Assembly (NCBI GenBank): GCA_903905665.1
Contig: CAIVHJ010000330.1
Coordinates: 1-38,208, forward strand
Reading direction: 5' to 3'
Length of the DNA stretch: 38,208 nucleotides
DNA from: an uncultured Phycisphaerales bacterium
GTDB lineage: Bacteria; Planctomycetota; Phycisphaerae; UBA1845; CAIVHJ01
Shown: positions 1-38,208 of the stretch, in pieces
Position numbering within the stretch: position 1 is the first letter of the stretch
Layout: the number at the start of each line of letters is the position of its first letter
Position numbers and translations under genes: made by a program
The notes under the pieces: generated by a model
The model's database searches: none
Told to the model about the DNA's origin: nothing
Seen by the model: the letters and a program-made list of their open reading frames with translations, nothing else

Positions 1-115
1 CGCATTGGGGACAGGTGAAGCGGGTGTACCAGATCCGCCCGGCGGGCATTTCGGGCACTCGGGCATCGCCAGATTTCCTGGCCACACGATTAACTCGCTT
101 CCGCACTTTCCGCAA
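1..115 (-). CDS. Start of an unidentified late gene running off the left edge (frame uncertain)
   Basis: GGGAGG (130-125, minus) lies 9 nt upstream of TTG at 115, and that frame stays open to position 2. A second open frame starts at ATG 66 (MPECPKCPPGG...) and runs to position 1. The gene follows the holin-like gene, so it could be a lysis gene. Confidence 0.25.
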   Translation of the reverse strand, partial: MRKVRKRVNRVARKSGDARVPEMPAGRIWYTRFTCPQC

Positions 116-132
116 AGCGTATTTCCTCCCTG

Positions 133-375
133 TTACTTATACGGCTGTATCCTCTCCGTCAACGTGACAATGGCGACTTGCAAAGACGTGATCGCTTGCG
201 TGTTTCGGTTCAGGACGACGAAAGTGAGATACATGAGCGCGCACGAAACAAAAACAGGGAACCCGACACGTTGTATGAAGTTCGCCGACCATTTCATCAT
301 CTCCGGCATAGAATCGTCCCTCCTGTTATGGGGTACCCAGATTTCCTCGCTCCGCTTGTGTTCGTGATCGGTCAT
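133..375 (-). CDS. Small single-pass membrane protein, holin-like (YvrJ-like by eye)
   Basis: 80 codons from ATG 375 (GGGGAG 7 nt upstream), or 58 codons from ATG 309 (AGGAGG 9 nt upstream). One hydrophobic helix, GFPVFVSCALMYLTFVVL, is followed by a polar tail. It sits at the distal end of the late operon. Only the 3' end of track ORF 133..690 is plausibly coding. Confidence 0.55.
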   Translation of the reverse strand: MTDHEHKRSEEIWVPHNRRDDSMPEMMKWSANFIQRVGFPVFVSCALMYLTFVVLNRNTQAITSLQVAIVTLTERIQPYK

Positions 376-376
376 G

Positions 377-1525
377 TTAGAACTCCCCGAAGAAAAAGGC
401 ATTTGACGCCGCCGCGGTCCCACTTGTCGTTTCCGATCCGATGCTCGTAAAGGTAGTCGGCGATGACTGGTTGTTGTATTCCGTCTTGATCCAGTCGGCG
501 GAACGGGCGATCCCACTGGAAATTCTGATTTCATCCATAATTCCAGAAGTATCAGAATTGCCTCCGCCAATGATGGTGGCCGCCGTTGGATCGGTGATCG
601 CCGCGGGTGGGTAATAGCCGCCAACATTGGTGCCAGCCACGGCATCCATGTAGATTTGCAGTCTGTTTGTCGATGTCTGAGAACCATCAAAAGTCACGAC
701 AAAATAATGCCATGCCGTTCCTCGCGGGTCGGCGTATGTGGCGTACTGTCCAAAAGTGGCTAAGTCTCCAACCCACACACTCATTGGATAGGTGTAATAA
801 TGCCCCATGCTCATTCCGTCGTTGAACGCTCCATGGCCGATCCACGACGCCAAAGAAATAGTCGTACCGTTAGGGTTCATCCAAAAAGAATAGGTGAAGG
901 CCGTTGTCGGGCTGGTGGTTGGAGAATCAGGGATCGAAATTGAATCGTCGGTGTCCGTAAACGATAACGCACCTCTTATCTGACCGGTGACTTGCTTTCC
1001 CGAACTCCAAGTCCCGACGGAGGTGCCGTTATTGATGCCCACCGAATCGTATACCGTTTGGCCGGCGCCAGTTAAGGTCTCATCAAAATGCCATACGCCG
1101 CCATATTTGTTGCTCCACGTCGCCGTCGAGATCCCTTGGTAGGTCGTGACTCCGGCGTCCCCGTAGCACATATAGAGCGTCGTGTCAGTCGTAGACGAGA
1201 TGGTCGGCACTTTGACCCACACACTCATGGTTGACACCCCGACGTTCGATACGGTTTCGGTGTCCCATTTGAGAAGGTATGAGCAGGTATTGTCCTTCGT
1301 GGAAAAGACCAGATCGAAGCCCGTCGAGTTAAGACGCCCGCCTTGCGCTGTCGTGGTGGTGAGTGCGATGTTGAACGTCGATATCAGGACGGGGAAGTCC
1401 GTGTACGTGGCGGCTTGCGTGGACACCTGGGCGGCGTTAACCGTGATGGTGCGGTAATATCCGTAACTCGCTCCCGCGTAGTTGGAAGTGAGAAGCAGAC
1501 CCGCTATCAGGAACGCCCGTTTCAT
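377..1525 (-). CDS. DUF2341 + LamG/concanavalin-A-like lectin domain protein with signal-peptide-like N-terminus (receptor-binding or glycan-binding candidate)
   Basis: N-terminus is MKRAFLIAGLLLTSNYAGAS. DUF2341-like stretch: YRTITVNAAQV...FPVLIS...WDTE...VWVKVP...LYMCYGD. LamG-like stretch: GVWHFDE...GALSFTD...FTYSFWM...HYFVVTFDG...LQIYMD. Typical C-terminal signature: DEIRISSGIARSADWIKTEYNNQ. Confidence 0.85.
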   Translation of the reverse strand: MKRAFLIAGLLLTSNYAGASYGYYRTITVNAAQVSTQAATYTDFPVLISTFNIALTTTTAQGGRLNSTGFDLVFSTKDNTCSYLLKWDTETVSNVGVSTMSVWVKVPTISSTTDTTLYMCYGDAGVTTYQGISTATWSNKYGGVWHFDETLTGAGQTVYDSVGINNGTSVGTWSSGKQVTGQIRGALSFTDTDDSISIPDSPTTSPTTAFTYSFWMNPNGTTISLASWIGHGAFNDGMSMGHYYTYPMSVWVGDLATFGQYATYADPRGTAWHYFVVTFDGSQTSTNRLQIYMDAVAGTNVGGYYPPAAITDPTAATIIGGGNSDTSGIMDEIRISSGIARSADWIKTEYNNQSSPTTFTSIGSETTSGTAAASNAFFFGEF

Positions 1526-1833
1526 CCCACCTTGGGGGCCAGTTTAACGGGAGTAGAAGGTGACACTTTCGCCACGGTATCGGTGATCTCTTGGATGACA
1601 TCAATCTCAAAGAGGAGTTCGTCTTTGCCCGCCGCGATGGCTTTTAAGTCAATGGTATGCAGGAGCGGCGATCCTTCTTTTCCGGTCTTGCCGTCAAAGG
1701 TCCTCTCTTGGAGATAGGTCGTCAAGGTCGTTTGCTCGATCTGGATAATCGACGCAATCGGTTCACCGTTGGCGTCCGACTTGTCGGAAAGGTCTTTGTA
1801 GAGGTTGATGATATTCTGAGCGTTTGAATCCAT
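1522..1833 (-). CDS. Hypothetical protein, 103 aa (possible fibre-associated/chaperone by position)
   Basis: ATG at 1833 is preceded by AAGGAG (MDSNAQNII...). An ATGA overlap couples it to the downstream LamG gene. The upstream 27 codons of the track ORF lack an SD. Confidence 0.7.
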   Translation of the reverse strand: MDSNAQNIINLYKDLSDKSDANGEPIASIIQIEQTTLTTYLQERTFDGKTGKEGSPLLHTIDLKAIAAGKDELLFEIDVIQEITDTVAKVSPSTPVKLAPKVG

Positions 1834-1843
1834 GGGGATCTCC

Positions 1844-4800
1844 TTATGGTGTAAAGTTCTGCGTTCCGCTGGCCGAGCAGTAGTACACTCCGTCAGAGGC
1901 ATATTTACAAACAACGAAATCGACTTTGCTCGCCGTCACCGTGATCGTTGGCGCTGTGCCGCCGGACCAATGCACTGCCGCGGGCCATGTACAGGCAAAC
2001 GACCCCGCTCCCGTCAGAATCCGTAGCGTCAGAGTTCCGGGGTGAGCCGGGGCGATGAAGTTGAAGGCGGTGTTCGCCGTCAACGTCACCTTCTGCATGT
2101 TCCCGTTCAGCCACGTGATCGTGCTGATGGCGACGTAAGCTCCGTTGGCGTACTCGTCCATGCCGATTGTGGCCGAGGAAACGTAGATGGCGGTGGATTG
2201 GATGATGCCGTTGAACGTCGCTGATCCCCGATTGACCTGGAACTGGCCGGAGTCGATAAACACGCCGTAGTTCTGCGTGGCACCACTGGCCGAGAACCAA
2301 CCGCCGTATCCGACGGGGCCGGAGGCGATGTTTTCACCTTTTACTCCCGATGAATTACCAGTCACTCCTCCATATACGTATCCATTGGCCCCAACAGCGG
2401 TGAATGTTGTTCCAGCTCCTCCATTGACAGTTCCGTTGGTTCCGACAACAGTTGATCCTACAACTGAATTTGAAAGTGAGAAAGCACCCATAACAGCGCC
2501 GGAAGTAATATCGTTTTGAGTAGCGGATATAAGTCTCCCTGTTAAAGTCCCAGTTACAGAAAGGTTGCTGGCTGTTGCACTCGATACCGTCATAGTCGAT
2601 ATCACCGTTGCGGCATTGGCGTAGAATGTCGCTCCTGAGAAGATGGCGTTAGACGAAACCGTTATGTTCGGGGTTGTGATGCTCCCTGCGTACACTCCGT
2701 AGGTGAACGTCGAAGGGGACGGACTGGCCCACGTTTCCTGTCCAGTCCATGTCTGGGTAGAAGCCAATCCAGCGCTCGTAATCGTCGTCCAGGTAGGATT
2801 AGCGACTGGCCCCCCAGAGGTCAGGAATTGCCCCGCTGTTCCTACTGTCCCAAGCCCGCCAAGCCCGATCGTTGTGGAAATGATGATCGTGCTACTGTGT
2901 GTACGTTGGCCGGAGATTGTTTGAGTCGATGTAATGAACGCCGCCGTAGATACCATATTCCCCGCCGGGAGCGTCCCGATAACGCCAGTCGATAGGCTGA
3001 TCTTGTCGACACCAAAAGCGCCCGTTGTGTTGTTGTATTGAAGGGGGACACTCACCGTAAACGAGGCGTAATTGACCTTTCCGTTGGCGAGCGTAAAAAG
3101 TGTTCCAGTTGAGATGCCAACGGCGGTCATGGAAGAAGTCAGGTTCGTTACGTTTCCGGAAATCGTCCCAGTCGCCACTCCAACCGCCGTCATAGATGAC
3201 GACAAGGCCGCTAAACTGACGGTATTCCCTTGTAGAGTAACAGACGACGCGAGAAGGCTCATGTAGGCCGTTGCCGATCCCGTCAAAGCCCCAGCGAATT
3301 GCGATGAATTGAAGTTGACGACTGCCGTCGGACTTGAAACGGTCCCAGTAAATCCTGTGCTGGTTCCGGTAGCAACGGCGAGAGTTGACGCGCCGCCGCT
3401 TGATGCGGTCGTCCAAGTAGGAACGGCCCCAGCCCCGCCAGATGTCAAGACCTGGCCATTGACACCCGCCGATCCAGACAAGAGAACGCCGGACGAAATG
3501 CCGACATTCCCGTTGAACGTGGAACTGGAAGTAACCGTCAGGGTGGAACCTAGTATGGTCGCTCCTTCAACATAAAGACCATTTGCAGGAGCCGTATGAC
3601 GGGATGACGCGAACATCCCACTTCCGAAGACGTTTAGTTTGTTGTCAATGGATTGTGAACCAAGAGAGAGTTGTCCTGCTGAATTAAGATACATCGCATC
3701 GCCACCGAGCGTTGCAAAAACCATCGGCGCTTCAGATGTTGCGCTAGTGTAATTCCATACTCGGATCGATCCATATTGTGATCCGGAAACTTTAAACAAC
3801 ATCCCACCCTCAAGCGGTCCAGCGACATCTGCGTTATTTACAGTCAGTGGATAGGTCGTGACACTTGAAAATGTCCCTGTGGAAGCGGTTACTCCCTTAG
3901 CCAGGTTGAACGTGACGGTTGCGGGTTCGACAGCGTAGCCACCACCGCCCCCTGTCGTGTTGTTGACAGTCGTAGACGACCAAAGCATCGTCATGCCCTG
4001 CGAAATCGCGTCGTCGCAGAAACCTTGAATCGTGGTGTCGCTTCCGTAATTTCCGGCGGCGTAGACCTTGGTCATCTTGAGACCCTTCTTGATGGCGACA
4101 TGATCTACGGTGATTTGCGTGTTGGAATTGCCAGTCGAAGGGACCAACATATAAGGCGTCTGGTTTCCGTCAGCCGATATCAACTGGAACTCTTGAATGT
4201 CCTGAGCCGCTATGTGGACAGATGCAAAGGTGACGTTTTGCGGGACTGTGAACCCCGACATTCCAGGGGAATAGTTCCAAACCGCTTGGATAGCCGCACC
4301 GGACGAAAACATGATCTCGTAACCGGGAACGGGACTGAGGGTAGTCCAAGAACGCCCGTTACTGAAATAGGTACAAGCTCCAGACTGATAGCCGGTCAAG
4401 AAACTCCCTGAAGTGCGCTGTTCCCCGCCCGTTTGGTTATCGCCCACGCGCCAGAGTCCAAGGGCAATCCATCCGTTTGTGCCGAAAGCGGTGTTTAGCT
4501 TGGAGATGTTCGACACAATAGGAACCGTCGTAGACACGACAAACACGAAATCGGTCGAGTTGGCCTGTGATTTGACGCAATACCCTTCATAGCTCGTATT
4601 GATGGTCGTAGTCCCAACATTAACACCGCCCTGCACCGTTCCCGTCAAAGAGGCCGTCATGGACGAGAAGGCTGTCACGTGAGAAGTCGTGTTGTCTGTT
4701 CGCATGTCCCCGTCAGGAAATAAGCAAGCGACTGTTGCCGATCCGTTATAGGAGTTTGACGATAGAACGAGGCTTGTACTGCTGGTGTAGACCATGACGG

Positions 4801-5209
4801 GGCGCTGATAGGTAAGGGAAGTTGTTGAAAGAGTTATAGAGGAACCGCCGCTTCCTCCTGTGACTGTTGACCAATAGGGAGCGCCCGCCGCGCCGCTAGA
4901 GGTATAAACCTGTCCGACTGTGCCTGGTGCTACCCCAGATATGATGGTAGTTGAAACGCCAGAATAGTACGGCATCGAGTATTGCGTAGCGACGTTTATC
5001 GTACCGCCAGCTCCACCACCTCCACCAGATCCCGCAGTTGTCTGTGTTGACCCATCGGCCCAATAAAGTGCCTTTATATGGGCTTTCTGATTAGTCTGTC
5101 CAGCATTTGTGCTGACGTTTATGACATAGTTTCCAGCCGGCGGCCCTGGGACCGCACAGGTAAACGAAGCCAGGCCTAAGAGCGCCGCTATTTTAAAGAG
5201 CCTATTCAC
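1844..5209 (-). CDS. Large Gly/Ser/Thr-rich tail-fibre-like protein, 1121 aa, with signal-peptide-like N-terminus
   Basis: GTG start. N-terminus is MNRLFKIAALLGLASFTCAV. The motif G-Q-x-[LY]-T-S-x-G-x(4,5)-P-x-W-[ST]-T occurs three times (GQVYTSSGAAGAPYWST, GQVLTSGGAGAVPTWTT, GQFLTSGGPVANPTWTT), as in many phage fibre proteins. Poly-G linkers are present. It is the largest gene of the late arm. Confidence 0.8.
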   Translation of the reverse strand: MNRLFKIAALLGLASFTCAVPGPPAGNYVINVSTNAGQTNQKAHIKALYWADGSTQTTAGSGGGGGAGGTINVATQYSMPYYSGVSTTIISGVAPGTVGQVYTSSGAAGAPYWSTVTGGSGGSSITLSTTSLTYQRPVMVYTSSTSLVLSSNSYNGSATVACLFPDGDMRTDNTTSHVTAFSSMTASLTGTVQGGVNVGTTTINTSYEGYCVKSQANSTDFVFVVSTTVPIVSNISKLNTAFGTNGWIALGLWRVGDNQTGGEQRTSGSFLTGYQSGACTYFSNGRSWTTLSPVPGYEIMFSSGAAIQAVWNYSPGMSGFTVPQNVTFASVHIAAQDIQEFQLISADGNQTPYMLVPSTGNSNTQITVDHVAIKKGLKMTKVYAAGNYGSDTTIQGFCDDAISQGMTMLWSSTTVNNTTGGGGGYAVEPATVTFNLAKGVTASTGTFSSVTTYPLTVNNADVAGPLEGGMLFKVSGSQYGSIRVWNYTSATSEAPMVFATLGGDAMYLNSAGQLSLGSQSIDNKLNVFGSGMFASSRHTAPANGLYVEGATILGSTLTVTSSSTFNGNVGISSGVLLSGSAGVNGQVLTSGGAGAVPTWTTASSGGASTLAVATGTSTGFTGTVSSPTAVVNFNSSQFAGALTGSATAYMSLLASSVTLQGNTVSLAALSSSMTAVGVATGTISGNVTNLTSSMTAVGISTGTLFTLANGKVNYASFTVSVPLQYNNTTGAFGVDKISLSTGVIGTLPAGNMVSTAAFITSTQTISGQRTHSSTIIISTTIGLGGLGTVGTAGQFLTSGGPVANPTWTTITSAGLASTQTWTGQETWASPSPSTFTYGVYAGSITTPNITVSSNAIFSGATFYANAATVISTMTVSSATASNLSVTGTLTGRLISATQNDITSGAVMGAFSLSNSVVGSTVVGTNGTVNGGAGTTFTAVGANGYVYGGVTGNSSGVKGENIASGPVGYGGWFSASGATQNYGVFIDSGQFQVNRGSATFNGIIQSTAIYVSSATIGMDEYANGAYVAISTITWLNGNMQKVTLTANTAFNFIAPAHPGTLTLRILTGAGSFACTWPAAVHWSGGTAPTITVTASKVDFVVCKYASDGVYYCSASGTQNFTP

Positions 5210-5357
5210 TTTTCATGCCTACGGGAGGCTTTGTTTCCTGTGTGTGATCTCCCTCTGGCGCCCACTCCCCACCTGGATGGTCGATGATTTCCTTGATTTT
5301 GGATTCGCTGACTGGATTTCCTTTGTTCTCGAATGGGTCTAATTTTGGTCCTTGCAT
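5202..5357 (-). CDS. Small acidic ORF, 51 aa (not in ORF track)
   Basis: AGGAGG lies 4 nt upstream of ATG 5357. Translation: MQGPKLDPFENKGNPVSESKIKEIIDHPGGEWAPEGDHTQETKPPVGMKSE. Its stop overlaps the GTG start of the 1121-aa gene. It fills the gap better than the Arg/Lys-rich track ORF 5206..5397. Confidence 0.45.
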   Translation of the reverse strand: MQGPKLDPFENKGNPVSESKIKEIIDHPGGEWAPEGDHTQETKPPVGMKSE

Positions 5358-5365
5358 AATGCCTC

Positions 5366-7435
5366 CTATTGTCCGGTTGATGATCTTTGATTTTCAATTG
5401 CGGAAATCATTGCACCTTTTCCCAACACGCTTAGAGCTAAAGCCGCTTTATCTGGAGCCGTAACACCTTTTACAAGCAATTCCCTGCCAGCTTCACTCAG
5501 GTAGAGTTTTGCCAATGCTTTTGGAATACCAATAGCTCCTACAAATAATTGAGCTGCACCGAATGGATTCCCCGACATAATCAAGTGATAGGCTTGTGTC
5601 GCTGTACCAAAAATGGCCGCTTTTGCCATGAGTCGGCCACCTGTTTGAGAGCCTTCAGCAAAACCACGCTTCATTTCTGAGAATATCTCTTGAGCTTGGG
5701 CGATCTCATACATTGTTTTTGGATCGAATACCTGGGTGAGAGTAGGGAAGCCAATCTTATCTACCTTATTGACGAAAGAACGTGGGTTCAATTCCCCTGT
5801 TTTATCTACGAGCATGTTGGCTAAGAGGTTTTGCTGGACGGGAACGAAGTTGTCAGGACCAAGGATCTCTTTTAGCTTACCGATGTTCGTGATATCCTGC
5901 GCCTTAACTGCATGATTCAGAAAATCCTCTGGGTTATTCTTCAAGAGCTTAATTACGAATGGGTCATTCATTAACTCTTTTGTCTGTGCGTAATTGGCCT
6001 TAGCGGCTTTATATTGGTCTGAAACATTTGTCATCTGATCCAGATGAGAGGCAATTGCTGGATCTCCTGGAGGAGATTCCTTTAGTGCCGTTTTCGCTTG
6101 ATCTGACAAAGTGGATAGCCCTGAATCAATGTCTTCGTGAAGTGCCTTTCGGAGTTCTGCCGCATACCCAGCATAAGTATTCCCCTGCCCTTTTATCCCT
6201 AAGAGATAACCTGGGTCGTTCGCAATACGCAGATCTCGTAGTTTCCGCATCGTCATTTGGGTGGCACCGAATGGCATCTGCGCTTCGGTGGACTGGCCTT
6301 CCTTTTCAAGTGCCGATTGGATGGCATCATAGAGAGGCCCTTGTAAAGGTGTTCCATCAGCCATTGTCGGTAGTGATTTCGTATCTACTCCAGCGTACTC
6401 AGCGAGTCGTTTAACCCATCCGGCATTCCTGTCACTCGTTTTCCCCTGTAGTTCCTGATCTAGAAATTCCTCTGCTTTGGCTGAAAATGCAGAAGTTTTT
6501 ATAGGAGCTTCATCGGGGACGATCTTTCTTAGAGCATCGAACTGAGCTCCAGCCGCATCCAGGGCGACTTTGCGTTGTTGCGCGAGCATACTTTGAGTGA
6601 ATTGCCCAGCGCCCGGCTTCTTCATGAATGTTTCTAAATCGCCCATTCGATCCTGCAAATAAGACGCTTGCTCAGGAGTTGCGTTTTGGAGATAATCGTC
6701 AATTGTCCCCTTCATCATCTCGGACACTTGTTTCGTGGCGGCATTATTCCCAACTGTTTCCATCAAATGAGCTCGGATATTATCCGCTTGTGCCAATCGA
6801 GTCCTGTAAAATTCTTGGAAGTCATCGCCAGTAAAAGGATAGATATTTCCTAGATCCTCTACGATATTGAGAAGTTTCGATTGAGTGGCTTCCGCAGGAG
6901 ATAGTTCTATTCCATAGCTTTCTGCTTTGGCTATTCGTTGGACTGCCTTTGGATCTGACGCACCGCCAATCTTGATATCCACCCCTTTGAGATTCTTTTG
7001 ACCACCTATGGCATAACTGCGCGGATCAACTGCCATCCCCGCCGCCATAGCAAGAGCTGCGGACACATGAGGTTCAAGACCCATAGCTCCAAGATGAGTT
7101 GCCGCCATCTCACTAACAGGCCCAGAGAGTTCTCCTAAGTTCTGCGATAGACGAGATGGAAATTCAAGAATCTGTTTTGCAGTATTCAATGAGTCCTGGA
7201 TTGGATCTCCTGTAGCCAATGTAGGAGTGACATCTCCTACACCGAGCGGCTGCATGGCCGATGTTGATCCCACCGCATCCATCGCCTGTCCGATTGGGCT
7301 ATTTGTTATGGCAGATGCAACACCAGGCAATGATATGGATGAAGAGGTTGACGAAGATGAATCCGCTAAAGGTTGCTTCAGAAATGGAGCATCTGGAGCC
7401 TGAATATCAATCCAAGGAGCATTTGGAAGTCCCAT
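5366..7435 (-). CDS. Large virion-associated protein, 689 aa (candidate internal/ejection protein)
   Basis: ATG 7435 overlaps the upstream stop as TAATG, the coupling pattern used across this operon. Mostly helical-looking sequence with a hydrophobic C-terminal segment (AAIFGTATQAYHLIMSGNPFGAAQLFVGAIGIP). No lysozyme/SLT motif recognised. Confidence 0.7.
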   Translation of the reverse strand: MGLPNAPWIDIQAPDAPFLKQPLADSSSSTSSSISLPGVASAITNSPIGQAMDAVGSTSAMQPLGVGDVTPTLATGDPIQDSLNTAKQILEFPSRLSQNLGELSGPVSEMAATHLGAMGLEPHVSAALAMAAGMAVDPRSYAIGGQKNLKGVDIKIGGASDPKAVQRIAKAESYGIELSPAEATQSKLLNIVEDLGNIYPFTGDDFQEFYRTRLAQADNIRAHLMETVGNNAATKQVSEMMKGTIDDYLQNATPEQASYLQDRMGDLETFMKKPGAGQFTQSMLAQQRKVALDAAGAQFDALRKIVPDEAPIKTSAFSAKAEEFLDQELQGKTSDRNAGWVKRLAEYAGVDTKSLPTMADGTPLQGPLYDAIQSALEKEGQSTEAQMPFGATQMTMRKLRDLRIANDPGYLLGIKGQGNTYAGYAAELRKALHEDIDSGLSTLSDQAKTALKESPPGDPAIASHLDQMTNVSDQYKAAKANYAQTKELMNDPFVIKLLKNNPEDFLNHAVKAQDITNIGKLKEILGPDNFVPVQQNLLANMLVDKTGELNPRSFVNKVDKIGFPTLTQVFDPKTMYEIAQAQEIFSEMKRGFAEGSQTGGRLMAKAAIFGTATQAYHLIMSGNPFGAAQLFVGAIGIPKALAKLYLSEAGRELLVKGVTAPDKAALALSVLGKGAMISAIENQRSSTGQ

Positions 7436-8499
7436 TATTTTACTGGCCCCCATGTCGTCGGATCGGTATCAGGACCGTCCTTGATTTTCTTGTATGTTCC
7501 CTGCGCGAATTTAACGACTTGCCCGACCTTATAGACAGATACCGATGGCAACTTAATGGATCTTACGCTAGGGAACTGAGCTGACCGAGTTTCCACCTGA
7601 CCCTTAACGCTTTCCCCAATCGTGTCGAGAGCATTTTGCATTAGGGTTCTTTGCTCTGGAGACAATGCTCCTTCTCCTGTAAACTTTGCGAATGCCTGAG
7701 CGAACTTTGGTCCCCATGTTCCTGCTTTTGCCATCTTTTGAAGTTCTGGCAGAGGAACCGGAGTCCCATTATTGGCGAGCTTTCCAAATTCATTTATAGC
7801 CATGAAATCGCCAAGTTCAGTTCCTTTTGACAAGGCGGTCTTTGCAAGATTGACTGAGTAACTCGAATTTACCAATGGCGCCATCGACTGAGCGGCGGCA
7901 CGTTCCGATTCGTTGCGTTGTGTCATCTCAGTACGTTTTTGCGTTTGTTCCTGGTCAAACATATTTTGAACTGGCGCGAGGACGCCCTGCAATCGTTCCT
8001 GTTGAACTTTTGATGCCTTAGATTTTAGTTTGGATAGGAAATACATCGTGTCCTGAAGTGTGGCATCGCCATTTTGCAAAGCATCGACAGCTTTCCCCGC
8101 CTGCTTCATTACTCCACCCATTTCAGGCGTATATTGCCAACTATCCGGAATGGCTCCTGGTTGAACCATATCAACACCTTTTTTGAAGGTATTGAATAAT
8201 TCAGGACCCGCATCATCTCCCCATCGGTCGTATCCTTCAGCGGCCGCTTTCATCAAACCAAGACCTTGTTCGGATTTAGCTTTCTGGATCTCCGCCTGCT
8301 GTTTCTGAATTGCCATTGCCATCTCTTGCTGCTTGAGTCTCATCGTGAGAGGCTGATACTGATTGGCGAGTTGCTGGGCCTTGGTTTGAGACATTACATA
8401 GGCCATCTGTGCACCTTGATCCAGCCCAGTAGCCATACCTTTCCCAAGATTGGCATCTGTTACGCCTGTCGGCAATGGGTTCGCGCGTGGGATATCCAT
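7435..8499 (-). CDS. Virion-associated protein, 354 aa, Q/K/A-rich coiled-coil-like (candidate internal protein)
   Basis: ATG 8499 (MDIPRANPL...) overlaps the upstream stop as TAATG. Long Q/E/K-rich helical stretches, for example QQEMAMAIQKQQAEIQKAKSEQ. Confidence 0.7.
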   Translation of the reverse strand: MDIPRANPLPTGVTDANLGKGMATGLDQGAQMAYVMSQTKAQQLANQYQPLTMRLKQQEMAMAIQKQQAEIQKAKSEQGLGLMKAAAEGYDRWGDDAGPELFNTFKKGVDMVQPGAIPDSWQYTPEMGGVMKQAGKAVDALQNGDATLQDTMYFLSKLKSKASKVQQERLQGVLAPVQNMFDQEQTQKRTEMTQRNESERAAAQSMAPLVNSSYSVNLAKTALSKGTELGDFMAINEFGKLANNGTPVPLPELQKMAKAGTWGPKFAQAFAKFTGEGALSPEQRTLMQNALDTIGESVKGQVETRSAQFPSVRSIKLPSVSVYKVGQVVKFAQGTYKKIKDGPDTDPTTWGPVK

Positions 8500-9503
8500 T
8501 AGACTGCCCCTATCCAACCGCCAGAGCCGTTTGAAGTCATTCCGGCAGGACTACCTCCAGAACTTTTAGCCATATTCAACATGCTCGATCCCGGCAATAG
8601 TAGATTCATCCCGAATTGACCCCATCCAGATATTTGATTCTGGAAGGCATTATATTGGTTCAGTCCAGCCGTATAGTTCATTTGAGCCTGATCCAATGCC
8701 TGTTGATACTGACCAAGTTGTTGTGTTTGGTAAGGCTGGTACATCGTATTCAATCCCTGCTGATACTGCGTCAGAAGTGGACTCATTACCGCAGAACTTT
8801 GCGTCGCAGCTGTATTGGCGTAATTCATGGAAGCGTTCGTGGCATTTAGACCTGCTGTTGATGACCCCTGCGCCGCCCCTACCGTTCCCGCGACCTGTCC
8901 TCCGAGCATCCCGATATATCCAAGACGTTCATTGCTGTTCTGAGCAGCCACGTTCTGTTGGAAGAGTTGTAGCGCTCTCTGGCCCGCAGTAGAATCTGAT
9001 GTGGCGGTCTGAGGGGTGTCCCCATTGACCATAATCCCGCGTTGGGACAAAGAATCCTTCAAAGTAATGAAATCCCTCTGCTGTTGCTGTTTGGTGGCCT
9101 CATTTACGGCCCCTGTGCCCTCTAGGGCCGCTTTATAGGTGTCTGACTGAACTTGTGCCACCCCGGCAGACCCGGTGCCTCCTGCGCCCGTCCCGGTGCC
9201 GCCAAAGTAGTTCTGTAGGTATCCGAGAGCCGCACTTCCAACCCCCTGGGCTTGTACGAGTTGCCCTTGCGTTCGTGACTTGAGATCCGCAAGAACATTT
9301 TGATCGATATTCCCCTGGGCGTCGTATAGGCCAGAAATCTGCTGTAAAACCTGTTTATTTTGGGCAAGAGAGGTTCCTGTCCCTTGAATCAGTTGATTGA
9401 ATTGATCTAGGGTAATACCTTCTTTTTTGAGAATATCCTGTTCTTCGGTACTTAAACCGGGGAACTGAGGAAGTGTTGGAGCGTCAGGCGGCGATCCGCA
9501 CAT
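8499..9503 (-). CDS. Gln/Asn/Gly-rich protein, 334 aa (candidate internal virion protein)
   Basis: ATG 9503 (MCGSPPDAP...) follows AGGTAGGTGG. The track start at 9512 is GTG. Low-complexity Q/N/G-rich sequence (QPYQTQQLGQYQQALDQAQMNY, GGTGTGAGGTGSAG). Confidence 0.7.
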   Translation of the reverse strand: MCGSPPDAPTLPQFPGLSTEEQDILKKEGITLDQFNQLIQGTGTSLAQNKQVLQQISGLYDAQGNIDQNVLADLKSRTQGQLVQAQGVGSAALGYLQNYFGGTGTGAGGTGSAGVAQVQSDTYKAALEGTGAVNEATKQQQQRDFITLKDSLSQRGIMVNGDTPQTATSDSTAGQRALQLFQQNVAAQNSNERLGYIGMLGGQVAGTVGAAQGSSTAGLNATNASMNYANTAATQSSAVMSPLLTQYQQGLNTMYQPYQTQQLGQYQQALDQAQMNYTAGLNQYNAFQNQISGWGQFGMNLLLPGSSMLNMAKSSGGSPAGMTSNGSGGWIGAV

Positions 9504-9819
9504 TTGTACCACCTACCTTTTGGTGGAGATCTTCCACCTTGATTATTGGTTTTAAGAATCGGATATAGTCGCCAATAATTTCTCTTGGTAGACATCCGAA
9601 CTTGACTAACAGCCTGTGAAAATCCTTGTGGCCTAGTTCGCTATCCGTAAACCATCCATGCAATTTCTTGGAAAAGATATACCGTTCAATATCGTTTAAG
9701 TCTTTTATAAGCCGTTTCTGTAGCCGGCCATGCTTGTTATCTACCCATCGGCAGAACACCCACTTTGATGGATAGAGAGTCGCTTCAAGAATGCCATCGT
9801 TGAAGATTGTTGTATTCAT
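9484..9819 (-). CDS. Hypothetical protein, 111 aa, AT-rich relative to neighbours (fibre chaperone or moron)
   Basis: ATG 9819 (MNTTIFNDG...) overlaps the stop of the tail-collar gene as TGATG. Three 60-nt samples I counted gave 32-47% GC, against roughly 47-58% in flanking genes. Lys/Phe/Ile-rich, unlike the surrounding S/T/G-rich proteins. Confidence 0.65.
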   Translation of the reverse strand: MNTTIFNDGILEATLYPSKWVFCRWVDNKHGRLQKRLIKDLNDIERYIFSKKLHGWFTDSELGHKDFHRLLVKFGCLPREIIGDYIRFLKPIIKVEDLHQKVGGTNVRIAA

Positions 9820-10682
9820 CAGGTCTTGATTATGAACCCGACGCAAGCCCACGGTTGCATGTTGTTGTGGGCTCCATCACCATTTGTATCTGCTACCGTT
9901 AAACCTGTCTTAGCTGTAGCAAGAGTTATTCCAGTCACTTTTGTTTCGGCCATGCCCTGCGCGCCACTCTGCGCCGAAGAAGATAGGGCCCCCGCGTATC
10001 TATGGGTTCCAGAACCATCGTTATCGTGGCCCTGTACGCTGTGATAATGTCCAGGGTCCGTTAAACTGTGGGCGTGGGCAGATTCTGTTACGTTGTGAGT
10101 TTGTGACGGGAGTTCTGTAGTCGTAAGTAGATGCGTTTCTTCTCCCCCCGTATCACCTACTGCCCTAGCAGTAAGCCCTGTTCCCGTTCCCGATCCAAGG
10201 ATTGATTTCCCGCGTAAGTCTGGAACATTAAAATGAGTCCCATCAACATTTCCCCATGTCGTTCCAATCGCTATAAAAAGGTCTGGATAATCTGCTCGCA
10301 AATAACTCGTTCCATCACACGCAAGAAATCCAGTTGGTACAGTAGAGCTACCGAATGCCCGGATTTCTCCCGTGATAAAAACACTACTAAGGTTGTTCCC
10401 ATTGGCCGCCGGCTGATACCAATAGGTTTTCCCAAGAATCTGAGCGATGACATACCGAAGTCGTTCCAATTCACCCGCAATCGAAGTCGCTTTGCTTAGG
10501 ACGCTCCCAGGATAAGGAGCCGTTTGCAGTTGAGCATCAGCATCAGTGTCGGAATGACCTCCAGCTCCTGATGCGTCTAAGAGAGAAGCGATGTTGGCAA
10601 ATTCTCCATTCCATAGTGCTGAGGCAATGGTTTGATTTGCGACAACCGTTTGAAGTGGTATCGTTCCTGTGGTTCCGCTCAT
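9819..10682 (-). CDS. Tail fibre protein with phage Tail-Collar domain (MdpB-like)
   Basis: GEIRAFGSSTVPTGFLACDGTSYLRADYPDLFIAIGTTWGNVDGTHFNVPDLRGKSILGSGTG...GGEETHLLTTTELPSQTH matches the Collar-domain consensus (PF07484). The C-terminal HNNMQPWACVGFIIK is also typical. Confidence 0.9.
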   Translation of the reverse strand: MSGTTGTIPLQTVVANQTIASALWNGEFANIASLLDASGAGGHSDTDADAQLQTAPYPGSVLSKATSIAGELERLRYVIAQILGKTYWYQPAANGNNLSSVFITGEIRAFGSSTVPTGFLACDGTSYLRADYPDLFIAIGTTWGNVDGTHFNVPDLRGKSILGSGTGTGLTARAVGDTGGEETHLLTTTELPSQTHNVTESAHAHSLTDPGHYHSVQGHDNDGSGTHRYAGALSSSAQSGAQGMAETKVTGITLATAKTGLTVADTNGDGAHNNMQPWACVGFIIKT

Positions 10683-12241
10683 ATTCGTATCCCTCTGGGG
10701 CTGTATAAATAGACCAGCTCCGATAAAAAGAAGTTCTGCCCTATCGAATCGTTAATGAACTCCGCTTGGAAATCTCTTCCGTAATACCCCACATCTACTG
10801 TAGCGGGGACAAGGCTATCCCCCGCAAATACATCTACATCGAATTTGGCTACGTCGAATTTGGCTCCGCTTGCTTGAAGCGTAAACGTCCCGTCTTGTTT
10901 GCGTTCTCCGTCAATATAGGTATGGATGTCGAAATCGACGTTCCCCGATGCACTACCCCTAAACACAAGCCCCTTAAAATGCTTCCATGACCGAGGAGCC
11001 CCTAAGTCTTGTCGGATCGTTTTGATGCGTACTTTAAAAGGGTTCCCGTTGTCGTCGTCATCTGGTTGTTCGAGTTTCCAAATCTTCCCTCCGAAGTCTC
11101 CTGTCCAGAGTTGCCAATCTCCTGGCCCGTTTCTCACTTCCCATACTGCCGATGCTTCGTAACCACTTGGAAAATCCTCGTTGTCATGGATGATCCATGC
11201 GTTTGATGGATCTTTATCAACAAAATACGTGAGGGCTAGATTGTTGTGCGACCCACCCATCTGCATAAAGAACTTGATGCACCGCAGTTTGCGATCGTAG
11301 GCGCAACAGAAATTCTCGATGTTCGATAGGGTTACGTTGTCCCGAATAAACTTATCAATATAAGCCGGGCGAGCCAAAGGAGTCGATGCGTAAGAACCCG
11401 TCGCAATGATCCCTTGCAAGCTGTAGATGGTCGAATCCTCAGCCATGATAAATAGGTTGTTGTTGGCTTTTGCGATAAGGCGCCAATGGGCCGCGCCTCC
11501 ATCCCATAAGGACTCATGGTATCCCCAGTTCTGGCTGTTTGAGTCCGTATCGTCGATGAGGTATGTCTTGGTCTTATCCCAAACAAATAGTTGACCCCCA
11601 AGATCTATCCCTCCGACTAGACCACCCTTGGAATAAACAGGTATTTGAATCACATCGTTGTCACCAAAATTCCAAGGTTCCGCCAATTTGGATGCCCAAA
11701 CGCTGTCTTTCGTTATGGCCCAAAGCCGGATATTTGCGTTCCTAGCATGATTGACAAGTTGGAATGGCATCCCGCTAGTTGAACTCCACGACGAAGCCGT
11801 AGTAACTGCCGTAGGTGTCACCGCCGAGCCATCCCAATACTGAGGGGCGATCTGACCGTCAGCCCAAAAAACATACTGAGAAACTGTTTGATCTGACTGA
11901 GCGCCGATCTGCGTAAACCCAATCGGGTTTGATGTCGAATGACCAGCCTTTAATGGATGGCTCTCGTTCGTATGGTAAACCTTCCCGTTAGCCGCGAAAA
12001 GATGAAAATAGGCTCCGCTACTGAGCCTGAATTGAAAGCCCCCTTGGATCTTTGGAGATCCCGTTATGGCATTCACCAAGTAGAGAGCATTCCCACCTCT
12101 CTTTGATAAACCGTTCTCATGGAAATTGAGATTCTTCGATGGAAGGACTAGAGAGGTGACGGGAAGCAATTCCTGGCTCCTGTCATCTCTCAGGCCAGTC
12201 TGAAGGAACGGGCTACGAAGGATTTGACCGCTGTATCCCAT
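10679..12241 (-). CDS. Virion structural protein, 520 aa (tail hub/tubular-protein candidate by position)
   Basis: Long ORF, ATGA-coupled to the fibre gene and TAATG-coupled to the upstream gene. Aromatic/Gly-rich beta-type sequence. No named motif recognised. Confidence 0.7.
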   Translation of the reverse strand: MGYSGQILRSPFLQTGLRDDRSQELLPVTSLVLPSKNLNFHENGLSKRGGNALYLVNAITGSPKIQGGFQFRLSSGAYFHLFAANGKVYHTNESHPLKAGHSTSNPIGFTQIGAQSDQTVSQYVFWADGQIAPQYWDGSAVTPTAVTTASSWSSTSGMPFQLVNHARNANIRLWAITKDSVWASKLAEPWNFGDNDVIQIPVYSKGGLVGGIDLGGQLFVWDKTKTYLIDDTDSNSQNWGYHESLWDGGAAHWRLIAKANNNLFIMAEDSTIYSLQGIIATGSYASTPLARPAYIDKFIRDNVTLSNIENFCCAYDRKLRCIKFFMQMGGSHNNLALTYFVDKDPSNAWIIHDNEDFPSGYEASAVWEVRNGPGDWQLWTGDFGGKIWKLEQPDDDDNGNPFKVRIKTIRQDLGAPRSWKHFKGLVFRGSASGNVDFDIHTYIDGERKQDGTFTLQASGAKFDVAKFDVDVFAGDSLVPATVDVGYYGRDFQAEFINDSIGQNFFLSELVYLYSPRGIRI

Positions 12242-12531
12242 TAGGAGTCTCTCACCGGCTTGCCTTTAACGAATATGTCTTCCTCTGCGTCAGTTCCTTT
12301 TCCCCACGTTGACGATGGAACCTCTCGATTTGCGAAACCCGTATTCCCAGTTGTCGTCCTCTTTCTCCAAAAGAAGAAAAAGTCAGTCTCAGCGGCTATC
12401 CCCGAATACAGATTCAGAATATGTGCGCGAGCGCCCGCCGATATAGACCCCGATGGTATTGGAGCTCCGGTTCCCATTGGACCTTTACCGAAGTCTATGG
12501 CTGATCGGCGGCGCTCGGCTGTATTAATCAA
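12241..12531 (-). CDS. Hypothetical virion-module protein, 96 aa
   Basis: Translationally coupled on both sides (ATGA at 12528-12531, TAATG at 12241). Lies within the structural operon. Confidence 0.6.
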   Translation of the reverse strand: MINTAERRRSAIDFGKGPMGTGAPIPSGSISAGARAHILNLYSGIAAETDFFFFWRKRTTTGNTGFANREVPSSTWGKGTDAEEDIFVKGKPVRDS

Positions 12532-13457
12532 GTCAGTTGCCCTTTTGTGTAGGTTGTCCCATCATCGCTCAATGTTGCCGTTGCGATAACCGTCCCTGCA
12601 TTATTTTTGATGCTCTCTTCGTTTGAAGTCGCCGTATGCTCATTGCGGAGACTCATGTAAGAGAGCATAAGAGCCTGGTAGATTGTCGGGGTTGAATCTG
12701 GCACGGAAACAAGTTCCGTCATGCTATCGCTACTGAGGGCTGTTCTAATCTGCGTCAATACCGATGCCAGAGCCGATGATCCCAGCGCATTGACTGTCCC
12801 GATGGTCACTCCCGTCTGACTGGCTCCAAGATTGACTGTCTGTAACGTCGGATCGAAATTACTGATGGACCCAGACACAGGTAAAGCCGCTATGATCGCT
12901 TTCAGATCAACACCAGACGTTCCGGCAGTAACGTGCCCCGCCATAGCCTCGTCCCATACCGCCGCGGCGATCGTAGCTGCCGACGGACCAGATGATCCAC
13001 CATCGACAATGGCTTCAAGAGAATCGGTTGACTGATCAAATGTCTGACCTGAGTTCTTGTTCATAATCAGATCCAAGAAGCTCCCAATAGTCGCCGGCAC
13101 TCCTGCCGCTGTCACCTTTGCCAATTTATCGAGTAGGTACGTTTTGAGGACGGCTCCAATACCCTGTTCCTCGCTTGTCCCATCAAAATAGATGGCGTTC
13201 CCGCCTATATTTGGATCGCCATAAGTCGTCGAAGCATAGTAGATGTAGTCGTAGTACCCAGCGGTGATTGTGGCAGGAAACATTGCCTTGTAGTACCCAG
13301 TCGTCCCATCTTCCGTTAGAAGGTTAAGATAGGTAGCCCAATTCGCTGAATTGAATGCTTCAAACGATGACCCATTCCAGTATTGGCCGGATGCGTCATG
13401 GATGACAGCGTAGATTGTTTGTCCTGACTGAGAGGTGCATTTCAGATAGGCGGCCAT
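12528..13457 (-). CDS. Hypothetical virion structural protein, 309 aa
   Basis: Long ORF in the structural operon. N-terminal beta-rich part (GQYWNGSSFEAFNSANWATY...) and an Ala/Ser/Thr-rich C-terminal part. Confidence 0.7.
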   Translation of the reverse strand: MAAYLKCTSQSGQTIYAVIHDASGQYWNGSSFEAFNSANWATYLNLLTEDGTTGYYKAMFPATITAGYYDYIYYASTTYGDPNIGGNAIYFDGTSEEQGIGAVLKTYLLDKLAKVTAAGVPATIGSFLDLIMNKNSGQTFDQSTDSLEAIVDGGSSGPSAATIAAAVWDEAMAGHVTAGTSGVDLKAIIAALPVSGSISNFDPTLQTVNLGASQTGVTIGTVNALGSSALASVLTQIRTALSSDSMTELVSVPDSTPTIYQALMLSYMSLRNEHTATSNEESIKNNAGTVIATATLSDDGTTYTKGQLT

Positions 13458-13458
13458 A

Positions 13459-14355
13459 TTAGTAGTCCGTTACCACTTGAGCAAATTCGTGGAGATCAGT
13501 CCCATATTGCGCTGTTACAACCAATTTCTGTACCTCTTGCATCCATAATCCCCATTCCGTAGGGCCTCTCGTATCGTCATTGAGCATCATGTGTTTTGCT
13601 TTAATCCCTTGAATCCAAAAATTGCGCCATTCCAGATACAGCCGGCTCATCAGAGCAGAATTGAGGTCCGTTTTCATCAGATTGCCGTAGTAGAAGAATT
13701 TCATAGCATAGGTCTGATTATTATCTGGAGCGCAATCCAAAATAAACTCGTCATAGTCCTCATCTCCCATCGGATAGGCTTTGGATGGCCTTCCAACAAG
13801 CGATGGGCGAGCTAATCTAAACTCTTCAACGACATGCTCAAATTTAATCGGGTTTTTTTGGTCGATAATCATATAGCCTGACCCAGAAGCGGGAGCAACC
13901 CTAAACCCTGGTGTAACCGTAAGCGTGATCGTTCCTGAATTGTTCGCCAAAGCAATAATTTGAGAGGCCGAAGCAATCCCTGTCCCCGATGTGATGACAA
14001 TTTCCTTTCCAATGACATCAGAAAACCCTTGTGTTGACCCCGAAGCCATGATAAGCGTTGTTGTAGATCCACCTTGGGCTGTTCCTATGACTGACCCAAA
14101 CATAATTTGAGCGCTCATGTCACTTGAAAAGTCCGTTGGGCATGAATACCGGCTTTGTCCAGGGACAAGGATTCCATAAGCGAAGGTTTGCATGATTTTT
14201 GGTTGTCGGCAAGCCTTCCAAACCTCATTTTTGAGTTGTTCCATGACCTCATTCTGGTATCGAAGCGTCGTCGCAGAGTCAGGATGGCTCTCGTTGGCCT
14301 GTTGTAGCCCTTCAGTTACGATACTAGCGAGCGTTGGCAGCGTTGGCGACGCCAT
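13459..14355 (-). CDS. Hypothetical virion protein, 298 aa (head-tail adaptor candidate by position)
   Basis: First gene after the GT/MT cassette downstream of the capsid gene. Its start overlaps the GT 3' end by 32 nt. No named motif recognised. Confidence 0.65.
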   Translation of the reverse strand: MASPTLPTLASIVTEGLQQANESHPDSATTLRYQNEVMEQLKNEVWKACRQPKIMQTFAYGILVPGQSRYSCPTDFSSDMSAQIMFGSVIGTAQGGSTTTLIMASGSTQGFSDVIGKEIVITSGTGIASASQIIALANNSGTITLTVTPGFRVAPASGSGYMIIDQKNPIKFEHVVEEFRLARPSLVGRPSKAYPMGDEDYDEFILDCAPDNNQTYAMKFFYYGNLMKTDLNSALMSRLYLEWRNFWIQGIKAKHMMLNDDTRGPTEWGLWMQEVQKLVVTAQYGTDLHEFAQVVTDY

Positions 14356-15454
14356 TTAAGACCTCCTGATACGCTTCGACCCACATGGGCCACATTTTAT
14401 CGCAGTCAAAATGCCTTTCAACCGTCTGCCGAGCCGCGATTCCCATGCGGCGCCGTAACTGATCGTCCTGTGTCATTTGATTAAGGGCAAGAAGCCACCC
14501 TGATGGCGAATTGGCTTCGACAAACATCCCGTTATCCGCCACCAAGTCCATCATCTCCGCATAGGGGGAGCAGAATGAACTTACACTTGGAACCTCTAGG
14601 GCCGCCATTTCTAACCATTTGATTGAGCTCTTGCAATTATTGAAATCCGAATCCACCAATGGGATAACGGCGAAGTCCAAATCAAGGATTGCCGAAACGA
14701 ATGGATAGGCTGGCGTTGGGCACCACCCTCGGTATTCAATACGATTCGGGTCTATGCCTTCGAGTGTCCCTTCAAATTTCTGCCCTAAGATCACGAGCGT
14801 GACGTTAGGATTGACCCGCATAAACTCTGGAAGCACCTGGGCGAGGATCTTCCAGTCCTCGAAATGGCTATAGCCTCCAGACCATCCAACTCGAATGCCT
14901 TTGTGGGTTTGGAAAGGGAGTTTCTGCCACAATGACAGGTCAATGCAATTTGGCAGCACCTTGATGTTGGGATTAAACTCACTAAAAACCTTCGCCAGTA
15001 TGGGCGTCGTTGTAGTAACCATGTCAGCTACAGACATGGCCTTTCTTGCCCGTTCAAGGCCGGCTTTGTTCTTAGCAAGATCGATATTCTTTCCATCCGT
15101 CCAGATATCCAGGCTCCCGCCTTTATAGGGGTGACTGTAATTCTCTGTTCCAAAATCCTTGTAGTGTGGCGATAATGGGTCTATTCGGAATAGATTGTCG
15201 TCCCAATCCACGATGACTTTCTTTCCGAGTTTTTTAAACCCCTCAATAGCATTGCAGAACTTCTCATCAAATACGCGGGGAGTCACGCAGATATCAGCCC
15301 ATAAAAGTTTTAAGGCAATATCATCATCGCTATCACCCTTTTCGACGTGCTTGACCTCAAAAGTCTTGTCGTGAAGAGCAGCGGTCTGTAGCGGTTGTGC
15401 GAGGCGATACCATCCGCACCCGCCATTATCTCTGAGGAAGTAGAGGACTTTCAT
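14324..15454 (-). CDS. Glycosyltransferase (GT-B fold, GT1/GT4-like), 376 aa
   Basis: Start MKVLYFLRDNGGCGWYRLAQP is ATGA-coupled to the methyltransferase stop and has GGAGG upstream. The C-terminal half has a GT-B signature (VGWSGG..., ...CKSSIKWLEMAALEVPSVSS, an E-x7-E-like motif). Confidence 0.8.
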   Translation of the reverse strand: MKVLYFLRDNGGCGWYRLAQPLQTAALHDKTFEVKHVEKGDSDDDIALKLLWADICVTPRVFDEKFCNAIEGFKKLGKKVIVDWDDNLFRIDPLSPHYKDFGTENYSHPYKGGSLDIWTDGKNIDLAKNKAGLERARKAMSVADMVTTTTPILAKVFSEFNPNIKVLPNCIDLSLWQKLPFQTHKGIRVGWSGGYSHFEDWKILAQVLPEFMRVNPNVTLVILGQKFEGTLEGIDPNRIEYRGWCPTPAYPFVSAILDLDFAVIPLVDSDFNNCKSSIKWLEMAALEVPSVSSFCSPYAEMMDLVADNGMFVEANSPSGWLLALNQMTQDDQLRRRMGIAARQTVERHFDCDKMWPMWVEAYQEVLNGVANAANAR

Positions 15455-16134
15455 AGCGTCCCCTCCATCATCCACTCTGTCATGTTCGTGTTCACGTACG
15501 GAATAACGGGATGACGCTGGCCTGGGACTCGGTTAGGTGTTCGTCCAGGCATATCAGAAATGTTTAATTGGCCCTTTGCGGCCTCTTTAGCGAACCAAGA
15601 CCGTTTATACCACCAGCGATACCCATCCCACCGGGATTCCTGCTGTTCAGTTTCATCAAGAGGATGGATCGAAACGTAGCATTTCCCGGTCGTTTTCAAT
15701 GCTTTTGACAATGCTTTGCATAAATCTTGGATATCATCCGGGTGGACATGAACCGTAACAGAATTGCAAAGGATGTAGTCGTACTGGTCTGCTACTTCAA
15801 ATGAATCCATCAATTGAAGAATGGGAATGTGCTTTGACTTTAGTCTAACGCACTCCAACATCGCTTCTTTTAGAAGACCAACAGAAATATCTGACCCGTT
15901 AAAATTCCCGTCTTCAAGATAATCAACAAGTCGTACTGTCCCTCGGAGGGCTCCGCATCCGTAGTCCAAGAAGGAATGGGTAGGTCGCAGACCTTGTGCA
16001 ATCATAAAATCATGCTGCATCCTCGCTTCATATCCGACGTTTCCTCCAGAGAAAACCGCGGCTTCCTCAGAGGTTCCATTAAACGCCCATCGTTTCTGAT
16101 AATCGGGCCAATGATTAATAGCTACAGCGGTCAC
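15451..16134 (-). CDS. Class I SAM-dependent methyltransferase, 227 aa
   Basis: Motif I is FLDYGCGALRG. An acidic post-I residue (NGSDIS) and the motif IV-like YDYILCNSV fit the Rossmann-fold pattern. Confidence 0.8.
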   Translation of the reverse strand: MTAVAINHWPDYQKRWAFNGTSEEAAVFSGGNVGYEARMQHDFMIAQGLRPTHSFLDYGCGALRGTVRLVDYLEDGNFNGSDISVGLLKEAMLECVRLKSKHIPILQLMDSFEVADQYDYILCNSVTVHVHPDDIQDLCKALSKALKTTGKCYVSIHPLDETEQQESRWDGYRWWYKRSWFAKEAAKGQLNISDMPGRTPNRVPGQRHPVIPYVNTNMTEWMMEGTL

Positions 16135-16439
16135 TTTTTAAGCGCCTCCACCGTCATTGTGGGTCGTCCGTAATCAGAGTTCAAAAACTCTCTCCAAGCC
16201 TTATTTCGATCTATAACGTCTTTTGAGTTCGTGATTCTCTTCATCCACCCTGGATGGCAGCGATCGTACTCAAGCAAAGTGGTGTTGTTATATCTCCCGA
16301 CAAAACGCATCGTCCGATCCTTCGTAAATCCGTTGGATTGGTCTTTTGCCAGTTCCTTTGAGTAATCGATGAGTTCAGACATCGGCTCTGCGTGGAGAGC
16401 TTTGATTCGGTCTGATTCAAAATTGGCTCGTATAAGCAT
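16131..16439 (-). CDS. Hypothetical protein, 102 aa, first gene of the GT/MT cassette
   Basis: ATGA-coupled to the methyltransferase gene. Its ATG lies 67 nt downstream of the capsid gene stop. Confidence 0.65.
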   Translation of the reverse strand: MLIRANFESDRIKALHAEPMSELIDYSKELAKDQSNGFTKDRTMRFVGRYNNTTLLEYDRCHPGWMKRITNSKDVIDRNKAWREFLNSDYGRPTMTVEALKK

Positions 16440-16449
16440 CGTTTCCTTG

Positions 16450-16493
16450 CCCCTCTCGGGGCCCCGGAGAGCCGTTTGTGCGACCCTCCGGGG
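16450..16493 (-). promoter_or_regulatory. Twin GC-rich hairpins in the gap after the capsid gene (possible attenuator or RNA-stability element)
   Basis: CCCCGGAG (16462-16469) pairs with CTCCGGGG (16486-16493), an 8-bp stem. The adjacent CCCC-tctc-GGGG (16450-16461) forms a second hairpin. No U-tract follows, so this is not a canonical intrinsic terminator. Confidence 0.3.
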
Positions 16494-16506
16494 AATTACT
16501 ACCAGA

Positions 16507-17412
16507 TCAAACCTGGTAATAACCTGTCATTAGACCGGAACCTTTTTCGTTCCGACACTCTAATGTTAATTCCGCTTCGATCTTGTACCGATCGCTCGAA
16601 CCCGTCTTAGCCAGCTCAACCCGATTGACTGGGCGAAGCCATGCCTTGACCCACAACTCCATGGCGCCCAGATTCAGGATATATCCCGGCTGGACATCAT
16701 TGATGATGTGGTGCAGACGAACCATGATCGTTCCAAAGTCCGATTCATACACGTCAACGGTGTTGACGAGTTTCTTCTCTTCGGCTTCGATCCGGCGCGT
16801 GTTCGATGTGAATCCGCTGATCTTCCGCTTCTGGTACGAACCAACGAGGGTCACTGACGGATATCCACCCTGAGCCCAAACCAATGCCAAATTCGCATTA
16901 AAGTTTGTCTCAGATAACGCTTCTGATGTCGCCGTTGCTGTGGTGAGATTCGTCGCAATCCATCCGAACATACCTTTCAACTGCCGAGCGACAGTCGCAC
17001 TTCCGACTGCCGTGTTGGAGTTGATGATGAGGGCATATTCGATATCGCGCGCCAGTTCCTTGGTTCTCTTCAAGGTCTGGTAGTCGATTTCGTCGTTACG
17101 GCCAGCCGCTACAACAGCTCTCTGAGTTTCAGAAACCTGAAACACTTTCCAGAGGATCTGAGTGTAGTTACCAAGGCGAACGGTGGGGACAGCGGCGGTA
17201 GCCGTCGCGTCATCACCTTCGACCTGGGCATTGGCCGCAGCCGTTGCCAGTACGTCAGTCTGCCATTCGTGAAGAGTCTGAATGGCGCGTGAAGCCCCTG
17301 TGTTCGACGTAACCCACGTATCCATCGGTGAGATGTTGGTGATCACGTCAATCAGGTCTTCCCGATTACCAATCGCTTGATAAGTTTGGAATGTTCCTGT
17401 TGGTGCAGTCAT
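16507..17412 (-). CDS. Major capsid protein, HK97 fold, SU10/DUF5309-type
   Basis: The N-terminal signature GNREDLIDVITNISPMDTWVTSNTG...HEWQTDVLATAAANAQVEGDDA...NYTQILWKVFQVSETQRAV...ELARDIEYALI matches the DUF5309/SU10 capsid family pattern as I recall it. It follows a scaffold-like gene. Confidence 0.85.
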   Translation of the reverse strand: MTAPTGTFQTYQAIGNREDLIDVITNISPMDTWVTSNTGASRAIQTLHEWQTDVLATAAANAQVEGDDATATAAVPTVRLGNYTQILWKVFQVSETQRAVVAAGRNDEIDYQTLKRTKELARDIEYALIINSNTAVGSATVARQLKGMFGWIATNLTTATATSEALSETNFNANLALVWAQGGYPSVTLVGSYQKRKISGFTSNTRRIEAEEKKLVNTVDVYESDFGTIMVRLHHIINDVQPGYILNLGAMELWVKAWLRPVNRVELAKTGSSDRYKIEAELTLECRNEKGSGLMTGYYQV

Positions 17413-17423
17413 CTAATTTGTCC

Positions 17424-18518
17424 TCAGCTCCCCGGAGCTTCCCGCTTCAAGGCAAAGACTTTTTGCCAATCTTCAGAACGTCCGGTTTTCGTAGCGACCG
17501 CAAAGGCCGCTTGATACCGTGACTGCCAATCTTGATCTGGAGACGTACGACTTGGAACGCCAGTAGACCCTTCTACCATAGGGACGATGACAGGCTGATT
17601 ATTCCGATCTAGCACCAGGTGAGTCCCTGCCGGGGCCGCTACAACAGGCGCCGCAGGAACGACACTAGATGGAGTCAGAACGGGAGCCACAGGTTTTTGG
17701 CCTGACAAGACATCCTTGAGTTTCATTTCCTGGTATTTGGCATACCAGAACCCCTGAGAATCAAGCTGTTGTAAAAGCTGAGGATTCGCGGCCACTTCTG
17801 GCTTGGCGAGTTCAGCGTCTACAAAGGCTCGAATCTTAGGGACGTATTCCTTGAAGTCTGTCGCGCCTAATTCCTGCTTTGCTCTTTCATCAAGTTTGTC
17901 AACTCCTGATTGAAACCTTTGAGGGGCAATCGAAGCGTTTAATTCTGCGATTTGCCTCTCTAGATTCGCAATCCGCTCCGCTTCAGGGCTGGCTTTGGGA
18001 GGCGGCGTTTGCTGAGGCTCTTTTGGAGGAGCCGCAGGAGGTGGCTGCTGATTTCTCAGAGCCGCCCGTTCCACTTCCAAGGCCGCCCGTTCACGGGCTA
18101 GTTCTTGGCTTTTCTGTGTGTTGTGGCGTTCGAGCTGTATGTTCTTCAGAGCTTCTTTGGCTGGCACAGTCATTTCAACGCCGTCCACTTTTATACGCAC
18201 CATCGTTCCATCCGGCAGCTTGCTGAGGTCAAGTTCGCCGGGTGCGGTAGGTGCTGGTGGAGTCGATGTCGCGGGCGTGATGGCAGGAGGCGGAGTGGCC
18301 GCTACAGGCGCAATTCCTCTACCCTTGTCTGCGAAATCCTTCACAGGTCGGTTGACGATGAGTCCGTCTTCCGATACAAAGTCTGGGAATAACTTCGCAG
18401 CCGTGGATGGGTTTGTCGGCGTAACTGGCTCCCCGGCCTTCGGTGCCGGCGGTTCACTTCCCGGTCTGTCTAGGTTAAGCGCCGCTTCTTCCGCGGTGGC
18501 TCTATCCTTTATTTCCAT
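17424..18518 (-). CDS. Scaffolding protein candidate, 364 aa
   Basis: Lies between the portal and capsid genes. Pro/Ala-rich N-terminus, then a long E/Q/R/A-rich helical region (ELARERAALEVERAALRNQ, ERIANLERQIAELNA). Confidence 0.6.
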   Translation of the reverse strand: MEIKDRATAEEAALNLDRPGSEPPAPKAGEPVTPTNPSTAAKLFPDFVSEDGLIVNRPVKDFADKGRGIAPVAATPPPAITPATSTPPAPTAPGELDLSKLPDGTMVRIKVDGVEMTVPAKEALKNIQLERHNTQKSQELARERAALEVERAALRNQQPPPAAPPKEPQQTPPPKASPEAERIANLERQIAELNASIAPQRFQSGVDKLDERAKQELGATDFKEYVPKIRAFVDAELAKPEVAANPQLLQQLDSQGFWYAKYQEMKLKDVLSGQKPVAPVLTPSSVVPAAPVVAAPAGTHLVLDRNNQPVIVPMVEGSTGVPSRTSPDQDWQSRYQAAFAVATKTGRSEDWQKVFALKREAPGS

Positions 18519-18536
18519 TTTCGTTCTCCTTGAGAC

Positions 18537-18875
18537 TCATCCCTCTTGCGGGGTAGAGTTTGCAAGCTCGTCCAACTTCTGCCGTGCGTCTCTTGCCTCT
18601 TGGATTCTCGAAAGGATACGCGATTCAATGCGGTCCATCGTTTCCAGTTGGCCTTTGATGTGCGCGAGCTGAGTGACCGAGCTTGGTACGAAATCGAGCC
18701 CTCGAATCATGCGAATCATGTCCTTTTCCATCGGGGCAAAAATGTTTTCTTTCATCCATTCGAGGTGCTTTCCTTCAACAAATTCCTCATAGGGCCTGGC
18801 GTCCCGTATGGCCTGTTGCCACTTAGCGGCTTCCTCGGCCTGAGTCTTAATGATGTCGTCCATTTCTGTTTTCAT
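18537..18875 (-). CDS. Hypothetical protein, 112 aa (head-assembly module)
   Basis: ATGA-coupled to the portal gene stop. Charged, helical-looking sequence. Confidence 0.65.
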   Translation of the reverse strand: MKTEMDDIIKTQAEEAAKWQQAIRDARPYEEFVEGKHLEWMKENIFAPMEKDMIRMIRGLDFVPSSVTQLAHIKGQLETMDRIESRILSRIQEARDARQKLDELANSTPQEG

Positions 18876-20830
18876 GCTGGTGCCAAGATATTCTGTTGAG
18901 CTGGGCTCATTGGACCCGATACGCCTGGAGGTGAAGGATTGCCTTTAGGTGATCCCTGCCCTTGCTGAGGCGGAGGAGGTTGCATGGCGGGCAATTTTAA
19001 TTCGTCAATGTTTCTAAACCCAAGAATCTTAGAAATCTGTTCAAACGGGATCTGTGGATTAAACAGTTTGACGTTTTGCGCTTGGACGGCTCCCACTTGG
19101 AGAAGTTGCCCCATCTGAGCGTTCGCCTGGTTCCCAAGTTCCGCTAAAACTTTCCATTGGGACATCTGTTGTTGTTTGTTTTGGCCGAGCGCTGGCATGA
19201 AGTCAAAATCGCCTTGGATGGATAGCGACGGTGGCGTTCCGACGTAGTTCCCGTCGTTATCTTTGATAAATTTCCACCCAAGAACCCGCCCTGTGACTTG
19301 CTCAATAAAGACATCCGACTCGTACTCCTGTTCCAATCGGAGGAGGAACTGAAACAGGGGTACGAGTCCAGTCAGGGCAATGTTGCGGATAATCATGTTC
19401 GTCTTTTTAGACGAATTGGACGCCAAGATATTGGACGTTGTGGCCGCTTGCTCGTCATTGGCCTGGCTGTTGACTCCAAGTTGTTCAGGGCTCACGGATG
19501 AGATTTCAGCATAAAGGGCATCGTTTCTCTGTTGCGCCGGGAGACTGATCGCCACAGGATTTGCCATCTCCATCTCTCGGACGCCTTCTTGAGAGATATC
19601 CATCCCTTGCACGACTCCTCCGATCTTGCGGAGCTTCAAGGCCATCAGATCGATGCCGGCATTCTTTCCTACCAAGATGGGAGGACGAAGGGCGCGGGCT
19701 ACTGCCTCCCGCTCCTGGTTAAAGCGAGCGTTTGTTTCTTTTTGGAGGCCCTCCGTGACCTCTGGGAAGCTCTTACCATACATAGAATGGCTTTCAGGAA
19801 ATGATGTTGCGACAACGAATGGCGGTCGAACGGGCTCAGTTGGATCGAATTGATAGGGCAGGTTATTATCCACCCATCCGCGCAGTTCGGCCATGGGACG
19901 TTCCGCCGAGCCTCCCAAAACAAAACTCCCTGAGATGAGGTGCTCGTCATCCCCTTTCGGCTGTAGATCCCAGTATTCGTAGACCCAAATCGTTTGAAGG
20001 TCTTCAATGTCTTCAGGAGCTCCGGCGAACGGCGACCCTTGATTAAGATTTCTTTGGTTTTTGATGAGGTCGGTTCCCGGTATAGTCCCCGCCCATGGGA
20101 TGAGATCGACATTCTTATACCCTCTCCGTTTGCAGTAATCCCGAGTCCTTTTTACTCGGTGGCAAATTGGAAACTGCCAATAGTTTTTCCATGTGGATTC
20201 ATAGTGAAAAAATAGGTCTTCGTAAGGAACGCACTCAACCATCGGCGTGAAGAATTGGACGACCTTCTGGAGGTCTTTCGGGTCCGGCGGTTCGACGGAA
20301 TGACCATCCTCGTCAACAATGAACGCTGTCCGAACACCTTTGACTTTGGATTTGACGACTTTAAACTTGGGATAGATTTTTAGGATGCCGACTTTGTTCT
20401 TTATGGCGTCCTGAACAAACTCGTAAATTTCTTGATAGGCATTAATCGGGTGTCCATTCAGACGATAGTTCAGGAGCGCTTTAACAATGTCCAAAGTCTC
20501 CCGAGGAACGCTCTTCCAAGACCGAATCGTGCACAACTCCTCAAAGTCAAAGAACCACGTTTCGAGACATTCTTCCATAATCCTTTGGACTTGCGCGTAG
20601 GTCTTCGGGATAAACAGGCGTGGCACACCGAGCATTTCCGAGAAGGCGATTTCTTTCTTATCGAATTTGGCGTCATAGAGATCGTTGTCCTTTGCCCACC
20701 TGAACTCAACCAAATTCCTGACATTTCGGCTCATTCGGAGAATATCGTATCCCCGTCGGATCGACTCAAAATCTCCCGCCTTGCCGATATACTCAACCGC
20801 GCTGTCTGATGGGAAAGGAACGGCATCCAT
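18872..20830 (-). CDS. Portal protein candidate, 652 aa
   Basis: Size and position (2 nt after terL, upstream of scaffold and capsid). The Gln/Pro-rich C-terminal tail is common in portals. No motif-level proof. Confidence 0.65.
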   Translation of the reverse strand: MDAVPFPSDSAVEYIGKAGDFESIRRGYDILRMSRNVRNLVEFRWAKDNDLYDAKFDKKEIAFSEMLGVPRLFIPKTYAQVQRIMEECLETWFFDFEELCTIRSWKSVPRETLDIVKALLNYRLNGHPINAYQEIYEFVQDAIKNKVGILKIYPKFKVVKSKVKGVRTAFIVDEDGHSVEPPDPKDLQKVVQFFTPMVECVPYEDLFFHYESTWKNYWQFPICHRVKRTRDYCKRRGYKNVDLIPWAGTIPGTDLIKNQRNLNQGSPFAGAPEDIEDLQTIWVYEYWDLQPKGDDEHLISGSFVLGGSAERPMAELRGWVDNNLPYQFDPTEPVRPPFVVATSFPESHSMYGKSFPEVTEGLQKETNARFNQEREAVARALRPPILVGKNAGIDLMALKLRKIGGVVQGMDISQEGVREMEMANPVAISLPAQQRNDALYAEISSVSPEQLGVNSQANDEQAATTSNILASNSSKKTNMIIRNIALTGLVPLFQFLLRLEQEYESDVFIEQVTGRVLGWKFIKDNDGNYVGTPPSLSIQGDFDFMPALGQNKQQQMSQWKVLAELGNQANAQMGQLLQVGAVQAQNVKLFNPQIPFEQISKILGFRNIDELKLPAMQPPPPQQGQGSPKGNPSPPGVSGPMSPAQQNILAPA

Positions 20831-20832
20831 AG

Positions 20833-22554
20833 TTAGTACCCCGCCTCAATATCCGCTGGCACAAATTCTTCTTTGGTCCCCTGTTCATGCGGATACCATC
20901 CCAGTCGTGACTGAAAAATATACCGCATCGCCGCGTGATGATCGTGCTTCCCTTCCTGAATGGCATCCTTTGGTCCTCGCACGTCTTCGTTTGAAAACAT
21001 ATCCCTCTGTAACGTCCTCATCGACTGGATCAAGAGCTGATTCTCCGGTCTATCGAGAATGAAAAACATTTCGTCTTTCAGCATTTGTCGGATGATGTCC
21101 ACTCCAGCGAGAATCGACCCCTTATATGAATCGGCTTTCCGCAATCCGGGCACTGCGTTGTCGCCATGAGTAAGAATTTTCCAGGCGTTGATGTTATCGA
21201 ACGCCGTCCTGTCCGAGTCGGCGTGAGGGTCGCATTTTCCAAAACCATATCGGTACGTTCGTAGCATCGCATGAATATCTTCTTTCACCTCTCGGAGATT
21301 CTTGTCCCCCAAGTAACATCGGTCGATGTATTTTCTCTCATCCCGATCCACCGCCACAACCACCGCGGCGGTCGCTTTGACTTCGTGCGGGTCAAGACCA
21401 AGGTAAGCCACGTAAAGTAAAAAAGGGCACATAGGATCATGGTAGGTGTCGGCTGGGTTTGCGTTTGCATCAGTCCGTACTCCAGCGCAATGGCAATCCA
21501 GATATTCACCATCACCCAGCCCCAGCGCGGACGGAGGTATAACGTGAATCCGTCTTTTGAAATACGTCCCGTACACGAGGCCCGACAGCGAGATCCATTC
21601 GCCCAGGAGCCGCATTCGCAACTCATCGTAGTTTTTGATGTTTCCACAAATTTCCCTCAATGATTTTAAATTCGCCGCCGGGTTTGATATCGAGCAGAGC
21701 TGAAACCACCGGACGGCGTTTCCGTGCTCGTCAGCGTCTTTATTCCAGAGCCGATCATATACCCACGACAACCCGTTGGTCGGCGTCATACCAAACGCGA
21801 TGTCGAGTTTATCGGCGGTCGCAAATCGGATCAAGTTTTCCTCAAAAATCTTCTCTCTCGGCTCCTCGTCAAATCGAACCCGGTCCAAGGGTGGTCCTTG
21901 GAATGTCCCGACATCAGCTTCGTTCGTCATCAGTTCAATGGTGGCGCAAATTTGCTTTTCTTCCGGGTGAACGAGCGTCAACGTCATCTTTTCAGCAGAC
22001 CAACTTTTTTCCCATTTCCCGTCGATCAAATAATTCTTTGGCACCCAATATCGGATCGCTGGTAAGTTATGGTTTAAGACCCCATGCGTATAGTCCTTGC
22101 AGACGACACGGATGCGGTTAAACTTCTTCGTCGGCAATTTCGATTCTGGATAAATCCCCTTCAACGATGGCGGGATAATCCGACACGCTTTAATCAAGTC
22201 CTCGATGGTCGTCGAAACCGTCTTAGAACTCTGGTTTCCTCCCGCGACTCCGATGATGTTCGCCGTGCAGGAGTGAACGTCAATCGCGGAGTCAAGGTGG
22301 GCGGGGATATCTTCGGGTTTAAGGAACTCTTCGAGGAACACACGCATGGCCGGCGTCACCGTACTGTTGGTGGGCTGATAGAAATAAAACGGCTCCGCCT
22401 GTCTGATTTGACGGAGCTCTTCTAAGCGGGCGGCGATATACTCGCGTTCCGTTTCCGCTGCTCTTAAAAGATCCTCTCGGGTTTTAAGTTTACGCGGGCG
22501 ACCCGTTGACCGCATGAGCGAGCGGTCGGGTTTCGTTGCGAGTGCGGGCGCCAT
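20833..22554 (-). CDS. terL: Terminase large subunit
   Basis: Walker A-like VAGGNQSSKT and Walker B-like LDRVRFDEEP. A TPTNG coupling-type motif is present. The C-terminal nuclease half has AAVVVAVD and later acidic residues. 573 aa. Confidence 0.85.
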   Translation of the reverse strand: MAPALATKPDRSLMRSTGRPRKLKTREDLLRAAETEREYIAARLEELRQIRQAEPFYFYQPTNSTVTPAMRVFLEEFLKPEDIPAHLDSAIDVHSCTANIIGVAGGNQSSKTVSTTIEDLIKACRIIPPSLKGIYPESKLPTKKFNRIRVVCKDYTHGVLNHNLPAIRYWVPKNYLIDGKWEKSWSAEKMTLTLVHPEEKQICATIELMTNEADVGTFQGPPLDRVRFDEEPREKIFEENLIRFATADKLDIAFGMTPTNGLSWVYDRLWNKDADEHGNAVRWFQLCSISNPAANLKSLREICGNIKNYDELRMRLLGEWISLSGLVYGTYFKRRIHVIPPSALGLGDGEYLDCHCAGVRTDANANPADTYHDPMCPFLLYVAYLGLDPHEVKATAAVVVAVDRDERKYIDRCYLGDKNLREVKEDIHAMLRTYRYGFGKCDPHADSDRTAFDNINAWKILTHGDNAVPGLRKADSYKGSILAGVDIIRQMLKDEMFFILDRPENQLLIQSMRTLQRDMFSNEDVRGPKDAIQEGKHDHHAAMRYIFQSRLGWYPHEQGTKEEFVPADIEAGY

Positions 22555-22805
22555 TAATAAACCTGGCTGTCCCCATCCTCGTCTCCATCCGACCCACCCT
22601 TACGCATCTTCTGATCAAAGTCCGTCCCTTTGGCGGGAGCATAATTAACAGGCCCCACTCCCGGCTGGTTTAGTTTCGCCAGATCAATCTCGATCGCCTT
22701 GGTTCTCTCGGTGTTCGATGCCGGGTACTCTTTTCGTTCGGGGATATTAAACCCGCGGCCTCGGCCCTCAATAAATGGGGACCCCTGCTTTTTATCTTTT
22801 TCCAT
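22554..22805 (-). CDS. Hypothetical protein, 83 aa, directly upstream of and coupled to terL
   Basis: ATG 22805 (MEKDKKQGSPF...) follows GGAGAGGAGA. Its stop overlaps the terL ATG (TAATG). Acidic C-terminus DGDEDGDSQVY. Could be a very small terminase accessory or small subunit. Confidence 0.55.
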   Translation of the reverse strand: MEKDKKQGSPFIEGRGRGFNIPERKEYPASNTERTKAIEIDLAKLNQPGVGPVNYAPAKGTDFDQKMRKGGSDGDEDGDSQVY

Positions 22806-22806
22806 A

Positions 22807-24546
22807 TTATCTCCTCTCCCCGTGCATGATGGCTTTGATCGACGCCGCTCCCGCTGACGGTGGTACAACCCTTAACTGTAAAAACCGCCAGTTCAAGTTA
22901 CCGAAGTCGACAAACGTGCTGGACGACGGATACACGAACGAGGTGACGGTATACGTCGATCCCGTCTGAACGAAGTTCGTCCCATCGTTTCCATACCAGA
23001 ATCCGAACGCCGGAGATCCTGCGATAGCAGGGACTGTCAGCGTATAGGTGTCCGTTGTGGTCTTCGTCGCAGACGATACCCACGTCATAGGGACTCCCGC
23101 CACTGCCATGGTCGATGTCAGTGCCAATTGGATGCTGTTGGCCGTTATAGGGATGACGTAGTACGTTACTCCCTGACCAAGCATAACTGCCGTCCCTCCG
23201 GTCGTTGCCGTCGAATAATACAAGGGCGTTGTCCCAGCCGCCGTCGAAAGGTACACTCCCAACCCCAAAGGGAGTCCGTGACTGGCGATCCCGATCGTCT
23301 GACCCGACAACGTAAACGAGCTGTTGGTGCCTCCGTACATCGATCCCGTCGCTACGCCCGTGATGCTACTAGACGACGTATATGGGCTGATCGTCATCCC
23401 GTTCTGCGTCGACGTATACACCACATACGTTGTCGTTGACCCCACCGCCGTCGATGTCGCGTAAATAACGCCTGTGGTTGCCACGCAAGTCGATGTCACG
23501 ACCCCCGTAAACGATGAATTAATCGCCTGATACAGCGACGTGCAGGTGCTCCCGGTACTCGTCACCGGATACCAATGCGTATTGGCTTTTAGACACGTCC
23601 CGTTAATACAGAGCTGCGCGTTATCGGCGCCGCCGGTCATCATGGCCGCTGACACTGTGATGGACGAAATACTCGACACCAAAGACAGTGTATTGCCAGC
23701 CGACCCCGTAAACCCTGCCGTCGTATAAATAACCGCGTACGTGTTGGTCGCCATGACGGGCATCCCGACAGCCGTGTTGGTCCCGATGAGCAGGTTGATG
23801 GCTTTCATTATGTTCTGCGCCGTAGTCGTTGTGTCGGCTCCCACCTGCCACTCATATCCCGCCCGCAGATACGCCCCCGCCACCGTTACCGTCGCCGGAG
23901 CGACTCCGCTCGCAAACGTCGCTGACCCAATCGCCGCCTTACTTGACGATGTGATCGCCCAGGCGTTCTGAATCGTTCCCGAACTGATCGCTGAGATCGT
24001 TACGCTCGCGCCCGATACCGTCGACGTAAGCTGTCCCGATGTCGCCGTCGACACCAAAAGTGCCCCCAAGTTTGCCGCTGTGCTCGTGGACGAAAACCCC
24101 TGCGCGACGTTCCCCCCAATCACAAACGGACTCCCCGTGTAAAACGGCGGACCCGTGATCGTTAAAACTGTCCCCGCCACGTTCGACGAAATTAATATCG
24201 ACGTGCTCGCCACCACCCCACCTAAACTCTGCGTCGTCAGTACCGTAATATACCCCGTCGCCGCCGCCGTCGAGAGTACCGCCGGGTTTACAATCGTGAT
24301 CGTCGCCGTCGAGGCTCTCCCGTCATTAAACGTCACGTTCGATAACGCGTCCGACGATACAATAACCTGCGCCGAGATGTAGTCGACATCCCGCGAACTC
24401 ATGTCTAACGTATACGTCATCGTCGCGCCACTCACTCCTACCGCCGCCGCCGCATCCGTCATTGGCGCTTCCATCGTCGTGTTGGAACCGTACAAAGGAA
24501 CTCCTATAAATAAAAATATCGCCGCTACCTGCGCTGCCCGTTTCAT
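22807..24546 (-). CDS. Ser/Thr/Ala/Gly-rich repeat protein, 579 aa, with signal-peptide-like N-terminus
   Basis: GGGAGG lies 5 nt before ATG 24546 (MKRAAQVAAIFLFIGVPLYGS...). Three ~75-aa internal modules share the pattern aromatic-x-W/G...T-[AST]-x-N-[IL]...A-I-N...V-x-A-T...G...GN/ST. GC is higher than in flanking genes (58% in one 60-nt sample). Confidence 0.75.
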   Translation of the reverse strand: MKRAAQVAAIFLFIGVPLYGSNTTMEAPMTDAAAAVGVSGATMTYTLDMSSRDVDYISAQVIVSSDALSNVTFNDGRASTATITIVNPAVLSTAAATGYITVLTTQSLGGVVASTSILISSNVAGTVLTITGPPFYTGSPFVIGGNVAQGFSSTSTAANLGALLVSTATSGQLTSTVSGASVTISAISSGTIQNAWAITSSSKAAIGSATFASGVAPATVTVAGAYLRAGYEWQVGADTTTTAQNIMKAINLLIGTNTAVGMPVMATNTYAVIYTTAGFTGSAGNTLSLVSSISSITVSAAMMTGGADNAQLCINGTCLKANTHWYPVTSTGSTCTSLYQAINSSFTGVVTSTCVATTGVIYATSTAVGSTTTYVVYTSTQNGMTISPYTSSSSITGVATGSMYGGTNSSFTLSGQTIGIASHGLPLGLGVYLSTAAGTTPLYYSTATTGGTAVMLGQGVTYYVIPITANSIQLALTSTMAVAGVPMTWVSSATKTTTDTYTLTVPAIAGSPAFGFWYGNDGTNFVQTGSTYTVTSFVYPSSSTFVDFGNLNWRFLQLRVVPPSAGAASIKAIMHGERR

Positions 24547-24701
24547 CGGTCCCTCCCACACGTCGGACATTTACCAGGATTCCCCTCGGCGTTCACGGCA
24601 TGAGACGCCTCCTCTGACGCCTCAATACGCTCGCCGTCTACCTGCTCCTTCGCTTCGTCCCTCTTGATCCCCTTATCCGCCTTACCCGTTCGCTTGTCCA
24701 T
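24543..24701 (-). CDS. Small ORF, 52 aa, Lys/Glu-rich with C-terminal CPTCG (not in ORF track)
   Basis: GGGAGG lies 9 nt upstream of ATG 24701. Translation: MDKRTGKADKGIKRDEAKEQVDGERIEASEEASHAVNAEGNPGKCPTCGRDR. Its TGA overlaps the ATG of the 579-aa gene (ATGA). Confidence 0.45.
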   Translation of the reverse strand: MDKRTGKADKGIKRDEAKEQVDGERIEASEEASHAVNAEGNPGKCPTCGRDR

Positions 24702-24867
24702 ACCGTATCGCCTCCCTGGGTTTTCCCCGCATATCCTGGTGCGCTACTACCCGATGCCCATCCCCTAAATCCGTTACCTCCGGCTCACAATAACAGTCCG
24801 TCGGCCTCCCAAATACGTGATCCCATTCGTCACTCGCCACTATCACGTGATGCCATATCGCTCTCAA
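24682..24867 (-). CDS. Small protein, 61 aa, with C-x-C-x-P ... V-V-x-H motif
   Basis: The TTG start overlaps the upstream stop as TTGA. The motif DCYCEPEV...GHRVVAHQ resembles a recurrent small phage protein type that I recall only as hypothetical. Confidence 0.5.
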   Translation of the reverse strand: MRAIWHHVIVASDEWDHVFGRPTDCYCEPEVTDLGDGHRVVAHQDMRGKPREAIRYGQANG

Positions 24868-25154
24868 TGCAGATGCTCCGGTGCGACAACCTCGTATGTA
24901 AATTGGCTTTTTGTTTTTTTCGGCCTAACGGGGGTAGGGGTAGTAGTCCCCATAGTGCCGGGTGCCCCCCCTCCCCCATCCTCCGGCGTCGAAGCTGCAG
25001 CCCTCTCCCCCTTCAATGCGTAGTACCTCTCGACTAGCGCGCGCGTACCGGCCACCGTTCCAGGCCAGGGATCTACCCCTGCAGGGCATAGGCCCAATGT
25101 CACGCGCTTGTGGTTTACCGTCGAGCTCTTCTGATAATCTACATTATATTTCAT
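24864..25154 (-). CDS. Hypothetical protein, 96 aa
   Basis: ATGA-coupled to the HTH gene upstream. Contains a Gly/Thr/Pro-rich linker (DGGGGAPGTMGTTTPTPVRP) encoded by a G5-A-G7 run on the coding strand. Confidence 0.6.
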   Translation of the reverse strand: MKYNVDYQKSSTVNHKRVTLGLCPAGVDPWPGTVAGTRALVERYYALKGERAAASTPEDGGGGAPGTMGTTTPTPVRPKKTKSQFTYEVVAPEHLH

Positions 25155-25654
25155 GTTAACTCACCACGTTGATCTGTTGGCGTTTCCGTGCTAGTTAACT
25201 GAGTGTTGATTGCGTTCAAGCGCTCGCGTGACTGAGACACAAGGCGCTCGATGTTCATGGCGATATCAACTACGTTGAACACGGGACGGTTGAGCCCTTC
25301 CATGTCACGCGCTGCCTGGACGGCAAGCGATGCCATTCCCATAAGCTGATACGCTGAGGACGATTCGAGCTTCTCGAGTGTGATATTTTCTTGACTGGCG
25401 CGGGCTAGACCATAGAAGTTTCCGACTACAGTCTTTTTGCATCTCTCAAGGTCAATCAAATTTGATGGTAGCATCCGTTTTATGGCTATGACTGTAGGGA
25501 CACTCAGCCCAGATTGTTTTGCGACCTGATTCAGGGACCCCCCTAATTCAATAAGAGATTTAACCCATACTTGTTTTTGATAAGGAGTTCGTTCTAAAGT
25601 GACCGGGTAAGATTTACGTTTCGCAGCGGGTCTATCAGCGATTGCCGGCGCCAT
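25151..25654 (-). CDS. HTH DNA-binding protein, 167 aa: small-terminase-like or arm regulator
   Basis: The HTH GSLNQVAKQSGLSVPTVIAIKR lies near the N-terminus and is followed by a helical core. This layout is typical of TerS proteins. It is the first gene of the late arm and faces the repeat-rich control region. No SD precedes it; the promoter -10 is 9 nt upstream. Confidence 0.7.
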   Translation of the reverse strand: MAPAIADRPAAKRKSYPVTLERTPYQKQVWVKSLIELGGSLNQVAKQSGLSVPTVIAIKRMLPSNLIDLERCKKTVVGNFYGLARASQENITLEKLESSSAYQLMGMASLAVQAARDMEGLNRPVFNVVDIAMNIERLVSQSRERLNAINTQLTSTETPTDQRGELT

Positions 25655-25663
25655 TGCAAAGCA

Positions 25664-25692
25664 TATTTAGCATTTAGAATTGTGGGATTCAA
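25664..25692 (-). promoter_or_regulatory. Predicted sigma70-type promoter of the minus-strand late/HTH arm: TTGAAT-17-TAAATA
   Basis: On the minus strand, -35 is at 25692-25687 and -10 at 25669-25664. Only 9 nt (tgctttgca) separate it from ATG 25654, and no SD is present. Confidence 0.4.
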
Positions 25693-25847
25693 GGGGAAAG
25701 ATTTTGGCCAGCGCATTGGTGGCATAGCTATGGGCACGCGCTAGGATTCGATTCTAGGCCCATAAAATTTTGTTTTGATGGTTTAGTATCCGTTACCTAG
25801 TCATATGCAACAAGTTACAAAGCTGTTACAAATTACTCCGTCGGTGC

Positions 25848-25874
25848 TACTTATGTTACTTATGTTACTTATTT
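25848..25874. repeat. 9-bp tandem repeat x3 (TACTTATGT TACTTATGT TACTTATTT)
   Basis: Read directly from the sequence. It is immediately followed by a ~70-bp, roughly 80% AT stretch (25870-25940) containing AGAGTAAT twice. Confidence 0.9.
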
Positions 25875-26006
25875 ATTCTATAGAGTAATGGAATATATAG
25901 ATATATATAAAGAGAGTAATATGGATGTGTGTAATTCTAGCTCCAGGCAAATCGCATGTTTTATGCGTTTTTAGTGTTACACGGTATTCATCTGATAAGG
26001 AAACAA

Positions 26007-26018
26007 CGTAACGTTACG
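26007..26018. promoter_or_regulatory. Perfect 12-bp palindrome CGTAACGTTACG (candidate dimeric-regulator site)
   Basis: Self-complementary on inspection. It is built from the same GTTAC half-site iterated upstream. Confidence 0.45.
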
Positions 26019-26057
26019 CTAGGTCTAAAGACCCTACAGGGCCTAAAGGCTCATATT

Positions 26058-26109
26058 GTCATATGCTACGATTTTTCTTGACTGTTATCATATGAAGTGT
26101 TAACATATG
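26058..26109. promoter_or_regulatory. Three CATATG boxes overlapping the early promoter (operator candidates)
   Basis: CATATG occurs at 26060, 26089 (inside the promoter spacer) and 26104 (overlapping the -10). GTCATATGC at 26058 is repeated exactly at 25800. Confidence 0.4.
26078..26106 (+). promoter_or_regulatory. Predicted early promoter TTGACT-17-TAACAT
   Basis: -35 at 26078-26083 and -10 at 26101-26106. The expected TSS is near 26112-26114, upstream of the SD-led ATG at 26161. Confidence 0.5.
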
Positions 26110-26160
26110 AGTATGAAAGACACACTCACCACCACCCCGACGGAAACCCGGAGGAATAAA

Positions 26161-26346
26161 ATGAAACGCAACCCGCAAGGCGGAGTACACGCCTACGTTA
26201 TCGATCAAGGCCGTGCATGGATTGAAAGCATTAACACGCTAACTAATACCGCTCTTGTCAGATTCGACGCTAACGAGGGAATCCGTAGCAGAGTACACAA
26301 AGTCGAATTGTCAAAAGTAGATTTCAATCGGGAATGGAAATTCTAA
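26161..26346 (+). CDS. Hypothetical early protein, 61 aa
   Basis: GGAGG (26150-26154) lies 6 nt before ATG 26161 (MKRNPQGGVHAYV...). The track start 26107 abuts the -10 box and is probably upstream of the TSS. Confidence 0.65.
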   Translation: MKRNPQGGVHAYVIDQGRAWIESINTLTNTALVRFDANEGIRSRVHKVELSKVDFNREWKF

Positions 26347-26378
26347 TGCCCCCCACAACCCCACAGGAGGATACGACG

Positions 26379-26558
26379 ATGACAAAGACAATAGTTCCGA
26401 ATGTAATCTACGCAACGATGCACTTGAAGTATGGAATGTATCGAATGGAAAGGTTCCGCAATTTGTCGGAGCGTGACCGCAAGGAATGCTTAGAGTTACG
26501 GTCAATCTGTCACCGAATTAAAATGGAATCAGCCGCCCCCGGCGGCACGAGGAGCTAA
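26379..26558 (+). CDS. Hypothetical early protein, 59 aa
   Basis: AGGAGG lies 8 nt before ATG 26379 (MTKTIVPNV...). Confidence 0.55.
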   Translation: MTKTIVPNVIYATMHLKYGMYRMERFRNLSERDRKECLELRSICHRIKMESAAPGGTRS

Positions 26559-26562
26559 AACC

Positions 26563-26751
26563 ATGAACGCAATCCAGAAACTAGACGGCTCTCTTGTATG
26601 GAAAACAATCCACCCGCAATTAAGTCATAGCCGCGCCTTGCAGGAAATCGAGAGCCGCGCCATAAAATACGGGTGGATGTTCGTTAAGGATGAAAGCCTA
26701 TTCGGCGGGTACTACGTCGATAATAACGGCGATTGCTATCGAGTCGCCTAA
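26563..26751 (+). CDS. Hypothetical early protein, 62 aa
   Basis: GAGGAG lies upstream of ATG 26563. ORF from the track. Confidence 0.6.
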   Translation: MNAIQKLDGSLVWKTIHPQLSHSRALQEIESRAIKYGWMFVKDESLFGGYYVDNNGDCYRVA

Positions 26752-26784
26752 CGGCGGCCACTAAATCAAAGGGAGACTAAGACC

Positions 26785-27213
26785 ATGAGCGCATTTATTG
26801 TAAACGAGTACCACATCAGTCAATTAATCCGTTACGGATCACATCGTGATGTTTCAATGTGCGTCAATGGCGTATTCGATAGACGAATGTCTGGAAAAGA
26901 ACAGGAACTAATGGCGATACTTGTTAAAGCAAACTTCGAGAGCGTCAATCATCGCTACGAAGAAAACACCCCTGCTATGCCAGGAGCCTATGCGCCAGAC
27001 TTCGAGCGCGTTCTATCTCCCGTCCAAGTTATAAAAGCCTGTAATTGCTATGACTACCAGTCATGCGAAATTGATAACTACGAAACAACCGATGCCGCCA
27101 AAAACATCGAAGCTATCCGAAGCAGAGCTATTAATGCTTTGCCTGGATACGAAGAAGCCGAATGGGAGATTGAACCACGAGAAGTAAACAGGCGAATCGC
27201 GAGGATTATCTAA
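26785..27213 (+). CDS. Conserved-looking hypothetical early protein, 142 aa
   Basis: GGGAGA SD upstream. Contains VQVIKACNCYDYQSCE...ALPGYEEAEW, a pattern I recall from phage/plasmid hypothetical proteins but cannot name. Confidence 0.7.
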   Translation: MSAFIVNEYHISQLIRYGSHRDVSMCVNGVFDRRMSGKEQELMAILVKANFESVNHRYEENTPAMPGAYAPDFERVLSPVQVIKACNCYDYQSCEIDNYETTDAAKNIEAIRSRAINALPGYEEAEWEIEPREVNRRIARII

Positions 27214-27437
27214 TGCAAACTTGTGGATGCGCATGGGAGTATGTCCCAGGGGCAAGTGGAGAAGAAACGGAAATTGTATTTTGTCCACTTCATTCTAAAG
27301 CAAAAGAAATGCTTGTTATTCTTAGAAATACAAGCGCATATCTTGGAAACCATATAGCCGAAGAACAAAACGGCGTAGCGTCAATAGTCAAACAAATAGA
27401 CGACCTAATAATGCAAATAATAAGAGACTCAAAATAA
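27213..27437 (+). CDS. Small Cys-motif protein, 74 aa (CGC...CPLHS family, paralog of 28753..29001)
   Basis: MQTCGCAWEYVPGASGEETEIVFCPLHSKAKEMLVIL aligns with SCGCYVSDIPWGKEPGEQGSIVYCPLHSAAPELLSQL of the 82-aa protein. Its start overlaps the upstream stop (TAATG). Confidence 0.7.
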   Translation: MQTCGCAWEYVPGASGEETEIVFCPLHSKAKEMLVILRNTSAYLGNHIAEEQNGVASIVKQIDDLIMQIIRDSK

Positions 27438-27475
27438 ATAGATTTCGCACAAGCCAAAATCAAGGGGACAACGCC

Positions 27476-28246
27476 ATGAAATCTAAAAATCCATGTATCC
27501 GATGCGCCAAAGGAGAAAATTCTATGCACCATAACATGACCAAGGAAGCCATGACCAATCAACCAACGCGCACGCCGACTCCGGAGGAGTACGGCTATAC
27601 CTACGACGGCTCAAGCGAATGGAGTATCGGACCAAAGGCCGAGACGCAAGTTGATCCGATCTGCACCGTATGGGACAGAAACGACGACCGCGCTAAAGCC
27701 AAGGTTATGCTCATAGTCAACGCCTTGAATGCCTACGCCGCCCTCCAAGCGGAGAACGCGGAACTGCGGTACGCCGGACAGGCCATGCGCGACACGCTGG
27801 ACAATTTCGGAGACAGCGCGGAAGTACAACGGGTTATTGAGCAATGGGATCAAGCCCTCACCCGCCCCCCGGAGGTCAATGGAAAAGTTATCGAGGAGGT
27901 AACCGCCATGCCCACCCAGCCCAGCCAAAAGCCGACGCTGAAAGTGCAATTCAAAAATACCCCGTTTACTCTTAACGAGTATTACGAAATTAACCAAGGC
28001 CTTGATACTCTCTGTATCGTCGAAAAAACAGACTACGACCTCTCATCAGAAAGATTTAGGGGGATAGACGAGAAGAACGCCGCCCACATCGTCAAATGCG
28101 TCAACGCCTACGCGCCGATGGTGGAGACGATCAAGGCCCTGCTCAGCGAATTACGCTGGACGACAAAGAACGGGGAATTTCCAGGCATGGATAAGGTTAT
28201 CGCTGATGCAGAGCAAGCTCTCCGCGCCGCCGAAGGGGGGAAGTAA
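27476..28246 (+). CDS. Hypothetical early protein, 256 aa, with two internal NAYA-type helical modules (Ead/Ea22-like by eye)
   Basis: IVNALNAYAALQAENAELR and IVKCVNAYAPMVETIKALLSELR appear to be duplicated modules. AAGGGGA SD upstream. Confidence 0.7.
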   Translation: MKSKNPCIRCAKGENSMHHNMTKEAMTNQPTRTPTPEEYGYTYDGSSEWSIGPKAETQVDPICTVWDRNDDRAKAKVMLIVNALNAYAALQAENAELRYAGQAMRDTLDNFGDSAEVQRVIEQWDQALTRPPEVNGKVIEEVTAMPTQPSQKPTLKVQFKNTPFTLNEYYEINQGLDTLCIVEKTDYDLSSERFRGIDEKNAAHIVKCVNAYAPMVETIKALLSELRWTTKNGEFPGMDKVIADAEQALRAAEGGK

Positions 28247-28247
28247 T

Positions 28248-28550
28248 ATGAGTATGGCAACAAGAGCAACAACGGCAAAACAACGGGCAACGATAGCTAT
28301 ACGGATGCTGAAAACTCAGAAACATTTATATCGGGCCTTTGTCGACTGTTTCGAAATGTTCGATGGTCAAGAGGTTAAGCGCATCATCATCGAACGCGCC
28401 AAGAAAGACGACACGCTACTAGCCCGATGCAGGAGCGTATTTAACTGGCCAGAGCTTCCGTGCCTAGCCTGTAAAAATGGTTTCGTCTGTTACGAAACTC
28501 ATCCTATGGGAGAAAATTCACGCTTGATATATGAGGCACTAAAACCATGA
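28248..28550 (+). CDS. Hypothetical early protein, 100 aa
   Basis: ATG 28248 (MSMATRATT...) lies 1 nt after the upstream stop and has GGGGGAAG upstream. The C-terminal CLACKNGFVCYETHP...LIYEALK loosely resembles the CPLHS...ELL module. Confidence 0.65.
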   Translation: MSMATRATTAKQRATIAIRMLKTQKHLYRAFVDCFEMFDGQEVKRIIIERAKKDDTLLARCRSVFNWPELPCLACKNGFVCYETHPMGENSRLIYEALKP

Positions 28551-28756
28551 AATGCACAAGCCGCTATATGCAATGCGAATGTAAATCTGTGTCGGAGCAC
28601 AATTTAAATTACTACGGAACAGGGGTTAAAACTAGCGGCTACGATCAAGGATTAGAAGATGCCGCAAAACTTTGTGATGAACTTTTTCAGGCTAGAGGTG
28701 TAATTCTAGCCCAAAAAATACGGGACTTAAAATCCGCCTCACCCCAGGGGGAATGA
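28547..28756 (+). CDS. Hypothetical early protein, 69 aa
   Basis: ATGA-coupled on both sides. Contains QCECKS near the N-terminus. Confidence 0.6.
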   Translation: MKCTSRYMQCECKSVSEHNLNYYGTGVKTSGYDQGLEDAAKLCDELFQARGVILAQKIRDLKSASPQGE

Positions 28757-29001
28757 CCATGACTGTGCGAGAATCTTGTGGCTGTTACGTCTCAGATATT
28801 CCATGGGGAAAAGAACCAGGCGAACAGGGATCAATCGTCTATTGCCCCCTCCACTCCGCCGCGCCGGAACTGCTGTCACAACTTCAAAGTCAACATCGAG
28901 AGCTAGAGGATCAGGATACCCACGCCGGATGGGACGATCATAAGCGTAGGCCTTGCATGACCTGTAGACTCATAGCCCAAGCCGAAAGGAAACTATCATG
29001 A
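28753..29001 (+). CDS. Small Cys-motif protein, 82 aa (CGC...CPLHS family)
   Basis: See 27213..27437. It additionally contains CPLHSAAPELLSQLQ, an AAPELL-type motif common in small phage proteins, and a second CxxC (CMTC). Confidence 0.7.
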   Translation: MTMTVRESCGCYVSDIPWGKEPGEQGSIVYCPLHSAAPELLSQLQSQHRELEDQDTHAGWDDHKRRPCMTCRLIAQAERKLS

Positions 29002-29216
29002 CCCTCTACACGCTCTTAATGCTCGCCGCACTCCACACCGACGCTAAGACTGACTCCGAACGGATCAAGGCGATCATCGCCGGACACTACCCAGACCAGC
29101 CGTCCCTGGCCTTGGTCCAGGCCCCACAAGTCCAGGCCCCGGTTGACATCTACGCTGAGATGACTCCCCTCCGTTACGAGGTGTCACAATCCGCACGAAC
29201 AGGAGACAATAAATAA
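28998..29216 (+). CDS. Hypothetical early protein, 72 aa, hydrophobic N-terminus
   Basis: ATGA-coupled. N-terminus is MTLYTLLMLAALHT. Confidence 0.6.
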   Translation: MTLYTLLMLAALHTDAKTDSERIKAIIAGHYPDQPSLALVQAPQVQAPVDIYAEMTPLRYEVSQSARTGDNK

Positions 29217-29227
29217 GGGGGAATGAC

Positions 29228-29344
29228 ATGAAAACAAAACGGTGTTTCATAGATCGTGAAGGTTACGAAACAGAATTGTTGACATGGTATGAAAATGGGC
29301 ACGAGATCCGGTCAATCTCTATCCGGGGGATTCTCCATGTATAA
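29228..29344 (+). CDS. Micro-ORF, 38 aa (not in ORF track)
   Basis: AAGGGGGA lies 5 nt before ATG 29228. Translation: MKTKRCFIDREGYETELLTWYENGHEIRSISIRGILHV. Its stop overlaps the next ATG region (ATGTATAA). Confidence 0.45.
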   Translation: MKTKRCFIDREGYETELLTWYENGHEIRSISIRGILHV

Positions 29345-29534
29345 CTATCGCGCCATGACACGCCCGGAGCTCATCCGGCACGTGACGGCATACGGTGAGG
29401 CGCTTCATACACTAGGCAATCGGGCGGTGATACAAGAGCTTGAATTGCGCCGGCTGCGAATGACCGCCGAGCGAATGAAGGGGATAGACGGTATCCGCCA
29501 ACATATCCATGGGGGGAAATCATGGGCTATATAA
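29337..29534 (+). CDS. Hypothetical early protein, 65 aa
   Basis: GGGGGA lies 6 nt before ATG 29337 (MYNYRAMTRPELIRHV...). The track start 29289 lacks an SD and overlaps the micro-ORF. Confidence 0.6.
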   Translation: MYNYRAMTRPELIRHVTAYGEALHTLGNRAVIQELELRRLRMTAERMKGIDGIRQHIHGGKSWAI

Positions 29535-29647
29535 TGTTGGCGGTTATTTATGTCGGGTGGAAGGCGGCGGGATTTTGGGGAGCACTTGCCGGGCTAATGT
29601 TCTTAGCCTGGCATGAGGACCACAAGGGGGGACCACGTGACGCCTAA
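29534..29647 (+). CDS. Micro-ORF, 37 aa, single transmembrane helix (not in ORF track)
   Basis: TAATG-coupled. Translation: MLAVIYVGWKAAGFWGALAGLMFLAWHEDHKGGPRDA. Confidence 0.4.
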   Translation: MLAVIYVGWKAAGFWGALAGLMFLAWHEDHKGGPRDA

Positions 29648-29819
29648 TCAAAGAGAGGACATGCGCCGGGAATTGGAGCTAGAAGAAAGATGGTATCCGA
29701 TGAACCGGCGCCAGGATGACCCCATAGACTGGGTGACGGTAACGACATGGGTACTTATAGGCATAGGCTGTATCCTGGCTTGGGGAGCGCTTGCGGGGAT
29801 ACTGGCATGGATACGGTGA
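29637..29819 (+). CDS. Small membrane protein, 60 aa (C-terminal TM helix)
   Basis: GGGGGG lies 5 nt before GTG 29637. The track start ATG 29613 has no SD. TM segment: WVTVTTWVLIGIGCILAWGALAGILAWI. Confidence 0.55.
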   Translation: MTPNQREDMRRELELEERWYPMNRRQDDPIDWVTVTTWVLIGIGCILAWGALAGILAWIR

Positions 29820-29923
29820 TTTGCCCATCATGCGGTGGGTTAGGTTGGGTAGATGTGGGGGACGCGGAAAGAGGCGTAGTACGCACGTGCCCAGAGTGTA
29901 ACGGGTACGGTCGCATCGAATAG
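29807..29923 (+). CDS. Mini zinc-finger protein, 38 aa, with two DnaJ-type CxxCxGxG motifs (not in ORF track)
   Basis: GGGGA lies 7 nt before ATG 29807. Translation: MDTVICPSCGGLGWVDVGDAERGVVRTCPECNGYGRIE. CPSCGGLG and CPECNGYG match the CxxCxGxG repeat of the DnaJ Cys-rich domain. Confidence 0.5.
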   Translation: MDTVICPSCGGLGWVDVGDAERGVVRTCPECNGYGRIE

Positions 29924-30328
29924 CTATCACCGGGATGCAATATTTAACCGGCGAGGGTTCCCCCTTGCGCCGGCACCCCTGGCCGGTCCGGATGACGGCT
30001 GGGGGATGATTTCAGGCCCGCCATGGGACACACGGTTCCGGGACCGGCGCCGACCTTGCGTCAAAGGAAACGGACGTTGACAGAACCTTTGAACCTGGAA
30101 AGCTAAAACCGGCGGGCGTTTTTTCCCCCGCAACCCCCGCGGGCGCGGGTGCGAACACATAAGAAAAACATACGGTCAGAGGGAAAAACATGCCTCTGGG
30201 CGAGATTGGGGAATTGAAATGAATACTGGCAATCGTCCTGGTAGTGTCATTTGGATGTATTGGAACACGGTTTTAGTCATTGGAGAGCTAGACGAGATAC
30301 ACGATCCCATCTACGTACAGGAGGCGGC

Positions 30329-30523
30329 ATGAAAACATTAGCAGAGTTCATTAACGAATGCGGATCGGTCGCAGAAGCAGCCCGAAAGCTAACGGTCAGC
30401 CGGCAAACAATTGATAGATGGCAATCGGGGGCATTTAAGCCGTCACGGGCTCTGGTGGAGTTGGCGAGATTAAAGGAAGTTGATCTGCTAACAAAACCGA
30501 TTGAGGTACCCACTTCCGATTAA
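30329..30523 (+). CDS. Cro/YdaS-like HTH DNA-binding protein, 64 aa
   Basis: AGGAGG lies 5 nt before ATG 30329. MKTLAEFINECGSVAEAARKLTVSRQTIDRWQSG fits the Cro/YdaS-type HTH pattern. Its 3' end overlaps the convergent primase gene by 89 nt. Confidence 0.7.
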   Translation: MKTLAEFINECGSVAEAARKLTVSRQTIDRWQSGAFKPSRALVELARLKEVDLLTKPIEVPTSD

Positions 30524-32090
30524 CAAAATCTCCCGTCCTAACGACTTTTGATTTCCAGCCATATCGCCGGAGGATGGACCCAATCCGCCTCTGAATAGTG
30601 ATATCGAGGTGGGCTTTATCAACCCCTACCGCGCTCGCGATATCAGTCATGGCGATTTCAGTTTGACATGATTCTTTGATAAATGCCTGAATGAGATTTT
30701 CCCATTCATCGAATTGCCTACGGTCCTCTTGTTCCTGGGTGGTGGCTTCCTCGGGAACCTTGTACCAATCCTCATTGGTTAGATACCGCGAGAGTGCTTC
30801 AGCGTAGAGTTGTTCCCGGTCTAACCGTAAACGGTCGAGCTGGATATGGCCGCACGTGATCGGCCAAAAACGACGGGCACCCGTGGAGTCTCGGAGATAG
30901 TGTTGTTCATTGGTAGTGCCTACAAAGATCGATTGCCTTGGGTGGTCCTGGGTGGCGCGGGCGTAGGGTTGGCGGTAACGGTCAGTCCGGCAGGTGATAA
31001 CCTTCTTGATTCTGGTGGTATCGGCGCGAGAGAAGGAATCGAGATCGGCTATTTCAACGATGAGCTTGCCGGCCAGGGCTACGAAAAAGTCCTTTGATGT
31101 GATCTCTTCGGAGGCTTCCATATACCACTTCCCGCCAATCGCTTCGAGAGCCTTGGACTTGAAAATGCCCTGCTTACCTTCAAGGATGACCATGTTATCT
31201 ACCTGGCACCCAGGCTGAAACACGCGGGCAACGATCCCTAACCAAAAGTTGCGAGATACGGCAGCGGAATACCCTGATTGTTGACACCCAAAGTAATCGG
31301 CAAAGAAACTGTCTATCCGTTGTGTACCATCCCATCTAAGACTGCGTATCCATTCACGGGGCTCGTTGCGAAGGCATTGATGACCGCGGCATCGGACGGC
31401 ATCTGATACGTTGGCAACGGTCAGGCGGGTCAGGCCAAGTGTTCTTTGGAGTTTGACGGTCAAGTTGATATCGTCTATGTCCTGCCACTCGCGGGCACCT
31501 TGGTTTCGTGGCCCTTGGGTGAAATACCGCTGGTAAAATTCATCGTACCAAACGATGTTTTTGTATTCGTCACTATGCGCCAGGACACGTACCACATTAT
31601 CTACGTTGGCCGGGGGAGTTCCCCCCTTCGGACCACGGGATAGACCTAGTTGGTCCCATAGGGCATCGGCATCGGGCGGCACCTCGTCCGGGGCTTCGAT
31701 GACTTCGACCGGGACGGCGGGGAACTCACCTTTGGCAAAGGTTATCATGCACCCTTTGGCCCATTCCGCTAGTTGTTTCCATGTCATCCCATCCCGAGAT
31801 ACCGCCGCCGTTATATTCCATCCGTGTGGCTTACCATTTGGGATAATCATCTTTATTTCTAGGCACAAATCGTTTATTTGCTCCGCAAAGGCCCTAAATG
31901 TCATCCTGGACGCCTCAGTGGCGTCAGGCCATAAGATGACCTTACGTCCAGCATACTGGCTAGAATCAAGGGCTCCGTTGCGTAGTGCCGGGATACAGGC
32001 GACAGCGTACCCGGTCGCCACCTCTTCGGCTGCTTTGACCGCGGCGGCTTCGCAGATGATAAGGGGTTTATTAAGGTTTGATTCCGTCAT
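30435..32090 (-). CDS. Primase/helicase-type replication protein, VirE (VapE) family with Toprim-like N-terminal region
   Basis: P-loop ILEGKQGIFKSKALEAIGG. The VirE signature IVEIADLDSF...IKKVITCRTDRYRQPYARATQDHPRQSIFVGTTNEQHYLRDSTGARRFWPI is present. GAGGA SD upstream. Confidence 0.85.
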   Translation of the reverse strand: MTESNLNKPLIICEAAAVKAAEEVATGYAVACIPALRNGALDSSQYAGRKVILWPDATEASRMTFRAFAEQINDLCLEIKMIIPNGKPHGWNITAAVSRDGMTWKQLAEWAKGCMITFAKGEFPAVPVEVIEAPDEVPPDADALWDQLGLSRGPKGGTPPANVDNVVRVLAHSDEYKNIVWYDEFYQRYFTQGPRNQGAREWQDIDDINLTVKLQRTLGLTRLTVANVSDAVRCRGHQCLRNEPREWIRSLRWDGTQRIDSFFADYFGCQQSGYSAAVSRNFWLGIVARVFQPGCQVDNMVILEGKQGIFKSKALEAIGGKWYMEASEEITSKDFFVALAGKLIVEIADLDSFSRADTTRIKKVITCRTDRYRQPYARATQDHPRQSIFVGTTNEQHYLRDSTGARRFWPITCGHIQLDRLRLDREQLYAEALSRYLTNEDWYKVPEEATTQEQEDRRQFDEWENLIQAFIKESCQTEIAMTDIASAVGVDKAHLDITIQRRIGSILRRYGWKSKVVRTGDFVNRKWVPQSVLLADQLPLISPTPPEPVTA

Positions 32091-32370
32091 TGAAATCCTC
32101 TATTGATTTAGCGATTATTCCGATACCACCTAGCCGGCGAACGGTTTCTATAAACGATTCTTGACCCTTGGTTGCGCGCCCGCGGGGCGCCTTAACCTCG
32201 ACCGCCAGAAAACGGCCAGTCTTGGTAAGTCCAATCAGGTCAGCGGATCCAGGGCAAAGGCCGAATCGGAGCTTCGGATCGTTGCAAAAACCCACGTTAT
32301 TTCTCCATAGCCTGTGGCCGTGGCGAGAGGCTTCGAGTTGGATCTGTCGCATGAGATCGGCTTCGGTCAA
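32071..32370 (-). CDS. VRR-NUC domain nuclease (PD-(D/E)xK)
   Basis: GSADLIGLTKTGRFLAVEVKAPRGRATKGQESFIETVRRLGGIG matches the VRR-NUC pattern (D...E-x-K ... Q). ATGA-coupled to the helicase. Confidence 0.85.
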   Translation of the reverse strand: MTEADLMRQIQLEASRHGHRLWRNNVGFCNDPKLRFGLCPGSADLIGLTKTGRFLAVEVKAPRGRATKGQESFIETVRRLGGIGIIAKSIEDFNDGIKP

Positions 32371-33764
32371 ACGGCAATACCTCGGTTGCGCTTCTGTTGT
32401 CGTCCTTTGAACACAAAATACGCCCAGGCCCTTGGATTCTTGTATCCACGCGCCCGCCCAATCTCGAAGAGTTCTTGCATCGATTGGGCCATTCCCTGCT
32501 GCCGTCGTACCATCTTACGGGCTATCTCCGCTTGGATCTCCAAGAGTTGACCGTCTTTCTCAATGATTTCACGCGGTTTGACCGGGAAGACTTCGCCGCA
32601 ATACTTACAGACCGAGAGGCCGGACGGCATGGCGGCGAAACATTTGGGGCATATTCTAACGGAGACTCCAGCCCCTCCCTCTCCCCGAGCCCTTTGAGGT
32701 CGTCCTTCAAGGCTCCATTCGCGGTCATCGTCGGGGAGTCCGTGGCGACTCCAATTGCCAACGTGATCGAGTATGATAGCCTGATTCTTTCCTTCAAAAG
32801 GTCGCAACGCTCGACCGACCTGTTGCATAAAATATCCAAGGGATTGGGTTGGGCGCAGCAGGATTGCAGCTTCGATTGCAGGAACATCAAATCCTTCGCC
32901 AAAAATTTCGACGTTCGATAAGACTTGTATATTTCCTTTCTTAAAATTCTCAATAGCCCGGTCGCGCTCATCCTCTGGCGTTTCTCCGTCAACGTGGGCA
33001 GCGGGGATACCGGCGGCGTTGAATTGCTCCACGACATGCTTGGAATGCTGTATGGAGGCACAGAAAACAACAGCACGTCGCCCTTCACAGAGTCTCTTGT
33101 AATGCTCAATAGCGTTACCGGTGATACTCGGCCTATCGACGACAGAATTGATTTCTCGTTTTTCATAATCACCCATCCTTGTATGTATTCCTGTTAGGTC
33201 GACGTTCGATGGAGCATATAGCTTATAAGGAGAGAGGTAGCCTTGCTTGGTCAGGGTTTGGACGGTAGGCCCAACGATTAAGTTACTGAAATATGTCCCG
33301 AGTCCTTTACCGTCAAGTCTTTCAGGGGTGGCAGTAATTCCAATATGATATGAAGTTCCATACCTGGCAAAGATGTCGGACCAACTAGATGCCGCGAGGT
33401 GGTGAGCTTCATCCCAGACAATGAGGCGGGGTTCAGAAACCCGTGCAAGACGCCGTGCAAGTGTCTGCACAGATGCGAGTTGCACCCAATGGCTTCTATC
33501 TTCGGAGAATCCTGCGCTGATGATTCCATATTTTATTCCCTCCAAATCGAATGCTTGTGCTGACTGTTTGATGAGTTCCCGGCGATGGACAACGAACAGG
33601 CACCGCATCCCCTTACTGGCGGCGGTGTGGAGCATGTGAGCGGTCAATAAAGTCTTGCCGCTCCCGGTCGGAGCGGTATACAAGATCGACTTACATCCCT
33701 GGGCCATGAGTGACCGCATTTGGTTTATCGCGTCGGTTTGGTAAGGACGGAGTTGGATGGACAC
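32367..33764 (-). CDS. SF2 DEAD/DEAH-box DNA helicase (ResIII + helicase C) with C-terminal zinc ribbon
   Basis: LRPYQ, motif I APTGSGKT, motif II VWDEAHH, motif III ITATPER and motif VI QQVGRALR are present. Zinc ribbon: CPKCFAAMPSGLSVCKYCG. GTG start. Confidence 0.9.
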   Translation of the reverse strand: MSIQLRPYQTDAINQMRSLMAQGCKSILYTAPTGSGKTLLTAHMLHTAASKGMRCLFVVHRRELIKQSAQAFDLEGIKYGIISAGFSEDRSHWVQLASVQTLARRLARVSEPRLIVWDEAHHLAASSWSDIFARYGTSYHIGITATPERLDGKGLGTYFSNLIVGPTVQTLTKQGYLSPYKLYAPSNVDLTGIHTRMGDYEKREINSVVDRPSITGNAIEHYKRLCEGRRAVVFCASIQHSKHVVEQFNAAGIPAAHVDGETPEDERDRAIENFKKGNIQVLSNVEIFGEGFDVPAIEAAILLRPTQSLGYFMQQVGRALRPFEGKNQAIILDHVGNWSRHGLPDDDREWSLEGRPQRARGEGGAGVSVRICPKCFAAMPSGLSVCKYCGEVFPVKPREIIEKDGQLLEIQAEIARKMVRRQQGMAQSMQELFEIGRARGYKNPRAWAYFVFKGRQQKRNRGIAV

Positions 33765-33770
33765 CCGCCC

Positions 33771-33799
33771 ATATTACTTTTCTCTTGCAAGCGTGTCAA
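33771..33799 (-). promoter_or_regulatory. Predicted promoter of the replication arm: TTGACA-17-TAATAT (minus strand)
   Basis: -35 at 33799-33794 and -10 at 33776-33771. Only 6 nt separate it from the GTG start at 33764. Confidence 0.55.
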
Positions 33800-33813
33800 C
33801 TATTTGTTAGATT
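33785..33813 (+). promoter_or_regulatory. Predicted promoter of the recombination arm: TTGCAA-17-TAGATT
   Basis: -35 at 33785-33790, back-to-back with the minus-strand -35. -10 at 33808-33813. An 18-nt leader containing AAGGAG precedes ATG 33832. Confidence 0.5.
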
Positions 33814-33831
33814 ATCGCGCAAGGAGAACTT

Positions 33832-34002
33832 ATGAAACCAAAGAACCGAGATGAACTAATCGCCTTCCGGGTCAAACCCGCCGAGCGCCGATATATTGAG
33901 AGAGAGGCCGCCGAGAGAAGCCAGCGCCTTTCCGAATATATAAGGAACATGGTACTTCCGTCGGGCATTATTATTGACCACGACGGTAAGATTAAGGCTT
34001 GA
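33832..34002 (+). CDS. Ribbon-helix-helix (CopG/Arc/MobC-like) protein, 56 aa (not in ORF track)
   Basis: AAGGAG lies 7 nt before the ATG. MKPKNRDELIAFRVKPAERRYIEREAAERSQRLSEYIRNMVL fits the RHH pattern: beta-strand (IAFRV), then helices, with SEYIR typical. Confidence 0.55.
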   Translation: MKPKNRDELIAFRVKPAERRYIEREAAERSQRLSEYIRNMVLPSGIIIDHDGKIKA

Positions 34003-34028
34003 CAAACGTATAACAGATTTCCTAAGAT
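33999..34028 (+). promoter_or_regulatory. Predicted internal promoter TTGACA-18-TAAGAT just before the exonuclease gene
   Basis: -35 at 33999-34004 and -10 at 34023-34028. 6 nt (cgcccc) separate it from ATG 34035, with no SD. Confidence 0.45.
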
Positions 34029-34034
34029 CGCCCC

Positions 34035-34949
34035 ATGATCGAAACCATCCAACCCAAAGACGAGGCGCATTGGCTGTCTCTCCGCAAGCAGGATGTGACC
34101 TCAACCGAGGTCGCGGCCCTGTTTGGTATCTCTCCTTATATTACGGCCTACGAGTTATGGCATCGAAAACACGATAACTTGGACGTGGAATTTGAGGTCA
34201 ACGAGCGCATGAAGTGGGGGACGAGGTTGCAGGACTCGATAGCCGAGGGGATCGCAGAGGATTATAAATGGGCTATCCGAAAGAAAACGGAGTATTTACG
34301 TGACACCGATTTACGCGCCGGAGCCAGTTTCGATTTTGAGTGCAAGTCGCATGGGGAAGAATGGTTGCTCGAAATCAAAAACGTAGACTCATTAGCTTTC
34401 CGCGACGGATGGATCGTTGACGGCGATAATGTAGAAGCTCCGCCACATATCGAGCTACAGGTTCAGCAACAGTTGGCATTGTCGGGATTAAAGGTCGCAT
34501 TTATCGGCGCCCTTATAGGAGGAAATCGTGTCGTCCTCATCCGTCGTGAACCTGATCGCGTGGTTATTCAGTCCATCCAAAAAAGAATACGACAGTTTTG
34601 GGATTCGGTCAGAGATCATAGAGAACCACAACCAGACTTTGGACGGGATGCGGATTTCATTGCCAAGCTCTATTCTTTTGCGGAACCAGGCAAGGTCTTT
34701 AACGCAGACGATCGCGTGTCCAAACTCGCCTTCGCTTACAAGCAAGCCGGCCAGGAAGAGAAGCAAGCCAAAGAAAAAAAGGACGCCTCCAAAGCTGAAA
34801 TCCTGACCATCGTTGGCGCCGCGGAGAAAGTGGTAGGAGAGACGTTCACGATCTCGGCGGGGCTGATAGGCCCTTGCCACATGGACTATGACAGGCCGGG
34901 ATATAGGAACTTTAAAGTCAATTTCAAAAAGGAGAAACCCAATGCCTGA
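34035..34949 (+). CDS. YqaJ-type viral recombinase exonuclease (lambda Exo-like PD-(D/E)xK)
   Basis: HWLSLRKQDVTSTEVAALFGISPYITAYELWHRK matches the YqaJ N-terminal pattern. It is followed directly by recT, the classical Exo/RecT pair. Confidence 0.85.
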   Translation: MIETIQPKDEAHWLSLRKQDVTSTEVAALFGISPYITAYELWHRKHDNLDVEFEVNERMKWGTRLQDSIAEGIAEDYKWAIRKKTEYLRDTDLRAGASFDFECKSHGEEWLLEIKNVDSLAFRDGWIVDGDNVEAPPHIELQVQQQLALSGLKVAFIGALIGGNRVVLIRREPDRVVIQSIQKRIRQFWDSVRDHREPQPDFGRDADFIAKLYSFAEPGKVFNADDRVSKLAFAYKQAGQEEKQAKEKKDASKAEILTIVGAAEKVVGETFTISAGLIGPCHMDYDRPGYRNFKVNFKKEKPNA

Positions 34950-35736
34950 ATCCAAGAAAATCACCGCCCAAGACGAAGTGTGCCTTGCCTTAACACAAGC
35001 CGAGCCGACGTTTAAGATGAGTCTACCGCCCCAGATACCGTCGCAGAAGTTTATTCGAGTCGCCCAAACCGCAATCAGGCAGAACCCTGGACTCGCATCT
35101 CTTGATCGCCAGAGTCTATATGCGGCCTTTCATAAATGCGCTGCCGATGGCCTCTTGCCAGATGGACGGGAAGCGGCGATTGTTCCGTTCGGGCAGACGG
35201 CGACATATATGCCGATGATCCAAGGTATTTGTAAGAAAGCGAGGAACTCCGGTGAAATCAAAACAATCAACGCCCAAATCGTCTACAAGAACGACGCTTA
35301 CGAACATTGGATCGACGAGTCGGGCGAGCATTTCAAACATGTCCCGGCTCGTGGCGACCGCGGAGAGGTTCTTTTAGTCTATGCTTTCTGCCAAACAAAA
35401 GACGACGGTGTGTTCTTTGAAGAACTCAGTATGGATGACATCGCCGCCATCGAGAAGATGTCCAAGCAAAAAGGCGGCCCGTGGTCCGGCCCCTTCCGCA
35501 CGGAGATGATGAGGAAAAGCGCGATTCGGCGCCTCTTGAAATACCGCGTTCCTTCCAGTACAGACGTGGACGACATCATCCGTGAAAATGACGAACCTCT
35601 AGAGCCAGTCCCGCCGGCGCCTGTTAAACCCGCAGAGACTACATCATCCAGATTACGTGATGTTGTTGCGACGACAGCGGAGCCCGTGGGACAAGAATCC
35701 GATGACGTTGCCGCCAGAGAAGAACTGCCGTTATGA
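34942..35736 (+). CDS. recT: RecT-family single-strand annealing protein
   Basis: GGAGA SD before ATG 34942 (MPESKKIT...). RecT-like blocks: FIRVAQTAIRQNPGL, ADGLLPDGREAAIVPFG, MIQGICKKARNSGEIKTINAQIVYKNDAYEH, GPWSGPFRTEMMRKSAIRRLLKY. Confidence 0.85.
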   Translation: MPESKKITAQDEVCLALTQAEPTFKMSLPPQIPSQKFIRVAQTAIRQNPGLASLDRQSLYAAFHKCAADGLLPDGREAAIVPFGQTATYMPMIQGICKKARNSGEIKTINAQIVYKNDAYEHWIDESGEHFKHVPARGDRGEVLLVYAFCQTKDDGVFFEELSMDDIAAIEKMSKQKGGPWSGPFRTEMMRKSAIRRLLKYRVPSSTDVDDIIRENDEPLEPVPPAPVKPAETTSSRLRDVVATTAEPVGQESDDVAAREELPL

Positions 35737-35837
35737 AGTGGTGGAAGATGGTTGCAAATATACTAGCGATCCTTTTACTCCCAGTCCTCCTCCCCTTGGC
35801 GTTCTTTTTGGAGTGGGTGAGGGGGCGTTGTAATTGA
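35733..35837 (+). CDS. Micro-ORF, 34 aa, single TM helix (not in ORF track)
   Basis: ATGA-coupled to the recT stop. Translation: MKWWKMVANILAILLLPVLLPLAFFLEWVRGRCN. Confidence 0.4.
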   Translation: MKWWKMVANILAILLLPVLLPLAFFLEWVRGRCN

Positions 35838-35840
35838 CCC

Positions 35841-35966
35841 ATGACCGACTTTGAGTGGTTCATTAAAGTGTGCGACTGGGAATTTGATCATTTGGAAGAA
35901 CGCACCGATCGCCTGGACTTTTGCATCTGGCAAGCGATCATAGCGCGGTTGAAAGGGTGGGCGTGA
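35841..35966 (+). CDS. Micro-ORF, 41 aa, ending ...ARLKGWA (not in ORF track)
   Basis: Translation: MTDFEWFIKVCDWEFDHLEERTDRLDFCIWQAIIARLKGWA. No clear SD. It starts 3 nt after the previous stop. Confidence 0.35.
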   Translation: MTDFEWFIKVCDWEFDHLEERTDRLDFCIWQAIIARLKGWA

Positions 35967-36097
35967 TGATTGAGATTCTAGAATCTGCGTCAAGGTATGG
36001 AAATTGGCAAGTGTATTCCTTTAAAAATGAAGATCGCGACTCCATATTTAAGGCTGTTCGAGAGCAGGTGATCGCTCAACTGATGGGTTGGGCGTGA
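35966..36097 (+). CDS. Micro-ORF, 43 aa, ending ...AQLMGWA (not in ORF track)
   Basis: The ATG overlaps the previous TGA (TGATG), with GGGTGGG upstream. Translation: MIEILESASRYGNWQVYSFKNEDRDSIFKAVREQVIAQLMGWA. The C-terminus is similar to that of the preceding micro-ORF. Confidence 0.4.
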   Translation: MIEILESASRYGNWQVYSFKNEDRDSIFKAVREQVIAQLMGWA

Positions 36098-36130
36098 CGA
36101 CTTATCGACGAATGAAAAGGAGAGACGACT

Positions 36131-37069
36131 ATGTGTAAGTTTTTCAGCGCCGTCAGTGACGGAAAAGGCCGTGTTGAGTTTTTTAAATTGGAAGATATCG
36201 TGAGGATCATGTCCTCCGGCAATCCTGAAGGGTACGATTTTAACAGTCACACCAGCATCCTGCACTCGCTCGGGATTAAAGGCAAAGACGAAGATGTCTG
36301 GAATAAGTGGGAGTATGAACCGGAAACGAAAACGCTGACGATCGATGGGGCTATTCATGCTGACGATTCGGTGGAGGTTCAGAAAAAATTAGACGGTTTT
36401 TTTGTCGGGAAAGGTATCGGTTATTTGAGGAATCTGTACAACCGGAACTCGGGCTACGGGAACTCGGGCGACTGGAACTCGGGCGGCGGGAACTCGGGCT
36501 ACTGGAACTCGGGCAACGGGAACTCGGGCAACTGTAACTCGGGCAACTGTAACTCGGGCAGCGGGAACTCGGGCGACTGGAACTCGGGCAACCGGAACTC
36601 GGGCTGCGGGAACTCGGGCGACAGGAACTCGGGCTACGGGAACTCGGGCGACTGGAACTCGGGCGGCGGGAACTCGGGCGACTGGAACTCGGGCAACTGT
36701 AACTCGGGCAGCGGGAACTCGGGCAACTGGAACTCGGGCTACGGGAACTCGGGCAACGGGATTCTAAATTCCTTCTGCACAAAACGCCAATGGATGCTGT
36801 TTGACAAACCCTGCACGAAAGAACAATATGAAAAGATAGACGCTCTCGATTGGTCGTGGTTTTTTATTAATCGGTGGGTCAGTGAATCCGACATGAGCGA
36901 TCAAGAGAAAAAGGACCATCCGTCATTCAAGACATGCAGCGGCTATCTGAAAACCATTGACTACAAAGAGGCGTTCAAAGCGTGTCCGGAATCGTTTATT
37001 GATGCGGTTAAGAAACTCAAGAATTTCGACAAGAAGAAGTTTAAAGAGATATCCGGACTAGAGGTCTGA
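36131..37069 (+). CDS. Pentapeptide-type repeat protein, 312 aa (21 x [x-x-N-S-G]) flanked by N- and C-terminal globular domains
   Basis: AAAGGAGAG SD upstream. N-domain: MCKFFSAVSDGKG...NSHTSILHSLGIKGKDEDVWNKWEYEPETKTLTIDG. The repeats span aa 104-208 (NRNSG YGNSG DWNSG GGNSG ...). The C-domain is rich in W/F/K. Confidence 0.85.
   Translation: MCKFFSAVSDGKGRVEFFKLEDIVRIMSSGNPEGYDFNSHTSILHSLGIKGKDEDVWNKWEYEPETKTLTIDGAIHADDSVEVQKKLDGFFVGKGIGYLRNLYNRNSGYGNSGDWNSGGGNSGYWNSGNGNSGNCNSGNCNSGSGNSGDWNSGNRNSGCGNSGDRNSGYGNSGDWNSGGGNSGDWNSGNCNSGSGNSGNWNSGYGNSGNGILNSFCTKRQWMLFDKPCTKEQYEKIDALDWSWFFINRWVSESDMSDQEKKDHPSFKTCSGYLKTIDYKEAFKACPESFIDAVKKLKNFDKKKFKEISGLEV
36440..36760 (+). repeat. 15-bp coding tandem repeat, 21 units, invariant core AACTCGGGC
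   Basis: Read directly from the sequence. A 48-nt block (ggctacgggaactcgggcgactggaactcgggcggcgggaactcgggc) recurs exactly 180 nt apart (from 36452 and 36632). The block caactgtaactcgggcagcgggaactcgggc recurs 150 nt apart. Confidence 0.95.
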
Positions 37070-37315
37070 CTATGGCTATTTTGCCCTTGTCCAAGCCTAC
37101 AATTCGGGCGATCATCCAGGCGTGGCGGGACCAAGGGCAGTTTAATTTGACCCTCTGTTGAGCGCGGTGCGGGCTCCGGGGAACCATGGATTAACCGGAG
37201 ACACTGCCCGAAAGGTTCGCAACCTGAGAGGGTCTTAATTTTCGGGCGGTGCGGAGTGAAAGCCTCCATCTTGAGAGAAATCTGGCCGCCGCCCATAATT
37301 TCGAGAGGAGGAACC

Positions 37316-37657
37316 ATGACTCCAAAACAGAGAGGGGAGAAGATAAAAGAGGGATTATTCCCACGTGCACAGCTAACTCCATTGCAAGTAAATTACATCG
37401 TCACCCAGATCGAGGAAGCGGAGCGGGAAGCCGTGGGAGACGCCGAGGAAAATCATCATAAAAGCGTAGCGGTTGGGATGGATGTTCAGAAAGGTTTTGA
37501 GAATGAGGAGCAAGCCTACGCCTCCGGGTTCAAGGCGGCGATAGAGAAAGCGGCGGGGATTGCGGTGTCGATGGGGCCTATGAAAGGTTCTGAAAATGAC
37601 GGTATGGTTTATTGTCTTGATGTAGCCGACCGCATCCTCAAAATGGAGGTCCAATGA
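37316..37657 (+). CDS. Hypothetical protein, 113 aa
   Basis: GAGGAGG lies 5 nt before ATG 37316 (MTPKQRGEKIKEG...). The track start 37256 lacks an SD. Confidence 0.65.
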   Translation: MTPKQRGEKIKEGLFPRAQLTPLQVNYIVTQIEEAEREAVGDAEENHHKSVAVGMDVQKGFENEEQAYASGFKAAIEKAAGIAVSMGPMKGSENDGMVYCLDVADRILKMEVQ

Positions 37658-37872
37658 GCGTGTTCACCGACGAGGATCTTAAGCGGTTGAAGAAGGACAT
37701 AAAAGAAGCAGAGGAAGAAGCGATACGATTCTCGGCCTCTATGCGGTTAGATGCACAGAAAGCTCTCCTCGCCCGTCTAGAAGCGGCGGAAGCTGTAGCT
37801 TCTTACGCTAACTATGACGAAGTTCCGGAAACGATCAAAGAAGCCTGGCGCAAGGCGGCGGGCCGTGAGTAG
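37654..37872 (+). CDS. Hypothetical coiled-coil protein, 72 aa
   Basis: ATGA-coupled. DLKRLKKDIKEAEEEA...ALLARLEAAEAV is a recurrent small phage protein motif. Confidence 0.65.
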   Translation: MSVFTDEDLKRLKKDIKEAEEEAIRFSASMRLDAQKALLARLEAAEAVASYANYDEVPETIKEAWRKAAGRE

Positions 37873-37937
37873 AGACGCTCTTTACTTTTTCGGGTGATGG
37901 GGCGTTGTGATTGACAGAAAATTGAAAAGGAGATCGA

Positions 37938-38208
37938 ATGAAAAACAAAAAGACGGTTATCGTGAGGACGTATTCGGCGGGCGTGTTCATGGGGGACTTG
38001 GTTTCGCGCAAGGGGCAAGAAGTTGTTTTGGCCAATGCTCGGCGTATCTGGTACTGGGCTGGCGCGGCGTCACTTAGCCAGTTGGCGATGGAAGGAACGT
38101 CCAATCCAAGTGCTTGTAAATTCCCATGCCCGGTGGATCGAGTAGAGCTTTTGCAAGCGGTAGAAATTTTGGACGTTACCCCGAAAGCGAAAGCGTCGAT
38201 TGATGGAG
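37938..38208 (+). CDS. Hypothetical protein, 3'-truncated by the window edge (not in ORF track)
   Basis: AAAAGGAG lies 5 nt before ATG 37938. Translation: MKNKKTVIVRTYSAGVFMGDLVSRKGQEVVLANARRIWYWAGAASLSQLAMEGTS...; the frame is open to the last base. I recall this RIWYWxGAxSLSQLA pattern from conserved phage hypotheticals. Confidence 0.6.
   Translation, partial: MKNKKTVIVRTYSAGVFMGDLVSRKGQEVVLANARRIWYWAGAASLSQLAMEGTSNPSACKFPCPVDRVELLQAVEILDVTPKAKASIDG

Follow-up and report, generated by a model that had tools for sequence, protein, structure and literature searches.

On a 38.2-kb contig of an uncultured freshwater-sediment phage, an SU10-like podovirus, the slot between the major capsid gene and a probable head-to-tail adaptor gene was found to carry a methyltransferase (MT) gene and a glycosyltransferase (GT) gene. 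Gene content and gene order in relatives show that this slot is a conserved site for cassettes of glycan biosynthesis, which vary in composition but encode soluble proteins throughout. The MT-GT pair is predicted to form a minimal, late-expressed glycosylation island between the head module and the adaptor gene, and glycosylation of the virion is proposed, tentatively, as the best reading of its role. The comparative genomics described below is considered to strengthen this idea well beyond what the single locus suggests. The entire 38.2-kb contig is referred to as the window.

Organization of the capsid-to-adaptor region

The genes from capsid to adaptor are all on the minus strand, in the order SU10-type major capsid gene, 102-aa gene, class I SAM-dependent MT, GT4-like GT-B glycosyltransferase and probable adaptor gene, and every pair of neighbours is overlapping or closely packed. 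Gene order together with the Pfam and PHROG assignments bears out the initial annotation in that three genes are located between the major capsid gene and the other virion genes. The upstream boundary of the slot is the SU10/HK97-type major capsid gene (16507..17412), of which the product matched PF17236 SU10_MCP (E 1.8e-83) and phrog_1328, with 9ny2 (E 4e-40) and the SU10 structure 7z45 as PDB relatives. It is followed by the 102-aa gene (16131..16439), the MT gene (15451..16134; 227 aa, GTG start), the GT gene (14324..15454, within an ORF open to 15475, ATG 15454 being most likely the true start) and, as the downstream boundary, the 298-aa adaptor gene (13459..14355). Next to it lies the gene for an acidic, S/T-rich 309-aa protein of the virion module (12528..13457), also on the minus strand.

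The MT stop and the GT start meet in ATGA at 15451-15454 with GGAGGGG upstream, and a 32-nt overlap (14324-14355), preceded by AGGAGG, joins the GT stop to the start of the 298-aa gene, both junctions being as initially described. A second ATGA had been assigned to 16131, the junction between the 102-aa stop and the MT start; the letters at 16131-16134 read GTGA, and the GTG start is supported because homologues align from residue 3. No excess of promoters or terminators was seen inside the gene block. Operon-like coupling to the late structural genes, as had been proposed, is upheld by the overlaps, the co-orientation and the Shine-Dalgarno sequences.

The 67-nt spacer between the capsid and 102-aa genes carries tandem RNA hairpins (16449..16492, minus strand), a 12-bp GC-rich stem and then a GCCCC-GAGA-GGGGC hairpin (dG -35.4 kcal/mol, z -3.3). 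The two-hairpin architecture, with different sequence, was also detected in four relatives, and no U tract was found at the spacer hairpins. These hairpins are probably an attenuator or a 3'-stabiliser of the capsid mRNA.

Properties of the encoded proteins

Pfam, PHROG and the fold model agreed with the assignment of a class I MTase with DYGCGALRG and of a GT-B glycosyltransferase. Pfam placed the GT in Glyco_trans_1_4 (28.7 bits against a cut-off of 27) and PHROG in phrog_7162 'glycosyltransferase' (E 6e-39), and its AlphaFold2 model (pLDDT 93) showed a two-Rossmann GT-B fold. The leading Foldseek matches were the GT4 enzymes GlgM, MshA, PimA/B, PglA and BshA (E 1e-16 to 1e-12), and PglH, tetrahydrobiopterin GT and WaaG-like enzymes were also among the structural relatives. 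As the acceptors of characterised GT4 enzymes are mostly lipid-linked, sugar or small-molecule, the GT fold gives no indication that the acceptor is a protein. Grouping with T4-type DNA glucosyltransferases or with Gtr-type O-antigen enzymes, which the initial annotation had named as evidence against its proposal, was not observed; neither T4 BGT nor AGT was among the 50 best fold matches. The GT is soluble with no TM segments, its family is acidic (pI 5.0-6.6), and its N-terminal domain is not basic (median pI 5.7). Nearly all of its 237 homologues are from contigs of 47 kb or less.

The MT gave matches to Methyltransf_12, 25 and 11, each exceeding its Pfam cut-off, with motif I at residues 57-65. 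Searched against PDB, its profile retrieved generic class I enzymes, including the Rickettsia outer-membrane-protein lysine methyltransferases (E 1e-5), and no sugar O-methyltransferase was specifically matched. No DNA-MTase family was found in the Pfam scan, no DPPY-type or C5-type motif was seen in the translation, and TM segments were lacking. The MT homologues number only 33, all at least 47% identical and all in close relatives; the MT is a clade-specific accessory to the GT.

The 102-aa protein is basic (pI 9.3), carries no TM segments and gave no match in Pfam, PHROG or fold searches. It has 47 homologues (identity 52-85%, length 101-102), and its gene was found in GT-bearing loci without MT. 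Since a homologue (HMM E 6.5e-9) lies between the capsid and adaptor genes even in L182, the sole GT-less relative within the clade, the 102-aa gene was assigned to the head module, outside the sugar cassette. The glycosylation cassette, first thought to comprise three genes, is thus kept for MT and GT and given up for the 102-aa gene. The 298-aa protein is probably the head-to-tail adaptor, to judge from a weak match to PF24175 SU10_adaptor (E 0.0075), from faint or weak matches of homologues in two relatives, and from the positional equivalent in GenBank MW202801 (SU10_adaptor, E 5.5e-8).

Variation of the slot among relatives

The 102-aa, MT and GT genes each have many metagenomic homologues, and complete synteny of the three is kept in three IMG/VR relatives, at identities of 70-78% (GT), 62-76% (MT) and 64-86% (102-aa). 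Synteny was then compared over 80 IMG/VR loci carrying a GT relative of 31-78% identity. In 72 of these the GT gene is preceded, on its own strand, by an SU10-type capsid gene at a distance of 0.37-7 kb, and seven of the other eight have less than 3.3 kb of upstream sequence. In 18 of the 20 loci with a recognisable adaptor gene, the GT gene adjoined it, the gap ranging from -25 to +48 nt; the same adjacency was found in four MAG contigs and in MW202801. Over about 200 loci the GT is retained at this adaptor-side position, with capsid identity down to about 30%.

The interval between capsid and GT holds 73 gene families, whose products serve nucleotide-sugar synthesis and sugar tailoring or are additional GTs and methyltransferases. 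Pfam matches in this interval included methyltransferases (at least seven families), GT2, GT4/GT1, radical SAM/SPASM, sugar C-methyltransferase, NTP_transferase, epimerase/dehydratase, SDR, hexapeptide acyltransferase, WbqC, PIG-L and cytidylyltransferase; Polysacc_synt_2, formyltransferase, PhyH and a NodB-like protein (the last by GenBank annotation) come from further loci. Methyltransferases, among them the sugar C-methyltransferase domain Methyltransf_14, are the commonest island companions of the GT. TM-like segments were detected in only one of 230 island ORFs. By these comparisons the GT, constant across very divergent relatives, anchors an island that is otherwise hypervariable, and MT plus GT in the window are its minimal version. 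The fixed position of the GT beside the adaptor gene, with hypervariable partners, suggests that its acceptor is conserved and belongs with the virion module.

L182 has the capsid, small and adaptor genes but no GT, which shows the island to be accessory and dispensable. In GT-less relatives the slot is occupied by collagen-repeat, tail-collar-domain, BNR and TPR proteins, the first three being of surface-appendage type. No gene for hydroxymethylase, TET/5mYOX, C5-methyltransferase, Gtr-type enzyme or integrase was recognisable in the window.

Candidate acceptor proteins

The C-terminus of the capsid protein has no S/T-rich extension like those of mycobacteriophages. Residues 154-163 of this protein (TNLTTATATS; codons at 16924..16953, minus strand) form a short Thr-rich loop, and a short T/G-rich loop at this place is common to the GT-bearing capsid proteins; L182 has TNVTAAAA at this loop, a single and phylogenetically confounded case. 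This Thr-rich loop may be regarded as a weak candidate acceptor site, as a lead only. The 309-aa protein (pI 4.2), which among six relatives keeps its N- and C-terminal segments but varies in its centre, is a possible glycan acceptor.

The operon had been noted to encode unusually Ser/Thr-rich proteins. The S+T content is indeed 27.3% (1844-5209), 28.8% (22807-24570) and 23.0% (12528-13457, the 309-aa protein), but that these values are unusual is not established. Capsid loops of GT-less relatives are equally or more S/T-rich, and in one GT-less relative the probable adaptor gene is followed directly by a gene annotated 'serine-rich adhesin', at the same place as the 309-aa protein. GT-bearing and GT-less relatives are not told apart by S/T richness, and S/T-rich proteins are not evidence for the proposal here.

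Discussion

Glycosylation of a capsid by viral enzymes is known for Chlorovirus PBCV-1, a eukaryotic giant virus with a double-jelly-roll major capsid protein, which is glycosylated by virus-encoded GTs of GT-A type, one with a methyltransferase domain. Cytoplasmic virus-encoded glycosylation with methylated sugars and no need for host machinery is the point of likeness, being only proposed for the present phage; to our knowledge, the PBCV-1 GT genes have no genomic linkage to the capsid gene. In bacteria, the islands for cytoplasmic protein O-glycosylation, such as those for flagellin and those with the GT4-family GtfA/GtfB of serine-rich-repeat adhesins, consist of hypervariable soluble sugar-nucleotide, tailoring, MT and GT genes beside the gene for the modified abundant surface protein, and glycosylation in the cytoplasm precedes assembly. 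These are cellular rather than viral systems, and the homology shown between them and the present island is at the level of the GT4 and class I MTase superfamilies.

The nearest architectural precedent is found in Cluster J mycobacteriophages, where an insertion of 8-10 GT/MT genes separates the capsid gene from the head-tail connector genes, and of which the authors likewise left the choice between viral and host targets undecided (PMC3706429). The slot is the same, and GTs and unrelated SAM methyltransferases vary there by genome. The likeness is one of gene layout: Cluster J differs in morphotype and host phylum, and its islands include a Ser/Thr kinase and a metalloprotease-like protein. 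Virion glycosylation itself is described for Che8 (gp108-110), Corndog (gp35-38) and Myrna (Freeman et al. 2023, cited through PMC12363180, PMC11256854 and PMC12619734), Corndog gp38 and Che8 gp110 being essential for capsid glycosylation (PMC12363180). In these phages the GTs, with methyltransferases in some clusters, are phage-encoded, late and soluble as in our case, and modify virion proteins, which is here a prediction; their glycans are on S/T-rich C-termini of capsid or tail-tube subunits, whereas our capsid protein has no such tail. Corndog genes 35-38 are inside the structural block, immediately before the gene for the capsid maturation protease, and those of Che8 are at the right genome end, outside the structural operon. 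These phages are siphoviruses and myoviruses of Actinobacteria, unlike the SU10-like podovirus from freshwater sediment, and neither GT nor MT has detectable sequence similarity to Che8 gp108-110 or Corndog gp35-38. Among cultured phages, the best full-length homologues of the GT come from KimJongPhill and Zuko, two Streptomyces phages (E 1e-23 to 1e-31, with 26-28% identity across 96-100% of the query), in which a UDP-Glc dehydrogenase-MT-GT block is located just before the small terminase gene. The MT-then-GT order, the overlapping genes and the location beside packaging/structural genes are shared; the block does not, however, follow the capsid gene, and no relationship was detected between the MTs.

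The cassette, and likewise the larger islands of relatives, might instead remodel the host envelope late in infection, acting at the cytoplasmic face on undecaprenyl-PP-linked O-antigen, capsule or glycolipid for export by host machinery, so that the altered surface blocks superinfection or stops progeny adsorbing to debris. Such a role was proposed by Benler et al. for a gut-phage GT between portal and capsid genes (PMC8008677). The closest GT folds (PimA/B, PglA, PglH, WaaG-like) use lipid-linked or glycolipid acceptors, WbqC, 4,6-dehydratase, formyltransferase, NTP_transferase and acyltransferase recall O-antigen or capsule loci, and the island gene content would serve a change of host envelope glycan equally well. 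We nevertheless consider this role unlikely: the islands lack flippase, polymerase, initiating phosphoglycosyl transferase and other multi-pass membrane proteins (one TM-like ORF in 230), the GT N-terminal domain is not basic as expected of a peripheral membrane GT-B enzyme, late expression leaves little time for surface turnover, and neither integrase nor Gtr-like genes were found in the window. It also leaves unexplained the strict anchoring between capsid and adaptor despite capsid divergence. This anchoring, one GT family being held against the adaptor gene over about 200 loci with hypervariable partners, also speaks against a soluble metabolite or non-virion acceptor (small molecule or host protein) with the slot as a permissive, highly transcribed insertion hotspot, as does the filling of the slot by surface-type proteins where the GT is absent. 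We give that possibility little weight, even though GT4 relatives include the small-molecule enzymes MshA, BshA, GlgM and tetrahydrobiopterin GT, unrelated cargo (TPR, BNR, collagen-like) enters the slot in GT-less relatives, and the island is dispensable in L182.

Alternatively, the GT might glycosylate a virion protein while the MT acts independently as a protein methyltransferase, for instance on a lysine or the N-terminus of a structural protein. The Rickettsia lysine methyltransferases among the PDB matches and the failure to match a sugar O-methyltransferase specifically would fit, and a phage tail protein has recently been reported whose methylation, carried out by a host enzyme, is essential for infectivity (PMC13445384). 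The MT is, however, ATGA-coupled to the GT, methyltransferases are the commonest GT companions in islands otherwise composed of sugar enzymes only, and the MT-then-GT order recurs in KimJongPhill beside UDP-glucose dehydrogenase; separate action of the MT is rather improbable, though less so than a non-virion acceptor. Hypermodification of DNA, in which the GT would glycosylate a modified base, as do T4 alpha/beta-GT and the 5hmC-glycan GTs, and the MT would join in base modification, is very improbable. Phage DNA GTs do share the GT-B fold and sometimes accompany sugar-nucleotide enzymes, some 5hmC-glycosylating GT-B enzymes weakly match PglH-type GT4 by Foldseek, and the MW202801 island holds a PhyH-type Fe/2OG dioxygenase. 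Pathway genes normally cluster with their GT, however, phage DNA GTs lying with ThyS-like, 5mYOX or C5-MT genes and resembling T4 BGT (Pyle et al., bioRxiv 10.1101/2023.12.21.572611); neither feature was seen here, no thymidylate-synthase-like hydroxymethylase, 5mYOX/TET or C5-cytosine methyltransferase being found in the window and neither T4 BGT nor AGT among the top 50 fold matches. In addition, the MT matches only small-molecule or protein-type class I families, the GT family is acidic, and the GT gene is within a late structural operon.

In the preferred reading, virion glycosylation, the GT would take a nucleotide sugar supplied by the host late in infection and, still in the cytoplasm, link this sugar to a structural protein of the phage during synthesis of that protein, most likely a capsid-surface component, and the MT would next methylate the attached sugar. 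In the larger islands of relatives, the same priming step would be built up into more complex glycans. If this is true, each phage lineage would acquire a different virion surface 'serotype'.

Organization of the late operon

The window is an entire metagenomic contig of 38,208 bp, which is present in freshwater-sediment metagenomes and carries on its minus strand the late operon of a podovirus. On this strand the portal gene (18872-20830; PF23899, SU10_portal) is followed by a 112-aa gene, a scaffold-like gene (17424-18518) and then the major capsid gene (16507-17412; PF17236, SU10_MCP, E 1.8e-83). Behind the capsid gene are arranged a 102-aa gene without family match (16131-16439), the gene for a 227-aa class I SAM methyltransferase (MT; 15451-16134), the gene for a 376-aa GT4-like glycosyltransferase of the GT-B type (GT; 14324-15454) and that for a 298-aa probable adaptor with a weak SU10_adaptor match (13459-14355), after which more virion genes follow.

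The ORF list starts GT from GTG at 15475, but the consensus of the GT family begins with MxKIxYFLK and fits the ATG at 15454; from this start, the gene overlaps the MT stop codon as ATGA. The initial annotation had described the genes behind the capsid gene as translationally coupled to each other and to the downstream structural gene. The junction sequences agreed for both the ATGA at the MT/GT junction and the 32-nt overlap between GT and adaptor, each with a good Shine-Dalgarno sequence, and called for a single correction, the junction between the 102-aa gene and MT being GTGA instead of ATGA. Promoter-like and terminator-like motifs within the block showed no excess over shuffled expectation. 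Terminal repeats in the window and a cultured representative of the phage were looked for and not found; a search for RNA runs gave none, the sequencing runs found being DNA metagenomes.

Directly 3' of the capsid stop codon, a tandem hairpin was identified at 16449-16492 on the minus strand (dG -35.4 kcal/mol, z -3.3). A GC-rich stem (11-14 bp across the window and its relatives) comes first and a hairpin of GNRA/UUCG type with 4-5 bp second, and a U tract is absent. The same architecture, with different sequence, is kept in four relatives (L004:3689-3767, L005:6739-6880, L100:7608-7694 and L011:6054-6134). The tandem hairpin is likely an attenuator or a 3'-end stabiliser that raises capsid mRNA above the downstream genes, and probably separates the capsid message from these less abundant genes, an arrangement that would be in keeping with GT and MT being made in catalytic quantity.

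Elsewhere in the window, within the early or replication region, a pentapeptide-repeat gene (36131-37069, plus strand; PF01469) adjoins the genes for YqaJ and RecT and contains about 30 tandem 15-nt units at 36364-36813. A protein of 587 aa, 29% of it Ser+Thr, is the product of 22807-24570 (minus strand), upstream of the genes for a small protein of 104 aa and the large terminase, an uncommon location for a gene of fibre-like type; the protein is conserved at 38-50% identity in L003 and L010.

Properties of the glycosyltransferase and the methyltransferase

The AF2 model of GT (pLDDT 93.2, pTM 0.90) is composed of two Rossmann-like domains, that is, the GT-B fold. By Foldseek search against PDB, the best 50 of 322 significant matches were all GT-B enzymes, mostly of GT4, with TM scores of 0.6-0.7; the closest solved relatives were GlgM, MshA, PimA/PimB', PglA, BshA, HepE and PglH (E 5e-16 to 1e-12). 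A profile-to-PDB sequence search was concordant, giving BshA, TarM, MshA and WlaC. The match to PF13692 (Glyco_trans_1_4) is only just above the cut-off (28.7 bits against 27), those to PF00534 and PF13524 are under their cut-offs, and NCBIfam GT4 matches are sub-threshold only; a match to phrog_7162 was found at E 6e-39. Within the region of the C-terminal E-x7-E motif for nucleotide-sugar binding, E282 is invariant in the family, with the pattern [CG]KS[PAS][IL]KW[LI]E, and the residue 8 positions upstream is Cys or Gly instead of Glu, so that the second Glu alone is kept. Members of the GT family have acidic pI values (5.0-6.6), and lack both a transmembrane segment and a basic N-terminal domain.

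The family is broad, with 237 matches, the best 120 of them at E < 1e-98 and nearly all on contigs of at most 47 kb. The best full-length homologues from cultured phages belong to Streptomyces phages KimJongPhill and Zuko, where a UDP-Glc dehydrogenase-methyltransferase-glycosyltransferase block precedes the terminase gene. Distant homologues (24-28% identity) in Phapecoctavirus and Arthrobacter phages lie in non-structural regions, and are uninformative about the acceptor. In Phapecoctavirus, a genus of E. coli phages, an operon of four glycosyltransferase genes was noticed near the DNA polymerase gene (NC_052662.1 45046-48190 and other genomes); two of the four products are distant homologues of GT (about 24%), and most copies carry the annotation 'hypothetical'.

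The MT scored above the cut-offs for Methyltransf_12 (35.5 bits against 30), Methyltransf_25 and Methyltransf_11, and its motif I, LDYGCGALRG at residues 56-65 (DYGCGALRG at 57-65), is invariant in the MT family. The Pfam scan gave no match to DNA-methyltransferase families. The closest solved relatives by PDB profile search, PH0226, phosphoethanolamine N-methyltransferases and Rickettsia lysine methyltransferases, are generic, and neither PDB nor NCBIfam matches indicated a substrate class. The original assignments of GT as a GT-B enzyme, by profile matches and structure comparison, and of MT as a class I methyltransferase, by Pfam matches and motif I, were thus both upheld. The MT family is narrow: its 33 members have identities of 47% or more and come without exception from the subclade of the window. 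Next-tier relatives, with GT 45-51% identical, carry the capsid gene, the 102-aa gene, GT and the adaptor gene in the absence of MT, indicating that MT is a clade-specific addition to a pre-existing GT.

A variable glycan island anchored by GT

IMG/VR was scanned with the GT family alignment. About 200 stretches were found to encode a GT relative, and 80 of them, at 31-78% identity, were retained. In 72 of the 80 loci a same-strand SU10-type capsid gene is located 367-7041 nt upstream of GT, and seven of the eight exceptions have less than 3.3 kb of upstream sequence. On the other side, GT abuts the adaptor gene (-25 to +48 nt) in 18 of the 20 loci with a recognisable adaptor. Three IMG/VR contigs of close relatives keep the full order of capsid gene, 102-aa gene, MT, GT and adaptor, followed by homologues of the 309-aa, 96-aa and 520-aa genes, at 62-91% identity to the window. 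Adjacency of capsid gene and GT was also observed in the MAG contigs L020-L023 and in the freshwater podovirus MW202801 of GenBank.

The intervals between capsid gene and GT are highly variable in content, the 230 ORFs from 44 loci falling into 73 families. Pfam matches among these ORFs include methyltransferases (at least seven families), GT2, GT4/GT1, radical SAM/SPASM, a sugar C-methyltransferase domain, NTP_transferase, epimerase and GDP-mannose-dehydratase types, SDR, hexapeptide acyltransferase, WbqC, PIG-L deacetylase and cytidylyltransferase. One relative (L007) adds a Polysacc_synt_2 4,6-dehydratase and a formyltransferase, and MW202801 adds PhyH and a NodB-like protein, as annotated. 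TM-like hydrophobic segments were detected in only one of the 230 ORFs, a small one, indicating that the islands encode soluble enzymes for nucleotide-sugar synthesis, tailoring and transfer, and no export machinery. GT is thus the constant element on which a variable sugar island is anchored, and the MT and GT of the window are this island in its minimal form. Both enzymes are soluble, and their genes form part of the late structural operon, to which they are coupled in translation.

The hosts of this podovirus lineage are probably environmental Gram-negative bacteria. Capsid-GT pairs were noted on contigs binned as Thermodesulfobacteriota/Desulfococcaceae (CAZWLY010000014.1, 108.8 kb; JAQYVU010000004.1, 114 kb; JAZFSJ010000376.1, 42 kb), which may be prophages and thus a hint, though a hint only, of the host, or else binning or assembly artefacts. 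A host link through L010 (ENA ERZ25039590 contig_49031, 366.8 kb) was set aside. Here the phage structural module ends within the counterpart of the 520-aa structural gene, at locus positions of about 12865-13100, and passes directly into rplK-rplA-rplJ-rplL-rpoB-rpoC with apparently fragmented genes; the join is most likely the product of a chimeric or error-rich long-read assembly.

Relatives lacking GT and the position of the 102-aa gene

A second scan was anchored on the capsid protein, using a narrower capsid alignment. Among the loci obtained, 65 have 3 kb or more of sequence behind the capsid gene; GT was present in 11 of these, and 51 run from the capsid gene to the adaptor gene in 371-4251 nt without GT. 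In the clade of the window (capsid at least 49% identical), nine of ten loci carry GT. The tenth, L182, lacks it, and its homologues of terminase, portal, capsid and adaptor show the usual identities. The island is thus accessory. In those relatives without GT whose slot is occupied by additional genes, these encode a collagen-repeat, BNR-repeat, tail-collar-domain or TPR protein (L219:10315-14046, L206:4948-6180, L199:10548-11894, L242:2270-3712). The collagen-repeat, tail-collar-domain and BNR-repeat proteins are of surface-appendage types, as would fit a slot for accessories of the capsid surface, and the slot seems to be a hotspot for accessory genes near the capsid gene in general.

The 102-aa gene had initially been counted in the glycosylation cassette. 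Its product is basic (pI 9.3), with the motif SNGFTKDRxMRxVG...HPGW...KAWREFL, and gave no Pfam, PHROG, NCBIfam or fold match (AF2 model poor, pLDDT 64). The sole gene between capsid and adaptor in L182, which lacks GT, encodes a 105-aa homologue of it (L182:6106-6423; HMM E 6.5e-9), and the 102-aa gene is also found in GT-bearing loci devoid of MT. Membership in the cassette was accordingly ruled out: the gene, which directly follows the capsid gene, belongs to the head module, perhaps for head completion or decoration, and the actual insertion is MT-GT. A gene of this type was also noted at L012:5211-5504. Equal-sized genes occupy the same position in MW202462, a relative without GT, and in MW202481; comparison of their products with the 102-aa protein by hhalign gave E 0.03 and a probability of 1.7%.

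Candidate acceptors in the virion

The C-terminus of the capsid protein, ...ECRNEKGSGLMTGYYQV, is collinear with that of relatives lacking GT, and a Ser/Thr-rich C-terminal extension, the mycobacteriophage-type acceptor, was not found on it. The tail tube is absent in podoviruses. Three columns of the capsid alignment seemed enriched in Ser/Thr among GT-bearing loci, but the enrichment originates from a clade-specific indel; capsids from loci without GT have a longer loop at least as rich in Ser/Thr, and this feature was ruled out as an acceptor signature. Residues 154-163 of the capsid protein, TNLTTATATS, have a T/G-rich form common to most capsids accompanied by GT, the corresponding sequence in L182, where Thr has given way to Ala, being TNVTAAAA. 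This Thr-rich loop is the sole lead to an acceptor, coming from a single comparison that is confounded by phylogeny.

The initial annotation had also drawn support from Ser/Thr-rich proteins encoded in the same operon. By comparison across loci this argument failed, as Ser/Thr richness does not separate loci with GT from those without. In MW202462 an annotated 'serine-rich adhesin' is encoded downstream of the probable adaptor with one small gene between, a position resembling that of the 309-aa protein which follows the adaptor in the window. The latter (12528-13457, minus strand) is acidic and Ser/Thr-rich; its N- and C-terminal thirds are conserved while its centre is replaced between relatives, a sequence pattern typical of a receptor-binding or surface-exposed module.

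Target of the glycosyltransferase

To our knowledge, experimental proof that phage-encoded enzymes glycosylate virions is confined to a few actinobacteriophages. In such phages, this modification alters antibody recognition. As in Corndog and the Cluster J mycobacteriophages, the GT and MT genes of the window are embedded in the late structural operon. Glycosylation of the capsid requires gp38 in Corndog and gp110 in Che8 (PMC12363180), Corndog genes 35-38 being located just upstream of the capsid protease gene. In Cluster J mycobacteriophages, 8-10 glycosyltransferase and methyltransferase genes separate the capsid gene from those of the head-tail connector (PMC3706429). With GT, MT and the 102-aa protein as queries, BLASTP against Che8 gp108-110 and Corndog gp35-38 gave nothing better than E 0.56. 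The enzymes of the window are thus without sequence similarity to these Che8 and Corndog proteins, and its capsid protein is without the Ser/Thr-rich tail, which argues against carrying the mycobacteriophage model over unchanged. The initial proposal that the cassette decorates the virion is accordingly supported in part: operon architecture favours it and precedents exist, whereas the 102-aa gene, the Ser/Thr argument and sequence similarity to the mycobacteriophage enzymes no longer speak for it.

Transfer of sugar to phage DNA is unlikely. DNA-glycan GT-B enzymes resemble T4 BGT and cluster with base-modification genes (Pyle et al., bioRxiv 10.1101/2023.12.21.572611). In the window, 20 of 23 shortlisted ORFs of at least 90 aa outside the block were scanned with Pfam; VapE-like primase/helicase, DEAD helicase, YqaJ, RecT, pentapeptide, Collar and DUF2341 matches were obtained, and no hydroxymethylase, TET/5mYOX or C5-methyltransferase. 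The T4 alpha- and beta-glucosyltransferases were absent from the best 50 of the 322 significant PDB matches, and the acidic pI of the GT family also argues against DNA as substrate. Serotype conversion of the Gtr type, an O-antigen modification by temperate phages which employs a membrane GtrA flippase, GtrB (a GT2 bactoprenol glycosyltransferase) and a serotype-specific GT-C enzyme encoded beside integrase/attP, does not agree with the findings either: GT, MT and the 102-aa protein are devoid of transmembrane segments, as are all but one of the island ORFs of relatives, and the large ORFs scanned did not include an integrase. Clustering of GT with DNA-glucosyltransferases or Gtr-type enzymes, an outcome considered at the outset as counting against virion decoration, was not observed, its best matches being GT4 enzymes.

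Remodelling of host envelope glycans late in infection, as proposed for another late-operon glycosyltransferase (Benler et al., PMC8008677), stays a live if rather improbable rival, because GT4 enzymes often use lipid-linked acceptors and the gene content of the islands resembles that of O-antigen loci. Yet it leaves the strict anchoring between capsid and adaptor genes unexplained, and is unsupported by membrane components. We tentatively favour glycosylation of the virion, a reading which we hold at slightly under even confidence, with the conserved GT acting on a conserved phage acceptor and MT then methylating the sugar. GT would recognise this acceptor, most plausibly a capsid-surface protein from the same transcript, and carry out a conserved step; in minimal islands the donor would be a host nucleotide sugar, and larger islands would make and attach unusual sugars, thereby diversifying the virion surface.

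Implications for SU10-like podoviruses

Actinobacteriophages already provide examples both of virion glycosylation and of glycosyltransferase/methyltransferase cassettes within structural operons. New here are a sequence-unrelated GT family, its occurrence in a podovirus lineage of environmental hosts, and the recognition of the slot as a hypervariable, all-soluble glycan island with a single conserved anchor GT; a literature search of incomplete coverage found no paper describing a capsid-anchored island of this kind. Independent of the target of GT, the arrangement provides a rule for annotation: a conserved GT abutting the adaptor gene, the interval from GT to the capsid gene being filled with variable sugar enzymes. 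If virion glycosylation is correct, it would bear on the reading of glycosyltransferase 'auxiliary metabolic genes' in viromes and on phage engineering, where the MT-GT module, being compact, of two genes and coupled to the capsid, could be portable.

For the lineage as a whole, we suggest with more reserve that in SU10-like podoviruses, a large uncultured group with probably Gram-negative sediment hosts, the hypervariable island might constitute a virion serotype system independent of that of mycobacteriophages, each capsid bearing a glycan coat that is specific to its lineage and in many cases methylated or tailored in other ways. Such a system would be analogous to the O-antigen or flagellin glycosylation islands of bacteria. 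Glycosylated capsids would then be common among environmental podoviruses, GT relatives having been found in about 200 IMG/VR loci and 237 protein clusters; the trait would have arisen independently via an unrelated GT family, and would be under diversifying selection like that on bacterial surface-glycan loci. The glycan could possibly mask the capsid from binding factors of host or environment, or tune adsorption and particle stability. A glycosylated virion would also have a bearing on phage interactions with hosts, decoys, grazers and particles in the sediment.

Follow-up and report, generated by a model that had tools for sequence, protein, structure and literature searches.

A family of modular, Ser/Thr-rich phage proteins with a predicted Sec signal, encoded among the late genes of tailed phages

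Tailed-phage particles assemble in the cytoplasm, and the phage proteins that leave it are generally regarded as falling into three kinds: lysis factors, small exclusion proteins and the cargo of lysogenic conversion. T5 Llp, phi80/N15 Cor, T4 Spackle and TP-J34 Ltp are phage-encoded proteins with signal peptides whose place of action is the envelope, where they counter incoming phage or renewed adsorption, and the lambda morons bor and lom encode exported products from sites near the terminase and cos or near tail-fibre genes. Hoc-type decorations, such as T4 Hoc with its Ig-like domains, are built of small modules repeated in variable number together with a conserved end domain, and are presumed to mediate weak adhesion to glycans; the beta-barrel domain of endosialidase (K1F gp17) carries a sialic-acid binding site. 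No Sec-exported fibre is known to us from a tailed phage, and our search of the literature on signal peptides on tail fibres returned no direct precedent. In phages of Porphyromonas gingivalis, genes of unknown function carry host-type Sec signals, and a role in altering the outer membrane of the host has been suggested for them (PMC10367356).

The locus described here shares single features with several of these systems. A gene at 22807..24546 on the minus strand of a 38,208-nucleotide stretch of DNA (the window), delimited by its reading frame and public gene calls, encodes a 579-residue, Ser/Thr-rich modular protein that is predicted to be exported. Its likeness to Llp, Cor, Spackle and Ltp is one of logic only, with no relationship in sequence or fold; these exclusion factors have masses of just 7-20 kDa, are lipoproteins for the most part and are produced early in infection or by lysogens, whereas the protein studied here is large and coupled to late genes. 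Bor is a lipoprotein and Lom an outer-membrane beta-barrel, and morons have a promoter and terminator of their own, of which none was found for this gene. The variable module number and conserved end domain of Hoc-type decorations recur here (a likeness drawn from general knowledge), but Hoc has an Ig fold and no signal peptide, and it attaches to capsids while still in the cytoplasm, whereas the modules of our protein are alpha/beta in the AlphaFold2 (AF2) model and the protein has no Pfam match to Ig or Big domains. The signal-bearing proteins of the P. gingivalis phages (PMC10367356) differ from it in host and in protein, and the likeness is that of a host-type signal on a phage gene. The low-complexity Ser repeats and adjacent glycosyltransferase of serine-rich-repeat adhesins were also sought and are absent, the glycosyltransferase of this operon lying 7 kb off.

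The best fold match of the 579-residue protein in BFVD (2.6e-17) is to a protein of Rhodobacter phage RcTitan. In gp17 of this phage, a tail-tube protein with an N-terminal extension, a module of about 85 residues with an alpha/beta fold is homologous to the modules of our protein (hhalign against gp17 residues 36-248: 97%, E = 3.6e-11, 34% identity, 197 columns), and RcTitan gp13 has one copy of it; the sequence similarity is below tblastn detection. Both RcTitan proteins lack the signal peptide, N-terminal beta-sandwich, D5 domain and C-terminal jelly roll found here, and the gp17 modules are joined to a Phage_tube_2 domain. The repeat modules are of a kind found on the tail tubes, and on the tailspike-like proteins, of other phages. 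The BFVD matches to baseplate-wedge, baseplate-J and major-tail proteins reflect similarity at the level of modules only. No known fibre, collar or tailspike family was matched in Pfam, PHROGs or NCBIfam, and the protein found no match in these libraries or in PADLOC, nor did any of its domains in Pfam. A Foldseek search of the PDB with the whole model returned nothing at or below 1e-3, and the family HMM found only chance antibody matches among PDB sequences.

Gene boundaries, operon position and composition

The 579-residue gene lies in the late operon of a podophage of SU10 type, known from freshwater sediment and not cultivated. The reading frame runs from 24546 to 22807 on the minus strand, with its stop codon at 22807-22809; the open reading frame listing gives a longer version, 22807..24570 (587 residues). 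Of the two starts, that at 24546 (MKRAAQ...) is the better candidate on sequence grounds, since a GGGAGGG Shine-Dalgarno sequence sits 4 nt 5' of the start codon, the ATG overlaps the TGA stop of an upstream 52-residue ORF (ATGA), public gene calls use this start, and the N-termini of homologues, MK(R/K), agree with it. The 52-residue ORF (24543..24701, minus strand) ends in NPGKCPTCGRDR before its stop, and a 44-residue ORF upstream of the homologue in L005 is related to it and has the same C-terminal motif. Downstream, an 83-residue ORF (MEKDKKQGSPF...; 22554..22805, minus strand) starts 1 nt past the stop of the 579-residue gene and overlaps the start of the large terminase subunit gene terL (TAATG; 20833..22554, minus strand; phrog_2 match). 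The 83-residue ORF is kept in L001, L005 and L074 and absent beside homologues in other phage types; we rejected it as a travelling partner, its conservation being confined to the SU10-like lineage.

Translational coupling links the gene by ATGA to the 52-residue ORF on one side and by TAA-N-ATG to the 83-residue ORF, and through it terL, on the other. A consensus scan restricted to sigma-70-type sites revealed nothing promoter-like from the head of the operon up to the gene, and nothing terminator-like in the short gaps that flank it. The gene is a translated member of the packaging and structural operon, and neither a promoter nor a terminator of its own was found. None of the RNA runs searched for the sequence of the gene contain it, and reads and contigs inspected for microdiversity in the C-terminal domain gave identical sequences, at low coverage.

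Threonine (16.4%), serine (12.4%), alanine (12.4%) and glycine (10.2%) dominate the protein, Ser and Thr together making up 29% of it, and only 30 residues (5%) are charged (D, E, K or R). The GC content of the gene is 0.568, against about 0.47-0.55 in neighbouring genes; this excess is due to amino-acid composition (GC2 0.58) and also to GC3, which at 0.68 exceeds that of every other operon gene measured (the remaining structural genes span 0.39-0.59) and sets the gene apart from its surroundings, as is typical of a moron. Antisense ORFs are present across the region and are an expected by-product of this composition. The preliminary description had placed a Ser/Thr-rich protein of this length upstream of terL, leaving its strand unstated, and had remarked on the raised GC and the antisense ORFs; each of these points holds.

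The predicted N-terminal signal and the domain architecture

Residues 1-20 (MKRAAQVAAIFLFIGVPLYG; 24487..24546, minus strand) form a predicted signal peptide whose n-, h- and c-regions are conserved in relatives, with a predicted signal peptidase I cut at G20/S21. The layout is MKR, with charges at K2 and R3, a 12-residue hydrophobic core (VAAIFLFIGVPL) and L-Y-G before the serine at the cut. The charged n-region, short h-region and small residues at -3 and -1 expected of Sec/signal peptidase I substrates were all found. We applied a home-made, and crude, rule for the n-, h- and c-regions, including charge, to 150 full-length relatives; 144 of these (about 96%) pass it, as the earlier suggestion of a Sec-like N-terminus would lead one to expect, and the six that fail have mis-called or truncated starts. 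Among the 144, the residue at -1 is A, G or S in 127 (A 75, G 27, S 25), with T in 12 and C in 5. The hydrophobic core has a median length of 15 residues (IQR 14-17), more like that of a signal peptide than of a transmembrane anchor, and reaches at least 19 in 20 of the 150 relatives. The passing relatives are less than 50% identical to one another, and conservation is seen in the mature N-terminus but not in the sequence of the signal.

In the AF2 model, which is otherwise confident (pLDDT 85.7), residues 1-20 are the sole low-confidence part (pLDDT about 50, and below 50 at residues 1-3 and 13-20) and lie outside the fold. No lipobox is present, and with no Cys in residues 1-30 the signal is not of the lipoprotein (signal peptidase II) type; some relatives carry ...LFLC..., which is not a canonical lipobox. 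C-terminal sorting signals (T9SS CTD, PEP-CTERM, LPXTG and the like) gave no match in NCBIfam or Pfam, and the protein ends in ...IMHGERR. An internal start at M25 or M29, which would remove the signal peptide, was rejected for want of a convincing Shine-Dalgarno sequence. The N-terminus looks like a cleavable Sec signal that is conserved across the family, and its conservation in about 96% of relatives implies that it is under selection. An export signal on a late protein had been called unexpected from this one sequence; at the level of the family the point is stronger.

As modelled, the mature protein is a string of beads: a beta-sandwich, three alpha/beta modules, a 'TYYVI' unit and a jelly roll. 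The N-terminal beta-sandwich (residues 22-131; 24154..24483, minus strand) is defined by AF2 and by homologues and holds the conserved motifs SAQV.YSS, TF.DG..ST and LSTAAATG. The three modules, M1 (residues 132-217; 23896..24153), M2 (residues 218-309; 23620..23895) and M3 (residues 310-397; 23356..23619), all on the minus strand, are delimited by AF2 and sequence profiles; M1, which has the alpha/beta fold of a 'decoration' module, is homologous to the RcTitan gp17 N-terminus, M2 is likewise supported by RcTitan homology, and M3 holds a cysteine pair in CINGTC. In profile-profile comparison of alignment slices the modules match one another with E values of 2e-18, 2e-11 and 3e-16, and all other domain pairs give E > 0.05. 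Within the single sequence, Smith-Waterman alignment is significant only for M2 and M3 (z = 5), and profiles are needed for the rest. The three modules proposed earlier at about 75 residues are therefore real but longer, at 86-92 residues each, and the structure prediction that had been called for gives the same pattern three times (beta-hairpin, 15-residue helix, beta-beta, short helix, beta).

Domain D5 (residues 398-500; 23047..23355, minus strand) contains one 'HG.P.G..V...//..TYYVIP...N.IQLA.TS..AVAG' unit, which is repeated in tandem in the phage proteins P0174, P0175 and P0176, all without a signal peptide, and in giant bacterial proteins. The C-terminal jelly-roll-like domain (residues 501-579; 22810..23046, minus strand) is defined by AF2, with weak hints from fold and Pfam searches, and lies within the part of the protein that homologues match most consistently. 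Homologues range from 437 to 1045 residues and differ by whole modules. The number of Cys residues in the mature region is even in 72 of 102 relatives, with recurrent spacings of 5, 7 and 16, and the Ser and Thr residues of the 579-residue protein are located in confidently folded, beta-rich domains and not in disordered repeats.

The C-terminal domains weakly resemble carbohydrate-binding types. The jelly-roll-like domain has weak Foldseek matches to CBM16, Eph-LBD and F5/8-C, and Pfam gave weak F5/8-type-C hints, though none for the 579-residue protein itself; when modelled separately, the domain found no relative in the PDB. The beta-barrel of endosialidase (K1F gp17; Pfam End_beta_barrel, PF12195) overlaps the 'HG..G..V...TYYVI' unit of D5 in relatives, with matches that are weak and all below the Pfam gathering score (E = 4.6e-7 in P0175; 2 of 24 family members, best 7e-6). 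The D5 motif aligns to endoNF residues 429-465, with a direct hhalign comparison that is insignificant (E = 0.022). The 579-residue protein itself has no PF12195 match and lacks the propeller/catalytic domain of endosialidase, and any relationship of D5 to the endosialidase barrel is weak.

Homologues and their phage backbones

The family comprises 495 cluster representatives (clustered at 50% identity), 343 of them at E <= 1e-10. No member has been named, neither Pfam nor PHROGs holds a model for the family, and a profile search of a database of 5.8 billion proteins returned relatives named only 'hypothetical protein'. In tblastn searches of INPHARED with the whole protein, with M2 and M3, or with a central family member we found either nothing or a chance match of 52 residues, and blastn with the terL-portal DNA found nothing there; as far as sequence searches reach, no family member is present in about 50,000 deposited phage genomes. 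In GTDB genomes, a set of patterns for close relatives recovered no locus, and a set of motifs recovered solely D5-type repeats in giant bacterial proteins.

The synteny of the homologues, a survey of which had been recommended, is consistent throughout: every member falls within a late or structural block, either ahead of terL or behind the portal gene or a collar-domain tail fibre. No fewer than four different phage backbones carry the gene at a module boundary, namely ahead of terL, behind the portal, behind baseplate and fibre genes, and ahead of the lysis cassette. The arrangement before terL is conserved in six related podophage genomes. In L004 the homologue lies between the portal and capsid genes, and in L075 its neighbours match the PHROGs 'tail fiber' and 'virion structural protein'. 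It directly follows a tail-fibre gene in L003 and the P0020 contig, both from myoviruses, and in phage contig L062. The position was earlier judged atypical for a fibre, which is correct for the lineage of the window and its six related podophages, but not for L003, L062, L075 and the P0020 contig, in which the homologue occupies a tail-fibre-like slot. One homologue is present in an integrated prophage of a Solibacteraceae genome.

The collar-domain tail fibre of the window (9819..10682, minus strand), which has no signal peptide, has homologues directly upstream of those of the 579-residue protein in L003 and L062. The same collar fibre and a '309-like' protein (12528..13457 in the window) accompany members of the family in podoviruses and myoviruses alike, an association that suggests a docking partner in common. 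Members often have large Ser/Thr-rich neighbours that bear Sec or lipoprotein signals too; the window holds three such proteins and L003 five. In the window these include a 382-residue DUF2341 (LamG-like) protein (377..1525, minus strand), identified by domain match and signal rule, with a Sec signal cut between ...NYAGA and SYG, and, at the far end of the operon, a 1121-residue protein with a signal- or lipobox-like N-terminus (1844..5209, minus strand), of which a homologous segment occurs in a 788-residue protein of L003 with a lipoprotein signal. Relatives with the same modules and no signal peptide are also found (P0160, P0172 and P0174-P0176), which indicates that phages make cytoplasmic versions when needed. 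The operon further encodes a methyltransferase (15451..16134) and a GT-B, GT1-family glycosyltransferase (14324..15475), 7 kb from the 579-residue gene and beside the capsid gene; both are conserved in related podophages, and neither was seen in the examined sequence of the myovirus and other backbones that carry homologues.

Possible sites of action of the protein

Given that the export signal is conserved and that tailed phages are assembled in the cytoplasm, the 579-residue protein and its approximately 500 uncharacterised relatives probably act outside the cytoplasm, to judge from their sequences. We tentatively favour, at a little under an even chance, a late-expressed, Sec-exported and glycan-binding accessory adhesin that acts on the host envelope; a secreted or surface protein of this kind was one of three options offered in the preliminary description, and it is the best fit of the three, short of proof. 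The precursor would pass through SecYEG and be cut by signal peptidase I after G20, and the mature protein of 559 residues would fold in the oxidising periplasm or envelope, which fits the paired cysteines in relatives. Its C-terminal domains may bind a glycan of the envelope or exopolysaccharide, with the variable number of modules serving as a spacer. The mature protein could then cover or block structures in the envelope of the infected cell, so that neither other phages nor the progeny that this cell itself releases on lysis can adsorb or enter; the logic would be that of T5 Llp, phi80 Cor and T4 Spackle, with a binding protein derived from a fibre in their place. This masking role, which is drawn by analogy, is the weakest step of the scheme, and we regard it as doubtful. 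The protein may be one of an exported suite in this phage, with the products of 377..1525 and 1844..5209. The sites at module boundaries in varied backbones and the highest GC3 speak for the accessory character of the gene. Against an adhesin, Sec reaches only the periplasm in a diderm host, with no evident route to the surface; the known exclusion proteins are small and early or lysogenic, whereas this one is large and late, and PADLOC returned no match; and the modules are homologous to modules displayed on virions (RcTitan gp17 and gp13).

This last relationship leads to the alternative that the protein is an appendage of the virion, decorating the head or tail or serving as an accessory fibre, which would either mature in the periplasm (through disulfides and possibly glycosylation) and dock at lysis, or be assembled in the cytoplasm from an unexported fraction. 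The homology to the N-terminal modules of the RcTitan tail tube (hhalign 97%, E 4e-11) and to gp13 is joined here by the BFVD matches to baseplate and major-tail proteins, by the Hoc-like combination of conserved ends and variable spacer modules, and by the invariable location within late or structural blocks; homologues that directly follow a tail-fibre gene (L003, the P0020 contig and L062), together with the co-occurrence with collar fibre and '309-like' protein across backbones, point to the virion through guilt by association. What makes this alternative somewhat unlikely is that assembly is cytoplasmic and an exported fibre lacks a known precedent, that a signal kept in about 96% of relatives is under selection, and that relatives without a signal demonstrate that cytoplasmic versions get made, while M25 and M29 offer no Shine-Dalgarno sequence for an unexported form. 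The earlier proposal of a head fibre or decoration held by an N-terminal anchor finds support in the virion-type modules and tail-fibre slots, but not in its anchor, the N-terminus being signal-like. A broader form of the same idea, in which phages Sec-export a whole suite of appendages (the 579-, 1121- and 382-residue proteins and five consecutive proteins of L003), mature them in the periplasm and add them to particles at or after lysis, we consider improbable.

Three further readings carry less weight. A moron-type surface adhesin expressed from the prophage, altering host adhesion, biofilm or exopolysaccharide, with its place in the late operon incidental, would account for the homologue in the Solibacteraceae prophage, the deviant GC3 and the adhesin-like design, and sites upstream of the terminase or downstream of tail fibres are classic for morons (lambda bor and lom; general knowledge). 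This reading is quite unlikely, as the scan found no promoter-like site ahead of the gene and no terminator-like site in the flanking gaps, and as the gene is coupled through ATGA and TAA-N-ATG to its neighbours and keeps its arrangement in six related podophages. We give a similarly low standing to the view, the last of the three earlier options, that the protein is chiefly a substrate of the phage's own methyltransferase and GT-B enzyme, a heavily O-glycosylated shield or adhesin in either location: its 29% Ser/Thr and the two conserved genes in the operon would suit such a role, but the Ser and Thr residues lie in folded beta-rich domains (pLDDT 85.7), the enzymes adjoin the capsid gene and are unseen in the examined sequence of the other backbones with homologues, and a cytoplasmic glycosyltransferase must act before export. 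That the gene is not real, or that its repeats and signal arose by chance in a biased reading frame, might be supposed from the GC-rich region and its many antisense ORFs; the 495 homologous clusters (343 at E <= 1e-10), the confident AF2 model, the significant similarity of the modules at profile level and the translational coupling rule this out in practice, leaving it a negligible chance.

Taken together, these data describe a large uncharacterised family of big, fibre-like proteins, glycan-binding in type, which are produced together with the structural proteins and nevertheless bear a conserved signal for export. The data also define two reusable display modules of phages that are missing from current domain libraries, the alpha/beta module of about 85 residues and the 'TYYVI' unit. 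Were the proteins parts of the virion, the assembly of tailed-phage particles would include an unrecognised extracytoplasmic step that is without known precedent. If instead they truly act on the envelope, phages of poorly cultured bacteria of soil and sediment (Acidobacteriota and others) would reshape or mask the surface of their hosts on a scale beyond that of the model phages.

The gene in its phage genome

Judged by its gene matches, the window represents an uncultivated podophage with a capsid and portal like those of SU10. Its major capsid protein is of the SU10 type (E 2e-83), with no more than 42% identity to those of deposited phages, and further genes match the SU10 portal, a tail-collar fibre, a VapE-like primase-helicase, a YqaJ exonuclease and, weakly, the SU10 adaptor. 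The sequence is found in freshwater-sediment metagenomes, and a related prophage (L001) lies within a Solibacteraceae (Acidobacteriota) chromosome, where the flanking PPIase shows 94% identity to a Solibacteraceae MAG.

The open reading frame of the Ser/Thr-rich protein runs from 24570 to 22807 on the minus strand. The true start is at 24546 (MKRAAQ..., 579 aa), since four features agree on it: a Shine-Dalgarno sequence (GGGAGGG) 4 nt 5' of it, an ATGA shared with the TGA stop of a 52-aa ORF upstream, the start chosen in public annotation of three other contigs, and homologue N-termini that begin with MK(R/K) at the same point. The in-frame extension 5' of this start, MSDVWEGP, matches the beginning of a separate 62-aa ORF in the related phage locus L005, which suggests that the window lineage has undergone a deletion. 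The upstream ORF (24543-24701, minus strand) has a conserved C-terminal motif, NPGKCPTCGRDR, as in a related 44-aa ORF of L005; the L005 stretch compared is 9704-9999.

An 83-aa ORF starts 1 nt past the stop of the gene, and its own stop overlaps the terL start (TAATG). A consensus scan of the stretch from the operon start to the gene gave no promoter-like site, and the short gaps on either side of the gene showed none resembling a terminator. This coupling, together with the lack of such sites of its own, indicates that the protein is a product of the late operon, which encodes in order a 167-aa HTH protein, products of 96 and 52 aa, the 579-residue protein, the 83-aa product, TerL, the portal and further proteins. 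No recognisable small terminase was found in the window; the candidates are two proteins encoded on the minus strand and conserved in the related podophages, namely the 83-aa one with a GRGRGF motif, whose ORF (22554-22805) immediately precedes terL, and the HTH protein (25151-25654) that opens the operon.

Elsewhere in the structural operon, the adaptor and the capsid-proximal 102-aa gene are separated by a pair of genes, for a SAM-dependent methyltransferase (15451..16134, minus strand) and a GT-B/GT1-family glycosyltransferase (14324..15475, minus strand). The same spot holds this pair, or the glycosyltransferase alone, in L005, L006, L064, L065 and L074, a placement that suggests glycosylation of the virion, perhaps of the capsid. 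The early region encodes a pentapeptide-repeat protein (36131-37069, plus strand; Pfam Pentapeptide_2, E 5e-17), whose NSGxx units are encoded by about 30 copies of a 15-nt tandem repeat (36364-36813) and which may be of the DNA-mimic or anti-restriction type.

Modular architecture and relatives

The protein is rich in Thr (16.4%), Ser (12.4%), Ala (12.4%) and Gly (10.2%), with only 30 charged residues. The preliminary description had proposed three internal modules and a raised GC content, and both proposals hold. Within the single sequence only the second and third modules (M2 and M3) form a significant pair; profiles sliced from a 29-sequence alignment relate M1/M2 at E 2e-18, M1/M3 at 2e-11 and M2/M3 at 3e-16, with all remaining domain pairs at E > 0.05. 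The modules occupy residues 132-217, 218-309 and 310-397, and the AF2 model (mean pLDDT 85.7) shows one pattern three times: beta-hairpin, 15-residue helix, two strands, short helix and strands. It flanks the modules with a beta-sandwich at the N-terminus (24-131) and, on the C-terminal side, with the beta domain D5 (398-500) and then a jelly roll (501-579). Amino-acid composition and codon choice both contribute to the raised GC (GC2 0.58; GC3 0.68, the top value among the operon genes measured).

A HMMER search run exhaustively against 1.84 billion cluster representatives found 495 relatives at E <= 1e-3, of which 343 reach E <= 1e-10; relatives span 437-1045 aa and differ by whole modules. 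None is named beyond 'hypothetical protein', a precomputed Pfam domain occurs only in the distant, partial relative P0175, and no member was found among the deposited phage genomes of INPHARED. Because all library searches were negative, the protein is placed outside every described family.

Likenesses were found for its individual domains. RcTitan (L066, KR935213) gp17 has two N-terminal modules homologous to the alpha/beta module (97% probability, E 3.6e-11) and a C-terminal Phage_tube_2 tail-tube domain; a paper on RcTitan-type phages names gp17 the tail tube. RcTitan gp13, in the head-gene region, has one copy of the module, and both proteins, unlike the 579-residue protein, lack a signal peptide. 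As gp13 (189 aa; 8559-9128) shows 52% identity to the first 160 residues of gp17 (10535-12748), the same two display modules exist as a protein of their own as well as in fusion with the tube. The fold matches in BFVD are gp17 (2.6e-17), followed by module-bearing baseplate-wedge, baseplate-J and major-tail proteins.

The D5 unit (HG..G..V...TYYVI..D.N.I.LA.TS.GA.AG) occurs in tandem in three phage proteins without signal peptides (P0174, P0175 and P0176), in a phage-tail-like ORF of an Opitutus contig, and in open frames of more than 2000-5400 aa in GTDB genomes of Planctomycetota, Pelomonas lactea and Sedimentisphaerales (L067-L073), there as a version of about 65 aa (HG..TG..V.Y...G..I.GL..G.TYYVI.VD.N.I.LA). 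In the proteins scanned, Pfam did not cover this unit beyond sub-threshold matches to the endosialidase beta-barrel (PF12195, End_beta_barrel) in P0175 and two of 24 family members, and direct comparison with the K1F endosialidase was not significant. The jelly roll gave weak hints of F5/8-type-C, CBM16 and Eph-LBD folds and no solid PDB match. Overall, the protein is an assembly of modules used by phages and bacteria on exposed, glycan-contacting structures.

Predicted signal peptide and signal-bearing neighbours

A simple n/h/c-region test was applied to 150 full-length relatives, each representing one cluster at 50% identity. It was passed by 144, and the other six have gene calls that are truncated or start in the wrong place. 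Of the 144, 127 have A, G or S at -1; the median predicted cut is at position 20, and the hydrophobic core, at a median of 15 residues, falls short of membrane-anchor length. The signal region is conserved in character and not in residues, while residues are conserved just after it (DGPMTD among close relatives, LVNE.GLAYN..Y across a wider set), and AF2 leaves residues 1-20 outside the packed fold. The protein has no lipobox and matched none of the C-terminal sorting-signal models. Cysteine number in the mature parts is even in 72 of 102 relatives, which are not independent sequences, with recurrent spacings of 5, 7 and 16; this pattern suits folding in an oxidising compartment. Taken together, these sequence features make it likely that the protein is exported.

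In six SU10-like genomes (the window, L001, L005/L006, L064, L065 and L074) the gene is followed directly by small ORF(s), terL and portal. Elsewhere the homologue lies after the portal (L004), after the genes for the baseplate wedge and for a collar-domain fibre (L003, a myovirus contig, and the contig of P0020), between a collar fibre and a lysis cassette (L062), or ahead of genes assigned by PHROGs as 'tail fiber', 'virion structural' and 'minor tail' (L075).

Sec or lipoprotein signals are also present on neighbouring large Ser/Thr-rich proteins. The window has two more such proteins and L003 four more; L004 has three and L062 two (runs at L003 9961-21646, L004 5485-16812 and L062 855-7253). 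Those of the window lie at the far end of the late operon, on the minus strand: a 382-aa DUF2341/LamG-like protein (377-1525; signal peptide …NYAGA|SYG) and a 1121-aa protein (1844-5209) with a lipobox-like N-terminus, VNRLFKIAALLGLASFTC…, which has a segment in common with a lipoprotein-signal protein adjoining the L003 homologue. In L003 a run of five large Ser/Thr-rich proteins with such signals comes after the baseplate and collar fibre, one with the signal MKTLFRGFALVGLLAAVGC|ADG. The window, L003 and L062 combine the homologue with a collar fibre, a big Ser/Thr-rich signal-bearing protein and a '309-like' protein. The last adjoins the adaptor in the window (309 aa; 12528-13457, minus strand) and lies in the fibre regions of L003 (14048-14683) and L062 (5379-5972) as proteins of 197-211 aa; these share an N-terminal domain of about 90 aa (…YA.IH...G..WNG..FEA.N..NW..Y…) that has no family assignment.

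Possible functions

The protein resembles a hybrid of two known kinds, modular virion display proteins (Hoc-like; the RcTitan gp17 modules) and exported phage accessory proteins (Llp, Cor, Spackle, Bor). We tentatively propose, at somewhat short of an even chance, that it is an envelope-acting accessory adhesin. We favour this because the signal is under selection, because versions of the same modules without a signal peptide exist for cytoplasmic use, because the gene occupies boundaries between modules in several distinct backbones and departs in codon composition from the rest of the operon, and because the exported phage proteins known to date act in lysis control or exclusion. Such an adhesin would work outside the cytoplasm, with receptor masking, anti-readsorption or exclusion as its most plausible specific function, the weakest link in this proposal.

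The main rival, a virion decoration or fibre, would fit the homologues placed next to fibre genes and the homology of the modules to virion-displayed ones. It would require that the protein join the particles when the cell lyses or later, or that part of it escape export, and it would be new biology; we consider it rather unlikely. A lysogenic-conversion adhesin and a glycosylation substrate are less well supported than either the envelope-acting adhesin or the virion component. That the protein marks something categorically new, Sec-routed virion appendages, seems to us improbable.

Follow-up and report, generated by a model that had tools for sequence, protein, structure and literature searches.

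A 21-unit x-x-N-S-G array in a phage protein of the Pentapeptide_2 family: constant scaffold codons and two variable residues in each unit

TAL effectors (TALEs) are the textbook case of repeats built from a scaffold and a variable diresidue, and their code assigns one repeat to one base of DNA. DNA-mimic proteins carry a dense negative surface charge that imitates the phosphate backbone, and in the lambda O/ori and SPP1 G38P/oriL systems the origin is embedded in the initiator gene. The repeats of the mycobacterial PPE-MPTR proteins (NxGxGNxG), which have an ESX-5 secretion context, belong to the Pfam family PF01469. Mycobacteria secrete the PPE-MPTR proteins, which are surface proteins (PMC7028111).

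The gene described here lies in a stretch of 38,208 nucleotides (the window, contig CAIVHJ010000330.1) and is a member of an existing catalogue family: it belongs to PF01469 and PHROG 14105, and the family is annotated as "pentapeptide" in Barba phages. In the literature searched, there was neither a functional study of DUF7666, of phage PF01469/Pentapeptide_2 proteins, or of pentapeptide proteins in anti-defence, nor a description of the modular core, of the swaps of heads and repeat types, of the homogeneity of scaffold codons together with hypervariability of the diresidues, or of real-time variation in cultured isolates, all of which are reported below.

The array gene, its family, and its genomic context

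Translation showed an intact open reading frame at 36131..37069 on the + strand, with an ATG start and the stop codon included, encoding a 312-aa protein composed of an N-domain, a 21-unit pentapeptide array, and a C-domain. From conservation and AlphaFold2 (AF2) models, we determined that amino acids 1–103 (36131..36439, +) represented the N-terminal head, called here the MCxFFS head domain, and amino acids 209–312 (36755..37066, +) the C-terminal domain. Both flanking domains of approximately 100 aa, as proposed in the earlier note, proved to be real, conserved, and confidently folded by AF2. Between them, amino acids 104–208 (36440..36754, +; 21 x 15 nt) consisted of exactly 21 unbroken in-frame x-x-N-S-G units in the order first read from the sequence, followed by a degenerate 22nd unit, NGILN, with which the C-terminal domain starts. 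Tandem Repeats Finder placed the repeat at 36439–36761, with a period of 15, 21.5 copies, 85% matches, and a score of 422. The 9-mer AACTCGGGC occurred 21 times, always inside the array, against 0.32 occurrences expected by chance, and the array was the sole long direct repeat in the window. Units 2–6 and 14–18 formed a diverged higher-order duplicate. An antisense ORF of 143 aa rich in Ser, Pro, and Arg (36351..36782, −) appeared in the ORF listing and was rejected as a gene; it arises from the repeat, whose lack of reverse-strand stop codons is the sole reason for the open frame, and the + strand protein accounts for the conservation. Scans of the window for tRNAs and Rfam families gave nothing. 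The identical 312-aa protein was present on five contigs, and a scan of GTDB genomes gave matches on two MAG contigs only.

The array matched Pfam PF01469 (Pentapeptide_2) in three stretches with E = 4.7e-17 and 62 bits, well above the gathering cut-off of 26.4 bits, and there was no match of the 312-aa protein to PF00805, PF13599, or PF13576 in the Pfam scan, even at E <= 10. The repeat is thus of the NxGxx type and, as suggested in the earlier note, deviates from A(D/N)LXX. The PHROG 14105 profile covered residues 151–312, that is, part of the array and the C-domain, with E = 2e-37. A search of 5.8 billion proteins yielded 7174 homologues, which carry a precomputed PF01469 assignment, and in the best 120 of these 7174 the uninterrupted array ranged from 2 to about 40 units. 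The N-terminal flank was marked by the invariant residues Met1-Cys2, Ser6, Ser9, Gly11, Ser39-His40, Ser42, Asp55, Asn58, Tyr62, and Asp79; Asn38-Ser39-His40-Thr41-Ser42 and Glu61-Tyr62 were also among its conserved positions. The C-domain contained the conserved motifs LF[ND]K, W..x..MT..EK, GGYLK, YKEAW, and LxNFD...F.EI[ST]G.

With the C-domain alone as the query, an exhaustive HMMER search (E <= 1e-3) gave 442 clusters at 50% identity. The full-length matches that were inspected almost always had xxN[ST]G or xxSTG repeats ahead of the C-domain, and the part before the array was absent, an MCxFFS head, DUF7666 (PF24703), or A1S_2505 plus DUF7666. The A1S_2505 domain, named "A1S_2505 family phage non-structural protein" by NCBI, was found fused to some family members in an NCBIfam scan. 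These varied N-termini indicate that the array and the C-domain form a constant core on which the heads are exchangeable. The MCxFFS head was found elsewhere fused to ankyrin, LRR, and DUF4116 modules and to arrays of xxSV tetrapeptides or GVNSSx hexapeptides, indicating that the repeat modules are interchangeable on this head; the full-length xxSV-array proteins with an MCxFFS head had a different C-domain.

Neither megablast nor tblastn of the array gene against 50,697 GenBank phages gave a match, because the low-complexity filter masks the repeat and the flanking domains are too divergent; a DUF7666-type homologue had to serve as the query before the GenBank phage relatives surfaced. A single-sequence search with just the N-domain likewise gave no match, owing to the word index; the search succeeded with a 12-sequence N-domain profile. 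For the terminal domains, there was no significant match in a profile search of PDB sequences, PADLOC, NCBIfam, or three Foldseek searches (weak matches to proteasome subunits with E > 1 were disregarded).

The array gene follows the genes of a YqaJ-type exonuclease (34035–34949, +; PF09588, E = 1.4e-18) and a RecT annealase (34888–35736, +; PF03837, E = 5.8e-33) in the same transcription direction, and these two upstream matches confirmed the position directly after exo/recT that had been read from the sequence. This arm diverges from the genes of a DEAD/ResIII helicase and a VapE-like protein and lies away from the arm of the window that carries the portal, terminase, and fibre genes. Relatives of the gene were found in early or accessory regions, amid small genes, and no neighbour was conserved; their surroundings included AAA_24/DnaB-like, ERF/Prim-Pol, cI-like HTH/SNF2, and terminase/GIY-YIG genes, and the relative in Clostridioides phage AR1086-1 lay in a kptA/nrdD context.

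In the infection transcriptome of the Rheinheimera phage Barba18A, the relative gp041 fell into the early cluster, with log2 CPM values of 15.0 in high-nutrient and 15.7 in low-nutrient medium at the first time point (PMC9305737 Table S2). This early level was comparable to those of the DNA polymerase and primase and stood at the top of the small-gene block gp024–gp061, and the transcript later dropped by approximately 2.5 log2 units, or about 5-fold (PMC9305737 Table S2). Because gp041 has a DUF7666 head and a shorter C-domain, the expression class of the window gene is a family-level extrapolation. The placement of the gene in a non-virion arm, the early or accessory regions of its relatives, and the early, abundant transcript of one relative agreed with the early, non-structural role first assumed; the window gene is probably an early, non-structural phage gene, with the transcript data coming from Barba18A gp041 only.

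DNA-level variation of the array

Every unit of the array in the window read NNC NGN AAC TCG GGC, with nine scaffold nucleotides invariant in 21 of 21 units and variation limited to codons 1 and 2 of the unit, the repeat-variable diresidue. In 11 arrays comprising 219 units, only three of 657 scaffold codons deviated from the majority codon in the respective array. The scaffold codon set differed from gene to gene (AAC TCG GGC, AAC AGC GGA, AAC AGT GGG, AAT AGC GGC, and AAC TCC GGG), and the Ser codon of the scaffold was TCG, AGC, AGT, or TCC. Outside the array, the same gene used two Asn, five Ser, and four Gly codons, which rules out codon bias as the cause of the identical scaffold codons. 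Entropy was concentrated at nucleotides 1 and 4 of the unit, with less at nucleotides 2, 5, and 6. The xxSV and GVNSSx arrays showed the same DNA-level behaviour, for example NGG GNC AGT GTA. The pattern is one of concerted evolution of the scaffold together with maintained diversity at two adjacent residues.

The main diresidues in 2515 units were NR (316), DR (276), NW (253), and DW (220). Positions 1 and 2 assorted independently for these main alleles, with an odds ratio of 1.00 for D/N versus R/W, and a D-R charge pairing within units was rejected on the same value. The order of the diresidues along the arrays was near random: a super-period of 10 or 20 residues was tested and rejected, and there was no lag-2 to lag-6 periodicity in 148 arrays. 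The alternation of Gly with a bulky residue at position 2, pointed out in the earlier note, was present in the window array, where nine of the 21 units had Gly and none of these were adjacent (probability about 0.002 by our own combinatorial count, C(13,9)/C(21,9)), and did not hold as a trait of the family, in which the position-2 Gly residues of homologues were adjacent or absent. An N-glycosylation sequon was rejected by inspection, as the array had no in-register N-x-S/T.

Variation was also seen among close relatives. A contig with 99.9% identity to the window carried the same gene with a clean in-frame deletion of 12 units (180 nt) between two diverged copies of the higher-order block, for which collapse of the repeat in short-read assembly is possible. 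Seven equal-length alleles of Rheinheimera Barba gp041 had six polymorphic sites in 978 nt. Five of the six lay in variable codons (nucleotides 1, 4, or 5 of units 9, 19, 22, and 23) and the sixth in the C-domain, and there were none in the 300 nt upstream; Barba19A gp041 had one extra unit and different leading units. Since the units are otherwise identical, conversion between units is visible only at the variable positions, where units already differ, and the Barba data thus show active recombinational shuffling. The changes in the Barba isolates are compatible with positive selection, short of proof. DGR-type adenine mutagenesis as a source of the NAC/NGG variation was considered and dropped, as the invariant AAC (Asn) codon was unmutated and the changes in isolates included C>T and G>A; there was no reverse-transcriptase gene among the ORFs scanned, a set from which many small ORFs were left out.

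Predicted structure and possible functions

AF2 modelling with a 69-sequence alignment gave pLDDT values of approximately 80–98 for residues 1–103 and 216–312, with a pTM of 0.40. The N-domain (about 80–96) was predicted to have an alpha/beta fold, and the C-domain reached 90–98; the array at residues 106–210 of this 21-unit protein had a pLDDT of only 23–30. A second run with a 6-unit homologue and a cleaner alignment of 27 sequences gave 31–43 for the array and a pTM of 0.45. The two domains were mutually unoriented in the models (pTM 0.40–0.45), and the array was modelled without strands, a failure of AF2 that is no proof of their absence. There was no match at E <= 0.001 in Foldseek searches against PDB (twice) and BFVD, nor any match in a profile search of PDB sequences. 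The 105-aa array was composed mainly of Gly (32), Asn (28), and Ser (23), with Trp (6), Asp (5), Tyr (4), Cys (4), and Arg (3). It had five D+E and three K+R residues (4.8% acidic, net −2), in a whole protein with a net charge of −4 and a pI of 5.7, and the mean net charge in 197 homologous arrays was −0.02 per unit. The invariant residues of the array were N, S, and G, with no conserved hydrophobic position.

We tentatively favour, with somewhat less than even confidence, a reading in which the protein is an early host-interaction protein and the array a recombining, diversified recognition or tether module; we infer that the array binds, what kind of target it has, and that an arms race drives it. 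The protein would be cytoplasmic, non-structural, and early-expressed, with a core formed by the x-x-N-[S/T]-G array and the C-domain of roughly 100 aa. In this phage, the core would be preceded by an exchangeable head of approximately 100 aa with Cys2 strictly at its N-terminus and an invariant His40. The N-S-G positions would be the constant scaffold of the array, and the variable pair, mostly N/D/Y/H followed by R/W/G/C/S/M, its exposed, diversified surface; the exposure is deduced from sequence variation, since AF2 gave no confident structure for the array. The array probably evolves by intra-array recombination, with gain and loss of units and conversion between units, which would keep the scaffold codons identical while reshuffling the diresidues. 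It would thereby be a module of variable length and variable surface, with a role equivalent to that of the ankyrin or LRR repeats on the same head elsewhere. Early in infection, the array may engage a macromolecule of the host or of a competing element, in takeover or counter-defence, with the C-domain supplying a constant function and the Cys2/His40 head an accessory activity that may be catalytic. An anti-defence role is possible; PADLOC, with its known defence and counter-defence systems, gave no match to the array protein, and the PDB and Foldseek searches offered none either.

Rather unlikely, in our estimate, is that the array is a disordered low-complexity linker of the sticker-spacer kind, with N/S/G spacers and W/Y/R stickers, that fixes how far apart the N- and C-domains lie or brings about self-association or condensates, and whose diresidue mix is kept for composition alone. 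The composition of the array (N/S/G plus W/Y/R) fits such a linker equally well, its length is highly variable (in the best 120 of 7174 homologues), the diresidue order is near random, and the array had a pLDDT of about 25–43 in two AF2 runs in which the flanking domains were confident and mutually unoriented. However, AF2 also fails on other PF01469-type repeats, so the low pLDDT is weak evidence of disorder. Moreover, thousands of divergent homologues retain N-[S/T]-G exactly in register even though the synonymous codons turn over. Such constancy is unusual for purely compositional disorder and points to a turn or ladder of defined geometry.

A self-diversifying, modular form of recognition, a 5-residue analogue of TALE/PUF/PPR logic, is improbable in our judgement. 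The N-[S/T]-G scaffold would display an alphabet of {N, D, Y, H} x {R, W, G, S, M, C} with independent positions, and the order of the diresidues would set a polymeric target such as a nucleic acid, a glycan, or an oligomeric defence protein. Phages could rapidly re-programme specificity through intra-array recombination, and the xxSV and GVNSSx arrays on the same head would work on this principle as well.

The earlier note had proposed a pentapeptide beta-helix acting as a mimic of B-DNA against a DNA-binding defence enzyme or a topoisomerase. The five-residue periodicity and the early, non-structural context agree with this proposal, and the low AF2 confidence leaves room for an unprecedented solenoid. 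However, PF00805 and PF13599 were unmatched, and no beta-helix was predicted either for the 21-unit protein (array pLDDT ~25) or for the 6-unit homologue (31–43). There was neither an invariant hydrophobic residue to fill the core of a quadrilateral beta-helix nor a lag-4 periodicity of the variable positions. Nor was there a negatively charged, DNA-like surface, the array being near-neutral (net −2 in 105 aa; mean −0.02 per unit in 197 homologous arrays), and a length of 2 to about 40 units (best 120 of 7174 homologues) poorly suits a fixed DNA footprint. With neither a predicted beta-helix nor a negative DNA-like surface, this model fails by the standards set when it was proposed; that the array is a DNA-mimicking beta-helix is not supported by the models, and we regard it as very unlikely.

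It is still harder to credit that the 15-bp array is first and foremost a DNA element, with iterons or an origin inside the gene of their own binding protein and the peptide repeat as a by-product. The 9-mer is perfect in 21 copies with strict 15-bp phasing, the gene adjoins a recombination/replication module with VapE-like and DEAD-box helicases, and the domain-repeat-domain layout is like that of lambda O. However, N-[S/T]-G persists in the protein where the codons differ between genes, including switches between TCN and AGY serine codons, and the variable nucleotides are first codon positions, which maximizes amino-acid change. A copy number of 2 to about 40 (best 120 of 7174 homologues) and the presence in phages with unrelated replication modules are both atypical for iterons. 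Least likely of all is that the protein is structural, as a component of the virion or fibre or as an injected protein, and that its repeat needs oligomerization to fold, for instance into a trimeric beta-structure. Many fibre repeats fold only as trimers and would escape monomer AF2, but the early arm that carries the gene lies opposite the arm with the portal, terminase, and fibre genes, Barba gp041 belongs to the early and not the late structural transcript cluster, and family members carry a fused domain named "phage non-structural protein".

If the array is indeed a recognition module, as in the reading that we tentatively favour, it would represent a very widespread and unstudied class of early phage host-interaction proteins, in a family with more than 7000 database relatives that include cultured Rheinheimera, Clostridioides, and Roseobacter phages, with a built-in mechanism for quick change of surface and length. 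An organization into scaffold and variable diresidue, at both the protein and the DNA level, is rare in biology and has engineering potential. At minimum, PF01469-type repeats are not peculiar to mycobacteria, and Barba18A gp041 offers a tractable phage system for the structure of such repeats.

Comparison with known systems

With the origin-in-gene initiators (lambda O/ori iterons and SPP1 G38P/oriL), the window gene has in common direct repeats in the middle of the gene between two domains, in a replication/recombination region. It differs in having a repeat whose protein sequence is conserved even where the synonymous codon set changes, and which consists of tens of 15-bp copies, compared with four to six iterons of about 19 bp; the window protein had no DNA-binding domain signature in the Pfam scan (E <= 10). 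The DNA-mimic anti-restriction proteins Ocr and ArdA are likewise early accessory genes of phages or plasmids, but they are strongly acidic and of defined length, whereas the window array is close to neutral and unconstrained in length.

The classical pentapeptide-repeat proteins of PF00805 (Qnr, MfpA, and AlbG; Rfr fold) share the five-residue periodicity. In contrast to these proteins, the window array had no A(D/N)LXX consensus, hydrophobic centre residue, match to the family HMM, or acidic surface, and no quadrilateral beta-helix was predicted for it. Like the repeats of TAL effectors, the array is composed of near-identical tandem units with two adjacent variable residues, varying copy number, and intra-array recombination. 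However, its units are of 5 aa, whereas TALE units are helical hairpins of 33–35 aa; there is no kinship in sequence or fold, and no helical repeat was predicted in the window array; the likeness of the diresidues is one of formal analogy.

The PF01469 MPTR repeats of mycobacterial PPE proteins have the same N-x-G-x-x register as the window array, as reflected in the HMM match above the gathering score, and both are polymorphic tandem repeats of unknown structure. Unlike the PPE-MPTR proteins, the window protein has no PPE domain (Pfam scan, E <= 10) and no ESX secretion context; its gene shares a phage contig with genes for portal, terminase, exo/RecT, and VapE, its N-S-G units are much stricter, and it has N- and C-domains of its own.

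A described phage relative is the "pentapeptide" protein gp041 of Rheinheimera phage Barba18A (YP_009822918.1), with which relatives from Clostridioides phage AR1086-1 and Roseobacter phage CRP-811 were grouped. It has a DUF7666 head instead of MCxFFS, NTG rather than NSG units, and a shorter C-domain without the MT..EK/GGYLK core. It shares with the window gene an early genome context, the same DNA-level behaviour of the array, and the xxN[T/S]G array itself, followed by the C-terminal motifs FNT..LVFN ... LPNFD..VFEEISGI, so that the start and the end of the C-domain are common to both proteins.

Fusion partners of the MCxFFS head

The MCxFFS head, the N-terminal domain of about 100 residues in the protein under study, was also joined to other short-repeat arrays in other phages. 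One partner was a tetrapeptide array, [W/R/G][A/D/N]-S-V, followed by a different C-domain (SSFF..W..I.H..G.NPF...DLWE.GLVPSFDG), and another was a hexapeptide array, GVN[S/Y]S[K/D/Y]. Tetrapeptide or hexapeptide fusions were encoded at L009 42–791, L017 6001–6786, L019 6001–6792, L020 768–1529, L021 6001–6612, and L008 8001–8567 (L-numbers denote further contigs). Within these arrays the scaffold codons were identical, which is the DNA pattern of the x-x-N-S-G array, and variation fell on the leading base of an NGG codon (W/R/G). The head was further fused with classical protein-binding repeats: ankyrin in the homologs P0317, P0328, and P0332, LRR in P0331, P0338, and P0364, and DUF4116 in P0334, P0353, and P0374. 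Over all these fusion architectures Cys2 was essentially invariant, the one exception being Ser in P0056. This conservation suggested that Cys2 is a candidate functional N-terminal nucleophile once Met is removed.

DUF7666 and an additional N-terminal domain

Among family members carrying the alternative head DUF7666, some (P0177, P0191, and P0199) had an extra N-terminal domain of about 125 residues, which matched NCBIfam NF049995, "A1S_2505 family phage non-structural protein". Their domain order was NF049995 domain, DUF7666, array, and C-domain. DUF7666 without any pentapeptide array was carried by many cultured phages of Pseudomonas, Salmonella, Ralstonia, Vibrio, and Acinetobacter (matches H82–H99). 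In Acinetobacter phage fLi-Aba03, the DUF7666-matching ORF was annotated "putative ADP-ribosyltransferase".

Surroundings of the gene in the window

Within the spacer upstream of the gene (35736–36131), the only ORFs were two tiny ones that overlap each other. Short-read assemblies of the same phage start inside this spacer: two independent ones, L006 and a contig from ENA, at about 36061, which is exactly 70 nt before the gene, and a third at about 35864. These start points suggest either that the assembly breaks in the spacer or that the phage population varies there. Genes for a VapE-like (PF05272) protein and for a DEAD/ResIII helicase lay on the minus strand (30435–33764), divergent from the exo/RecT arm. 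Sigma-70-like hexamer pairs were present on both strands around 33771–34028, in the region 33764–34035, and a small NikA-like ORF (33832–34002) was the first of the rightward arm.

Relation to cultured phages

In the leftward virion arm and the 25–30 kb small-gene block, PHROG matches were lacking for most ORFs; the phage is therefore distant from cultured phages. A glycosyltransferase-like ORF (14324–15475, minus strand; PHROG 7162, E = 5.7e-39) lay within the virion arm, with the portal/terminase genes on one side and the tail/fibre genes on the other. Neither tRNA genes nor Rfam families at the gathering threshold were found in 1–38208. The Barba phages also possess a classical PF00805 pentapeptide-repeat gene, two genes downstream of their PF01469-type gene; in Rheinheimera phage Barba18A this gene, gp043 (L022 7687–8304), is transcribed early, like the PF01469-type gene.
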